From positions 1 to 53,998 of the forward strand of contig CAYNRB010000001.1 in NCBI GenBank assembly GCA_964399475.1: a DNA stretch of 53,998 nt, written 5' to 3'. Below the pieces are notes generated by a model. The model ran no database searches. It saw only the letters and a program-made list of their open reading frames with translations, and was not told the origin of the DNA. This DNA comes from an uncultured Methylomarinum sp. (GTDB lineage Bacteria; Pseudomonadota; Gammaproteobacteria; Methylococcales; Methylomonadaceae). Positions 1 through 53,998 of the stretch are shown here, piece by piece (the first letter of the stretch is position 1; the number at the start of each line of letters is the position of its first letter). The translations under genes and the position numbers were made by a program.

Positions 1-68
1 TTTTGAATAAACCGGGAGTGGCTGTGCGTTCTCCTGCTGATTTAATTAATAATTTGGGTCTTATTTGA
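1..68 (+). CDS. 3' end of a CDS entering from upstream (last ~21 codons). The tail LNKPGVAVRSPADLINNLGLI* is faintly reminiscent of succinyl-CoA ligase alpha / malate thiokinase small-subunit C-termini.
   Basis: Open frame from position 3 to TGA at 66-68. Resemblance is motif-level only (GV.V..SPA.L) and too short to assign. Confidence 0.2.
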   Translation, partial: LNKPGVAVRSPADLINNLGLI

Positions 69-389
69 TTTTGTTAACTTCAACCTAGAAAAATCATAAA
101 CAATCAATCTTCAATTTTAGTTCGCACGGTTTGTTATTGTGGCTGTTTATTTTGGAGCATTTAGCAACTTGGACTTTCATCTGTGAATTGATTAGAAGGA
201 AAGACAAAATATTCGGCTTGTAGGGCTGAAAAACGATAGTACCTTCCGCCATTACACTGTCAAGTCAATAAATTATCTGAATAATGTCGGATAACCCTAT
301 CGCTCATCCAACCTACCTCTATTCTTATTAAAGCTTGATAAACTGGAAAGAATTTTCCCTCATCTACTCGACGGTTCTAATTGCAAGTT

Positions 390-1589
390 TTAACTAACAA
401 TTTCAATAAAAACTCGTCTGTTCTGAGCTCGACCGATTGGAAAACGATTACTTTTAGCGGGCCTGCTTTCCCCATAAGCTTTGACTTGCACCTTGTTTTT
501 ATGCATCCCTTGGCTAAGCAAAAAACGTTTAATCACATTACCTCTTTCTCTGGATATGGCTAGATTTCTTGCTCTCTTGCCTTTACTGTCAGTATGGCTT
601 TTTATAACTAGAGTGGAATCAGGACGAAATTCATTTGCATACTTGGCTAGAAGTGCAAGCCGTTTTTTTTCTGTCGGGGTTAATTTGGTATTTCCTTTTC
701 GGTAATAAATTGATTTGAGCGCATCGGGACCAAAGATACTTAATTGAACAACATCATTTTCTTTTTTGTTTGTATTCAATCCTTTATTAATAACAATGTT
801 ATTTTTGGGAATCCCCAATGCAATCAATTTTTCAACGATGAGATTGGCTCGCCTTAAAAACCATTTTTTATCTCTATTTCCTGCAATTGCAGTATCGCTT
901 ACGATGACCACGCTTGAATTTTCAATCTCTTCAAGATAGCGAACGGTATTTTCTAATTGTTTCAATACTTCTGAACTAAACTGTTTGCTTGCAGCATTAA
1001 AAAACAGACTTTTTTGCAAAGATTTCTTGAATCTATGCGGTAAAAAGTTGACTCTACAGGTATTGAATTGCTGATAAATTTTTGAAAAATTAATGGATGA
1101 AATAGCTACATTTGTTTCAGTGGATTGACTGTTTGAAGCGTCTGTCAGGTAGGTAAATGTAGGGTAATAGCCATTTGATAATGCATCCAGCATGATTTCA
1201 GCTGTATTGCCGAAAACACTCAGCCGAGGATAATTCTGAATCTCCAAATTAAGTTCAAGGGTGACAAAATAATCTTTTTGTGGAATCGACTGATGATTCC
1301 AAGGAGCAGAATTGATACTCAAACTGGCACGCTTAGGTTTTACTTTAAAGCGGTTTTCTTTAATTGAAAAGCGTAATAATTCACCGGATTTATGTACAAA
1401 GAAAGCGATGCCGTATGCAGGAATTTCATGTCTGATTTGACAAAAATTTTTGCCACTATTGATATTCCAGTCAGCACTGAGTAGAGGTGCGGAAAAATTC
1501 TCAGCACTAGTGGAAAAACTGGCAAGAAAACAAATTATTCCCAGAGTTTTACTATAAGTAAGATTAATTTGAACATTATGTTTGGTCAT
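390..1589 (-). CDS. MotY-like flagellar stator-associated / OmpA-family peptidoglycan-binding protein
   Basis: 399-aa ORF with an N-terminal hydrophobic signal-like segment. MotY_N-like block: ADWNINSGKNFCQIRHEIPAYGIAFFVHKSGE...SINSAPW. C-terminal OmpA_C motif: SHTDSKG..NLAISRERGNVIKRFL..GESRP..NRRVFIEIV. Lies at the end of a flagellar gene run. Confidence 0.6.
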   Translation of the reverse strand: MTKHNVQINLTYSKTLGIICFLASFSTSAENFSAPLLSADWNINSGKNFCQIRHEIPAYGIAFFVHKSGELLRFSIKENRFKVKPKRASLSINSAPWNHQSIPQKDYFVTLELNLEIQNYPRLSVFGNTAEIMLDALSNGYYPTFTYLTDASNSQSTETNVAISSINFSKIYQQFNTCRVNFLPHRFKKSLQKSLFFNAASKQFSSEVLKQLENTVRYLEEIENSSVVIVSDTAIAGNRDKKWFLRRANLIVEKLIALGIPKNNIVINKGLNTNKKENDVVQLSIFGPDALKSIYYRKGNTKLTPTEKKRLALLAKYANEFRPDSTLVIKSHTDSKGKRARNLAISRERGNVIKRFLLSQGMHKNKVQVKAYGESRPAKSNRFPIGRAQNRRVFIEIVS

Positions 1590-1620
1590 ATTTCATATAG
1601 CGACAAAATTTAGCTATTTT

Positions 1621-2391
1621 TTAATTTTTCTTCAAAATATCGACTACGGTGGAATAAAAAACATCGGCTTTATCGACATGTAACCAATGACTGGCACCGT
1701 CTAATACAGAAATTTCTGCCTGCGGAAAATGTGCGTAAACTGTGGGTCTATTTAAATAATTTGAATTTCCAGCCATGATAAAACTAGCGGCATTTTCATA
1801 GGGTGAGATTGAACCCAGTAAAGGAAAGCCAACAATGTTATTTGCATTTTTATAAAAAAACTCTACATTAATACGCCAGCTGAACTTCCCTTCAATCAGC
1901 TGTAGATTCTGTAGTAAAAATTGCCGATAGGCTAATTCGGGAATTTCGGAAGATAAATGCATATCCGCCTGTTTCCGGTTTGCTAGTTGTTCCAAGGGAA
2001 GCTGCTTTAATGCCTGTATAGTCTGGTCAAAATTGTGTTGATAACTAACAGGTGAAATATCGGCAATGATCAGTTGATTTATTCTCTGAGGATGATTTAA
2101 GGCGAACCACATAGCGATTTTACCGCCCATGCTATGTCCTAATACATGTGCTACGGGTATATTTTGCTGATCCAGAAAATTCTCTAAATCATCTGCCATG
2201 ACCTGATAATCCATATCGGGGCTGTGCGGTGAAGCCCCATGGTTTCGAATATCTAATACAAATACATGCCATTGAGTAGAGAGTCGTTTTGCTATTTGTC
2301 TCCAATTACGAGAGGATGCAAAAAAACCATGTAATAGTATTAAAGGGGGTTTGTCAGATTTATTGCCATATTCTTCATAGGATAATTTCAT
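1621..2391 (-). CDS. alpha/beta-fold hydrolase (YbfF-like esterase)
   Basis: 256 aa. Has the LLHGFF oxyanion motif, a GHSMGG nucleophile elbow and a C-terminal GASHWLH catalytic His region. Confidence 0.7.
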   Translation of the reverse strand: MKLSYEEYGNKSDKPPLILLHGFFASSRNWRQIAKRLSTQWHVFVLDIRNHGASPHSPDMDYQVMADDLENFLDQQNIPVAHVLGHSMGGKIAMWFALNHPQRINQLIIADISPVSYQHNFDQTIQALKQLPLEQLANRKQADMHLSSEIPELAYRQFLLQNLQLIEGKFSWRINVEFFYKNANNIVGFPLLGSISPYENAASFIMAGNSNYLNRPTVYAHFPQAEISVLDGASHWLHVDKADVFYSTVVDILKKN

Positions 2392-2408
2392 GCTTAAATA
2401 GTGTCAAT

Positions 2409-3131
2409 CTAAAGAAAACTGAAACCAGCACCAATCAGTCCGCCAAACACTCCACCCCAGACAACTAACCAACCTAAATGCTGACTAATGATTTCTTGAA
2501 CCATTTCTTTCACCAGCTGAGGTGTTAATTCATCAAGTCGTTTATCAATAACCGTTTCAATTTTTCCAATGATGTCTTCGCTAATTTTATGCGCATCTAA
2601 GCCTTGTTCCAGAGCCGCTTGAAACCGATCCGACTCAACCATTTCAGACAAAATTAATTTCATTTTTTCAATAAAGGGTTCTCTTAAAGGGACAAGCGCT
2701 TCTTCGCCGCCCATCATTTGCAACATGGCACCAAATGAAGATTCCATGATTGAAGAAACCAGTCCTTCATAGACTTTATCGTAATCAACAGCCGCCAGTA
2801 AAGGATCTAGATTTAGCAATTTGCTACCTTGTTGCTCTTCTTTATGAATAAATAGTTCTACGTTTTTTGCAGTAAAAAACTGATTCATCATCAGGTTTTT
2901 AATTGAGGTTTTAAACTCTTCAAATCGATTGGGAATAACCCCAGAACCATAAAGTAAGGGGATTTTCTCAAACAACATGTGGATAGCCAACCAATTAGTC
3001 ATTGCCCCTGATAAGGCAAAAAAACCAATAGATTTCATTAATTCTGATTGAATGGGACATAAATAGCCAATGCCGATAATTAAAAGTGCTATCAGGTTAG
3101 TTAAAAAACTTTTGTTTAATATTTTCTTCAT
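2409..3131 (-). CDS. DUF445-like inner-membrane protein
   Basis: 240 aa. N-terminal TM segments, the WLAIHMLFEKIPLLYGSGVIPNR motif typical of DUF445, and a C-terminal Gly-rich TM (WLVVWGGVFGGLIGAGF). Confidence 0.5.
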   Translation of the reverse strand: MKKILNKSFLTNLIALLIIGIGYLCPIQSELMKSIGFFALSGAMTNWLAIHMLFEKIPLLYGSGVIPNRFEEFKTSIKNLMMNQFFTAKNVELFIHKEEQQGSKLLNLDPLLAAVDYDKVYEGLVSSIMESSFGAMLQMMGGEEALVPLREPFIEKMKLILSEMVESDRFQAALEQGLDAHKISEDIIGKIETVIDKRLDELTPQLVKEMVQEIISQHLGWLVVWGGVFGGLIGAGFSFL

Positions 3132-3337
3132 GTTGCTACAGCAATATCCTTCTTCATTAATAATCTATGCGGTATATGATAACAATTTATTAGTTTTGAT
3201 TATTGTTATAGTTCACCATTGCGACAGTGCGAAGTCTATACTACTTCGACTCTATAAAGAAAGATTAGCTGTTTATAGTGTTTTGATTTTGAAAGCCAAG
3301 CACATTGTTTCAGCAACAACATAATTAATGAGAGGCT

Positions 3338-4639
3338 TTAAAGAAAGTTAAAAAGAGATAAATTTTGTACTCTTGAAAATGATTGCTGTGCGGCTTGAAG
3401 TACAATATTTTGCAAATTAAAACGCGAAATAGCTTCTGTATAATCTAGATCTTGAATTTCGGATAGCGTTGTTTGCAGATTGAAAATAAAGGTTTCATGC
3501 TGTTCTTCTTGATTATCAATTGTTCTTAATCTTGAACCCACAGCTGATCTTGCTTGAAGAAATGATTCTAATGCATTATCCAAATCGGTTAAAATTTCAT
3601 CACTGATTGTATTAAATAACTGACCAGGCTGGGTAATAGGAGGCAGCAGATTAATACCATTACCTGTATCTCCCGCATTAAAACCCGTTTCTGTAGCAAA
3701 ATTAGCACTAATTGCAGTGAGGGAAATGCTTGAAACGGCACCTTGGGTTGTAGAAATAAATTCTAAAAATTGTCCATTGCTTTGCGCTTTAATACCCGCA
3801 CCATTGAGTGCGACATCTGAATTAAAAACATTGACGAGATCATCTATCGTATTATAGGTTCCTGCTAAATTAATAGTGATGGGAGCTGCTGCAAGATCAT
3901 TATTTAAAGTAACCGTTGTACCAGCAACCAAGGTAAGCGGTGTATTGACTGCTTGTTTCCCTTGTATTACTGCATTTGGATCGGAAAAGCTTCCGGTTAA
4001 GGCGTTAGATAATGCCTTGAGAGTATTAAAAATACTCCGGGTATTATTCTTAAGGCTGGCATCTTGACTGACAGAGGTAATGTTTTCAAAAACGCTAGAA
4101 CCTGGATCTCCGTCTGCTATACGTCGACTTTCATTAACCTGAATGGTTCGCTGATTATCAGTTCCCTGGTAATCGTATGCATTTAATACTGTATCCCATA
4201 CAAAAGGTTTAGTATCCGTTAAATAGCCCGAGAAAATATATTCGCCATTCGCATTTTTGGTATTAGCTATACTCAGCAAATTGTCCAGTAATTGATCAAC
4301 TTCAGACTTTATTGATAATCTGTCGTTCGACGTTAATGTTCCATTAGCCGCTTGAATTGTTAATTCTTTGGCACGAAAAAGAACATTTTCTGCACTCTGT
4401 AGCGAAGATTCTTCCAGAACATTTCGCTCTCGAACGGTATCAATATTTCGCTGAAATTGATTGAGCTGGTCTATTTCTACATTAAATTCTAAAATTTTTG
4501 CTGCGGCAATCGGGTCATCTGAAGGTTTTAATTGTTTTAAACCCGTGGATAATTGTTGCTGCGTTTTAGCCAGCTTTACCTGTTGCTCTAGTAAAGCATT
4601 AACGTTTGAAAGTTGACTGTAAGCTGTAGAAATTCTCAT
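3338..4639 (-). CDS. flgL: flagellar hook-filament junction protein FlgL (HAP3)
   Basis: 433 aa. N-terminus MRISTAYSQ...LSTGLKQLKPSDDPIAAAKILEF and ...NGEYIFSGY match the FlgL/flagellin-N signature. Has the conserved C-terminal helical segment. Confidence 0.85.
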   Translation of the reverse strand: MRISTAYSQLSNVNALLEQQVKLAKTQQQLSTGLKQLKPSDDPIAAAKILEFNVEIDQLNQFQRNIDTVRERNVLEESSLQSAENVLFRAKELTIQAANGTLTSNDRLSIKSEVDQLLDNLLSIANTKNANGEYIFSGYLTDTKPFVWDTVLNAYDYQGTDNQRTIQVNESRRIADGDPGSSVFENITSVSQDASLKNNTRSIFNTLKALSNALTGSFSDPNAVIQGKQAVNTPLTLVAGTTVTLNNDLAAAPITINLAGTYNTIDDLVNVFNSDVALNGAGIKAQSNGQFLEFISTTQGAVSSISLTAISANFATETGFNAGDTGNGINLLPPITQPGQLFNTISDEILTDLDNALESFLQARSAVGSRLRTIDNQEEQHETFIFNLQTTLSEIQDLDYTEAISRFNLQNIVLQAAQQSFSRVQNLSLFNFL

Positions 4640-4697
4640 ATAACTGCTCTTTTAATTGATTAAGAAACTCTTTTCAAAATCAAATAATTTGATTAAT

Positions 4698-7265
4698 TTA
4701 GCCTTGTAACAAAGATAAAACACCTTGTGGAATCTGATTAGCTTGAGCTAGAATCGCGGTACCTGCCTGTTGTAAAATTTGATTTCTGGTTAATTCTGCT
4801 GTCTCTAAAGCAAAGTCAGTATCCCTAATTCTGGATCGTGCGGCACTTAGGTTTTCTATAGTGACTGAAAGATTGCCGATAGTTGACTGCACACGATTCT
4901 GTATCGCACCTAAATCTGCTCTGTTACTGTCAATTTGACCCAGGGCGCCATCCGCAATTTTGATCGCTTGATTAGAACCTTCAACGGTAGAAATATCTAT
5001 ACTATCAACGGCTATTAAAGCACTAGAACTAAGAATGCTAGCGCCTGCCGAAAATATACTGCCATTAATACCGGCAACGTCAGAGCTGACACTAAATGAC
5101 AGATTAGTGGAACTGAATTCAATTTCTCCGCCGATTACGGTTGAATCGGTACTCTGAGCCGTTAACAAAACAGTCGCCCCCTTTTTGCCGACAACATTTA
5201 TCGTCGAATTAGGCCCCGCCGAATTATTGAAATTTAGGATTTCAATATTTTCACCGGTATTATTACTCATAGTAATCACATCATTATTAATCCCTACAAT
5301 AGCAACAACTCCAGTTTTACTGGTTTGATCATTAATTGCATCAGCTAGCGCAATATAATCTGTTGTTGTCACTCGTCCACTGATTTTAATGCCGTTTAAT
5401 TCTATTGAAACCACACCATTTGCACTGATATTACTTAATGTTGCGGTAGTGAAAGCAGTCGCATCGACCCCAGTATTTTTAGCAAGTGCATTAACTTTAG
5501 CAATAATTGATTTTGCTGATTCATCATTGAGCACACTGATGACTTCTGTACCGGTACCTATAATTGTAATATTTTGAGCGGCAACGTTGTTACCCTGATC
5601 CGTATCATTTAAACCGTTGGTTCCAATCGTGTTCAAGGCGTTTGCGTTTGCGGCAGCATTGAGAAAACTATTGGCTCCGGATGCAACTGTAGATTGGATT
5701 GAAAAATTATTATTGGCAAATGTTATTCCCAAGCTTCCAGACTGGACTGCGGAATGAGCCGCATCCTCTGTTACCGTTTGTGCTGCAAAAGTCATTACTG
5801 ATGCGGCATCGGCAGAAGTAAAAGCTGTTAATAGCGTTCCTCCTTCAGCAATAGTGTATGGTCCGGTTGCTGTTCCTGCATGAGTGGTTGTTGCTGTAAA
5901 CCCTCCATTACTAACGCCTCCTGAGTTATCACCGGAAATACTAGCTAGATTGATGGCGCTGTTATCAATTGCGGTAATTTCCACACCCGTTCCGGCTGAG
6001 TCTAATATAGCCGTGAAAGTAGAACCAAAATTTGCATCGCCCTGTAAAGCAGTTAAAAGATTTTGAGCCGTGCCAGCTTGATTCCCTGCGTTATTTAAAA
6101 AACTAACCGTGCTATTCAATGCACTACCAAAAGTCAGTGTATTCGTTTCAGAAGCAACAGAGTTGGAAAAAGTATCGATGGTATAAGAGATATTATCTAT
6201 TGATTCATAATTGGCTATACCTATATTGGCTCCAGATGCACTATCAATGGTATTGCTTGAGGTATTGTAAGTTAAGTCTGCATTTCCCTTTAGCGTGTTA
6301 AGATCCAAAACAGCTTGAGAGACAGCGGTATCAAAGTCACTTGTAAAAGTAGCAGAATCATAAGTAATATCTACTGTAATTTTAGTCACTGAATCTAGGC
6401 CTGAATGCAAATCAAATTTAACCTGATCACCATTCTGAAGATTAGTAAAAAGTCCAGGATCACCAAAAGCAGCACTATTTGTTGCCGTGACCGCTACACC
6501 ATCTATTGCATTCAACTGACTGGCTATTACAGCTATATCTTGGGTTCCATTAGCAATGACTATAGGGGTGATGCTACCTAGATCATTAGTAACCGTTAAG
6601 GTTTGGTCATATGCATTTAGATTGCTTGATATGGCATTTGCATAGGAAGTACCGCTTCCTGCTATATTCAAATTTGAGGTTGCTATATCAACATCAAACC
6701 CACGAGTCGCATTAGAAATGCCCAAGGTTACATTGTCTGTAGTAAAGCTTTCTATGCCTAACCTATCTGTTGTGGCACTGGTAATGGAAATGTCAACAAA
6801 TTGACCCGCTTCTGCACCCACATGAAATCGTTGAGCAGTAAAAGAACCATCTAATATTTTTAGCCCATTAAAGTTGGCTGTATTTGAGATTCTGTCCAAC
6901 TCCGAAACTAATTGATTAACCTCTGCTTGTAGACTTAAACGGTCAGAAGCTGTATTAGTGGCATTCGCTGATTGCACGGCAAGTTCACGAATTCGTTGGA
7001 GGATATTGGTGCTTTCTGATAAAGCGCCTTCAGCTGTTTGAGCTAGAGAGATGCCATCGTTGGCATTTCGGGCTGCTTGTGTAGAACCCCGAATTTGAGC
7101 GGTCATTCTGTTCGATATTGCCAACCCTGCCGCATCATCTTTAGCACTATTTATCCGTAAACCTGACGATAAACGTTGTAAAGAGATTGCTAAGTCATCT
7201 TGAGAGCGATTTAAATTTCGTTGAGCATTAAGGGAAGGAATATTAGTATTTATAACTTGAGGCAT
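4698..7265 (-). CDS. fliC: flagellin, large (about 855 aa from the ATG at 7265)
   Basis: Conserved D0/D1 termini: [41 protein letters not shown] and C-terminal [39 protein letters not shown]. The track ORF starts at GTG 7274, but GGAG at 7277-7274 followed by ATG 7265 fits an RBS plus start better. The central ~600 aa is a Thr/Ser/Ala/Asn-rich variable domain. Confidence 0.93.
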
Positions 7266-7302
7266 GACAATCACTCCATATTTTTTAGTTTACCAAACAT
7301 GA

Positions 7303-7318
7303 AGCTTTTTTAATGCCA
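7303..7318 (-). promoter_or_regulatory. possible sigma-54 (-24/-12) promoter of the 858-aa flagellin gene
   Basis: The minus strand reads TGGCATtaaaaaAGCt, with GG and GC at the canonical 12-nt offset, about 45 nt upstream of the ATG. The -12 element is weak (AAGC versus TTGC). No sigma-28 match was found upstream of this gene. Confidence 0.25.
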
Positions 7319-7581
7319 AATAATTATTGTTACTTATATTTCAATTATATAAACTAATTATTTAGACAGTGACGTTTTTTTGATGGCAATATTTTTCCTT
7401 TTCGATAAAACCAGTGGCGTGTGTGCAGATTATAAAAGAGCTACACAATGATTTTTAAGTAAGAGAATATATATAGTATGAAGTAGCGTGCAAAAGGGGA
7501 TTATAGATTAGGAACGGAGTATAAATCACTTAGACATTCGAGTACTCCAACAATTCAGGTTTGATGAGTCGATGCTAATGG

Positions 7582-7606
7582 AGAGCGAACTTCAGTCCGC
7601 TCTACA
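7582..7606. repeat. short REP-like hairpin (AGAGCGAACTTCAGTCCGCTCTAC)
   Basis: Member of a 4-copy family in this window (see 18961, 19361, 30215). Stem AGCGrAC/GTCCGCT with loop TTCA. Confidence 0.7.
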
Positions 7607-7722
7607 ACATTCGTCAAACCAAAGTTAATTGGATATACCCTAATACTGCTTACTTAACGATTAAGGTATGAACAAACAATGGCTTAGAATGTAGGTTGGG
7701 TTAGCTTATCAAGCGAAGCGCG

Positions 7723-7775
7723 ATAACGTAACCCAACACCCTCCCATTAATCAATGTGTTGTTGGGTTACGTTAT
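7723..7775. repeat. perfect 16-bp inverted repeat with a 21-nt spacer
   Basis: ATAACGTAACCCAACA at 7723-7738 and TGTTGGGTTACGTTAT at 7760-7775, in the fliD-flagellin intergenic region. Confidence 0.8.
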
Positions 7776-7833
7776 TAAGATATTGTTTATTAAGTTATAA
7801 TTTTTTAAGTAAGCAGTATTGGGGTATACCCGA

Positions 7834-9861
7834 TCATCTATCTTGTCTAACAAACCCAGGTAAATTAGCCAATTGCTGTTCAAGGAAATTACCTGTTGAC
7901 TGTAATCTTGCCACTATAATATCTAAATTATTAAACTGTCTAAATAAACGGCTTTCCAGATTTTCCAGTCTATTATCTAAGGCTGATCGTTGCTCGTTCA
8001 GACGATCAATACGTGTATTTAATCCACTGGTGCGAGAATCAATTAAGCTATCTGCATTCAAAAACTGGCTGATTAAGTTATCTAACTGATCAGCTATTCC
8101 TCGATTAAAAAACAAAGTGCCTCTATTGCCTACAGATCCACCTGTAATTTCCAATACCACTCCCTCTGTGTCTCCCCTACCTGTGAGCAGGTTACCAAGT
8201 CCTATTGCAGATTGCCCTCCTATTGTTCCCCTAACGTCTGTACCTGAGGTTCCTTTACCCAGCGTTAGACCTAAATCATTGCTACCCTCAATGGCTGTAA
8301 TTTCAACGCTAGACTTAGCACTAAATAAAGCGGAAGAAATTTGCAGTTTACCTCCTGAAAAACTGACTAGCACACTGCTGCCATTGGTTTTTAAAGAATC
8401 ACTGGAATTAATTCTTGCCTGAATTTCTGTGGCAAGTTCTGCGCCGGAGTTATATATTTTTTGGGTAAGATCAATATTCCCCGTTCCAATACCGTCAATC
8501 AGTAAACTGAAGCTGTTATTGGTATCATCTATTGTTAAGGGGGAATTTGCCAGATCTGATAATGCAGCCGATGCAGTACCTGTCAAAACCCCACGACTGG
8601 CAATATTCTCCAGATTTATTGAGTAAGTTCCTGTCTGCGTGTTGGCACTTGATGTGATTACATTGATCTGCGCATCAGTTGTTGAACCTTTGGCGCTAAA
8701 TATTTGCGCAACAGCGTCACGGTTATCAGTAATTGCCGCTTGTAATTTATTACTGTCTAAAGAAAGTTTTCCGTTTCGATCTGTGGTTATCCCAATCGTT
8801 GATAATGAAGTAACCTCTCCATCTGGACCAGTTGACTGACTAGTAATAAGTCTGCGCAATTGTGACTCAACACCTCGTGCCGCAGAGTCACCAAGTAAAG
8901 GGCCTGCCTGCTCAGTCGAGGAATCAAAATCACTCAGTTGTGAAATTGTGTCAATCAGTTCATTAAACTTTGTAGTAAATTCAACGATTGAATCGGTAAT
9001 TTGGCTATCATTATTAGCGATAGTTATATTGACTGGTGAGCCGGGTGTTGTAATACCTTTTAAGGTAAAAGTGATTCCAGAAATAGCAGAGCTAACTGTA
9101 TTGCTAGAACTAGTAATGTTTAATCCATTTAAACTGAAAGCCGCATCTTCTGCCGTGAGGTTTTCAGTGAGTTGGTTGCTTACAGAAGCTGGGTCAAAAG
9201 CGAGCTGGGATAAACCACTAGCATCAAAATTATCGGCATCTGAGGTATCAGCAACAGAAATTTTAAGGCCATTTTCTTTGCCTGTTTCATCAGAGGTGAA
9301 TAATAATTTAAAACCAGAACCATCATTAACCAGACTGGCTGTTACGCCAATATCCGCTTGGTTAACCGCATCTCTAATACCTTGCAGACTATTGTCATCA
9401 CTACTGATAGTAACGATTTGATTGGTTTTTTCGCTATTACCAATAAAACTATTGCCATCAAAATCTCCAAACTCGAAAGTTAAAGTACCTGTTCCTACTG
9501 GGGATGAGGTTTCGGAAAAACTTTTCGAACTAAGCGATTGCGCTTGGGCAAGTGTTGTTATTTCCAAGGCATAATTGCCTGGATTGGCAATACTGGTACC
9601 GCTAGCAGTAACAAGATCTTCGTCAGATGTACTACTAACTACATCATTGAAGGTAGTAGCAAATTTTAATTGCGACAAGGATCCCTGAAAAGAGGATAAG
9701 GCTGATTTTAAAGAACCATAAGCTGAAAGCTTCGCTTGTAAAACAGCTTCTTGATTATCATAGCGTCTTTCTGTCGGCACACGCTCAGCAGAAATCAAAC
9801 TATCCACTAGCCCAGAAATATCAATACCAGAACCAATGCCAGAGGATGAAATAGTGGCCAT
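7834..9861 (-). CDS. fliD: flagellar filament capping protein FliD (HAP2)
   Basis: 675 aa. N-terminus MATISSSGIGSGIDISGLVDSLISAERVP...LQAKLSAYGSLKSALSSFQ and a C-terminal coiled segment (RIDRLNEQRSALDNRLENLESRLFRQFNNLD) are typical of FliD. Confidence 0.9.
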   Translation of the reverse strand: MATISSSGIGSGIDISGLVDSLISAERVPTERRYDNQEAVLQAKLSAYGSLKSALSSFQGSLSQLKFATTFNDVVSSTSDEDLVTASGTSIANPGNYALEITTLAQAQSLSSKSFSETSSPVGTGTLTFEFGDFDGNSFIGNSEKTNQIVTISSDDNSLQGIRDAVNQADIGVTASLVNDGSGFKLLFTSDETGKENGLKISVADTSDADNFDASGLSQLAFDPASVSNQLTENLTAEDAAFSLNGLNITSSSNTVSSAISGITFTLKGITTPGSPVNITIANNDSQITDSIVEFTTKFNELIDTISQLSDFDSSTEQAGPLLGDSAARGVESQLRRLITSQSTGPDGEVTSLSTIGITTDRNGKLSLDSNKLQAAITDNRDAVAQIFSAKGSTTDAQINVITSSANTQTGTYSINLENIASRGVLTGTASAALSDLANSPLTIDDTNNSFSLLIDGIGTGNIDLTQKIYNSGAELATEIQARINSSDSLKTNGSSVLVSFSGGKLQISSALFSAKSSVEITAIEGSNDLGLTLGKGTSGTDVRGTIGGQSAIGLGNLLTGRGDTEGVVLEITGGSVGNRGTLFFNRGIADQLDNLISQFLNADSLIDSRTSGLNTRIDRLNEQRSALDNRLENLESRLFRQFNNLDIIVARLQSTGNFLEQQLANLPGFVRQDR

Positions 9862-9998
9862 AATGTTTACCTCATATAAGATAGTGTCTTGCTTTAGCTG
9901 TCAATACTGTGCAAAAAAGTCCGCGAAATGAATTTTTTAAGAAAAATCAGTTTTACTTGCAAGCATCCGATTAAATATTAAATTTTACAAACACAAAT

Positions 9999-10014
9999 AG
10001 CGGCCTTTGCCGCT
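9999..10014 (-). terminator. candidate intrinsic (bidirectional-type) terminator after flaG
   Basis: AGCGGC-cttt-GCCGCT hairpin. On the minus strand it is followed by AUUUGUGUUUGU, and on the plus strand by a T7 run. Confidence 0.45.
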
Positions 10015-10065
10015 TCACTTTTTTTAAGATATTCTAGCAATATCTATGCCGTCATATTTATGGCA

Positions 10066-10521
10066 CTATGCATGAAGCTTGGGCAGTAACAATCCAGAAT
10101 TTTCAGGCATCTCATTTGCCTGGTTCGAAATTTGATTTGCAATAACCAATGCTTCTTCATTTGGAATCTGTCTGATCAGTTCTTCAGTGGTTGCATCAAT
10201 AACTTTGACGACTGTTTTGCCGCTGTCCGTATCAATATTGAATTCCAAGTTTCGATTGATTGATTGTACATAATTATTCAATTGTTGAACGGCTTCGTTC
10301 AATGATTCCTCAGACGGCTCTGATTTCTCTGCAACCTTATCAATTGCAGTAGATTTAAAGTCTTCCACTTTGTTTTCTACTTTACCCGTCCCAAATGAAC
10401 CTATTTTGCTATTGTCAGGATCCGTGTTGACACTCGAATTTTCTGCTATTTTTAAAATCGGTTTAAGCAATTCGGGTTTTACCGGACTGTATTGTGTATT
10501 AATGTTTATGCTCATGATCAC
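10066..10521 (-). CDS. flaG: flagellar protein FlaG
   Basis: 151 aa. C-terminal block LNEAVQQLNNYVQSINRNLEFNIDTDSGKTVVKVIDATTEELIRQIPNEEAL is the FlaG signature. Lies between a flagellin gene and fliD. Confidence 0.8.
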   Translation of the reverse strand: MIMSININTQYSPVKPELLKPILKIAENSSVNTDPDNSKIGSFGTGKVENKVEDFKSTAIDKVAEKSEPSEESLNEAVQQLNNYVQSINRNLEFNIDTDSGKTVVKVIDATTEELIRQIPNEEALVIANQISNQANEMPENSGLLLPKLHA

Positions 10522-10546
10522 ATCTCACTTTTACTGTAGGTGTTGT

Positions 10547-10581
10547 CTGATTCCTTAACCCAGGCCAGATTGAGGAATCAG
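10547..10581. repeat. 9-bp inverted repeat (CTGATTCCT / AGGAATCAG, 17-nt loop) between the giant flagellin and flaG
   Basis: Read directly from the sequence. No U-tract follows, so it is not a classical terminator. It may be an RNA 3' end or processing hairpin. Confidence 0.4.
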
Positions 10582-10605
10582 ATCCTTACTCTATTATGGA
10601 TTACC

Positions 10606-13600
10606 TTATCCTAATAGAGATAGTACACTTTGTGGTAATTGATTCGCCTGCGCTAAAATTGCAGTTCCAGCCTGTTGCAGAATCTGGTTACGGGTTAATT
10701 CTGCGGTTTCAGAAGCAAAATCTGTATCCAAAATACGAGATCTTGCCGCACTCAGGTTTTCAACACTGACAGCCAGATTTGAAATAGTCGAAGTGAATCT
10801 GTTTTGGATAGCACCCAATGATGCTCTGTTGCTATCCACACTGGCTATTGCCCCATCAACTATATCAATAGCTGCATTAGCACCTGCAACAGTCGATATA
10901 TCGAGTGAAGCAACAGACTCAAGGTCGCTTGAATTTAATATAGATGAATCACTTGCAAATAATCCGCCTTCATCGGCATCAAGACTTGAAGTAATATTAA
11001 ATGTACCCGCAGTAGATTTAAACTCAATGTTACCTCCAACCACCGTTGAGTCTCTATCTACACCTAATTCTCCAGTAGAGACTTTGACTTTAATGCCTTC
11101 AGACCCAGCCACGTCTAAAGAAACGACAGCATTAGTAGTCGCATTGGCAGCTGAGCTACTAAAATTTTCAATTTTAATATCCTCGCCTGTTGATTGCGTT
11201 AAAGTAATTTCAGTTTTAGTATTATTTAAAGTGGCAATAACTCCGGTTTTTCCTGATTGATCGTTAATTGCCGTAACCAGAGACGTATAATCAGTCGTTG
11301 TAATATTGGCTGAAACATCCGTTCCATTTAAATTAAATGAAGTAACACCATTAGTACTTAAGCCAGATAATGTTGCCGTTGTTTTGGCAGAAGCAGTGAC
11401 ACCTGTTGTTTCAGAAATAGAGTTAACGATGTCAACAATGTTTTTAGCTGATTGATCTTTTTGTATATCAATAGTCCCCGTTCCCGTCCCTGTCAGGGTG
11501 AGTGCTTGAGCTGCAACATTATTGCCTGTTGAGGTATCCGCTCCCCCCACACCATTAGTAAAAGTAACGTTGGTATTTGCCGCACCGTCAAAAATGCCAT
11601 CTGAAGATAGGTCTAGTGCACCTTCAGTACTATTGTCGGTAGCAATGCTAAAGCCATCAGCAACAGTCACTGAAAAAGAACTGACTTTTAATAAAGAGTC
11701 ACTACCGGTTGTTCCACCCGATTCAACTAATGATTTACCCTCAACACTTAAGGTATCAGTTTGGACATTCGTTGCTGAAATGGCTGATGCTGTACTACCA
11801 TCACTCACTGCCCCAATATTAGTAACCGTCGTTCCTGATGCTGAAATATTATCAAGCGTTGTGGAAATTGTAAAACCATCGGCTGTATCTGTACTGGTAC
11901 CTGTCACCAATTCAATATCTAAAGAAGCTCCATCAATACCAATAATTTCAACGCTATCACCAGCGTCATTCAAAGAAGCAGTAAATGTTTTATTGAAATT
12001 CGCATCAGCTTGTAAGGCAGCTAATAAGTTATCATCAGCTGTTGCACTTGATAGATAAGAAATTGTTCCTGCAGCAGCAGCCAAGGTAAAACTAGTTGTA
12101 TCCGTAGCCGCATCTTGTGTAAATGTATTAATTTCAATGGCTGCATTATCGAGTGTATCAAAATTTTCGACAGCTAAATTAGCACCGCTGGCACTGGTTA
12201 ACTTTTGAGTCGCATCATCATAAGACAAGTCTGAATTACCATTTGTATTATTGATACTTGAAAGTGCAGTTTGTACTGCTGCATTAAATTGAGTAGTGAA
12301 ATCTCCATTAGTTGGATCAGCGGTTGCCCCCGAAGCTGTTAAGGTAAAAGAAACGTTAGTAGGTGATGCCGAGTCCCCTGCATAAAGATCAAAGCTATAT
12401 TTGTCACCATGTTGCAAAGCTGCTGGGACTGTAGTTGCCGCAAAATCAATCTCATTGGCATCGGCTGTAGCAGTAACACCTTCTACAGCAGATAAGGCTG
12501 AGGCAATAGACGCTGCATCTCTGCTTCCAGAAGCGGCATCAATATTAACGGCTGTTGTTGCACCCGAAGCATCTGTTACGGTAACTGTTTGATCGGCTAT
12601 TTCAGCACCAATCAAAGAAGACACATCAGTACCTGTAGATAATGCACTCACTCTATCTAAAGTTCCATTGTCTGCATCGGTCTTAATATTTGTGCCAGGA
12701 TCTACAGTGATATTATAGGTACCTATTTGTAATGCAGCTGTCTGTCCTTCTTCCGTCAGATTTTGACCTGCAAAACCTAAGGAATCATTATTCTGAGTCG
12801 CTGTTATATTAGTCACAGCTACATTTGCAGTCGCAGCTTCAGTTATAGAAGCGGAGGCGACCGTTGTATTTGTACCTGCCGTCAATGTAAAACCCGAAGC
12901 CCTAACATTCGAACCCGCAAATTCACTTAAGCTTATCCCAGTTACAGCACCTGCCGCAGCAGTATTTGCACTAGTTGCAGTAATAACCACATCAGTTGTG
13001 CCACTTAAAGCCACTGAAAAATCGTTAGTACCCGTATTGTTAGCTAATGCCAAATCCAAAGCCGATTTTAAAGCATTGGCATCACCCTGCTGGGTGCCCG
13101 TTGCTGTATAACTGATATCATAGGCTTTAGTAGGATCAGATGTATGTGCTGCGCTCAATTTGAATGAAATGGTTTCACCCGCGACAGAGTTAAATTCTTC
13201 GATAGTAGCACTAAATGTATTATTGGTAGTTACCGTGTTAGCAGACGATAAAACACCAGTCGCACCTTCGGTAAGCGTCTGTGTGCTAGTACCTGATAGG
13301 ACAGTTCCTCCAAATGTGGAGCCTGCAGTAGATGTGATATCTACCTGAGAAGCCGTATTAGCATCATTGCCTGTATACGCAGTAATACCTAAATCTGTGC
13401 TAGTACCGCCAGCTGGAGTAAGTCCAGTCACAACTACTTTCTCACCTGTTGAATCAAGTGCTGCTGTAAAATTCGTACCAAAATTAGTATGACCAGTTAA
13501 TGTCTGTAACAGTGCTGTTGCATTATCGGCATCAGTATCGCCAGCAGTAAATGTACGAGTTTCACCATCTATGGCAAAAGAAATAGTTTCCCCTGAAACA

Positions 13601-14697
13601 TTGGCAAAATTACTAAAAGTGACTTGTGCATTATCTTCTACTGCCAGACTTTCAACCCCTAAATTGACCCCAGATGCACTGGTAATGGTTTGAGTTGCCG
13701 TATCATAGGATAAGTCGCTATCTCCGTTTGCTGTATTGATGTTACCTATGGCTGTTTGTATTTTTGCATCGAAATCACTGGTGTAGGTAGCGGAATCAAC
13801 AACCAATGAAATATTTTCTGGCGTGCCTCCATCTTTTGCTACCAGACTAAAAGATATTTTGTCGCCATTAGTAGATGGCGCACTAGTGTCAAAAGAAACA
13901 CTATTGGCATTGGCTGTAGCATTTACGCCGTTAATTGCATCCAGTTTAGTAGCAATGACCGAGGCATCTCTACTATCTGTTGCATCATTAATAGAAACAA
14001 TTGATGTTTGGCCATCTTTATCTGTTACGGTGATTTTTTGATCGACAAAAGCAGCATCAGTTAAAGCTTCTACCGTAGTATTGCCTGTACTCGCTTTACC
14101 ATTACTGGTTCCACTGGCATTAACAGAAAGATCGCCTGTTGCGACCTCTACGCCTAGAGTAGCATTGTCCGTGTTGAATTTTTCGATACCCAAACTATCC
14201 GAAGTAGATTTAGCAATATTAACCTGGATTGTTTGTCCTGAATCAGCGCCAACTTGAAATTGCTGTGCTTGGAAAGAACCATCTAATAATTTAATACTGT
14301 TAAATGAGGTAGTCTCTGAAATTCTATCCAGCTCTGAAACTAATTGGTTAACCTCTGATTGCAAGCTTAAACGGTCAGAAGAAGAGTTTGTGGCGTTAGC
14401 AGACTGTACCGCAAGCTCACGAATTCTTTGTAATATATTGGTACTTTCAGATAATGCGCCTTCAGCCGTTTGAGCCAATGAAATACCATCATTGGCATTT
14501 CGGCTAGCTTGACCTAAGCCTTTTATTTGTGAAGTAAGGCGGTTTGAAATTGCCAAGCCCGCAGCATCATCTTTTGCACTATTAATACGTAAACCTGTTG
14601 ACAGACGCTGCAATGAGGTAGCCAGTCCCATTTGCGATTTTTCCAGATTTCGTTGCGCATTGATGGATGGAACGTTGGTGTTGATACCTAAACCCAT
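10606..14697 (-). CDS. fliC: giant flagellin (1363 aa)
   Basis: Canonical flagellin N-terminus ([41 protein letters not shown]) and C-terminus ([38 protein letters not shown]). AGGAG RBS 8 nt upstream of ATG 14697. The ~1100-aa variable core has internal repeats and a flagellin-IN-like motif ([43 protein letters not shown]). Confidence 0.93.
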
Positions 14698-14812
14698 GAT
14701 AGTTCTCCTAATTTATTAGAAATCCGTGCACACTGTTTTGGTATGAATGCGCGGTGAATAATTTGTTAGCGTTGCCTGCTTTTAAACAGGTTTTTTGCTA
14801 TTCTCACAAACG

Positions 14813-14839
14813 TTAGCGTCTTGCTAACTGGAATCTTTA
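14813..14839 (-). promoter_or_regulatory. sigma-28 (FliA) promoter of the giant flagellin gene
   Basis: The minus strand reads TAAAGATT-N11-GACGCTAA against the consensus TAAAGTTT-N11-GCCGATAA (7/8 and 6/8, exact 11-nt spacer). It lies about 115 nt upstream of the start codon. Confidence 0.65.
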
Positions 14840-15044
14840 ATAAATTTTTGTTAATTTTTTTTGGGCTTAGGAGGATAAAATAATGACCACCATTTTAAGA
14901 TCAAGCTAACAACTGGGCTCAAATAACTTAAGCTACTACGGAACAGCAATAGCTCAAGCTATTACACCGCTGCCAAATCATCGCGCAACATCTTATAAGT
15001 ACCTAAGAATAATTATTTTAACAAAATATAGAGGGTACAATACC

Positions 15045-15125
15045 GTAGGGGCAATCTCTTGTGCTTGCCCCCTGTTACAATTTTCATATTCTCAACGCAA
15101 GGCAACCACAAGGGTTTGCCCCTAC
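15045..15125. repeat. 81-bp imperfect long hairpin (GTAGGGGCAA ... TTGCCCCTAC)
   Basis: Outer 10-bp perfect inverted repeat at 15045-15054 and 15116-15125. Inner arms CTTGTGCTTGCC and GGCAACCACAAG are complementary. Lies in the divergent flagellin/fliS intergenic region. Confidence 0.7.
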
Positions 15126-15263
15126 AAAATGTTAATTTAATTATACATATCTACTTATTTGTGAAAAAATAAGTTAAATTTAATTGATTCAAACTGAATC
15201 ATTGTTTTCAAGAAGTTACATTATTCTTGGCTACTGTTATACTTAAGGCAACAGAATTTAGGC

Positions 15264-15290
15264 TAAAGTTAGTTGATTTCATGCCGATAA
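15264..15290 (+). promoter_or_regulatory. sigma-28 (FliA) promoter of fliS-fliT
   Basis: TAAAGTTA-N11-GCCGATAA (7/8 and 8/8, exact 11-nt spacer), 42 nt upstream of ATG 15332. It lies inside the N-terminal extension of the track ORF, which argues for the downstream start. Confidence 0.75.
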
Positions 15291-15331
15291 AAGGCTTAGA
15301 TTTTGATTATAATTTTAAGGCAGGTATTGTA

Positions 15332-15874
15332 ATGAGTGCACAAACAAATGCAGCATTGAGTAGTTATAGTGATTATGGGTATAACACTGAAATTGATTAT
15401 GCCGATCCTCACCGCTTAATTCAGATGTTATTTGAAGGTGCTTTAAAGCGAATAGCCTTCGCAAAAGGTGCCATGCAGCGGAAACAAATTGCCGAAAAAG
15501 GTAATTATATTAGTCAAACAATTGATATTGTAGGTGGTTTAAGAGCCAGTCTTGACATGAAAAATGGCGGAGAAATTGCTGCTAATCTGGAATCACTTTA
15601 TGAATATATTACGCATCAACTATTAGCTGCGAATTTGAATAATAGCATTGAGATTCTTGATGAAGTAAGTGGTTTACTCCGTGATGTTAAAGTAGCCTGG
15701 GATGCAATAAATGCGCCTGCCGCAACGATGGAGAAAAAAGAGATTGAGTTCGAAAAACCAGTCAACAATGTTGAAATTAAGCAAACACCTGTTAATATAC
15801 CTGTGAAAGTTAACAAGCCTGTGCAAACCGTAAACGCTCGAGCCAACAAAGCATTAAAGGCTTACGCCAGTTAG
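15332..15874 (+). CDS. fliS: flagellin-specific export chaperone FliS with a C-terminal extension
   Basis: FliS core: ADPHRLIQMLFEGALKRIAFAKGAMQRKQIAEKGNYISQTIDIVGGLRASLDMKNGGEIAANLESLYEYITHQLLAANL. Start moved from TTG 15227 to ATG 15332 because of the AAGG RBS and the sigma-28 promoter at 15264-15290. Confidence 0.85.
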   Translation: MSAQTNAALSSYSDYGYNTEIDYADPHRLIQMLFEGALKRIAFAKGAMQRKQIAEKGNYISQTIDIVGGLRASLDMKNGGEIAANLESLYEYITHQLLAANLNNSIEILDEVSGLLRDVKVAWDAINAPAATMEKKEIEFEKPVNNVEIKQTPVNIPVKVNKPVQTVNARANKALKAYAS

Positions 15875-15875
15875 T

Positions 15876-16181
15876 ATGCCAAGTTCCGAATATAAAACTT
15901 CTGATATTTTGTTGCATACGCAAGAAATGATGATCAATGTTATCGAAGGTCAATGGGATCAGCTATTGGCAAAGCAATCCAGACAAGATCTAATGATCAA
16001 ACAGATTTTTTTTATATCAGATAAGATTTTTTCAGAGAGAGAGCAAGAAGAACTGGAAGAAGTAAAACGACTGAATCAAGAAATATTAAAAGCAACAGAA
16101 ACACACAGAAATGAAACTGCAAAGAAATTAAGAGATATGAGACGAGGGAAAACTAAAGCTCAGGCCTATCAAGCCTTATAA
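15876..16181 (+). CDS. fliT: FliT-like flagellar chaperone
   Basis: 101-aa helical protein immediately after fliS. The EGQWDQLLAKQSRQDLMIKQI block parallels the EEQWDELIASE region of enterobacterial FliT. Confidence 0.55.
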   Translation: MPSSEYKTSDILLHTQEMMINVIEGQWDQLLAKQSRQDLMIKQIFFISDKIFSEREQEELEEVKRLNQEILKATETHRNETAKKLRDMRRGKTKAQAYQAL

Positions 16182-16394
16182 AGACGTTTCAAATAAACTC
16201 TTAACTTGAGCTATAGTGCGAGTATGTTGGTCACGTTGCCGATAAGGGGTTTACGTGACCACCTATTCCGAAATGACAGGAAACGCTGTCACAGACTATT
16301 CCTACAAAACATATCAAGAATCCATATCTTGTAATAAATCCCTGACAAGAGCCATCGTGAATAACCTTTTTTTAAATTTTCAATGCACCCTCAC

Positions 16395-17192
16395 CTACAC
16401 TCTATTCAAAACAAGTTCCAGCACCAGTTTACTTCCAAAATAAGCTAACAATAAAAAGATAAAGCCTGTCAGAGTCCATTTGACAGCAGTCTGCCCCCTC
16501 CATCCATATTTCATTTTCCCGATTATCAAACTTGAAAAAGTAAGCCAAGCGACTATAGACAAAAAAGTTTTGTGGGATAAATGTTGGGCAAACAAATCTT
16601 CTAAAAAAACAAATCCACTGGCTAATGACAGGGTTAAAAAAACCACTCCCATAGCAATCATCTGAAACAATAATGATTCCATAGTCTGTAAAGGCGGTAA
16701 GGTTTGAATAAACCTCATTGGCGGATGTTTTCTTAATTGTTTTTCCTGTATGGCAAGCAATATAGCCTGCAATGCAGCTATGTTTAACAAGCTGAAGGCA
16801 ATAATTGAACTGAGCACATGCGTAGTCATTTGCCAGTTATTTATTATCAGGTCATGTTCTATTTCTGGAAAAAGCATGACTAATAATAATGCAGTAAAAG
16901 CCAAAGGAAATATTGCCAAGCCAAGTTTTTCAACAGGCTTGGTTAATGTTGCCAATAGCAACAGCAAAGCAACCAGAGACGAAATAACTGAAGCTGTATT
17001 GAATAAGCTAAAGTTAAAATTTGCTTGCTGATAAAAAACATTAACTGTGTATGAAAAATGTATAAAAACAGCTAACCAGGCTGTAGCAAGGGTAAGCTTG
17101 TGAGATGCGTTTGCTAGCGTATCTTTAATCAATAGAACGATACTGGTAAAATAGACGCAAAGACTGATGATTCCAAGTGTGGTGGGGCTCAT
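16395..17192 (-). CDS. cytochrome c assembly family inner-membrane protein (YpjD/CcsA-like)
   Basis: 265 aa and polytopic, with about 8 hydrophobic segments. Divergent from ffh, matching the conserved ypjD-ffh arrangement in gammaproteobacteria. Confidence 0.6.
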   Translation of the reverse strand: MSPTTLGIISLCVYFTSIVLLIKDTLANASHKLTLATAWLAVFIHFSYTVNVFYQQANFNFSLFNTASVISSLVALLLLLATLTKPVEKLGLAIFPLAFTALLLVMLFPEIEHDLIINNWQMTTHVLSSIIAFSLLNIAALQAILLAIQEKQLRKHPPMRFIQTLPPLQTMESLLFQMIAMGVVFLTLSLASGFVFLEDLFAQHLSHKTFLSIVAWLTFSSLIIGKMKYGWRGQTAVKWTLTGFIFLLLAYFGSKLVLELVLNRV

Positions 17193-17356
17193 GGCTTTAT
17201 TTTCTAGTGTCTTTTAATTTCATGGGTAACCATACATAAGTAACTTGGCATTTCATATGTTAATATATTGTTCTATTGAGGTATAGCGTTGGCAGCCAAA
17301 GTTGAGACAAATTATTTTCATAATATGCTGTTTAGGAAAACTCAAAAACCTTAATG

Positions 17357-17520
17357 TAAGGGAGCTGGAAAACAATAATCACCCATTATTGGGCAGGATT
17401 TTTGTTTGTCTTTGATCGTGCAGCAATAGGCGCATAGCAGGCTATGTAACTGTTGCTGCACGATCAAAGACAGACAAAAAGACCAGCAAGATTGGATGAT
17501 TATTTTTTTCCATCTCCCTA
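17357..17520 (+). repeat. long-hairpin repeat element (LHE) copy 1, MITE/REP-like
   Basis: About 164 bp. Outer arms TAAGGGAGCTGGAAAA.. / ..TTCCATCTCCCTA. Conserved bulge motifs TTGGGCAGGATTTTTGT and ACAAAAAGACCAGCAAGATT. Inner 24-bp stem and conserved apical loop GGCGCATAGCAGGCTATGTAAC. Confidence 0.85.
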
Positions 17521-17608
17521 ATAGAAATTATAGAGACATAAAACGATAGTTACCTCTCTATTCAGAATAATTAAATAGTAACAGTAAATTAACGATAAAG
17601 ATGCAGAT

Positions 17609-18964
17609 ATGTTTGATAATTTAACCGATCGATTAAGCGGCACCCTTAAAAATTTAAAAGGTCAAGGAAAACTGACTGAAAGCAATATCAAAGATACCTT
17701 GAGCGAAGTCCGCATGGCTTTGCTTGAAGCTGATGTAGCTTTGCCTGTTGTTACTGATTTTATTGAACAGGTAAAAGAAGGTGCGCTGGGTAAACAAGTT
17801 CAACTTAGCTTAAACCCAGGCCAGGCATTAACTAAACTGGTTCAGTCCGAATTAGTTAAGGTAATGGGTCAGGCTAATGAGGAATTGAATCTTAAAACCA
17901 ATCCTCCTGCGGTAATACTAATGGCGGGCTTACAAGGCGCAGGTAAAACAACCACTGTTGCCAAATTAGGTCGTTGGTTAAAACAAACTCAAAAGAAAAA
18001 AGTCGGCGTGGTCAGTGCCGATGTTTATCGCCCAGCAGCGATAAAACAACTACAAACATTAGCAGATGATCTCGATCTGGTATTTTTTGAAAGTGACAAC
18101 TCCCAAAAGCCTGTGGATATAGCGGTTAATGCAATTGAAGCGGCCAAGAAACAATTTCTTGATGTTGTTATCGTCGATACTGCGGGTCGCTTGCATGTTG
18201 ATGAAGAAATGATGGGGGAGATTAAAGCTTTACATGCCGCCATTAATCCGGTTGAAACATTGTTTGTAGTTGACAGTATGACCGGACAGGATGCAGCAAA
18301 TACAGCTAAAGCATTCAATGATGCACTTCCTCTAACCGGGGTTATATTAACCAAAGCCGATGGTGATGCACGTGGCGGTGCTGCATTATCCATCAGACAT
18401 ATCACCGGCAAACCTATTAAATTTATAGGTACGGGTGAAAAGTCAGATGCTTTGGAACCTTTTCATCCAGATCGTATTGCTTCCCGTATTTTAGGTATGG
18501 GCGATATGCTGACGCTGATTGAAGAGATTGAGCAAAAAGCAGATAAGAAAAAATCCGAAAAACTAGCCAGGAAAATCAGTAAAGGAAAAGGTTTTGATCT
18601 GAGCGATTTCAAAGACCAGTTATTACAGATGCAAAATATGGGTGGCGTTGGAGCAATGATGGATAAATTGCCTGGTATGGGCGATGTCTCGCAAGGCGTA
18701 AAAGATAAAATTAATGATAAAGAGTTAGCCCGACAAATTGCCGTAATCAATTCAATGACACTTAAGGAAAGACGCTATCCAGATTTAATAAAGGGTAATC
18801 GAAAAAAACGTATTGCGGCTGGCTGCGGACAACAGTTGCAAGATGTAAATAGAATTCTTAAGCAGCATAAAATGATGCAGAAGATGATGAAAAAGTTTGC
18901 AAAAGGCAATATGGCAAATATGTTGCGCGGTCTTAAAAGTAATATGCGTGGAATGAGAATGTAG
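17609..18964 (+). CDS. ffh: signal recognition particle protein Ffh
   Basis: 451 aa. Has the N domain, GTPase motifs (GLQGAGKTTT, DTAGR, TKADGDARGGAALS) and a Met-rich M domain (MQNMGGVGAMMDKLPGMG). Confidence 0.97.
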   Translation: MFDNLTDRLSGTLKNLKGQGKLTESNIKDTLSEVRMALLEADVALPVVTDFIEQVKEGALGKQVQLSLNPGQALTKLVQSELVKVMGQANEELNLKTNPPAVILMAGLQGAGKTTTVAKLGRWLKQTQKKKVGVVSADVYRPAAIKQLQTLADDLDLVFFESDNSQKPVDIAVNAIEAAKKQFLDVVIVDTAGRLHVDEEMMGEIKALHAAINPVETLFVVDSMTGQDAANTAKAFNDALPLTGVILTKADGDARGGAALSIRHITGKPIKFIGTGEKSDALEPFHPDRIASRILGMGDMLTLIEEIEQKADKKKSEKLARKISKGKGFDLSDFKDQLLQMQNMGGVGAMMDKLPGMGDVSQGVKDKINDKELARQIAVINSMTLKERRYPDLIKGNRKKRIAAGCGQQLQDVNRILKQHKMMQKMMKKFAKGNMANMLRGLKSNMRGMRM

Positions 18965-18985
18965 AGCAGACTTCAGTCCGCTATG
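18961..18985. repeat. short REP-like hairpin (GTAGAGCAGACTTCAGTCCGCTATG) overlapping the ffh stop codon
   Basis: Same family as 7582, 19361 and 30215. Possible terminator or mRNA-stabilising hairpin. Confidence 0.65.
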
Positions 18986-19140
18986 CTTTTAAGTGTGGAA
19001 TGAAAAAGAAATAGTAGAAGTTATTGAATATAATTTTAATCATAAAGTAAATCAGTCCTAGAGAAAAGCTGGTGCTACTCTTTATTTTACTTTAGTATTT
19101 TCATGGCATTCCATAGGTAATATTATGAGTTTATTATATT

Positions 19141-19304
19141 TAGGGAGCTGGAAATAAATAATCATCCATTATTGGGCAGGATTTTTGTTTGTCTTTGATC
19201 GTGCAGCAATAGGCGCATAGCAGGCTATGTAACTGTTGCTGCACGATCGAAGACGGACAAAAAGACCAGCAAGATTGGGTGATTATTTTTTTCCAGCTCC
19301 CTTA
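19141..19304 (+). repeat. LHE copy 2 (near-identical to copy 1)
   Basis: Aligns base-for-base with 17357-17520 apart from a handful of substitutions. Same orientation. Confidence 0.9.
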
Positions 19305-19360
19305 CTTTCATTTTCTGATTAAACATTATCCTTAATTTACAGGGTACATGTGACTTCATA

Positions 19361-19387
19361 GCGGACTAAAGTCCGCTCTACATGACT
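19361..19387. repeat. short REP-like hairpin (CATAGCGGACTAAAGTCCGCTCTACATG), inverted relative to the 18961 copy
   Basis: Reverse complement of the GTAGAGCGGAC..GTCCGCTATG family. Confidence 0.65.
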
Positions 19388-19547
19388 TTTCTGAGACTAC
19401 AAAGTGCACTCAAGCAGCCTGCTTTACTCCCAAACAATGCCCACAACAACTTTATTTATCTTTGATTTTAAATTTACCCTTCACATATCAAAAAATTCGC
19501 GTAGAATAGGCGGATTGAATTTTGATTGAATATTTTAAGGTATTTAC

Positions 19548-19799
19548 ATGGTAACTATTCGTCTTGCAAGAGGTGGTGCAAAAAAACGTCCATTTTATCA
19601 CGTTGTCGTTACTGACAGCAGAAACAGCCGTGATGGTCGTTATATAGAACGATTAGGTTTCTTTAACCCTTTTGCTCGTGGAAACGAAGAAAGACTACGT
19701 TTAGACGATGAGCGCATTGATTATTGGAAATCTGTGGGCGCCCAACCTTCTGAACGCGTTTCTAGACTGATAAAAGATGCTCATAAAGCAGTAGCTTAA
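19548..19799 (+). CDS. rpsP: 30S ribosomal protein S16
   Basis: [41 protein letters not shown] is the canonical S16 N-terminus. Confidence 0.97.
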
Positions 19800-19804
19800 G
19801 CATT

Positions 19805-20317
19805 TTGCCAGACAGCGAGTTTATAACTGCAGGTGAAATTTCTGGCGTTTTCGGTGTAAAAGGCTGGGTTAAAGTTTTTTCCTTTACTGATCCGAGAGAA
19901 AACATATTTGATTATTCTCCCTGGATCTTAAAAAGCAAAAATGCAACTCAAGTCGTTAAAGTCGTTAAAGGACAACGACAAGGCAAGGGACTGGTTGCCT
20001 GCTTAGACGGAGTTACTCATAGAGATGAGGCCGCTGCTTTTTGTGGCTATGAAATCCTTATCAGAAAAAACCAACTTCCTGAAACAGCAAAGGATGAATT
20101 TTACTGGTCTGATCTTATTGGTTTAAAGGTTGAAACAGATCAAGGTATTAAGCTAGGTATAGTTGATCACCTTATAGAAACGGGGGCAAATGATGTTCTG
20201 GCAATTAAGGATGATGAAAATATCGAACGATTAATTCCATTCTTGCAAGATCAAGTCATTAAAAAAATTGACCTTAACAAGAGTTTGATAATCGTTGACT
20301 GGGATCCAGATTTTTAA
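19805..20317 (+). CDS. rimM: 16S rRNA processing protein RimM
   Basis: 170 aa. Motifs GVFGVKGWVKVFSFTDPRENIFDY, FYWSDLIGLKV and LIPFLQDQVIKKIDL..IVDWDPDF. The track start is TTG. Position in rpsP-rimM-trmD-rplS is conserved. Confidence 0.93.
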   Translation: MPDSEFITAGEISGVFGVKGWVKVFSFTDPRENIFDYSPWILKSKNATQVVKVVKGQRQGKGLVACLDGVTHRDEAAAFCGYEILIRKNQLPETAKDEFYWSDLIGLKVETDQGIKLGIVDHLIETGANDVLAIKDDENIERLIPFLQDQVIKKIDLNKSLIIVDWDPDF

Positions 20318-20339
20318 TTAATCAGCTTCCGATAACTCT

Positions 20340-21095
20340 ATGCAATTTGATGTAGTCACACTTTTTCCAGAGATGATTCTGGGAGCTGCAAGCCATGGCG
20401 TAACTGGCAAAGCATTTGAAAAAAAGCAGGCTAAATTAACCACCTGGAACCCTAGAGATTATACCAACGATAAATATCAAACTGTTGATGATCGTCCCTA
20501 TGGTGGGGGGCCGGGAATGGTAATGAAATACCAGCCCTTATGTGATGCGGTCAATGCAGCAAAAGCAGCAAATAGAAATTTGAAAAGTCGGGTTATTTAT
20601 TTGAGCCCGCAAGGCAAGCCAATTACTCAGAAAATGTTAATTGAAGCCAGCCAAACTCAGACATCTCAGCTCATATTAGTAGCTGGTCGTTATGAAGGTA
20701 TTGATGAACGTTTCATTAATACTATATGTGATGAAGAATGGTCTTTGGGTGATTACGTTATCAGTGGTGGTGAATTAGCTGCTCTGGTTGTTATTGATGC
20801 AATAACCCGATTGATTCCGGGTGTTCTGGGCGACAAGGATTCTGCAAATCAGGATTCATTTATGCATGGTCTCTTAGACACACCTCATTACACACGACCA
20901 GAACAGGGGGCATTAGGATCGGCACCTGATGTACTATTGAGCGGACATCATAAGATGATTGAACGTTGGAGAATGAAACAGGCTTTAGGACGTACAGCAC
21001 TAAGAAGACCTGATTTATTAAAGAATAAAGAATTAAGCGCAGAACAGGAAGTTTTGCTGGAAGAATTTAAGAACGAGCTACAAAAAACGAATTAA
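20340..21095 (+). CDS. trmD: tRNA (guanine37-N1)-methyltransferase TrmD
   Basis: [12 protein letters not shown]..., [24 protein letters not shown] and [20 protein letters not shown] are TrmD signatures. Confidence 0.97.
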
Positions 21096-21196
21096 CTCAT
21101 TCAGGTTATTTAATACGCCCCAGAAAACAGGCGATTTTTTTTGATAGTAATCACTTAATATTCCGTATTATAAGTTTATGTATATAGGGCGTGGAA

Positions 21197-21544
21197 ATGA
21201 CAAATATTATTGATATAGTAAATGCGGAACAGCTGAAAACAGATGTTCCTACTTTTGGACCAGGTGACACTGTAGTTGTGCAGGTCAAGGTAAAGGAAGG
21301 AGATCGCGAGAGATTTCAGGCCTATGAAGGTGTAGTGATTGCAAAACGTAATCGTGGACTTAACTCTTCATTTACGGTTAGAAAAATATCCCATGGCGTA
21401 GGTGTAGAACGTGTTTTCCAAACACATAGCAAACAAGTTGGTGACATTACTGTTAAGCGACGTGGCGCAGTACGCAGAGCTAAACTGTATTATCTACGTA
21501 ATTTGACTGGAAGAGCTGCACGTATCAAAGAAAAACTGGGATAA
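21197..21544 (+). CDS. rplS: 50S ribosomal protein L19
   Basis: [55 protein letters not shown] is the L19 core. ATG 21197 is preferred over the GTG at 21191 in the track. Confidence 0.95.
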
Positions 21545-21562
21545 TTTATTTTCCTTTAAAAA

Positions 21563-21590
21563 AAGGTAGCTTTTAAGTTGCCTTTTTTTT
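21563..21590 (+). terminator. Rho-independent terminator of the rpsP operon
   Basis: AAGGUAGC-uuuuaa-GUUGCCUU stem (includes G-U pairs) followed by a T6+ run, 19 nt after the rplS stop. Confidence 0.6.
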
Positions 21591-21846
21591 GGCTTTTTTT
21601 TAGTTTTCCAGAGATTCAGAACACCTGATCCCCTATAATAAAATCAATATCTTGTAGATGAATACAAGAACATAAAATGAGACCAAAAGGGAGGTTGAGT
21701 AAGATTTTTGAGCGTAGCAAGAAAACGTAACCCAATATTCATGGCATGATGGGTGGCTTTTATCGTTTACAATTCTTAGCCTCAGCCTTTTTTAGGTATC
21801 AAATACATTTCCGTGAATCAGGCGATCTAAAATTAAACTAGAACGC

Positions 21847-21936
21847 TTAGGAGTGGGAATTAAATAATATCCGAAAGCTTTTCTAATGCTTTAGTGCAAA
21901 TCAAGATTCGGATATTATCTAATCCTGTCCCCTTAA
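21847..21936 (+). repeat. truncated LHE copy (outer arms only, about 90 bp)
   Basis: TTAGGAGTGGGAATTAAATAATATCCGAAAG ... CAAGATTCGGATATTATCTAATCCTGTCCCCTTAA. Keeps the outer stem and the CAAGATT motif of the 23.3-kb and 30.4-kb copies but lacks the inner stem and loop. Confidence 0.7.
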
Positions 21937-22072
21937 CCCAAGCAGCCTCTAATAAATTCAATCCCAATACATTTGATATTATCAATAAAGCAATGGGAAT
22001 TGATTTACTACTAGCGAAAAAGAACAAACAACTGCGTTATAATACACAAGTTTTTTCAAACCCTACTCCCAA

Positions 22073-22960
22073 ATGAAAACTTCTTTTCATCAGATAGATT
22101 TATTTTTGGATTCATTGTGGGCTGAATCTGGTTTAAGTAAAAATACTCTATTAGCCTATGGAAGTGATTTAACGATTTTTGCTAAATGGCTAAAAGAAAA
22201 ATCTTTATTTGAAGTCGATGAAAGTGATGTTGCATTATTCCTGGCAAGCAGATACAAACAAGGAATAGGTAGCCGCTCATCTGCCCGTATTTTATCTAGT
22301 TTGCGTCGTTTCTATGGTTATCTACATAGGGAAGCTTCTATTGAAATAGACCCCACACTTTTAATTGACTCACCCCATGTAGGAAAATTATTACCTGAAT
22401 CATTATCAGAAAACGATATTGATATATTGCTTGATGCACCTGAAACCACAGAATATCTGGGATTTAGAAACAAGACAATGCTAGAAATTCTTTATGCGAC
22501 AGGGCTGAGAGTATCTGAATTAGTGGGTCTAAAATTTGAACAAATAAATTTCAGACAGGGCTTTGTCAGGGTTTTAGGAAAAGGCAGCAAAGAAAGATTA
22601 GTCCCCATCGGTGAACAAGCAATGAGCTGGCTGACAGAATACATGGAAGGCGCACGAGAAAATATCTTAAAGGGCAAGCAAAGTGATTTTCTTTTTGTCA
22701 CTAAACGCGGTACAGGCATGACTCGCCAGGCATTTTGGCATATCATCAAAGGCTATGCTAAAAAAGCTGACATTAATAAACCGCTTTCTCCACACACTTT
22801 AAGGCATGCTTTTGCCACCCATATACTCAATCGTGGAGCTGACTTACGAGTAGTCCAATTATTATTAGGTCATTCAGACTTATCTACCACCCAGATTTAT
22901 ACGCATATCGCTCAAGAACGGTTAAAATCACTCCATAGTAAATTTCATCCCAGAGGTTAA
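22073..22960 (+). CDS. xerD: site-specific tyrosine recombinase XerD
   Basis: 295 aa. Motifs LEILYATGLRVSELVGL, HTLRHAFATHILNRGADLRVVQLLLGHSDLSTTQIYTH and the XerD-type N-terminus (LWAESGLSKNTLLAYGSDL). Confidence 0.9.
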   Translation: MKTSFHQIDLFLDSLWAESGLSKNTLLAYGSDLTIFAKWLKEKSLFEVDESDVALFLASRYKQGIGSRSSARILSSLRRFYGYLHREASIEIDPTLLIDSPHVGKLLPESLSENDIDILLDAPETTEYLGFRNKTMLEILYATGLRVSELVGLKFEQINFRQGFVRVLGKGSKERLVPIGEQAMSWLTEYMEGARENILKGKQSDFLFVTKRGTGMTRQAFWHIIKGYAKKADINKPLSPHTLRHAFATHILNRGADLRVVQLLLGHSDLSTTQIYTHIAQERLKSLHSKFHPRG

Positions 22961-23269
22961 TTCTGAATTTGCAACCCACTCACATTGCAGTGACTGACAA
23001 CCCCCCCCCAAAGTGATTATTTTTATGAGCCATTTTTATCCTCTTCGGAATTTTAAAAAATTGTTATAACATAGACCTCAATAATTGTTCTTTTATTTCT
23101 AACCCACACATATCATTGTGTTAGCCGAAACGAATCAATAATTATGTATATAAACATTAAAATAATAGTCGCGGACATCTAGAAATCAGTACCCATGCTC
23201 ATACGAAACCACTAAAGATCACATTTTATTCCCCAATATATCGACATTAACATCATGACAAACTAAACT

Positions 23270-23434
23270 TAGGAGTGAGGATTTAATAATATCCGAAAGT
23301 TTGGCGCAGGATTTTTGTCCGTCTTCTGTGTTGTAGAAATGAGCGCATAGCAGGCTACGTAACTATTTCTACAACACAGAAGACTGACAAAAAAACAAGT
23401 CAAGATTCGGATATTATTAAATCCTCGCTCCTTA
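23270..23434 (+). repeat. LHE copy 3 (variant B)
   Basis: Outer arms TTAGGAGTGAGGATTTAATAATATCCGAA / TTCGGATATTATTAAATCCTCGCTCCTTA. Same bulge motifs (GGCGCAGGATTTTTGT, ACAAAAAAACAAGTCAAGATT) and loop (GAGCGCATAGCAGGCTACGTAAC). A different, self-complementary inner stem (GTCTTCTGTGTTGTAGAAAT). Confidence 0.85.
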
Positions 23435-23522
23435 GCTCTACTGCTCCTAATATTTATTGGATCTAGTTTAGTTTTTAATATCAATTTCCCAAACGCCCTT
23501 TTGTACGAGGAATTAAAGTTAA

Positions 23523-24296
23523 ATGACACAAAATATTCACCCTACTGCCTCAATAGCGCCTGGCGTAATTTTGGGAGACAATGTAACAATAGGCGCTTTT
23601 GCAGTTATTGAAGAGAATGTTACCTTGGGAGCAAATTGTCAGTTAGGCGCACATGCTGTCATTCAACCCTATGTTAAAATGGGTGAAGGTAACATCTTAC
23701 ACCCTCATGCGGTATTGGGTGGCGCTCCTCAAGATACTAGTTTTAATGTAGCAACTGTATCATGGCTTGAGATAGGTGATAACAACGTATTTCGAGAGGG
23801 TTTTACAGCACATAGATCAGCAACTACAGAAGGTGCTACCAAAATAGGTTCCGACTGTTTTTTTATGAATAATAGCCATGTCGCACATGATTGCATTATA
23901 GGCAACCAAACTATTTTCGCTAATAATGTTGCTATCGGAGGTTTTGTAGAAATAGGCGATGCTGTATTCATGGGTGGTGCTGTTGTCGTCCATCAATTTT
24001 GTCGCATTGGATCCTATGCAATGGTGCAAGGTACCACGGGCTTAAATAAAGACGTGATCCCATTTATGTTAATTGGTGAAAGACCTCCCAAACATTATCG
24101 TTTAAATACGCTAGGCTTAAAGAGAGCTGGGATTACAGGACATAAATACAAAATACTGTCTTCTGCATTCAGATTGCTACGAAATAAAAACAGCATTGAT
24201 GAACTGGAACAAACTGAGGAAATAATATTTCTAAAAAAATGGTTGGCAGGCGAATCTAAAAGAGGCATTCACGGCTTTGTTGAGCTTAAAAAATAA
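23523..24296 (+). CDS. lpxA: acyl-ACP--UDP-N-acetylglucosamine O-acyltransferase LpxA
   Basis: 257 aa. Left-handed beta-helix hexapeptide repeats (IHPTASIAPGVILGDNVTIGAFAVIEENVTLG...), then GGAPQD, NNSHVAHDCIIG and the C-terminal LpxA helical domain (NTLGLKRAGI). Confidence 0.85.
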   Translation: MTQNIHPTASIAPGVILGDNVTIGAFAVIEENVTLGANCQLGAHAVIQPYVKMGEGNILHPHAVLGGAPQDTSFNVATVSWLEIGDNNVFREGFTAHRSATTEGATKIGSDCFFMNNSHVAHDCIIGNQTIFANNVAIGGFVEIGDAVFMGGAVVVHQFCRIGSYAMVQGTTGLNKDVIPFMLIGERPPKHYRLNTLGLKRAGITGHKYKILSSAFRLLRNKNSIDELEQTEEIIFLKKWLAGESKRGIHGFVELKK

Positions 24297-24403
24297 GCCT
24301 GAGAAATACTTTCTTAGAACATAAAAATCGAAGAAAGCAGCTAAAATATAGGGAAATGAAGCCTGCTCAAAAATCACCTTCAGGTATAAATTAAAGGTAA
24401 TAT

Positions 24404-25159
24404 ATGAAACAATCTATTATATATGCGTTAGACTTTGACGGCGTGATTTGTGATAGCGCGTTAGAAACGGGTATTTCAGGTTGGAAAGCAGCCATTCAAA
24501 TATGGGATGACTTTCCTGGAGATTTACCATCAGAACAAATAATAGATAGTTTTCGTCAGATACGTCCCATTATGGGAACGGGTTACGAAGCTATATTAAT
24601 TGTTAGATTATTAAATGATGGTGTATCCGTTCAATCAATTATCAATAATTTTCATATTAAGAAAAATGATGTGATTAAAAATTCAAATCTACAAATCAAT
24701 GCACTAAAAACACTGTTTGGCGAAACCAGAGATCACTGGATTAAAGCAGATCTAGATGACTGGGTAAGGAAAAACCCTTTATTTCCAGGTGTTGCAGAAA
24801 AATTACAACATCTTTCTGCTGAAAACTTGTGGTACATCGTTACCACAAAACAGGAACGTTTCGTTAAACAGATACTTAATGCCAATCAAGTGCAATTAGC
24901 AGATGATTGTATTTTTGGATTAGATCAAAATAAGAGCAAGGAAGCCATTTTAATAGAATTAATAAAAAAACATACCACAGAAGATATTTATTTTGTTGAG
25001 GACATGCTTTCTTCTTTATTAAAAGTATTAAATAACAGTCAACTGGATTCAGTTAAATTAATTTTGGCTTCATGGGGCTATAACACAGAAGAAGACAAAT
25101 TAAAGGCAAAAAACAATTCAATTAAATTAATTGATTTTGATAGTTTCTTAACTGATTAA
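24404..25159 (+). CDS. HAD-superfamily hydrolase
   Basis: 251 aa. Motif I is ALDFDGVICDS, and a late acidic motif (YFVEDM) is consistent with HAD motif IV. Confidence 0.6.
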   Translation: MKQSIIYALDFDGVICDSALETGISGWKAAIQIWDDFPGDLPSEQIIDSFRQIRPIMGTGYEAILIVRLLNDGVSVQSIINNFHIKKNDVIKNSNLQINALKTLFGETRDHWIKADLDDWVRKNPLFPGVAEKLQHLSAENLWYIVTTKQERFVKQILNANQVQLADDCIFGLDQNKSKEAILIELIKKHTTEDIYFVEDMLSSLLKVLNNSQLDSVKLILASWGYNTEEDKLKAKNNSIKLIDFDSFLTD

Positions 25160-25281
25160 GACTACACAGGGACAATAAATTAGAAATCTAAAAGCATGTA
25201 AATTAATACGCATGCTCAGCCTAGATACATCCTTGTATATTAAAACCAGCTGAAAACGAACAGTACCGTATTGAAGTCTTT

Positions 25282-26259
25282 TTAAAACAAATGCTTTATT
25301 GCATCTCTTTCTTCTATTAATTCAGCTTCTGTACTTCGTAATTTCTCACGACTAAATTCATTAATGTCCAGACCCAGTACAATTTTTATCTGCCCCTCAG
25401 AAACAGTGACTGGAAAGGAAAATATCAAGCCTTTTTCAATGCCATAACTTCCATCAGAAACGATGGCCATGCTCACCCAATCACCTTCATCAGTTCCTAA
25501 AGCCCAAGTTTTCATATGACATAAAGCAGCATTAGCTGCTGATGCTGCACTGGACTGACCTCTAGCCTTTATGATTTTTCCCCCTCTTTGCTGTACGGTA
25601 GGAATAAAATAGTCCTCAAACCAGTCAGATCCCACTAAATCCAAAGCATCCTGACCTTTTACCTTGGCATAATGTAAATCTGGATATTGTGTAGAGGAAT
25701 GATTCCCCCAAACAATCACATTTTTAATATCACTGGCAATGACACCCGCTTTCTCTGCTAATTGTGTTATAGAGCGATTATGATCCAGACGCGTCATGGC
25801 AGAAAAGCATCCAGAACTTAAATCAGGGGCATTATTCATTGCAATCAATGCATTAGTATTGGCAGGGTTTCCAGTGACCAATACCTTTACATTTCGATGT
25901 GCGACTTCATTTAACGCCTTACCCTGAGTAGAAAAAATTTCTGCATTACATAACAGCAAATCCTTTCGCTCCATACCAGGACCGCGTGGTCTTGCACCGA
26001 CTAAAAAAGCATAATCAACATTTTTAAATGCCACTTTGGGATCATCAGTCATGACTATTTTATGTAATAACGGATAAGCACAATCATTCAATTCCATTTC
26101 CACACCCTTTAAAGCATCCATGGCCGGTGGAATTTCCAGTAAATGTAAGATGACGGGTTGATCTGAACCCAGCAACTCTCCAGCAGCCAGACGAAATAGC
26201 AATGAATAGCTGATCTGACCCGCCGCACCAGTGACAGCAATATCTATGGGTGTTTTCAT
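25282..26259 (-). CDS. mdh: malate dehydrogenase (NAD-dependent, long 'cytosolic/Thermus' type)
   Basis: 325 aa. Motifs [53 protein letters not shown] and [13 protein letters not shown]. Confidence 0.93.
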
Positions 26260-26674
26260 TTGTTTTCCTTATAAAACATGTTTCTTTTCAAAGCGTATTA
26301 ATATATCGAATAAACTATAAATCAATCAACATACGCTAAAAAGTCATAATTAAAGCGATGAATAAAATAAGGTATAATAACGCGAATTTAACATATAATC
26401 AGACATTTTGGAATGGTATATTAGCTTGTTATATTAATAATAGTAGAAAAAAAACAACAATAGTTAAGCCTTATAAGATTGTTATTGCTTAGGACAAGTC
26501 TGTAGCAAGATTTTTTCCATTGCTTCACCTCTAGAAAGCTAAACGCCTAAACCAAATTATAAACGTGCAGAACACAATCTCGCCAATTGGCTTGGCATAA
26601 AACATTTAGAATCGCTAAAGCTATTCTAATTATGCACGCCCTATATGCACTCCAATACTTTTAAAGATTCAAGA

Positions 26675-27532
26675 ATGAAAAAATTGTTATTCCAGTTTGA
26701 TACAGATATTTCACCCTCTTCATTCGATACTGTAGTTGCCTACGATGGAGGTGCAGATCACGTAATACCTCACGGTGGATTAACAACCAAAAACATCTCT
26801 TCATTGGTTGAAGGTACAATTTTCACTAGAGCTCCCAAAAACAAAAAGAATACAGCCATTTTTATCGGTGGTAGTAATATGCTAGCAGGTCAAGCTCTAC
26901 TTTTTGCCGTACAAAAATGTTTTTTTCCAGGCTTTCAGGTCTCTGTAATGCTAGATAGTAACGGCTGTAACACTACTTCAGCCTCAGCAGTGGCAAAAAT
27001 AGCTAGTAGCACTTCAATAGCTGGAAAAAAAGTCGTTATTCTTGCAGGAACAGGCCCAGTTGGTCAACGTGCGGCTGCCATGTTTGCTCAGGATGGAGCA
27101 GATGTATCAATTACTTCCCGAGAATTATCTAGTGCAGAATTAGCCTGCGCAGCAATAAAAGCACGATTTAGAGTTGAAGTAACGGCTATTGAAGCATCCG
27201 ACTGTAATGCTCGAGGAAATGTCATCCAGGATGCTAATATTGTTCTTGCTACTGGTGCAGCGGGCATTCCGTTACTCAATGCAGAACACTGGGAAAACAA
27301 CTCCAATTTGGAAGTTATTGCAGATGCTAATGCCACCCCACCATTAGGCATCGGTGGTACAGAAATGCTTGATAAAGGGTTAGATCGTCATGGCAAAAAA
27401 GTTTGGGGGGCAATCGGATTCGGCCCACTTAAACTAGCACTACACCGCGCCTGTATTGCCAAGTTATTTGAAAATAACACGCAAGTTTTTGATGCCGAAC
27501 TTATCTTTAAACTAGCCAAAAAAATGGCTTAA
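26675..27532 (+). CDS. mtdA: NADP-dependent methylene-tetrahydromethanopterin / methylene-tetrahydrofolate dehydrogenase MtdA
   Basis: From MKKLLFQFDTD the protein tracks my recollection of Methylobacterium MtdA along its length (SVFDVVVGYDGGADH, MLDSNG.NTT, LAGTGPVG, NA.PPLGIGG, LKL.LHRACIAKLFE...VFDAE.I.KLAK.MA). ATG 26675 is preferred to the track start at 26645. Confidence 0.9.
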   Translation: MKKLLFQFDTDISPSSFDTVVAYDGGADHVIPHGGLTTKNISSLVEGTIFTRAPKNKKNTAIFIGGSNMLAGQALLFAVQKCFFPGFQVSVMLDSNGCNTTSASAVAKIASSTSIAGKKVVILAGTGPVGQRAAAMFAQDGADVSITSRELSSAELACAAIKARFRVEVTAIEASDCNARGNVIQDANIVLATGAAGIPLLNAEHWENNSNLEVIADANATPPLGIGGTEMLDKGLDRHGKKVWGAIGFGPLKLALHRACIAKLFENNTQVFDAELIFKLAKKMA

Positions 27533-27548
27533 CCAACCTTCATTTATT

Positions 27549-28913
27549 ATGGGATTATCACTTAAAAATATTCGTCAGCATGCCATCAGTATTTTTCAGA
27601 ATGGAATTGATGCAGCAGACCCGTATCAAGCCGTTAAAAACTGTTTGACGGTAGCTGAAAATCATTTTGAAATAGCTTTAAATTTAAGTGATAAATCAAA
27701 AATACTTTGCGGAAGATGGTCAAAAATACATGTTATTGCATTTGGAAAAGCGGCATATAAAATGACCAAAGCAGTCACGGAACTCATTCCTAAACATCGT
27801 TTAGCAGGCATGCCATTAGCCATTACCAATTATGAGAATGCGCAAACCGCAACTGATTTTAAAGTCATTCTAGCGGGTCACCCTAGTCCAGATAACGCGG
27901 GTCTAGAAGCGGCTCAATTACTCATCAAGAAGCTTAATAACACAGAGAGTAATGAATTAGTACTGGTACTTATTTCGGGAGGCGGTTCGGCACTGATACC
28001 CTATCCTGCTTTTGGTATTACCTTGGAAGATAAGCAAATCACCACTAATTTATTGTTGGCTAGCGGAGCTGACATACAACAAATCAACTGTGTCAGGAAA
28101 CACCTCTCTCAAATTAAGGGAGGCAATTTAGCAAAATTGGCCACACCAGCAGATTTACATACTTTTATCTTGTCTGATGTTGTGGGCGATGATTTAAGCA
28201 CCATTGCAAGTGGCCCAACGGTTCCTGATGATTCTACCTTTGCCGAGGCAATAAAAATCCTAAAAGAAAAACATATTTGGGAAAAAACACCTCTTAATGT
28301 ACAAACATTACTAGAAAAAGGTGCCCAAGGGCATATCAAAGAAACGCCAAAACCTGGTCAATCCTTTTTCACAAAAAATACGCACACATTGGTTGGAAGT
28401 AACACTATCAGCCTTAACTCAATTATCAAAACTGCCCAAAAGCTTGGCTATGAAACTGACTTATACAGTCAGTCAGTTTCGGGTGAAGCCAGAGATTTTG
28501 CAGAACAATTAGTTGTTTATGCCAAAAGCCGAATAGAATCTGGCTTAAGCCAAGCGACAGCAATACTATCCGGCGGCGAAACAACGGTTACTCTCAAGGG
28601 AACCGGCAAAGGCGGACGAAACCAAGAAACAGCACTGGCTTTTGCAATTGCCGCAAAAAAACATAAACTAAAGGGGAAATGGACATTTCTTAGTGGCGGC
28701 TCGGATGGAATTGATGGCCCAACAGATGCTGCGGGTGGAATAGTTGACTCAGGCACACTCAAGCGAATGAAAATAGCTAAAGCAAACCCCAAAAACAGAT
28801 TAAAAAATAACGATTCATATACAGCCTTAAAAAAATCAGAGGATCTTGTTATTACCGGATCAACCGGAACTAATGTTGCTGATTTTCAAATACTACTAAT
28901 CCAGCCAGAATAA
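27549..28913 (+). CDS. glycerate 2-kinase (DUF4147 + MOFRL family; also annotated hydroxypyruvate reductase/TtuD)
   Basis: 454 aa. Motifs [19 protein letters not shown] and [20 protein letters not shown]...[16 protein letters not shown]. Lies between mtdA and glyA. Confidence 0.85.
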
Positions 28914-28929
28914 CCTATCAGGAGATATA

Positions 28930-30186
28930 ATGTTTAAAAAGTCCATGACCATAGCGGGTTTTGATAATGAATTATTTCAAGCCATGGAAGACGAACGTCA
29001 GCGCCAGGAAGACCATATTGAGCTAATTGCATCAGAAAACTATACTAGCCCTCGTGTTATGGAAGCGCAAGGCTCGCAATTGACCAATAAATATGCCGAA
29101 GGCTATCCGTCAAAACGTTATTATGGTGGCTGTGAGTTTGTAGATAAAGCTGAGCAATTAGCCATCGACCGTGTTAAAGAGTTGTACGGTGCAGACTATG
29201 CCAATGTGCAACCTCATTCCGGTTCACAAGCGAATATGGCTGTATACATGGCATTAGTTCAACCGGGAGATACTATTCTTGGTTTAAGTTTGGCTGATGG
29301 TGGTCACTTAACTCATGGCGCCAAACCTAATTTTTCTGGTAAAATCTACAATTCCATTCAGTATGGACTCCATCCTGATACAGGTGAAATTGATTATGAT
29401 CAAGTGGAAGCCTTAGCACTAGAGCATAAACCAAAAATGATTGTTGCCGGGTTTTCTGCCTATTCAAGAATTTGCGATTGGCAACGTTTTAGGGACATTG
29501 CTGACAAAGTAGGGGCTTATCTTTTTGTTGATATGGCGCATGTTGCTGGATTAATTGCAGCCGGTATATACCCTAACCCCGTTCCTTTTGCAGATGTTGT
29601 TACCAGCACAACGCATAAATCATTACGTGGCCCCAGAGGCGGCTTTATTATTTGTAAAAGCAACCCTGAATTAGAGAAAAAATTTAACTCCAATATTTTT
29701 CCAGGTATTCAGGGCGGCCCATTGATGCATGTCATTGCAGCCAAAGCTGTTGCTTTTAAAGAAGCTATGTTGCCAGAATTTGCACAATATCAGCAACAAG
29801 TAGTCCTTAATGCCCAGGCTATGGCCAGTGTTTTCATCAATCGTGGATTTGATGTCGTTTCGGGTGGCACTGACAATCACCTCATGTTGGTTTCCTTAAT
29901 ACCTAAAGGTATAACGGGAAAAGCGGCTGATGCTGCCCTAGGTAAAGCTCATATTACTGTCAATAAAAATGCTGTTCCTAACGACCCCGAATCACCTTTT
30001 GTTACCAGTGGAATTCGAGTGGGAACCCCAGCTCCAACATCACGAGGCTTTAAAGTCCCTCAGGTGACAGAAATCGCAAATATGATGTGTGATGTAATGG
30101 AAAATATGGACGATGAAAAAGTAATTTCTGCAGTACGTGACAAGGTTAGCCTGCTTTGTTCTCGCTTCCCTGTATACAGTGATTAA
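28930..30186 (+). CDS. glyA: serine hydroxymethyltransferase
   Basis: 418 aa. Motifs [44 protein letters not shown] and [14 protein letters not shown] (PLP Lys). Confidence 0.97.
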
Positions 30187-30214
30187 TCATCATTTTCGCT
30201 TACCTTCCGACAAT

Positions 30215-30236
30215 GTAGAGCGGACTTCAGTCCGCT
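30215..30236. repeat. short REP-like hairpin (GTAGAGCGGACTTCAGTCCGCT) 29 nt after the glyA stop
   Basis: Perfect 7-bp stem AGCGGAC/GTCCGCT with loop TTCA, followed by TTTCAATT. May act as a terminator or attenuator. Confidence 0.65.
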
Positions 30237-30388
30237 TTCAATTCACCATCATGGAAGACAATGTTCTGCATTACGAAAAACTAATAATAATGACAGAATG
30301 CACTGTATAGCAACCTGGATATTTATGAAAGATTCACAGGTTTATTATCACAAATTACCAAACTAATTTTACAGAACTACAAAACCTT

Positions 30389-30553
30389 TAAGGAGTGAGG
30401 ATTTAATAATATCCGAAAGTTTGGCGCAGGATTTTTGTTCGTCTTCAAGGCGTAGAAACGGGCGCATAGCGAGCTATGCAACTGTTTCTACAACGCAGAA
30501 GACGGACAAAAAGACAAGCCAAGATTCGGATATTATTAAATCCTCGCTCCTAA
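30389..30553 (+). repeat. LHE copy 4 (variant B, inner stem partly degraded)
   Basis: Outer arms identical to copy 3. Loop is GGGCGCATAGCGAGCTATGCAAC. The left inner arm carries mismatches. Confidence 0.85.
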
Positions 30554-30712
30554 GGTGGCTTCCAACAATAAATATGCCAGAATTGCGTAGGATTTTTGTT
30601 TCTGATTAAACAATCTCAAGAGGCGCATAGTTATTCTACGTAACGATTGAGATTGTTTGATCAGGAACAAAAAGACAAGAAAGTTTGGACTATTTATTGT
30701 TGGAAACCACCT
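30553..30712 (+). repeat. LHE copy 5 (variant C), abutting copy 4
   Basis: Outer arms AGGTGGCTTCCAACAATAAATA / TATTTATTGTTGGAAACCACCT. Bulge motifs GCGTAGGATTTTTGT and ACAAAAAGACAAGAAAGTTT. Loop GAGGCGCATAGTTATTCTACGTAAC. A third, self-complementary inner stem (CTGATTAAACAATCTCAA). Confidence 0.85.
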
Positions 30713-30748
30713 AAATGTATAAGAAAACTCAAATAACAGGAAATTACA

Positions 30749-32422
30749 ATGTCTGATATCGAAATCGCTCAAAAGGCAGAAATGAAACCTATTATTGATT
30801 TAGTCAAAGAAAAGTTTGGCATTCCAGCTGAACACATGGATCCTTATGGCCATTACAAAGCAAAAGTATCATTAGAATATCTGGACAGTTTAACGGATAG
30901 AAATGAAGGCAAGTTGATTTTAGTTACCGCTATCAGCCCCACACCTGCTGGCGAAGGTAAAACCACAACAACGGTAGGTTTAGGCGATGCAATGAATCGC
31001 CTTGGCAAGAAAACCATGATGTGTTTACGTGAACCTTCACTTGGGCCCTGTTTTGGTATGAAAGGTGGTGCCGCTGGTGGAGGATATTCTCAAGTAGTAC
31101 CCATGGAAGATATTAACTTACATTTTACCGGTGATTTTCACGCCATTGGAGTTGCCCACAACCTATTGGCAGCACTAATTGATAACCATATCAACCATGG
31201 TAATGAATTAGGAATAGACCCAAGAAGAATTCAGTGGAAACGTGTGGTGGATATGAATGACCGTGCCTTACGTAAAATTACGGTCGGCCAAGGTGGCCCA
31301 GCCAATGGATATTTACGAGAAGACGGTTATGATATTGTGGTGGCCTCTGAGGTTATGGCTATATTATGTCTAGCAACGAGTCGTTCGGATTTAAAAGAAC
31401 GTTTAGGGCGTATTGTAGTAGCCTACAAAGCAGATCTAAAAACACCTATCTATGCTAGTGACTTAAATGCTCAAGGCGCGATGGCAGCATTATTAAAAGA
31501 TGCTATTAAACCCAACTTTGTACAAACGTTGGAAAATAATGTGGTTATTGTGCACGGTGGCCCCTTTGCCAATATTGCACATGGCTGCAATACCGTTACC
31601 GCAACCAAAACAGCATTAAAACTGGCTGATTACACTATTACTGAAGCAGGATTTGGTGCAGACCTAGGTGCTGAAAAATTCATTAATATTAAATGTCGCA
31701 TGGCAGGCTTAAAACCTTCTGCGGTTGTTTTGGTTGCAACCATTCGCGCATTGAAATTCCATGGAGGTATCAACAAAGAAGATTTAAACAAGGAAAATCT
31801 TGCCGCATTAGAGCAAGGGTTTGTTAATCTTGAACGTCATTTAGAAAATATCACCAGTAATTATGGATTGCCTTGTATTATTTGCATCAATCACTTTAGT
31901 TTCGATACAGATGCGGAAATCAGATTATTAATAGAAAAATGCAAAGCCATTGGAGCAATATGTGTAGTTTCAAAACATTGGGCTGAAGGAGGAATAGGTG
32001 CGGAACAATTAGCAAAAGAAATCATTAATATCGTAGATAACAGGGAGCCAGGATGTAGTTTTGTCTATGATAATGATATGACGCTTTGGAGCAAAATGGA
32101 AGCTATATCCACTAAAATTTATGGCGCAAGCGGAATAACAGCAAGCCCTAAAATTCGTCAGGAAATTGAAGCCTTACAAGAAAAATACGGAAAATTCCCA
32201 GTTTGCATGGCTAAAACTCAAATGAGTTTTTCAACTGACCCTACAGTTAAAGGTGCACCCTCAGGTCATACAGTAGAAATCAGCGAAGTAAAACTGGCTA
32301 ACGGTGCTGGTTTTATTGTAGCGATAGCCGGAAACATGATGACCATGCCAGGATTACCCAAAATACCTGCTGCTGAACGTATTGATATTACTAATGAAGG
32401 TAAAATTACGGGGTTATTCTAG
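30749..32422 (+). CDS. fhs: formate--tetrahydrofolate ligase
   Basis: 557 aa. Motifs [42 protein letters not shown] and [13 protein letters not shown]. Confidence 0.97.
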
Positions 32423-32456
32423 TATTCCTGTCATATTGTTTTGTTGGATATGATAC

Positions 32457-32609
32457 TTTGCGCGGTTAGGGTTGCGGAATTCTAGCGGTCGGTTTTTGCC
32501 GATAAACTAAATTTCTGAAACAGTTGCACCGCTCATATGTGCCCGTACGTACCAGCACGTTGCTATCAGCAAAAACAACTCGCTTATTCTGCAACCGTGA
32601 CTGCGTAAT
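32457..32609 (+). repeat. divergent LHE-like long hairpin (variant D)
   Basis: Outer arms TTTGCGCGGTTAGGGTTGCGGAAT / ATTCTGCAACCGTGACTGCGTAA. Inner arms GCGGTCGGTTTTTGCCGATA / TATCAGCAAAAACAACTCGC. The apical region contains ..GTACGTACC, resembling the ..CTACGTAAC loop. Confidence 0.6.
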
Positions 32610-32671
32610 GTATATGCCTGACTCAAAATACCATCTTAGAACCAGAATAACATATCATTTAAATACACCAA

Positions 32672-32959
32672 TTAAATTACTGTAAAAGTCATTGCAAAAA
32701 TAAAAACAAAAATAACAAAAAGTGTAAACATTGCCCTTTTACTTAGTGAGCTTTTGAAATCCTCATATTGTGAGGATAATTCTTCTTTTTTGTCTTCCGC
32801 AAATATGATTTTTTTTAACTTACCTTTAAGCGTGTTTTTATCTCTTTCAGCTTCTTCCCTGGCAAGAATCTCGTCAATTTTAGAATTTAATCCCCCACAG
32901 TTTTGACATCTGGCCTCCGAATTGTCACGAGGATGACCACATTGGCTACACTGACTCAT
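32672..32959 (-). CDS. zinc-ribbon protein with C-terminal TM anchor
   Basis: 95 aa. Has CSQCGH..x11..CQNCGG (two CxxC pairs), a charged helical linker and a C-terminal hydrophobic helix (MFTLFVIFVFIFAMTFTVI). Lies 10 nt downstream of the kinase gene, so it is probably co-transcribed. Confidence 0.55.
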   Translation of the reverse strand: MSQCSQCGHPRDNSEARCQNCGGLNSKIDEILAREEAERDKNTLKGKLKKIIFAEDKKEELSSQYEDFKSSLSKRAMFTLFVIFVFIFAMTFTVI

Positions 32960-32969
32960 TTGTAATTCC

Positions 32970-34679
32970 TTAGTTTAAATATAAAAGTATTTTCTGAAAA
33001 TAACTACTTATTACGATTATGGCAGTTATTGCTAGTGATATCACTAGCCAACCCATTATTTTTTTTCTTTTGGCGAATTTTTGATCCCTAAGCGCATTTT
33101 CAATGGCTCTTTGTTTTGCCCATTTTTGAGTATTAGCCTCTTCTATTATCAGTTTTTGATGGTATTCAAGTAAGCTATCAATTTCATCTAATACTTGTCC
33201 CATATTATTTTGTCTGGAAAGCGGCAACCAATTTACCATTTTTTCTACCATTTTAGTTAGCTGCTCTGGCAAATCTGAAAATTTTGAAGTCACTGAGATT
33301 TTCTTATTTTTCCATTGAGGCAATGCACCTGTTAGCAATTGATATAGAATGATTCCTACTGAATAGATATCAGTACGCTTGGTTTTTACTTCACTTTGTA
33401 ATTTATACCAATTTCTAATGCCACTTTTTTGATAATGCGCATCAAGTCCAAAGTCTGTAAGCTTTATTAAGCCATTTTCATCATAAAGTACATTGCTAGG
33501 TCTCAGATTACCATGGATAAGATTATTTTGATGTGCAAAGGCCAACCCCATACAAATTTCCCGCACAGTCTTTAATGCCTCATTCCATGGACTTGCAATA
33601 ATTAACCGATCCTGTAATGCACCTCCGTTCAAATATTCCATGACAATAATATAGGATCGGTCATTTTTAGAAGTCCCATAGATTTTGGCAATATTCTTAT
33701 GGACTAGTGATTTTAGCAAATTTGTTTCATTAAAACCTTTACTCCAAATAGGTCTTTTTTTAATAATCAGCAGATTATTATCATTTTTATTTTCATATAA
33801 GTAAATAGCACTTTGCTTTTCTTCTTGTATAACATCCAATAAAGAAAATCGTGTTTTAAGGTTAGAAATTCCTTGTTCTGCTCGTTGTTTTTGTTCGTTT
33901 TTTAAATGGGTACCGCGGAGTAATTTCAGCAAAACATCTTTAACAATATCTACAGAAACAGGCCTGCTGTCTGGTTCCATATTGAGACACTGTAAAATTA
34001 TTTTATCTAATAAGGGATCAATTCCTGCGACATATTCAGAGGGTGACACAATATCGCCAGTTGGCTGTTGCCCCGCAAATAGAACGTACATAACAACCCC
34101 TAGAGAGTATATGTCACTCAGTTCAGTTACATCTGAAGATGAAATTTGCTGCTCTGGTGACATATAGCCCAATGTACCCATCAACAATTTGTCTGATGTT
34201 GTTGCATGATTGATATCGCAAAACTGGGCAATACCAAAATCTAGAACATGAGCATGAAACTCCCTATCTATAAAAATATTAGCGGGTTTAATATCTCTAT
34301 GGATTACGCCATTTTTATGCGCATAACTCAGCGCTTTACAGACCTGGATTATAATTTCCAGTTTTTTTATAATTTCTAGACTTCCCAATTGAATAAATTT
34401 CGCTAGATCCTGTCCTTCTAGATACTCCATAATAAAATAGGGTGTTTTGTCAGACAATAAACCACGATCTATAACATGGATTACATGGGGGTGATTCAAC
34501 TGTGCAATAATATACGACTCGCGTTCAAACAAATTTATCACTAATGGTTGATCTGCCAATTGTTGATGAATAACTTTGATCGCTACTTTTCGTTTAAGTG
34601 AGTTCTGTATACCTTGGTATACAGTTGCCATTCCACCAGTACCTATAGTCTCAATAATTGTATAACCAGGAATTTGCAT
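32970..34679 (-). CDS. membrane-anchored Hanks-type Ser/Thr protein kinase with a second, pseudokinase-like domain
   Basis: Domain 1 has GTGGMATVY, VAIKVI, HRDIKPANIF, DFGIA and GTLGYMSPE. Domain 2 (about aa 280-500) has LIHGNLRPSNVL, where HRD is replaced by HGN, plus TDFGL. C-terminal TM is WLVISLAITAIIVISSYF. Confidence 0.85.
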   Translation of the reverse strand: MQIPGYTIIETIGTGGMATVYQGIQNSLKRKVAIKVIHQQLADQPLVINLFERESYIIAQLNHPHVIHVIDRGLLSDKTPYFIMEYLEGQDLAKFIQLGSLEIIKKLEIIIQVCKALSYAHKNGVIHRDIKPANIFIDREFHAHVLDFGIAQFCDINHATTSDKLLMGTLGYMSPEQQISSSDVTELSDIYSLGVVMYVLFAGQQPTGDIVSPSEYVAGIDPLLDKIILQCLNMEPDSRPVSVDIVKDVLLKLLRGTHLKNEQKQRAEQGISNLKTRFSLLDVIQEEKQSAIYLYENKNDNNLLIIKKRPIWSKGFNETNLLKSLVHKNIAKIYGTSKNDRSYIIVMEYLNGGALQDRLIIASPWNEALKTVREICMGLAFAHQNNLIHGNLRPSNVLYDENGLIKLTDFGLDAHYQKSGIRNWYKLQSEVKTKRTDIYSVGIILYQLLTGALPQWKNKKISVTSKFSDLPEQLTKMVEKMVNWLPLSRQNNMGQVLDEIDSLLEYHQKLIIEEANTQKWAKQRAIENALRDQKFAKRKKIMGWLVISLAITAIIVISSYFQKILLYLN

Positions 34680-34760
34680 GCTTTTGTTTGAGAAATAACT
34701 AAATATAATTTATGAGTATCATTTATTATAGAATCAATACTAATAAAACGGGTAGAAATA

Positions 34761-35561
34761 ATGCAGAAAAATATATTTAATAAATATACTGCGACGGGAA
34801 TAACTGATGTTGGATGTGTGCGTAAACACAATGAAGATACCTACCTCATAGATAAGAAACTTGGCTTATTATTGGTAGCAGATGGAATGGGAGGTCATGA
34901 AGCTGGTGAAGTAGCTAGCAAAGAATCTATACGAATCATTCTGCAAATGCTTCGTATGCAACAGCCTGTTGAAGAAAATAAATCATGGTTTTATCGATTA
35001 CTACGCCTGTTTCAACATGATGATGTAGACACCCATGAAGAAGAAGATCATTTGGAAAAGGCTTTATTCGAAGCAAATAACTACATATTCCAACTGAACA
35101 TGGAAAGGGGAGCGCCTAGTGGCACAGGAATGGGCACCACCCTTGCTGGCTGCTGGATAGTGAGGCCTGACTTAATGCTAGTATTTCATATTGGTGATAG
35201 CCGAGTTTATAGGCTTAGAAATGGAGAACTAAAATTAATAACAAAAGATCACTCAGTTTTGCAGGATTGGCATGATAATGGAAAAATCGGCGAGCAACCC
35301 AAATCAAACGTAATTAATCGGGCTGTAGGCCCCTACCAGACAGTTACGCCTGAAATACAGGTAATTGATATTCAAAATACCGACAGCTTTTTAATTTGTT
35401 CAGATGGCTTATCAGATATGGTTGATGATCAAGAAATTGAAAAACAACTAGAAGGTTTAAACGCTAGACAAATTGATAATTACTCCCATAAATTACTGAT
35501 TTCTGCCCTAGCACTAGGAGGGAATGACAATATTACAATTGTTTTGTTAACGCACGATTAA
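34761..35561 (+). CDS. PP2C-family Ser/Thr protein phosphatase
   Basis: 266 aa. Motifs TDVGCVRKHNEDTY, LLLVADGMGGHEAGEVAS, GTTLAG, ICSDGLSD and GGNDNITIVLL. Confidence 0.9.
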   Translation: MQKNIFNKYTATGITDVGCVRKHNEDTYLIDKKLGLLLVADGMGGHEAGEVASKESIRIILQMLRMQQPVEENKSWFYRLLRLFQHDDVDTHEEEDHLEKALFEANNYIFQLNMERGAPSGTGMGTTLAGCWIVRPDLMLVFHIGDSRVYRLRNGELKLITKDHSVLQDWHDNGKIGEQPKSNVINRAVGPYQTVTPEIQVIDIQNTDSFLICSDGLSDMVDDQEIEKQLEGLNARQIDNYSHKLLISALALGGNDNITIVLLTHD

Positions 35562-35718
35562 CTTTGCTAATTAATAACGATGACTCCCAGCAATCTGACC
35601 ATCTACTTTTTTACAAAGTTGATTTAGTCATAAATGTGCTATATTTCTATATCAACAGATGACTTTCAAACAAAAAATCCTCTTGTGTAATTGATTATAT
35701 AAAGTTAAACACCCAAGT

Positions 35719-36426
35719 TCAATCAGATGAAAATTTGATAAATAATTTTTTAATTCTGATTTCATCAGAGGGTATTAATAAGCAACTTGAACTAATCACA
35801 CTTCCATTCAAGGTTACTTTTTTCTTTTTCACTGGACTAATATAAAACGAATGACCCACTTTATCAATTTCTGCAATATGAGCTGCAGTAAAAAAACCAC
35901 CTATCCGAATATCATTCTTTTTTGCCTTTCCAATAGAGTAGCTATCTTTAGTCAATAGCATTTTTTTTATTCCATTTAAATCACCTTTTACGATTAAATA
36001 GAAACTCTTCTGCTTGATATCTGAAGCAGCTTGAGATGTACCGGGTCCAGAAACTTTTGAAGATGACACCATAATTACAGTAGCATCACTCGACTCTTGT
36101 ACTGATACTGGAGCAGAACTATTTTGCTGTATCTGACTCCATTCCGAAATCTTTAAAATATGTTTACCAATAGTAACCGAATCTTCAAAACGAATTTTTT
36201 GACGTGTGCTTATCTTTTGGCTATTTAGAAATGTACCATTCGAACTATTCAAATCTTCAATGGTATATTGTCCGTTACTTACACTTATTACAGCATGAAA
36301 ACTTGAAACGCCCATATTATTGATAACAACTTCATTACTAGATGCTCTTCCAATACTAACAGTAACAGTTTTAATGGGTAAAGACTGCTTTAAGACGCCA
36401 TTAAAATAAATTTCAAGATAATTCAT
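35719..36426 (-). CDS. protein with two FHA domains
   Basis: 235 aa. FHA-1: SIGRASSNEVVINNMGVSSFHAVISVSNGQYTIEDLNSSNGTFLNSQKI. Ser-rich linker. FHA-2-like: YSIGKAKKNDIRIGGFFTAAHIAEIDKVGHSFYISPV..KVTLNGSVI. Confidence 0.8.
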   Translation of the reverse strand: MNYLEIYFNGVLKQSLPIKTVTVSIGRASSNEVVINNMGVSSFHAVISVSNGQYTIEDLNSSNGTFLNSQKISTRQKIRFEDSVTIGKHILKISEWSQIQQNSSAPVSVQESSDATVIMVSSSKVSGPGTSQAASDIKQKSFYLIVKGDLNGIKKMLLTKDSYSIGKAKKNDIRIGGFFTAAHIAEIDKVGHSFYISPVKKKKVTLNGSVISSSCLLIPSDEIRIKKLFIKFSSD

Positions 36427-36513
36427 AAGTTCAAGACCTTTTCTAAAAGTAACTCTATAATAAATGCCTACGCTGGATTCGTCTAGATAACTTTTATACT
36501 CAGGTACATAATC

Positions 36514-36834
36514 ATGCTAGATCTATTTCTCATCACACTCTTGCTATTAATTGGTTTTTATTGGTCCAATTCCATGAAAGCACGTGAAATTGCTTTTATC
36601 GCAGTAACCTCACACTGCCGAAAACTAGGCGTACAATTATTAGATGAATATGTTGCCTTGAATGGATTATGGTTTAAGGTAAATAGAGAAGGGGGAATTA
36701 GTGCTTGGCGATCCTATCTATTTGAATTCACTTCTACTGGAAATGATCGCTATAACGGTAAAATAATTATGCTAGGTGATAAAATATTAAATATTGAGAT
36801 GGATCCCTATAAAATTCTTGATGATGAATATTAA
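36514..36834 (+). CDS. DUF3301-like small membrane protein
   Basis: 106 aa. N-terminal TM, then the block AREIA...HC...LLD..VAL......R.......R.Y.FEF...G..RY.G typical of DUF3301. Confidence 0.55.
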   Translation: MLDLFLITLLLLIGFYWSNSMKAREIAFIAVTSHCRKLGVQLLDEYVALNGLWFKVNREGGISAWRSYLFEFTSTGNDRYNGKIIMLGDKILNIEMDPYKILDDEY

Positions 36835-36910
36835 TTTAGCATAATAATAGCCACTAACTTTCATATATTCAATGACTTACTAACTAGATCAATAGAAAAA
36901 CTGATTAGTT

Positions 36911-37117
36911 TGGTGGTTTGACGAAACAAAATCACCAACCTTGCTTGTCTTTTTGCTCCTGATCAAACGATCTTAATCGTTTCGTAGAAATGACTTTGCA
37001 CCTCTTGTGAAATAGTTCGGTCTAGGTCAGGATCCCCTAGGTAGAATAATACATGAGCAATTTTCAAGAAATAAAAATCCTGCGCAATCTTGGTAACTTT
37101 ATTCCGTCAAATCACCT
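36911..37117 (-). repeat. LHE copy in reverse orientation, degenerate and enlarged (about 205 bp)
   Basis: The reverse complement carries ACCAAGATTGCGCAGGATTTTT, CAAGAGGTGCAAAGTCATTTCTACGAAACG (loop homologue) and CAAAAAGACAAGCAAGGTT. Outer arms GGTGGTTTGACG / CGTCAAATCACC. Holds an extra ~45 bp insert. Confidence 0.65.
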
Positions 37118-37371
37118 TAGTAAAAAAAATCATCTTGTTGGTAAATTCCCAATTGTAATAGATATCATTTATTGTTCAGACAGAAAGTTAATTGCTTTTG
37201 GAATATAGAACGAAAAGCAAAAATATTCTATACACTTTCTGGTGATATACTCCCCTTGATCATATAAAAGTAAGTAATGTTTGATTCATAAAACCAACTA
37301 TTATTTAACAATCACTATTTTCTAATAGATTACAGTCTAAATCTTTAACATTAACTAATGATATTTTTACT

Positions 37372-37716
37372 ATGAGCAATAAAACTCGTCATACTAAAAC
37401 CTCTACCCAAACTCAGGATGAGGCATTAAAAGTTGCTAAGGCTACGCAACGCCCAGGACAAGCTAAAGAACAAACCAAACTAATTGCCCAGGGAATAGAA
37501 AAAGGAATCTATCATTATAAAAAACAACAAAAAGCTAAAGTAAGAATAATTAATAAAAAAAAACATAAAACTGGAAAGAATAACGATGATCAATTTCAAA
37601 CCAATCAACATTCATCTGAAGTAAATCCAAATTGCATGCGTTCATCTTTGCCATGGATACTATTAATTATCAGCTGGATAGGCTTTTTTATTCATTATTC
37701 TAAGGATTTATGGTGA
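37372..37716 (+). CDS. DUF2956-like small protein with C-terminal TM
   Basis: 114 aa. The block EALKVAKATQRPGQAKEQTKLIAQGIEKGIYHYKKQQKAK matches my memory of the DUF2956 consensus. C-terminal hydrophobic helix. Confidence 0.45.
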   Translation: MSNKTRHTKTSTQTQDEALKVAKATQRPGQAKEQTKLIAQGIEKGIYHYKKQQKAKVRIINKKKHKTGKNNDDQFQTNQHSSEVNPNCMRSSLPWILLIISWIGFFIHYSKDLW

Positions 37717-38086
37717 TAACTAATCTAACGAAAGTAGGCTTTTCATAAAATAAATACCCAGATGGAGTATTTCAAAGGAAGAAGAACATATGGAATTTAA
37801 CAATATCAATAGTCTCAAATTAACGTAAGTAACGATAAATTTCTCTTCCCTCTAGCTTAGATAAATCTAAAGCTATTCCCATTACTTTTAAAAATCATTA
37901 AAGTACACCTTCCATAAAAACTATCTAGAACTGAAGTATATGGATTAAATAACCTTCAGAACACAAAACAATCGCAATCTATTCCTTAAATTATTTCGAA
38001 GCTTCATAACTGAGTAATGGGTCAAGTGGCAATAGATACACTTGCATCTATTGCCACTATTTATAAGTATGTAATGTAAATTTGTA

Positions 38087-41000
38087 TTACTTTACTTTAT
38101 TACTAGTAAACCAGGGAGTACCATCTTTTTTCAAATACATTTTATGCATTTCTTGTTGAGTAAAAGGTCTGGATCCAATTCTACCAAAAACTGCAATTTG
38201 ACCGCCTGTTTCATCTACTGCTCGATCTCTATCTAAACCTTTAGACAAGGCTAATGCAATATTTGAAGTTGGATACGAAGCTATTAGTTCAGGCTTAGGT
38301 TCTGGGCTAAAGCCATAAAACTTAGGCTGACTATCCGGTGATGTTAGTTGCAATACTTTCAATCCATTTTTACCATCAGCAACATAACCAATCAAAGAAG
38401 CATTAGTAGAAGCGACAATAACATCTCTTGCATCATTGAGTTGACCATTAGCTGTAAACAACTGTAGCAGCTTAGGACTTTCTGGTTTTTCAACATTTAT
38501 GATAGCTAAACCCTGCGAGCCTGCTGCCACATAAGCATAGGTTCTAGCAACATAAATTCGATTCGCATCCGTTAAAGCAACCGAGACACCACTGATTAAT
38601 TTTGCTTTTTCAGGCGTTGTTACATCAATAACTTTAAAACCATCTGCATCGGTTACAAATAGATATCTAAATTGTAAAGCTGTAGATTTAGCATTATTCA
38701 AGGGTATCACTGCCGCAACTTTTGGCGATAGCGGCGAATCCAAATTGATAATAATCAAACCGACATCCGCTGTAATATAGGCATAATAGCCACCTAGCGT
38801 TATATGTTTAGCTCCTTTTAGAATATTATCCCCATTCCATGTTAATGCACGTGTAAGAAAGTTATTTCTCGCTTTTCCGTCCGACAATGTATTTACATCG
38901 GTCAGAATTAAGCCTTCTTCTGCATCAACAATAAAGGCATAGTTATAGATTGGATGGAAATCCTGTTCCTGATTCGTCTCATTCATCAATTTACTCATCG
39001 CTTCGGCAGAAAGACCATAGTTACTTTCATAGCGGCGTTGTGGATGAATGGGTTGATTGGTAGGTAAAGCCATACAAGTCGCATTTTTAGAACTTATATG
39101 AGTATCATGTCCCAATGGTGAAAATGGCGCCGTTATAATTCGTTGAGAAATACCTTTATTGGCAATACTGGCAACATCATAGACTCTAAATCCACCTGAG
39201 CCTTCGGCAACATATAAATATTCTCCGCGTAGTTGTAAGCAGCTTGCTACATCAGAACTATGACTATGTACTCTTTTTAAGACTTGTTTATTATTTTGAT
39301 GATCCTTATACCAATCAGGGTAAGCATATTTATGTAAATAGCTACCTATCACGGCTTGAGGTTCTTCCCACTCAGTTACTTGAATAGCTGATATACCACT
39401 TTCTGTTCCCACATAGGCATTATATCCAACAAAGTTTACAAAATTGGTACCCTGTAATAACAGTTGAGCCATGATTGCATTATTATCATTTTCTGCAGAT
39501 AAATGACAATCTTCACATTGTTTGGTTTCTGTTTTACGCGTTGTATGTGGAAAATTGGGGGCGAATGCCTGTGCACTAAAACCACTCGATGAAACTGGAG
39601 GTTGCTGGATATAAATCAGTTCCCTGTTTGCATTTCTGGATGAAAGTATCAAGGCTGAAGATGAACGCACAGGAACTATTCTATTGCCCTTAACCTGTCC
39701 ATGACGACCAATTTGAAACATTTGGTCACGAACTACTTGTGGATTATAAGTTGCGTAATTACGCGCTTCTCCACCTTCATAATGAAGTGTGTCTGTTTTC
39801 CAGTTTGCCTGAATAGGTAAATGACAACCGGCACAACTGGTCACCCACGAACTATGACAAGTAAAGCAGGTCATATTTTCATTTTTATGAGCTCTATCTT
39901 CAGGAGCTACATCGGTTCCCCAAGCTAATGTCTCTGAATTTTTCGATACTAATTTTGCTCGAGCTGCTTTGGCATTATAGGTGGTATGAGCAGGATTAAC
40001 GGTATCTTTGACTAGACTCAGCTCCCATTCCTTATCACTAAATAAGGCAGAACGTTGATACAACTTATTGCCACGCCATTCAAATCGTAATTTACCATCC
40101 TGATTCCTTAATGTAGAAAGATCAGTACCACCAATTGCAGCAGCAGGGCCACTGGTTCTTAAATTTGGATAGGCATCAGCTGTACCATGACAATCTATGC
40201 AATCAACTTCTATTGCTGCTGCTACTTCACCATATAAATGACCATTGCCATGCGAATCTTGAGCAAAGTGACAATCTACACAGTGCATCCCTACGTCCAT
40301 GTGAATAGATGACAGATGAACAGCTTTATTGAATTTTTCTGGATCAGTATCACTGACTTCATTACCTGATGCATCTAATAAGGTACCTTTACGATCACGC
40401 TTAAAAACTGCTCTAAAATTCCAGCCATGTCCGTGATAGTCTGCAAATTGAGTGTCTTTAAGCTTAGGATTCAAATCGGAAACATTTTTGACAAATTCAA
40501 GGTCTTTCCATTTACCTCTTGCTGCTGCTTCCTCAGGATTCCTTTCATTGATTTTTCTGACTTCCGCATGACTCAAAATTTGCTCAGGATCTGGGTTTGC
40601 TCCTGCTCTTACTTGATCACTATTCAAATATCTTTGCTTTTCAGGCCACATATGCGGCGCATCCGATTCATAATCCCACATCGTATAACCCATGAAACTA
40701 TTTACAAAAATATTAGGTTGATGCATATGACAAATCATACATTGACTGGTCGGAATTGCTCTGGTGAATTGATGTTTAATAGGATGTCCCGACTCATTTT
40801 TAGAAATAGTCGGATCTATGGTCTGAGTTTTTCCTGAATGTCCAGCTTTGGCATAAGGACCAGAATGTTTTGGATCCCGATCATTTGCATAGACTACGTG
40901 ACAAGACCCACAACCTGATGTTCGATAATCTCCAGGTTGATCATTGGTCCCTAAAAACCATGTAAAAGGATCATTAAGACGAGTTTTGTGTATGTTAAGA

Positions 41001-41878
41001 ACGGGAACTGAAATTCGTCCACCGGTACCAGAACCTCGATTAGATTGCTTAATATCTGGACGACCCGGCTCTTCAAGTCGTTGAATCAAACCTAAGGCAT
41101 TAGGCAACCCAGTCTCAGGAAATAAATTAGTTATATTACGCCCACCTGCTTCAAAGACTCTGAAAACATCACCCTGTGGCATGTTTTCCCATCTTGGCAA
41201 CGGAATTAATGCAGGTACAATCCCTTTAGCGATCATATTTTCATCAGGTTCATGTGGATTAACCAACTTCTTGGGTAATCCTTCGCGCGTATATGATTCG
41301 CCCATAAAATAGCGTTTATATGGAACAATTCCATTATTGTATGCAGCTCCGCCCCACAACATAGCACCGGTAGCCATTAAACTTCTTTCAGATGCTTCAA
41401 TTATCTTCATATGGCATGCACCACATGACTCTCTTACAATCCGATAATCACTAGGATTAACAAAACGAATATATTCTGGTGATTCTCTATTCAAAAGGGT
41501 AAAACTATGCTTTGGATTCGCACTACTGGGATAATTCCACTCATTTGGTAAAGTAGGGATGACATGTGCTTTATTCATTGAAAGCTGGTATTCCAAATCT
41601 TTATCTGCACTGTTTTCCGGCTTAAACTCATCAGCGTTACCACCATGACAATCTACGCAACCCAAAGGCACTGCTTCAGTTTGATGCATAGATTGACTGT
41701 CTGTTTCGATATGACAACTCAAACAACCTCTAGACTTGGCATCAACTGCTTGCGGATCTTGGAATTGAGGTGCAATCAATGTTGAAGAATCTTTATCAAC
41801 ATCAAAAGCAGCATATCCGTTTATTGATACCAATAGGAATGCTATAAAAGAAAATATAATCAGCTTACATTTATTCAT
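38087..41878 (-). CDS. secreted decahaem c-type cytochrome fused to a C-terminal LVIVD-repeat beta-propeller
   Basis: 1263 aa with a signal peptide (IIFSFIAFLLVSINGYAA). Ten CxxCH motifs at aa 52, 74, 152, 323, 380, 533, 560, 671, 682 and 788. Residues ~880-1185 carry at least six LVIVD-like repeats (YLYVAEGSGGFRVYDV, YAFIVDAEEGLILTDV, YAYITADVGLIIINLDSP, YLFVTDADGFKVIDVTTP, YAYVAAGSQGLAIINVEKP, IGYVADGKNGLKVLQLTSP). Confidence 0.85.
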   Translation of the reverse strand: MNKCKLIIFSFIAFLLVSINGYAAFDVDKDSSTLIAPQFQDPQAVDAKSRGCLSCHIETDSQSMHQTEAVPLGCVDCHGGNADEFKPENSADKDLEYQLSMNKAHVIPTLPNEWNYPSSANPKHSFTLLNRESPEYIRFVNPSDYRIVRESCGACHMKIIEASERSLMATGAMLWGGAAYNNGIVPYKRYFMGESYTREGLPKKLVNPHEPDENMIAKGIVPALIPLPRWENMPQGDVFRVFEAGGRNITNLFPETGLPNALGLIQRLEEPGRPDIKQSNRGSGTGGRISVPVLNIHKTRLNDPFTWFLGTNDQPGDYRTSGCGSCHVVYANDRDPKHSGPYAKAGHSGKTQTIDPTISKNESGHPIKHQFTRAIPTSQCMICHMHQPNIFVNSFMGYTMWDYESDAPHMWPEKQRYLNSDQVRAGANPDPEQILSHAEVRKINERNPEEAAARGKWKDLEFVKNVSDLNPKLKDTQFADYHGHGWNFRAVFKRDRKGTLLDASGNEVSDTDPEKFNKAVHLSSIHMDVGMHCVDCHFAQDSHGNGHLYGEVAAAIEVDCIDCHGTADAYPNLRTSGPAAAIGGTDLSTLRNQDGKLRFEWRGNKLYQRSALFSDKEWELSLVKDTVNPAHTTYNAKAARAKLVSKNSETLAWGTDVAPEDRAHKNENMTCFTCHSSWVTSCAGCHLPIQANWKTDTLHYEGGEARNYATYNPQVVRDQMFQIGRHGQVKGNRIVPVRSSSALILSSRNANRELIYIQQPPVSSSGFSAQAFAPNFPHTTRKTETKQCEDCHLSAENDNNAIMAQLLLQGTNFVNFVGYNAYVGTESGISAIQVTEWEEPQAVIGSYLHKYAYPDWYKDHQNNKQVLKRVHSHSSDVASCLQLRGEYLYVAEGSGGFRVYDVASIANKGISQRIITAPFSPLGHDTHISSKNATCMALPTNQPIHPQRRYESNYGLSAEAMSKLMNETNQEQDFHPIYNYAFIVDAEEGLILTDVNTLSDGKARNNFLTRALTWNGDNILKGAKHITLGGYYAYITADVGLIIINLDSPLSPKVAAVIPLNNAKSTALQFRYLFVTDADGFKVIDVTTPEKAKLISGVSVALTDANRIYVARTYAYVAAGSQGLAIINVEKPESPKLLQLFTANGQLNDARDVIVASTNASLIGYVADGKNGLKVLQLTSPDSQPKFYGFSPEPKPELIASYPTSNIALALSKGLDRDRAVDETGGQIAVFGRIGSRPFTQQEMHKMYLKKDGTPWFTSNKVK

Positions 41879-41929
41879 GATAGTTGTACGAATGAATTAG
41901 AAAAAGTCAACATTACAATTTACCTAGAT

Positions 41930-43768
41930 TTAGTATGTGAGTATTAAATTACCCAAAACAGAATATAGTGTTTTATTACCATATAAATCTTTTAGGGCAT
42001 CTCCAGGGACTAAAGCCGCACCTGATAGTCGAAAAACAATATTCTGACTAAACTTAGGCCTATATATAGCAGAAACAGATAAGTCCCAGCCTATATCCGA
42101 GCTGATGCTGCCCTGATTCCTGGCAACTTCAAGCACATTTGTCTCATCAAAATAGAGTTTGTTAAAGTTTGTTGAAAGTCGAAATTCGGGTAAAATATCC
42201 ATATCGGTTCCAAGACCTATTAACACTATCCCCGGATTGGTAAAGTTTGACTGACCTTGATCTTTTGAAGATTCTAGTGAATTTAATATGCCATTTCTAC
42301 CAGATAGGGCAACACCTCCACCTCCTATAAAAGGCACGGCTTGCCTGATCCAAAAGCTACTATCAGCTCCAGCAAACTGAGGGTTTTCAACTATCGCATC
42401 ATAACCATTTGACTTGTTATCAAAGGCATCATCATCACCTGACGCATATAATCCAGACAACCTGACCCGTATCCAATCAAAATCCATGGACAGTTCACCG
42501 GCAAAAAAGTAAGCATCTATTTCACTTTCATCTACATTATATAAACCAGTCGTTTCATCTCCAAATAGATAATATCCAGATACAGTCAGATTGACCCGCC
42601 CAAAATGACCATCTCCATTAAAGCCCGCGTAATAGGCATCATAATCTCGGCCGATTTCATTTCCAATTGAAGCAGGTCTGACTAAAAATCCATTATCGTC
42701 GAAGAAACTATTATTTGCTTCTCTATTTCGGTTATAAGCAAAAGTTAGTTGAGACGTAAATCCACGTACCGGAAAATCTTGACGAAAAATATTTCCAAAG
42801 AAAACTTGATCATCTCGCAAGTCTTCAGAAATATCATTTAAACCGCTATTGGTATCTTTTTCGTGTCGCCAGATTGCAGCTAAATTGTATTGCCATAAAT
42901 TGTTATCCCATGTACCAAACAATCGAGCACCTAATTGTATATCCTGGAACAGGAAGCCTCTGAAATCTAAGGAAAAAGGCTGAATACCCACTCTGATACT
43001 ATTAAAATCATACCGATCAGAACTATTGTTTATATGATAATCTACAAATAGTTCTTGTATCGCAATATGACCATCTTCACGATCAGTACCTTCGCGCGGA
43101 TCTATATTCAAAAAACGCCGCTCCTCCACATCTGTGTAGTTATAATTAAACACAGGTGTAATACGAAATTCAAAATCTGGTGGTCTAAAAACTGTGTCAC
43201 CTTTGAAAAACACAAAAGCAACAATTAAATTTTGATTAAATAAGTACTGATCCTGAGAACCAAATACATCTATATCACCAGCGCTTGCAGTGGTTTGATT
43301 ACCATTTGGCGTAGGTATAAGCCTGTATTCACCAATCGTATCTGATATTACTGATACATTAGCAAACCAGTCATCAAAAATAGGTCTGTCACTTTTAATC
43401 AAATTCCGGTTATAGGGATCCAGAAAGCCTTCTTTTATGCCAATTGCATCCGCAATTCTCCAGCGATCAGGAACCGGTATAAATGTTTCAGGATAAAGAC
43501 CTTTTAATGCAGGAATCCGTTGAAGTCCACTTTTTCTGTTTGGGTCGGCAAGTTCAACGACTTCTGCTTCACTAACTGCAGTTGCACCAGGTCTGATACG
43601 CCTTCTTTCTCCACTCCCTTCATTTGAAGCATTCTCAGAAACGATATCTTGTTCAGCCACTACTGCAATTCCAGCATTTACAGTTGGTAAATAACACCAG
43701 CTGCTAGCTAATAATGTCAAGGCGACAGAACCTATAAAAGGTTTTTTATTATTTTCCACTGCATGCAT
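41930..43768 (-). CDS. putative large outer-membrane beta-barrel protein
   Basis: 612 aa. Signal peptide (SVALTLLASSWCYLPTVNA), pervasive alternating aromatic/polar beta-strand patterning, and a C-terminal ...LGNLILTY aromatic terminus typical of BAM substrates. Its start overlaps the upstream gene by 20 nt. Confidence 0.6.
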   Translation of the reverse strand: MHAVENNKKPFIGSVALTLLASSWCYLPTVNAGIAVVAEQDIVSENASNEGSGERRRIRPGATAVSEAEVVELADPNRKSGLQRIPALKGLYPETFIPVPDRWRIADAIGIKEGFLDPYNRNLIKSDRPIFDDWFANVSVISDTIGEYRLIPTPNGNQTTASAGDIDVFGSQDQYLFNQNLIVAFVFFKGDTVFRPPDFEFRITPVFNYNYTDVEERRFLNIDPREGTDREDGHIAIQELFVDYHINNSSDRYDFNSIRVGIQPFSLDFRGFLFQDIQLGARLFGTWDNNLWQYNLAAIWRHEKDTNSGLNDISEDLRDDQVFFGNIFRQDFPVRGFTSQLTFAYNRNREANNSFFDDNGFLVRPASIGNEIGRDYDAYYAGFNGDGHFGRVNLTVSGYYLFGDETTGLYNVDESEIDAYFFAGELSMDFDWIRVRLSGLYASGDDDAFDNKSNGYDAIVENPQFAGADSSFWIRQAVPFIGGGGVALSGRNGILNSLESSKDQGQSNFTNPGIVLIGLGTDMDILPEFRLSTNFNKLYFDETNVLEVARNQGSISSDIGWDLSVSAIYRPKFSQNIVFRLSGAALVPGDALKDLYGNKTLYSVLGNLILTY

Positions 43769-45740
43769 TTTGTTTACCTGAATTTAAAAATGGCTTATAA
43801 GGACATTGAACATAACGTAATCTAACACCAGCGAGTACTAAATTATCTGCGCGAATTTCAGGAGGTGCATTATTTACAGTATTAATTAGCTTACCTGCAT
43901 TATGCACGCCTAAAAAGGAAATCAAATCATCCTGATCAATACCATCACCTGAAACACCCAAGCCACCGATTAAGGTATTACCACGATAGACTGGAACGCT
44001 TCCTGGGAAAATCTGTATTCCATTTCTTAACTCTGGTATGGGCTGACCTACAGTAAAGTTCTGAATTCCCAAAAAGTTAGCAATAAAGTTTAATGTAGCG
44101 GGAGGGGAAGCTGTACAATCTTGTCCGATATCGGGAGCTAAGCCATAAAATGCAGCGACATGAGTCAACATACCATTAATAACCAGATCTAATTGTAATC
44201 CAGTTGAAAAAGGGCTCCATTCTGGAAAAGGCTTGCTAAAAGGGCCATTTTGAGCCCGTTGAAGACCATCAGGGAAAAACGGTCGAGATAAATTTCCACC
44301 GGCTCTATCTGTGAATGCAACTGCACCGGTCAAAACATTAGGATCATTGAATAAAGTAATTGTAGCATCGACATAACTGCTAATGGGAAAGCCAATTGCT
44401 TGACCTGGAAAACTAACATAAACAGCATCAGAAGCTGAATTCAATTTGTCTTGAGCGTCGCTCTTTGAAAAAAACATTGCTGTTCGTGCCTTTTGTAAGG
44501 ACACATCGGTACCAAATATTGGAGCATCTCGAGTTCGAACAACCCCTAGAATATCACCTTGGGTATCCACCAACGAAACTGTAACGCGAGCTTGAGAGTT
44601 AAAGGGTTGACGAATCTGCGCCCTGGCACTATTTGCAACTGCTATTGCACTGCGTAATAAAGCTAAGGATTCATCTCGGCTTATTCCTACACCCGCACGA
44701 ACAGGAAATCTTTCTTGGTTTGCATTATCAACTAGTACGAAAGCATCCAATCCAGCATAATCATTAGATGCCGGCCTTATTCCAGAATTTACCTCACCAA
44801 AAGCAGTACCTGCCAAAACCTGACCATCAAAATAGACAGGAACAGGGATAAGTAAACCTTTACCTGCTATTTGGGATAAATCCGAAAGTACATTAGAAAC
44901 CGTTTGAGTTTTTAAGTTTTTATATCGAATATCAGAATATCGTAGAGACTTACCTTCAACAGTAATACGATCAGCCCGATTTTTTCTGGAAGATTCAAAT
45001 CCTAAGGTTCCAGCAAGTGCAACCCGTTCATCAATAATATTATCCCGATCTCTAATATTAAGATCAGCACCATAAATTAAATCAGTCTCAACGCCAATCC
45101 CCCCAACTAAAGCTCCGTCTTTGTATAATGGAAAGCCACCAGGATCAGCAGAAAGCCCTAATGGAGAACGTTTAGGTCCAACATCTGCACCCGATGAAAA
45201 TCGCGTAACTAAATCTGAACAAGCAAGTGAACTAAATTGCACACCAAACAGTGGCCCTGCTGGTTGATTAAATTCCTGAGGGTTAAAATTCTGCATAATG
45301 ATATGACTTGCAGTACGCGTAGAAAACGCATTGCCTTCTGAAGAAAGATAGGCACCGGTAATTGCTTTGGCAATAGCTGATAGACTAGCTGGAATAACCC
45401 CTTTTATCCCATCCAAACCGGTCATAACGTTTCTTCCACCGTTTATCTCGATTCTTGGAAAAAAAGCATTATTTGGAAAAGGACCATTCATTTGATAAAC
45501 AGCCAATACATTTCCAACTCTATCAGTTACTGAAATTGTAGAGAATACACCCGCTATTTCAGACTCTTGTACAGCCTGAACAATAATCCGTCTAACATCA
45601 CTTTCTGTTAAGAAACTATTCGCTGTTGAGCAAAAGCCTGTACAACCATCCTTCGCAGAAATCTGAGGTGAAAATGATAAACAATTTGCTAGAAACACAA
45701 AACTTGCTATTAATTTTAGATTATATCTTTTCTTTTTCAT
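43749..45740 (-). CDS. secreted protein with two GlcG/HbpS-like (DUF336, haem-binding) domains
   Basis: 663 aa with a signal peptide. Two copies of the GlcG pattern: (1) VRRIIVQAVQES...ISVTDRVGNVLAVYQMNG ... AKAITGAY ... GGFPLYKDGALVGGIGVE; (2) LLRSAIAVANSA...TVSLVDTQGDILGVVRTRDA...SLQKARTAMFF ... FPGSVPVYRGNTLIGGLGVSGDGIDQDD. Confidence 0.6.
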   Translation of the reverse strand: MKKKRYNLKLIASFVFLANCLSFSPQISAKDGCTGFCSTANSFLTESDVRRIIVQAVQESEIAGVFSTISVTDRVGNVLAVYQMNGPFPNNAFFPRIEINGGRNVMTGLDGIKGVIPASLSAIAKAITGAYLSSEGNAFSTRTASHIIMQNFNPQEFNQPAGPLFGVQFSSLACSDLVTRFSSGADVGPKRSPLGLSADPGGFPLYKDGALVGGIGVETDLIYGADLNIRDRDNIIDERVALAGTLGFESSRKNRADRITVEGKSLRYSDIRYKNLKTQTVSNVLSDLSQIAGKGLLIPVPVYFDGQVLAGTAFGEVNSGIRPASNDYAGLDAFVLVDNANQERFPVRAGVGISRDESLALLRSAIAVANSARAQIRQPFNSQARVTVSLVDTQGDILGVVRTRDAPIFGTDVSLQKARTAMFFSKSDAQDKLNSASDAVYVSFPGQAIGFPISSYVDATITLFNDPNVLTGAVAFTDRAGGNLSRPFFPDGLQRAQNGPFSKPFPEWSPFSTGLQLDLVINGMLTHVAAFYGLAPDIGQDCTASPPATLNFIANFLGIQNFTVGQPIPELRNGIQIFPGSVPVYRGNTLIGGLGVSGDGIDQDDLISFLGVHNAGKLINTVNNAPPEIRADNLVLAGVRLRYVQCPYKPFLNSGKQNACSGK

Positions 45741-45829
45741 ACTTAGTCCAGCTATACAAGTAGTAAGATTGATTTTATTTTCCCTAGCGAATCCAAACTA
45801 TGAAGCCAACAATTTTGACATATTGATTA

Positions 45830-46375
45830 TTATTTTACTAAACCAAGATTCACAATTTTTACCCGTCTGTTTTTTGAGGAACCAGGATGTTTAGGGTCTA
45901 TTAACTCTGTCTCGCCTTTACCAACAACAACCATGCGTTCAACTGCAACACCATAATTATTGGTCAGATAATTACTAACAGAATCTGCACGTTGCTTTGA
46001 TAGATTATCGTTATATCCAGACTCTCCTAAGGCATCAGTATGTCCTTCAATTCTAAATTTATAAGACTGTAGTTGGGAGCCTTTAAGTGCGGTTCCAAGA
46101 GAATCTAGAGTTGTTTTGGTTCGCTCAGTTAAATCCGCAGAATCAAAATCAAATGTCAATGATAAATTTACTGCGACAGGCTTAGGATTAGTCTTTTTAA
46201 CCTGCCCTATACCTCGCGTTTTAATCCCTACACGAGGTACTAAAGCGTTGGTGAATTCTTCTTGAGTAGGAATTGCTGTTCCAAAATCAGTCACGCTTTC
46301 ATCAGCATAAACGAATCCATTGAAGCCAATTATTGACGAAATTGCTATTACTGAAACTGTCATATATATTTTCAT
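45830..46375 (-). CDS. OmpA-family peptidoglycan-associated protein
   Basis: 181 aa with a signal peptide. Motif: FDFDSADL...RIEGHTDALGESGYNDNLSKQRADSVSNYL...GKGETEL...NRRVKI. Confidence 0.8.
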   Translation of the reverse strand: MKIYMTVSVIAISSIIGFNGFVYADESVTDFGTAIPTQEEFTNALVPRVGIKTRGIGQVKKTNPKPVAVNLSLTFDFDSADLTERTKTTLDSLGTALKGSQLQSYKFRIEGHTDALGESGYNDNLSKQRADSVSNYLTNNYGVAVERMVVVGKGETELIDPKHPGSSKNRRVKIVNLGLVK

Positions 46376-46559
46376 TTGTCTATCCTCTCCTGTTTAAATA
46401 AACATTTAAAGTAATTAATACCATATTATTTTAGATTTGCACAATCATTTTTTAATAAAATGCATTAATTTTTAAATGATTTCGATTAAATCTTAGTATG
46501 ATTCCAACTAAAATTATAAGTAATTAATCTTTACAACTGATTTAATTTAATCACGCAAC

Positions 46560-46606
46560 TTAATTAAACATATTTTAATTATTTTAATTATTTTAATTAA
46601 ACATAC
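46560..46606. repeat. direct repeat TTAATTAAACATA (x2) flanking three tandem ATTTTAATT units
   Basis: Read directly at 46560-46572 and 46594-46606, with the 9-mers between them. Lies inside the 785-bp AT-rich divergent spacer. Confidence 0.7.
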
Positions 46607-47160
46607 TTTAATTATTTAATTAAGTCGTATATATCTTGGTGTTATTATTTAACTTAAGATGCTGTAAAATATATATATTTTATTTTTACCATTAAATATT
46701 CTATACTATATAGATCGTCAGATTTACTTTCAATTGAGTAGAATCAAGTACTCTTGTCCAAAAAGCGATATTATAAAACTCTATTAATATAATTGATTTC
46801 AAATATTTCCCCTTTTGACTTATTTAAAAAGCCGCATTGTCTACAGTAAAATTATTTATTAATGATTTTTAGTAAAAAATTTTTAGTTTCCAAATTTGAT
46901 AATGTTGAACTATGTCCTTGTACATAAGAAAATCTTTAATATATTAGTAATTAATAATATTGTATTGTTATAAAATTATTAAATCTAATAATTAATTCGC
47001 CTGGTAATTATTTTAGATTAATTTCATTAATAACTTGGCTTTATTTGAAAATAAATATATATTTAGACCATACATCTACCAGACTATACATAGTTACTTG
47101 TATTTGAATTTATGTTTATTCAATACATTTTGCTACTAAACCAGTTATTAGGGGAATAAA

Positions 47161-48504
47161 ATGGCTTCAACAGTTAATTTGATTAAAGGCTGCATCTTTT
47201 TTTCATTTTTGTTTTTTCAAATAGCTATTTCTGAAGCAGCCAGTACAGCTATTCCCCAATTCGCAGACAACATCCATTTAGGTGTTGCAACATGTGCAGG
47301 GAGCGCATGTCATGGCTCTTCAGAACCCTTTGACACCTCCACCGTATTACAAAATGAATATCTCACTTGGCAACGCCACGACAAACACTCCAAAGCCTAT
47401 AAAGTTCTTTTCAATGATAGATCTAAAAGAATTGCTCGCAATTTAGGCCTAAAAGCAGCTCATACCGCGAAAATTTGCCTGGATTGCCATACTGATAATG
47501 TAGCTAAAGATAAACGTGGGCGCCGTTTTCAATTATCTGACGGTATTGGTTGTGAAGCTTGTCACGGTGGCGCTGAAAAATATTTAGGCCCACATGTCTC
47601 TGGATTAGCCACACATCAAGAAAATATCGACAATGGACTCTACCCTACTGAAAATCCAATCCAGAGAGCAAAACTTTGCCTTTCATGCCACTTAGGTACC
47701 AATAGCCAATTTGCAACCCATGACATTATGGGAGCGGGTCATCCACGAATTAACTTTGAATTGGATACCTATACTGCAACATCACCCGCCCACTATAAAG
47801 TCGACAAAGATTACCGAGAGAGAAAAGTAGTCTGGAGCCATGCTAGAACATGGGCTGTTGGTCAAGCAATGGCCGTTCAACAATATCTTAATCTTCTTAC
47901 CTCGCCAAAACGGCTAAAAAACGGCCTATTTCCAGAACTTGCTGTATTTGAATGTTATGCCTGCCATCAATCTATGAATGGTCAACGCTGGCAAAAACGT
48001 GAATCCAGTGACATAGGACCCGGAAATATTCGACTTCAGGAAAGCAATATTCTGATGATGAAACATATTGCTAAAGTTATTGACCCTAGCCTTGCCAGTT
48101 CTTTGCATACCAAAACTTTAAATCTTCATCAAGCCAGCACACAAAGCATCCCAAGCATTGTCAGTGCCGCAAAAGAACTAAAAGTATTGAATAGACAGCT
48201 AATTAATAAAATTGCCAGTACAAGTTTTTCTAGCGCAATTATTAACAAAGTACTTTCCAGCATCATCAATGATGGGATTAAAGGCAATTACTTTGATTAC
48301 GCAAGTGCCGAACAAAGTTTAATGGCAATTGAAGCATTAGCAACAACTTTAGCCAACGCCCGTGCGATTGATTTTTCAAGTTCCAGCCCTTTAGCTAAAA
48401 GCATTGATAAACTCTACGTGCTATTAGTAAATGATGATAATTTTTCTCCAAGCTCATTTGCTAGCGAATTAAAACAAATACAAACTAACCTTTCTATAAA
48501 ATAG
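47161..48504 (+). CDS. periplasmic multihaem (4x CxxCH + 1x CxxxxCH) c-type cytochrome with a non-haem helical C-terminal half
   Basis: 447 aa with a signal peptide (CIFFSFLFFQIAISEA). Motifs CAGSACH, CLDCH, CEACH, CLSCH and CYACH all lie in the first ~270 aa. AGGGG RBS. Confidence 0.8.
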   Translation: MASTVNLIKGCIFFSFLFFQIAISEAASTAIPQFADNIHLGVATCAGSACHGSSEPFDTSTVLQNEYLTWQRHDKHSKAYKVLFNDRSKRIARNLGLKAAHTAKICLDCHTDNVAKDKRGRRFQLSDGIGCEACHGGAEKYLGPHVSGLATHQENIDNGLYPTENPIQRAKLCLSCHLGTNSQFATHDIMGAGHPRINFELDTYTATSPAHYKVDKDYRERKVVWSHARTWAVGQAMAVQQYLNLLTSPKRLKNGLFPELAVFECYACHQSMNGQRWQKRESSDIGPGNIRLQESNILMMKHIAKVIDPSLASSLHTKTLNLHQASTQSIPSIVSAAKELKVLNRQLINKIASTSFSSAIINKVLSSIINDGIKGNYFDYASAEQSLMAIEALATTLANARAIDFSSSSPLAKSIDKLYVLLVNDDNFSPSSFASELKQIQTNLSIK

Positions 48505-48691
48505 GATACAAGCTTTCCTTTTAGCTGCTTGACACATTATTTATAAGGGATTTCCTTCAATTATCACGCATGCATTGTTCTGAATTTGAAATTGATTTTT
48601 GAACTCTAGATTTTATGTATAGGCGCAAGTTTTTCAAGTATGCTATTTCTTCTTTTCAAATAGTGTTTTTTTATTTTTCTGGATACAGATT

Positions 48692-51100
48692 ATGTCAGAT
48701 TCAAAACATTACAATATAGTTATCATTGGTTCTGGCCCCGGCGGAATGAGTGCTGCGGGTCGTGCTCAGGAAGCAGGTTTAAATTATATTTTACTTGAAG
48801 CCACAAGCCACCTATCCTATACCATTCACCTTTATCAAAAAGGTAAACACGTCATGGATGAACCGACTATTTTGCCTTTACGCAGTACCTTCGGGTTTAC
48901 AGCCGAATCTCGAGAGGAAATATTAGGTAAATGGGAAGATAAAATAAAATCCCTCAATGTTAATATTCAGTACGACTCCTATGTCGAAACAATTTCTGGT
49001 GAATCAGGAAATTTCACCATTAATATCAAAGGTGGGGAAGTAATAACTGCCGATAAAATTGTGCTTGGAATCGGGCTTCAAGGTAATCTTCGCAAAATGG
49101 GAGTAGAAGGTGAAGATTTACCTTTTGTACAATATCAACTGGATGACCCTGAAGAATATGAAGATGAAACGATTGTGGTTATTGGAGCGGGTGATGCAGC
49201 CATAGAAAATGCCATTGCTTTAGCAAAACAAAATAACGTTATTATCGTAAACCGAAAGAATGAGTTTGCACGAGCAAAAAAGGGCAATCTTAATGGCATT
49301 ACTAGAGCGATAGAAACCGAAACTTTAGAATGCTACTACAATTCAACCAGTGAATGCGTTAAAGCCCTTGATCAACCAGGTGAAAATGGAGAAAAAGGTG
49401 TTTTAGTTCTCAATACTGATGAGGGAACCACTGAAATACCTATACATCGAATCATTGCTCGCTTAGGTGCAATCCCTCCCAGACGATTTGTTGAAGCTTG
49501 TGGAATTGTTTTTCCTAGTAAGGATCCTGCGGCAGTTCCTGCTATCAGTGAAACCTATGAATCAAATGTTCCTGGCTTGCATATAGTCGGTGCTTTAGGC
49601 GGAAATCCTCTGATTAAAGCAGCCATGAACCAAGGCTATGAGGTCATTGAACACATTCAAGGCAACCCAATCGCACCAGCGGATGAGCCACTCTTAAAAG
49701 ACAAGTTTTCTAACCTTGATGCCAGCTTGTCGGTTAGCCAATTACTTGCCCAACTCTATAGCGCTTTACCATTCCTCCAATCATTAACTAAATTACAATT
49801 TAGAGAATTCATTTTAGACAGTGAGATAAGATTACCTCAACCAGGCGAGACCATATATGCAATCAATGATTTCAGTAACTCCTTCTATTCTATTATCACA
49901 GGTCAAGTCGATTTAATTTCTACCGCTGGAGAACGTGATCAGAAATCTACACTACAAAATGGTGATTTTTTTGGTGAATGGAGCTTAATATCGGGTCGCC
50001 GACGTTCTGATACCGCTATTGCCGGTAATAACTGCTTATTAATCGAAAGCGGTCGTAGAATGATGAAAAAACAAATCAGCTCGGATCCTTCCATAGCCGA
50101 TGCGATCAATAAAGTTTTCATCATGCGTGCAGTACAAACTCATCTTGCGCCTGGTGTTCCTCAAGCATTACTCAAAAAATACTTGAATCGAGCAGATATT
50201 GCTTATTTCAAACCCGGTGATTTCTTGCAGAAAGAAGGGGAATCTTGTAGTACCTTTCATATAATACGCTCTGGATCAGTTACGGTTTCACGCAAAGTAT
50301 CTGGCAAAGAAGTCTTAATTTCGTATATGCCTGTGGGTGAATTTCTGGGAGAAATGGCCATACTCAGTGGCAATGCTTGCATGACAACCGCTACGGCTAC
50401 TGTCGCAACTGAAACCATTAGTCTTGATGCCAGCATTTTTACCGAGATGATGAATGATGTTCCTCAAGTTGCACAACTAATTGAAAGCACTTTACAAGAA
50501 CGCCTTAGGGATTATGTACAACTACAAAATCATCCTGAACGAGGTGCAGCAATCTCATTTATGATGCAACAGGGCTTAGGTGAAGCAACCGATGTTCTGG
50601 TTATTGACGAATCATTATGCGTACAATGCGATAACTGCGAAAAAGCCTGTGCGGAAACCCACAACGGCACTTCTCGATTAGATCGTGAAGCTGGCCCCAC
50701 CTATGCCTCACTCCATATTCCAACATCTTGCCGACATTGTGAACAACCACACTGTATGAAAGATTGCCCTCCTGATGCCATTCATCGAGCAAATAATGGT
50801 GAAGTCTTTATTGACCAAAGTTGTATAGGATGTGGTAATTGCCAGCAGAACTGTCCCTACGGTGTCATACAAATGGCAAAATCCGGAACCAAAACCACCA
50901 ATCTTTTTCAATGGCTAGTACTTGGTAAAGGTTCGGCACCCGGAGAAAAAGCAACCCATTTTGATGCTGATGTTCAAAAGAAAGCGGTTAAATGTGATAT
51001 GTGTAAAGATTTACCCGGCGGACAAGCCTGCGTTAGAGCCTGTCCAACGGGTGCTGCAATTCGCATAAATCCTGAACAACTTATTGAATTAACCATATAA
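48692..51100 (+). CDS. cytoplasmic fusion oxidoreductase: FAD/NAD(P)-binding pyridine-nucleotide-disulfide-type domain + two cyclic-nucleotide-binding domains + four-cluster [4Fe-4S] ferredoxin domain
   Basis: 802 aa with no signal peptide. Rossmann motifs IVIIGSGPGGMSAAGRA and IVVIGAGDAAIENA. cNMP-like blocks FFGEWSLISGRRRSDTAIA and FLGEMAILSGNACMTTATA. Cys groups CVQCDNCEKAC, CRHCEQPHCMKDCP, CIGCGNCQQNCP and CDMC..x7..CVRACP (DmsB/NrfC-like spacing). Confidence 0.8.
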   Translation: MSDSKHYNIVIIGSGPGGMSAAGRAQEAGLNYILLEATSHLSYTIHLYQKGKHVMDEPTILPLRSTFGFTAESREEILGKWEDKIKSLNVNIQYDSYVETISGESGNFTINIKGGEVITADKIVLGIGLQGNLRKMGVEGEDLPFVQYQLDDPEEYEDETIVVIGAGDAAIENAIALAKQNNVIIVNRKNEFARAKKGNLNGITRAIETETLECYYNSTSECVKALDQPGENGEKGVLVLNTDEGTTEIPIHRIIARLGAIPPRRFVEACGIVFPSKDPAAVPAISETYESNVPGLHIVGALGGNPLIKAAMNQGYEVIEHIQGNPIAPADEPLLKDKFSNLDASLSVSQLLAQLYSALPFLQSLTKLQFREFILDSEIRLPQPGETIYAINDFSNSFYSIITGQVDLISTAGERDQKSTLQNGDFFGEWSLISGRRRSDTAIAGNNCLLIESGRRMMKKQISSDPSIADAINKVFIMRAVQTHLAPGVPQALLKKYLNRADIAYFKPGDFLQKEGESCSTFHIIRSGSVTVSRKVSGKEVLISYMPVGEFLGEMAILSGNACMTTATATVATETISLDASIFTEMMNDVPQVAQLIESTLQERLRDYVQLQNHPERGAAISFMMQQGLGEATDVLVIDESLCVQCDNCEKACAETHNGTSRLDREAGPTYASLHIPTSCRHCEQPHCMKDCPPDAIHRANNGEVFIDQSCIGCGNCQQNCPYGVIQMAKSGTKTTNLFQWLVLGKGSAPGEKATHFDADVQKKAVKCDMCKDLPGGQACVRACPTGAAIRINPEQLIELTI

Positions 51101-51120
51101 CAAATAAGGAAAATACTCTT

Positions 51121-52059
51121 ATGCAAGAATCATTTCTGAATTATGAACGTTTCCGTTACTTAAAGCTGGCTGTAGCTGTTTCATTGCTTTCCCTTATTCT
51201 GTATATATTTCATGATCCAGGTGTTGCACCGCCAAATGGAGGCACTTGGTTAGGCTACTTGTTAGGTAGTATTTCGGCGGGAATTATCTTTTTACTGCTT
51301 TGGTTTGGTATCAGAAAACGCCGATATTCCTCAACAGCTGGTACAGTAAAAGGCTGGTTATCTGCACATATATACCTTGGCATCGCATTAATTTTTGTTG
51401 GAACGCTTCATACTGGATTTCAATTTGGCTGGAATGTCCACACGCTAGCCTATACATTAATGATTCTAGTTATTCTAAGTGGATTCTATGGATTATATGT
51501 TTATATCCGTTATCCAACCATGCTTAATACCCATAGAAATGGAATAAATCGCTTGGAAATGCTTAAGGAAATTAATGAACTGGATGAACTGTCACTCTCC
51601 ATTGCCAATAACGAATTAAGTCCAAAAATTCATGAAGTTATCTTGCGTTCTATCGAAAAAACTCGAATAGGTACCTCTGTCTGGCAACAATTGACTGCAA
51701 TGGAATACGGCTCTGACCCCTTTGAAGGTGTTGAAAAAATGTTAGCAGATTATCAACAAGGTGTGCAAAGTGAAACCTTAATGCTGGACAGCAATCAGCA
51801 ATCAGGTAACTCAACTAACTCACAAGCTACCATGATGTATATCAGTAATGCCTTGAATGTGATTGACTCGGATCAGCTTGAATCCGTACGAAGATTACTG
51901 GAAGCCGTGGGAAGAAAAAAATCATTAGTCAAACAAGTTAGACGTGATATCCAGTTAAAAGCAACCATCCAGTTCTGGCTATATATTCATATTCCACTTT
52001 CACTAGCTTTATTTGCTGCATTAATCATCCATATATTTAGCGTTTTCTTTTATTGGTAA
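51121..52059 (+). CDS. integral membrane protein, candidate dihaem b-type transmembrane electron carrier
   Basis: 312 aa with about 5 TM helices and a ~150-aa soluble insert. TM3 reads H83-x13-H97 (HIYLGIALIFVGTLH) and TM5 reads H290-x13-H304 (HIPLSLALFAALIIH). Confidence 0.5.
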   Translation: MQESFLNYERFRYLKLAVAVSLLSLILYIFHDPGVAPPNGGTWLGYLLGSISAGIIFLLLWFGIRKRRYSSTAGTVKGWLSAHIYLGIALIFVGTLHTGFQFGWNVHTLAYTLMILVILSGFYGLYVYIRYPTMLNTHRNGINRLEMLKEINELDELSLSIANNELSPKIHEVILRSIEKTRIGTSVWQQLTAMEYGSDPFEGVEKMLADYQQGVQSETLMLDSNQQSGNSTNSQATMMYISNALNVIDSDQLESVRRLLEAVGRKKSLVKQVRRDIQLKATIQFWLYIHIPLSLALFAALIIHIFSVFFYW

Positions 52060-52065
52060 GCTATC

Positions 52066-53811
52066 ATGAAATGTCTTGTAAATTATATTACTCGCCGTAA
52101 AAACGGTAATATTAGTACTAAATCAAAAGAAGTTGATGCCAACAGCATTGGTATTGGACGTGCTACTGACCAGGAAATTTTCTTATCAGATCTTCGTATT
52201 GCTTATAAACATGCTGAAATAGTTCTGCTTGAAGGAAAATACTACATCAAATCCCTGGCTTTATCTGGCATTAGACTGAACAATGCCATTACTTCATCAG
52301 TTTTGTTGACACCAGGCGTTGTCGTACAAATAGGAAACTACGAACTTAAAGTTATTGAAAAACCGGGTTATGACCTCGTTGTGGAACTTGAACAAGTCAC
52401 CACAAGTGAAGTTCTAAATGACCAAATAAAATTAGAGTCAAAACTGGATTTAAATCAAACAAAATTAAACAAGCGCCTTCTATCCTGGATAGGTTTTGCT
52501 ACGATATTTGTACTGTTTTTTATTCTCCCTTTAAGTTCTTCATTATTTCAACCGATTAAAGACATTAGCTCTAAAATTCCGCTTATACCAACCGATGCGG
52601 CATGGAAATCAGGCTCCATGGCATCTGTACATCATTTTTTCAAAAATGACTGTCGCTCTTGCCATCAAGATGCATTTGTTCAAGTTAAAGATGAAGCCTG
52701 TACTAGTTGCCATAAAGATACCCACATACATGCCAACGATAACTTAATGGTCAATCAAAATTTAAATAATATCGCTTGTCAGGATTGCCATAAGGAACAC
52801 AATGGAACTGACGGGATGATTATGCCTTCATCCAATAATTTCTGTAGTGATTGCCATGCAGATTTAAAAGAAACATTAGCAGATAAAACTAAATTACTAG
52901 ATGCTAGTGATTTTGGCGATGACCATCCTGAGTTTAGAGCCTCTATCCCTTATTCTAAGTTTGGCAAAAAGAGATTTTCTCGTATATCTATGGATAATAC
53001 TGAGAAACTTAAAGAAAAAAATGCGGTGGTTTTTTCTCATAAAGCTCATTTACAACCTTATTTTCCAGCCAGATTTAAAGAATTGACTAAAAATGGTGCT
53101 GAAAAAATGGCATGTATGGACTGCCACGTTCCTGATAGTGGTGGGAAACGCATGATTCCCATCAATTTTGAAGACAACTGTGAGAGCTGTCATAAGCTGG
53201 AAATTGGCAAAAAACAAGCTCGTTTAAAATTACCACATGAGGCAACAACTGAAGTCTATTATTATATAGAACAGTATTATAAGTCACTTGCCCTTGATGG
53301 CGGCATAACCGATACTGAAACCCCAACAGGTTTGAGAACCAGACGACGAGCAGGCCAAGCCATTTCTTCTGAGGAAAGATTAGTTGCATTAAACTGGGCT
53401 TCAAAAAAATCTAAGCAAGTTGCTGAAGAAATTTTTAACTACACGCTTTGTAAAACCTGCCATATAGTAACCAGCTCTGAGAATGCAACACCTCCTTGGA
53501 ACATTTCAGCCGTTTACACACCAGACTTATGGTTTCCAAAAGCAAATTTCACCCATTCCAAACATACAACCATGGAATGCTTAGATTGTCATAATGTAGA
53601 GCAGTCTGAAGTAGGCGAAGATGTTTTGATGCCCAAAATCGCTGATTGCCGAAGTTGTCACGCTGGGGCTCATAATGATGAATTATTGGCTTCTGGATGT
53701 ATTGATTGCCATAGCTTTCATATTGGAAAAGAACTACTTGCTCCTCCTGCACCTACTATTGTAGAACTGAAAGCTACTGGTAATGAAGCTGAAGAAGTAA
53801 TAATAGAATAG
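52066..53811 (+). CDS. FHA domain - single TM - decahaem c-type cytochrome fusion protein
   Basis: 581 aa. N-terminal FHA-like block (IGIGRATDQEIFLSDLRIAYKHAEIVLLEGKYYIKSLALSGIRLNN). TM at aa 138-160 (LSWIGFATIFVLFFILPLSSSLF). Ten CxxCH motifs follow: CRSCH, CTSCH, CQDCH, CSDCH, CMDCH, CESCH, CKTCH, CLDCH, CRSCH, CIDCH. Confidence 0.85.
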   Translation: MKCLVNYITRRKNGNISTKSKEVDANSIGIGRATDQEIFLSDLRIAYKHAEIVLLEGKYYIKSLALSGIRLNNAITSSVLLTPGVVVQIGNYELKVIEKPGYDLVVELEQVTTSEVLNDQIKLESKLDLNQTKLNKRLLSWIGFATIFVLFFILPLSSSLFQPIKDISSKIPLIPTDAAWKSGSMASVHHFFKNDCRSCHQDAFVQVKDEACTSCHKDTHIHANDNLMVNQNLNNIACQDCHKEHNGTDGMIMPSSNNFCSDCHADLKETLADKTKLLDASDFGDDHPEFRASIPYSKFGKKRFSRISMDNTEKLKEKNAVVFSHKAHLQPYFPARFKELTKNGAEKMACMDCHVPDSGGKRMIPINFEDNCESCHKLEIGKKQARLKLPHEATTEVYYYIEQYYKSLALDGGITDTETPTGLRTRRRAGQAISSEERLVALNWASKKSKQVAEEIFNYTLCKTCHIVTSSENATPPWNISAVYTPDLWFPKANFTHSKHTTMECLDCHNVEQSEVGEDVLMPKIADCRSCHAGAHNDELLASGCIDCHSFHIGKELLAPPAPTIVELKATGNEAEEVIIE

Positions 53812-53998
53812 ATTTTCGTGGGCATTGCACAATTTTCATCTGTTTGGAACAGTTTTTACATCTCTATTTATATGGTTAAAAACAGGCTGAAAAACTTGAG
53901 CAAGTAATGTCTATTATGGCGCTAGGAACGAATGCGAGATAAGCTAGACATACAACGGGTTGGATTATGAATTGTAACTAACACAAGGATGTGTATAG

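What the first reader, a model, noticed from the sequence alone, without database searches (positions are those of the whole stretch)
52066..53811. FHA phosphothreonine-reader domain fused through one TM helix to a periplasmic decahaem cytochrome
**Seen in sequence.**
- An N-terminal ~100-aa FHA-like domain (GR..D..I.L......H.EI......Y.I..L.S..G..LN pattern).
- One TM helix at aa 138-160, with no signal peptide before it. This predicts an N-in topology.
- Ten CxxCH motifs follow the TM helix.

**Established knowledge.** FHA domains bind pThr peptides in the cytoplasm.

**Inference.** Coupling an FHA domain to a haem wire suggests the respiratory module is assembled, gated or localised by Ser/Thr phosphorylation. 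A Hanks kinase, a PP2C phosphatase and a dual-FHA protein lie about 16 kb upstream in the same window. I do not know of a characterised FHA-multihaem cytochrome.
Basis: partly seen in the sequence, partly recalled or inferred. Interest (0 to 1): 0.85.

Follow-up and report, generated by a model that had tools for sequence, protein, structure and literature searches.

The report
Membrane decahaem cytochrome with cytoplasmic FHA domain

Summary
ORF 52066-53811 (+) encodes 581 aa: an N-terminal FHA domain, one TM helix (aa 138-160) and ten CxxCH motifs.
- **FHA domain.** Pfam PF00498 scores 31.4 bits (cut-off 20.7). The AF2 model has pLDDT >90 and matches OdhI/GarA in Foldseek.
- **Haems.** Ten distal His are invariant across the family.
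- **Topology.** N-in is supported.
- **Identity.** The gene is PtdG of the seven-gene ptdABCDEFG cluster (Elbon et al. 2024 preprint), and all seven genes are in the window. The function of this cluster is unknown. The FHA-multihaem fusion was listed in 2023 and remarked on in a 2026 preprint.
- **Family size.** 614 representatives at 50% identity score E<=1e-30.
- **pThr pocket.** The "pThr reader" reading is only partly supported. Across 192 members GR (90%) and His (82%) are kept, but the SxxH Ser is present in 10% (Ala here) and the loop Asn in none. The window's separate 235-aa FHA protein has the full set.
- **Kinase link.** Kinase/PP2C genes sit in or beside ptd clusters in Marinobacter, Haliea and Methylococcales.
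- **Best model.** PtdE (NAD(P)H flavo-FeS, cNMP-binding), PtdF (two invariant H-x13-H pairs, putative dihaem b) and PtdG form a transmembrane electron conduit. The non-canonical FHA would be its cytoplasmic docking or regulatory handle.
- **Novelty.** A new member of a known, uncharacterised kind.

The parts
52066..53811 (+). ptdG-type gene: FHA, TM helix and decahaem cytochrome c, 581 aa
   Evidence: ORF. Pfam FHA plus cytochrome c3/c7 families. 146 or more homologues. 614 representative clusters at E<=1e-30.
52066..52395 (+). FHA-fold domain, aa 1-110, cytoplasmic. Has G31, R32, H49, N72. Ala46 replaces the canonical Ser; Ser67 replaces the canonical Asn.
   Evidence: PF00498 31.4 bits against GA 20.7. 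pLDDT about 90+. Foldseek matches to OdhI/GarA. Residue mapping. As conserved as the haem domain.
52396..52476 (+). Variable cytoplasmic linker, aa 111-137, ending in the near-invariant K136-R137
   Evidence: Low pLDDT. Highest entropy of the internal segments, 3.06 bits. K136 and R137 conservation.
52477..52545 (+). Single transmembrane helix, aa 138-160, with invariant P155
   Evidence: Hydropathy. Modelled helix 136-160. Positive-inside count 98 of 116.
52603..53721 (+). Periplasmic decahaem domain, aa 180-552: ten CxxCH and ten invariant distal His
51121..52059 (+). ptdF-type gene: 312-aa membrane protein with five predicted TM helices. Invariant H83/H97 (TM3) and H290/H304 (TM5), both H-x13-H, make it a putative dihaem cytochrome b. 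Stop codon lies 6 nt before the ptdG start.
   Evidence: Weak Ni_hydr_CYTB hit, 22.5 bits, below GA. Some homologues are named cytochrome b or ferric-reductase-like by their sources. No structural match in the PDB.
48692..51100 (+). ptdE-type gene: 802-aa cytoplasmic protein with an FAD/NAD(P)-binding Pyr_redox domain, two cNMP-binding domains and a C-terminal poly-ferredoxin with four Cys motifs
   Evidence: Pfam and NCBIfam. No TM helix or signal peptide. Conservation profile.
47161..48504 (+). ptdD-type gene: secreted cytochrome c554-like protein with 4 CxxCH and 1 CxxxxCH
43749..45740 (-). ptdC-type gene: secreted 663-aa protein with HbpS-like domains and no haem c motif
41930..43768 (-). 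ptdB-type gene: secreted 612-aa protein, possibly an outer-membrane porin
   Evidence: Signal-peptide-like N terminus. Weak hit to an outer-membrane porin family, 26.6 bits, far below its cut-off. Called a porin by Elbon et al..
38087..41878 (-). ptdA-type gene: secreted 1263-aa protein with 10 CxxCH and C-terminal LVIVD repeats. It is the most conserved gene of the cluster.
   Evidence: (55-72% identity across classes).
45830..46375 (-). OmpA-family gene between the two divergent halves of the cluster. Also present beside the cluster in L004 and L007.
32970..36426 (.). Flanking Ser/Thr signalling trio: Hanks kinase (32970-34679, -), PP2C (34761-35561, +) and a 235-aa protein with a canonical FHA domain (35719-36426, -)
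   Evidence: Pfam. The FHA protein carries the full R/S/H/S/N/N set. Comparable genes flank or sit inside ptd clusters in L004, L007, L044, L064, L069, L075, L078 and L082.

Best explanation
The gene encodes the PtdG subunit of a ptd-type multihaem gene cluster. It is a bitopic inner-membrane protein. Its C-terminal ~400 residues carry ten bis-His c-type haems in the periplasm. Its N-terminal 110 residues form an FHA-fold domain in the cytoplasm.

**Proposed conduit (inferred).** PtdG works with the two genes always found immediately upstream.
- PtdE is a soluble cytoplasmic FAD/NAD(P)H-binding protein with a chain of 4Fe-4S clusters and two cyclic-nucleotide-binding domains.
- PtdF is a five-helix membrane protein whose two invariant H-x13-H pairs would hold two stacked b haems.
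- Together they would form a transmembrane electron conduit: NAD(P)H to FAD, to the FeS chain, to haem b inside, to haem b outside, to the ten c haems.
- From there electrons would pass to the secreted cytochromes PtdD and PtdA and the porin-like PtdB.

**Role of the FHA domain (inferred).** It is non-canonical. It keeps the fold, the GR Arg and the His, but lacks the phosphate-binding Ser and the peptide-binding Asn. It most likely acts as a phospho-independent docking or regulatory handle. It would hold, or gate, the soluble PtdE (or another cytoplasmic partner) at the membrane complex. Two precedents fit. The FHA-TM-periplasmic proteins of type III secretion (MxiG/YscD) dock a cytoplasmic platform. 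The FHA protein GarA/OdhI clamps onto a metabolic enzyme. Ser/Thr kinase and phosphatase genes attached to the cluster in some lineages probably add a regulatory layer. Whether they act through this FHA domain is open.

**Shown.** Sequence features, fold, topology logic, conservation and synteny.

**Inferred.** Haem b binding, direction of electron flow, and the partner of the FHA domain.
For: **Architecture and fold.**

**The gene set matches the published ptd cluster.**
- The adjacent order ptdE-ptdF-ptdG is seen in about 60 of 82 loci from Alpha-, Beta- and Gammaproteobacteria.
- The other four genes are also present in most loci whose contig extends far enough.
- The set and the D-E-F-G order agree with the ptdABCDEFG description and its Table S7.

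**PtdF.**
- H83, H97, H107, H290 and H304 are 98-100% conserved in 70 orthologues and invariant in 30 database homologues.
- H83/H97 lie on TM3 and H290/H304 on TM5, 14 residues apart in each pair.
- The RKR 65-67 loop places H83 and H290 on the cytoplasmic side and H97 and H304 on the periplasmic side (inference).

**PtdE.** Pyr_redox, two cNMP_binding domains and Fer4 domains, with no TM helix.

**The FHA domain is functional, not a relic.**
- Its mean column entropy is 2.48 bits. The haem domain without its CxxCH residues gives 2.42 bits, and the linker 3.06 bits.

**The FHA domain is non-canonical.**
- Ser is present in 19 of 192 members, and Asn in 0 of 192 with a one-residue loop deletion. 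Arg is present in 173 and His in 157.
- Pfam also gives a sub-threshold match to the T3SS cytoplasmic FHA family Yop-YscD_cpl.

**Precedents.**
- MxiG-N is a cytoplasmic FHA fold on a single-pass inner-membrane protein that lacks the full motif set and does not bind pThr (PMC3162421).
- The closest structural matches are GarA/OdhI, which are solved in complex with KGD/OdhA enzymes.

**Kinase genes are not universal.** No kinase or PP2C gene lies within 10 kb in most loci.
Against: - No experiment exists on any member of the family.
- Haem b in PtdF is inferred from a His pattern only. Pfam cytochrome b561 scores below its cut-off. The AF2 model of PtdF found no structural relative in the PDB.
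- The near-invariant Arg32, together with His49 and a frequent Arg44, leaves an anion-binding pocket possible. Weak or atypical pThr binding is therefore not excluded.
- Kinase and PP2C genes are operonic with ptd in Marinobacter and Haliea, and adjacent in Methylococcales including this window. That argues for phospho-control of something in the system.
- In Thiomargarita and other Thiotrichales loci the FHA-decahaem gene stands without ptdE or ptdF nearby. In L052 it follows a different FeS plus membrane-protein pair. PtdE therefore cannot be the only possible partner.
- The direction of electron flow is not determined by any result here.
Confidence: 0.5

Rival explanations
1. The FHA domain is a true phosphothreonine reader. 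The neighbouring Hanks kinase phosphorylates a Thr on a partner: PtdE, the PtdF loop, the 235-aa FHA protein's target, or the kinase itself. The FHA domain of PtdG binds that pThr and so assembles, localises or gates the electron conduit. PP2C reverses it.
For: - Real FHA fold, with closest relatives among pThr-binding bacterial FHA domains such as GarA, OdhI, FhaA and EmbR.
- Arg32 is kept in 90% and His49 in 82% of members.
- In Marinobacter the gene order is STK-ptdE-F-G-C-B-A-D-PP2C on one strand with small gaps.
- In Haliea a PP2C gene overlaps the end of ptdD.
- STK, PP2C or FHA genes abut the cluster in three Methylococcales loci and in this window.
Against: - The canonical phosphate-binding Ser is Ala here and is Ser in only 10% of members.
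- The loop Asn is absent in all 192 members, and the loop is one residue shorter.
- From my own knowledge, Ser-to-Ala mutants of characterised FHA domains lose pThr binding.
- Members from lineages with an operonic kinase or PP2C are no more canonical. Marinobacter has Ala, and Haliea has lost GR and His altogether.
- Most loci have no kinase or PP2C gene within 10 kb.
- A canonical stand-alone FHA protein sits next to the kinase and could be the actual reader.
Confidence: 0.25
2. This is the model of the Ferrigenium preprint: an inward electron route. The membrane-anchored multihaem protein receives electrons from outer-membrane Fe(II) oxidases or other periplasmic donors. It then reduces the quinone pool directly, like the NapC/NirT-type anchors CymA and NrfH. 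The FHA domain plays an unspecified regulatory role.
For: - Single TM anchor with a periplasmic haem wire.
- The family is present in iron-oxidising Gallionellaceae and in a biocathode Haliea MAG.
- The authors propose this model.
Against: - No match to NapC/NirT-type families was reported in the Pfam or NCBIfam scans.
- All haem motifs start 36 or more residues after the TM helix.
- The invariant partnership with a putative dihaem-b protein and an NAD(P)H/FAD/FeS protein points to a route to or from the cytoplasm rather than to quinone.
- The cluster also occurs in aerobic heterotrophs such as Erythrobacter, Porphyrobacter and Marinobacter.
Confidence: 0.15
3. The FHA domain is a self-association or purely structural module. 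It would, for example, dimerise or ring-stack PtdG on the cytoplasmic face, or stabilise membrane insertion. It would have no ligand of its own.
For: - Some FHA folds serve in oligomeric assemblies, such as the T3SS SctD rings.
- The Haliea members keep the domain while losing GR and His.
Against: - Conservation of the surface Arg of the GR motif in 90% of members, and domain conservation equal to that of the haem domain, suggest a specific binding surface.
- No evidence for oligomerisation was obtainable with these tools.
Confidence: 0.1

Closest known systems
PtdG of the ptdABCDEFG cluster (Elbon et al., bioRxiv 10.1101/2023.11.21.568154)
   Same: - Ten CxxCH.
- Encoded directly after a cNMP-binding 4Fe-4S protein (PtdE) and a membrane 'ferric-reductase-like' protein (PtdF).
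- The same seven-gene set includes a porin-like protein and two further multihaem proteins.
- Found in Alpha- and Gammaproteobacteria and in Nitrospina.
   Different: - The paper calls PtdG simply 'periplasmic' and mentions neither the FHA domain nor the TM anchor.
- It labels PtdA pentahaem, whereas the PtdA here and 47 of 48 full-length orthologues have ten CxxCH.
- Here the cluster is split into two divergent halves with an OmpA-family gene between them.
- I could not align directly to their accession numbers.
'NHC' nonahaem cytochrome of Ferrigenium straubiae (bioRxiv 10.64898/2026.01.22.701106) and Gallionellaceae cluster 403 'Forkhead-associated protein', 10 CXXCH (Hoover 2023, PMC10734462)
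   Same: - Cytosolic FHA domain, one TM helix and a periplasmic multihaem domain.
- Adjacent five-helix membrane protein and 4Fe-4S protein.
- Function unknown.
   Different: - Nine haems are reported there rather than ten.
- That gene sits near nirK, apparently without the PtdA-D genes.
- The authors saw no redox motif in the membrane protein, whereas the orthologues here have two invariant H-x13-H pairs.
SctD family of type III secretion (YscD, MxiG, PrgH)
   Same: - Same topology: an N-terminal cytoplasmic FHA fold, one TM helix and a large periplasmic domain.
- The FHA lacks the full pThr motif set and serves as a docking surface for a cytoplasmic assembly (PMC3162421).
- Pfam Yop-YscD_cpl matches weakly.
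   Different: - The score is below the family cut-off (27.6 against 33.2).
- The periplasmic part is a decahaem cytochrome, not ring-building domains.
- There are no T3SS genes nearby.
- This is an analogy of design, not family membership.
GarA/OdhI FHA regulators of Actinobacteria
   Same: - Closest solved FHA domains by sequence (E 1e-6, 28% identity) and by fold.
- They bind large metabolic enzymes directly. Complexes with KGD/OdhA are in the PDB.
   Different: - GarA/OdhI are small soluble proteins with the complete R/S/H/S/N/N set, and they are kinase substrates.
- The domain here lacks the Ser and the Asn and is fused to a membrane cytochrome.
Transmembrane redox complexes of sulfate reducers (Tmc, Hmc) and NOX/ferric-reductase-type dihaem membrane domains
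   Same: Same logic: a cytoplasmic FeS or flavin module, a membrane b-haem module with His pairs on two helices, and a periplasmic multihaem c module.
   Different: - No family-level sequence match: TmcA scores 17.5 bits and HmcA 13.1 bits, far below their cut-offs.
- PtdF has no structural match in the PDB.
- None of those systems carries an FHA domain.

Membership tests
FHA domain (Pfam PF00498) | Profile score above the curated cut-off | tested here: met
   31.4 bits against 20.7, over aa 30-90.
FHA domain (Pfam PF00498) | Beta-sandwich fold superposable on solved FHA domains | tested here: met
   In the AF2 model, aa 1-110 have pLDDT about 87-95 and 11 strands. Foldseek probability is 1.00 and target TM 0.73-0.79 to OdhI/GarA; the top 50 hits are all FHA domains.
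Canonical pThr-binding FHA | [quoted passage not shown] | tested here: met
   G31-R32 are present. Arg is present in 173 of 192 family members.
Canonical pThr-binding FHA | SxxH motif: phosphate-binding Ser and structural His | tested here: not met
   The sequence is A46-Y-K-H49. The His is kept (157 of 192), but the Ser is Ala here and is Ser in only 19 of 192.
Canonical pThr-binding FHA | NG motif in the beta6-beta7 loop (peptide-binding Asn) | tested here: not met
   The sequence is S67-G68. Asn is present in 0 of 192 members, and the loop is one residue shorter than in GarA.
Canonical pThr-binding FHA | Measured binding of pThr peptides | not testable with these tools
   Needs ITC, NMR or peptide arrays.
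PtdG / ptd cluster (Elbon et al.) | Decahaem protein encoded directly after ptdE (cNMP-binding FeS protein) and ptdF (membrane protein) | tested here: met
   In the window the order is 48692-51100, 51121-52059, 52066-53811. The same order is seen in about 60 loci. A Nitrospina-labelled contig shows the D-E-F-G order, and Table S7 lists a Nitrospina MAG with consecutive PtdD-G accessions.
PtdG / ptd cluster (Elbon et al.) | Presence of the other cluster genes (ptdA, B, C, D) | tested here: met
   Window genes at 38087-45740 (-) and 47161-48504 (+).
PtdG / ptd cluster (Elbon et al.) | Sequence identity to the accession numbers listed by the authors | not tested
   Those sequences are not retrievable with these tools. 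The assignment rests on gene content, gene order and protein descriptions.
SctD (YscD/MxiG) T3SS inner-ring protein | Yop-YscD_cpl profile above its cut-off, and a T3SS gene context | tested here: not met
   27.6 bits against a cut-off of 33.2. None of the window ORFs scanned (30 of the 37 of at least 120 aa) is a T3SS gene.
NapC/NirT (CymA, NrfH) quinol dehydrogenases | Match to NapC/NirT family profiles, with a tetrahaem domain close to the membrane | tested here: not met
   No such Pfam or NCBIfam hit for this protein at E<=1. The first haem motif begins 36 residues after the TM helix.
MtrA/DmsE periplasmic decahaem family (TIGR03508) | Profile score above the cut-off | tested here: not met
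   29 bits against a cut-off of 192.2.
Dihaem cytochrome b (for the partner PtdF) | Two His pairs on two TM helices, spaced 13-14 residues, and a profile or fold match to a known cytochrome b family | tested here: inconclusive
   The His pairs H83/H97 and H290/H304 are invariant. PF01292 scores only 22.5 bits against a cut-off of 30.1, and Foldseek finds no relative.

The most novel reading that the evidence does not exclude
Despite its missing Ser and Asn, the PtdG FHA domain could be a phospho-dependent switch. In that reading, a Hanks kinase and PP2C pair encoded in or beside the ptd cluster turns a transmembrane NAD(P)H-to-periplasm (or extracellular) haem conduit on and off. It would do so through an atypical, Arg32-centred pThr pocket. 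That would be the first case of Ser/Thr phosphorylation directly gating a multihaem electron wire. It would also define a new class of pThr-binding FHA pocket.
Probability: 0.2. Interest if true: 0.8.

Novelty: new member of a known kind. Interest (0 to 1): 0.5.

Why it matters
**Why the system matters.** The ptd cluster is widespread, from marine and freshwater Proteobacteria to Nitrospina. It is transcribed in oxygen-deficient zones and in iron oxidisers. Its function is completely unknown.

**What this analysis adds.**
- It shows how the cytoplasm could be wired to the periplasmic haems, through a putative dihaem-b subunit with two invariant H-x13-H pairs.
- It shows that the cytoplasmic side carries two regulatory modules: cNMP-binding domains on PtdE and an FHA fold on PtdG.
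- It shows that the FHA domain is non-canonical across the family, while kinase and PP2C genes are repeatedly attached to the cluster.

**Why it is testable.** These points give concrete experiments in cultured hosts that carry the cluster: Marinobacter salexigens, Erythrobacter longus DSM 6997 and Porphyrobacter sp. LM 6.

**If the conduit exports reducing power.** Its tight control would bear on extracellular electron transfer by methanotrophs and marine heterotrophs.

Tried and rejected
- **Locus search with the 34-sequence alignment.** The search for related loci failed because no conserved 7-10-column stretch was found. It worked with 11 closer sequences.
- **Contig look-up.** The exact PtdG product is not in the contig index. 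The PtdF look-up gave only a 4.9-kb contig. The organism is therefore inferred only from the nearest homologues, which are Methyloprofundus.
- **PtdF structure.** The AF2 model (pLDDT 72) has no Foldseek match in the PDB at E<=0.001. The fold gives no support for, and no evidence against, cytochrome b.
- **PtdA against PDB sequences.** No hit at E<=1.
- **Candidate phospho-acceptor.** I looked for a conserved Thr in the cytoplasmic loop of PtdF. T237 is Thr in only 129 of 187 sequences and lies in a hydrophobic, helical-looking segment. PtdE has no standout Thr in a variable loop. Both were rejected as evidence.
- **Promoter and terminator scans.** Scans around 46300-47200 and 53700-53998 gave nothing above shuffled expectation.
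- **Co-folding.** I considered co-folding FHA with PtdE or PtdF as a linked chain.
- **Literature searches that found nothing relevant.**
  - 'FHA' with 'multi-heme' returned nothing.
  - The one 'LVIVD' with 'multiheme' hit concerns a different Tenderiales protein.
  - The GarA 'phospho-independent' search found no paper usable for that point, so that point rests on my own knowledge.
- **Family assignments rejected.** NapC/NirT, MtrA/DmsE, TmcA/HmcA and SctD memberships were rejected on profile scores.
Full report

Yes. The window has an ATG-initiated ORF at 52066..53811 (+) of 581 aa.
- It contains exactly ten CxxCH motifs and one strongly hydrophobic stretch at aa ~138-160.
- Pfam finds an FHA domain at aa 30-90 with 31.4 bits, against a gathering cut-off of 20.7. 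It also finds several multihaem cytochrome c families.
- An AlphaFold2 model built on 34 homologues gives pLDDT of about 87-95 for aa 1-110, an all-beta domain. Helix 136-160 follows it.
- Foldseek against the PDB returns only FHA domains among the top 50 hits. The best are OdhI and GarA, with probability 1.00 and target TM-score 0.73-0.79.
- There is no signal peptide: residues 2-10 are the first FHA strand.
- In 98 of 116 family members the 15 residues before the helix hold more Lys+Arg than the 15 after it. K136/R137 are almost invariant.
- c-type haem attachment takes place outside the cytoplasm (established knowledge). Together with the charge bias, this makes the N-in topology secure.
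- 114 of the 116 full-length homologues have ten CxxCH; one has nine plus a variant motif and one was not in the list printed. Ten additional His are invariant, enough for ten bis-His haems.

**2. What is it?**

The protein belongs to a large family.
- There are 146 or more hits at 90% clustering, the closest from Methyloprofundus at 67-69% identity.
- There are 614 representatives at 50% clustering with E<=1e-30, most aligning from residue 1.
- Eighty-two loci were fetched around relatives in Methylococcales, Granulosicoccaceae, Thiomargarita, Rhodanobacteraceae, Rhodospirillaceae, Erythrobacteraceae, Marinobacter, Haliea, Burkholderiales and others.
- In about 60 of them the gene is preceded, always in the same order and almost without gaps, by two genes. 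The first encodes an ~800-aa protein with an FAD/NAD(P)-binding domain, two cNMP-binding domains and a ferredoxin domain. The second encodes a ~300-aa membrane protein.
- Most of these loci also carry four further genes:
  - a c554-like cytochrome;
  - a secreted HbpS-like protein;
  - a secreted 612-aa protein, which may be a porin;
  - a 1263-aa secreted protein with ten haem motifs and LVIVD repeats.
- The last of these is the most conserved gene of the set, at 55-72% identity across proteobacterial classes.
- All seven genes are in the window, as two divergent halves: 38087-45740 on the minus strand and 47161-53811 on the plus strand.

This gene set matches the ptdABCDEFG cluster named by Elbon et al. 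(bioRxiv 10.1101/2023.11.21.568154).
- They state that its function 'remains completely unknown'.
- A contig carrying a Nitrospina-labelled PtdF homologue has the D-E-F-G order. Their Table S7 lists a Nitrospina MAG whose PtdD-G accession numbers are consecutive.
- The gene in question is therefore PtdG.
- That paper calls PtdG 'periplasmic' and does not mention an FHA domain.

The fusion has nevertheless been seen by others.
- Hoover et al. 2023 list a Gallionellaceae cytochrome cluster 'Forkhead-associated protein' with 10 CXXCH in 27 genomes (PMC10734462).
- A 2026 preprint on Ferrigenium straubiae describes a membrane 'NHC' cytochrome with a cytosolic FHA domain. It sits next to a five-helix membrane protein and a 4Fe-4S protein. 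The authors remark that FHA domains had not been reported with multihaem cytochromes.

**3. Is the FHA domain a phosphothreonine reader?**

The canonical motif set is GR, SxxH and NG (McDowell et al. 2011, PMC3162421).
- I aligned the domain to GarA, its closest solved relative. G31-R32 and H49 are in place.
- The phosphate-binding Ser is Ala46.
- The beta6-beta7 loop is one residue shorter and has Ser67 where the Asn should be.
- This is a property of the family, not of this sequence. Among 192 unique members Arg is present in 173 and His in 157, but Ser in only 19 and Asn in none.
- As a control, GarA and the window's own 235-aa FHA protein (35719-36426) have all six positions.
- The domain is nevertheless under constraint. 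Its mean column entropy is 2.48 bits. The haem domain without its CxxCH residues gives 2.42 bits, and the linker 3.06 bits.
- It is therefore a functional FHA fold with an incomplete pThr pocket.
- The precedent with the same topology is the SctD family of type III secretion. MxiG-N is a cytoplasmic FHA fold on a single-pass inner-membrane protein. It lacks the full motif set and does not bind pThr.
- Pfam gives a sub-threshold match to that family's cytoplasmic domain.

**4. The link to Ser/Thr signalling**

They lie only 1.6 kb beyond the last gene of the cluster. I searched all loci with the window's kinase domain, PP2C and canonical FHA, and confirmed the hits with Pfam.
- In Marinobacter the order is kinase-ptdE-F-G-C-B-A-D-PP2C on one strand, with gaps of tens of bases or less.
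- In Haliea a PP2C gene overlaps the end of ptdD.
- In three other Methylococcales/Crenotrichaceae loci a kinase, or a PP2C plus a canonical FHA gene, directly precedes ptdD.
- These are at least three lineages, which is more than I would expect by chance. I did not compute a formal background.

Against a universal role:
- most loci have none of these genes within 10 kb;
- the PtdG FHA is no more canonical where the kinase is operonic (Marinobacter has Ala);
- the Haliea proteins have lost GR and His altogether.

Phospho-control of the system in some lineages is therefore likely.

**5. How it most likely works**

- **PtdF.** It has five predicted TM helices.
  - Five His are 98-100% conserved in 70 orthologues and invariant in 30 database homologues.
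  - H83/H97 lie on helix 3 and H290/H304 on helix 5, each pair 14 residues apart. H107 is the fifth.
  - The conserved RKR 65-67 loop places H83 and H290 near the cytoplasmic face and H97 and H304 near the periplasmic face (inference).
  - This is the pattern of dihaem b proteins that carry electrons across membranes (own knowledge).
  - Support is partial. Pfam cytochrome b561 scores 22.5 bits, below its cut-off. Some homologues are named cytochrome b or ferric-reductase-like by their sources. The AF2 model finds no PDB relative.
- **PtdE.** It has no TM segment. It combines a pyridine-nucleotide oxidoreductase domain, two cNMP-binding domains and four ferredoxin-type Cys motifs.
- **The model.** It is a cytoplasm-to-periplasm electron conduit:
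  - NAD(P)H to FAD to FeS in PtdE;
  - two b haems in PtdF;
  - ten c haems in PtdG;
  - onward to PtdD, PtdA and PtdB.
- **The FHA domain.** It would tether or gate the soluble PtdE, or another cytoplasmic partner. I put this at about 0.5.
  - The architecture and cluster identity alone are about 0.9.
  - The docking role is the uncertain part.
- **Unknown.** The direction of electron flow is not determined.

Facts that do not fit neatly:
- in Thiomargarita and other Thiotrichales loci the FHA-decahaem gene stands alone;
- in L052 it follows a different FeS plus seven-helix membrane pair.

The FHA domain may therefore have more than one kind of partner.

**6. Rivals**

- **(a) Canonical pThr reader gated by the kinase and PP2C, about 0.25.** The synteny and the conserved Arg support it. 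The missing Ser and Asn weaken it.
- **(b) The Ferrigenium authors' CymA/NrfH-like route into the quinone pool, about 0.15.** No NapC/NirT match was found. The invariant PtdE/PtdF partnership argues otherwise.
- **(c) A purely structural or self-association role, about 0.1.**

**7. Comparison with known families and novelty**

- The protein passes the FHA fold tests. It fails two of the three canonical pThr motif tests.
- It is not a member of the SctD, NapC/NirT, MtrA/DmsE, TmcA or HmcA families by profile score.
- It fits PtdG by gene content and order. Direct comparison with the published accessions was not possible.
- The kind is therefore known and named but uncharacterised, and this is a new member from a Methyloprofundus-like methanotroph.
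- The analysis adds three points that the papers read here and the literature searches do not report:
  - the family-wide loss of the Ser and Asn;
  - the H-x13-H pairs of PtdF;
  - the recurrent kinase/PP2C attachment.
- Interest is moderate. The system is widespread and testable in cultured carriers. The headline fusion is already in the literature, and the pThr mechanism is weakened.

Noticed in passing
window 4698-7274 (-) and 10606-14697 (-); also 3338-4639, 7834-9861, 390-1589: Two very long flagellins, of 858 and 1363 aa, have Flagellin_N and Flagellin_C ends and a huge middle region ('giant flagellins'). They sit beside a 433-aa flagellin, FliD and a MotY-like protein.
   Followed up: no
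window 38087-41878 (-): PtdA has ten CxxCH motifs plus LVIVD repeats, and so do 47 of 48 full-length orthologues. The paper that named it calls it pentahaem. It is the most conserved cluster gene (55-72% identity across classes), yet it has no sequence relative in the PDB. Its best NCBIfam hit is a weak partial match to ExtM.
   Followed up: partly
window 51121-52059 (+): PtdF carries invariant H83/H97 and H290/H304 (H-x13-H on two helices) plus H107. The 2026 Ferrigenium preprint states that the membrane protein beside its FHA-cytochrome (apparently the equivalent of PtdF) has no redox motif. The family is far larger than PtdG's, with more than 4200 hits.
   Followed up: partly
L002 20930-21761 (Porphyrobacter sp. 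LM 6): A CHASE2-guanylate cyclase gene abuts the ptd cluster, and PtdE carries two cNMP-binding domains. This hints at cyclic-nucleotide control of the same module.
   Followed up: no
L011, L013, L017, L020, L026 (Thiomargarita/Thiotrichales); L052 8022-9736: In these loci the FHA-decahaem gene occurs without ptdE or ptdF nearby. In L052 it follows a 241-aa 4Fe-4S protein and a seven-helix 333-aa membrane protein instead.
   Followed up: partly
L075, L078, L082 (Haliea), gene at about 9812-11524 and PP2C at 20410-21459: The Haliea PtdG keeps an N-terminal domain but has lost the GR and His of the FHA motif set. Yet a PP2C gene overlaps the end of ptdD in the same operon.
   Followed up: partly
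window 36514-37716: Three small ORFs of 106, 51 and 114 aa, of unknown nature, fill the 1.6-kb gap between the canonical FHA protein gene and the end of ptdA. The 114-aa ORF ends in a hydrophobic segment.
   Followed up: no
window 25282-32422: A block of C1-metabolism genes: malate dehydrogenase, a methylene-H4MPT dehydrogenase-like gene, a glycerate-kinase-like gene (DUF4147/MOFRL), SHMT and formate-THF ligase. It is consistent with a methanotroph of the Methyloprofundus group.
   Followed up: no
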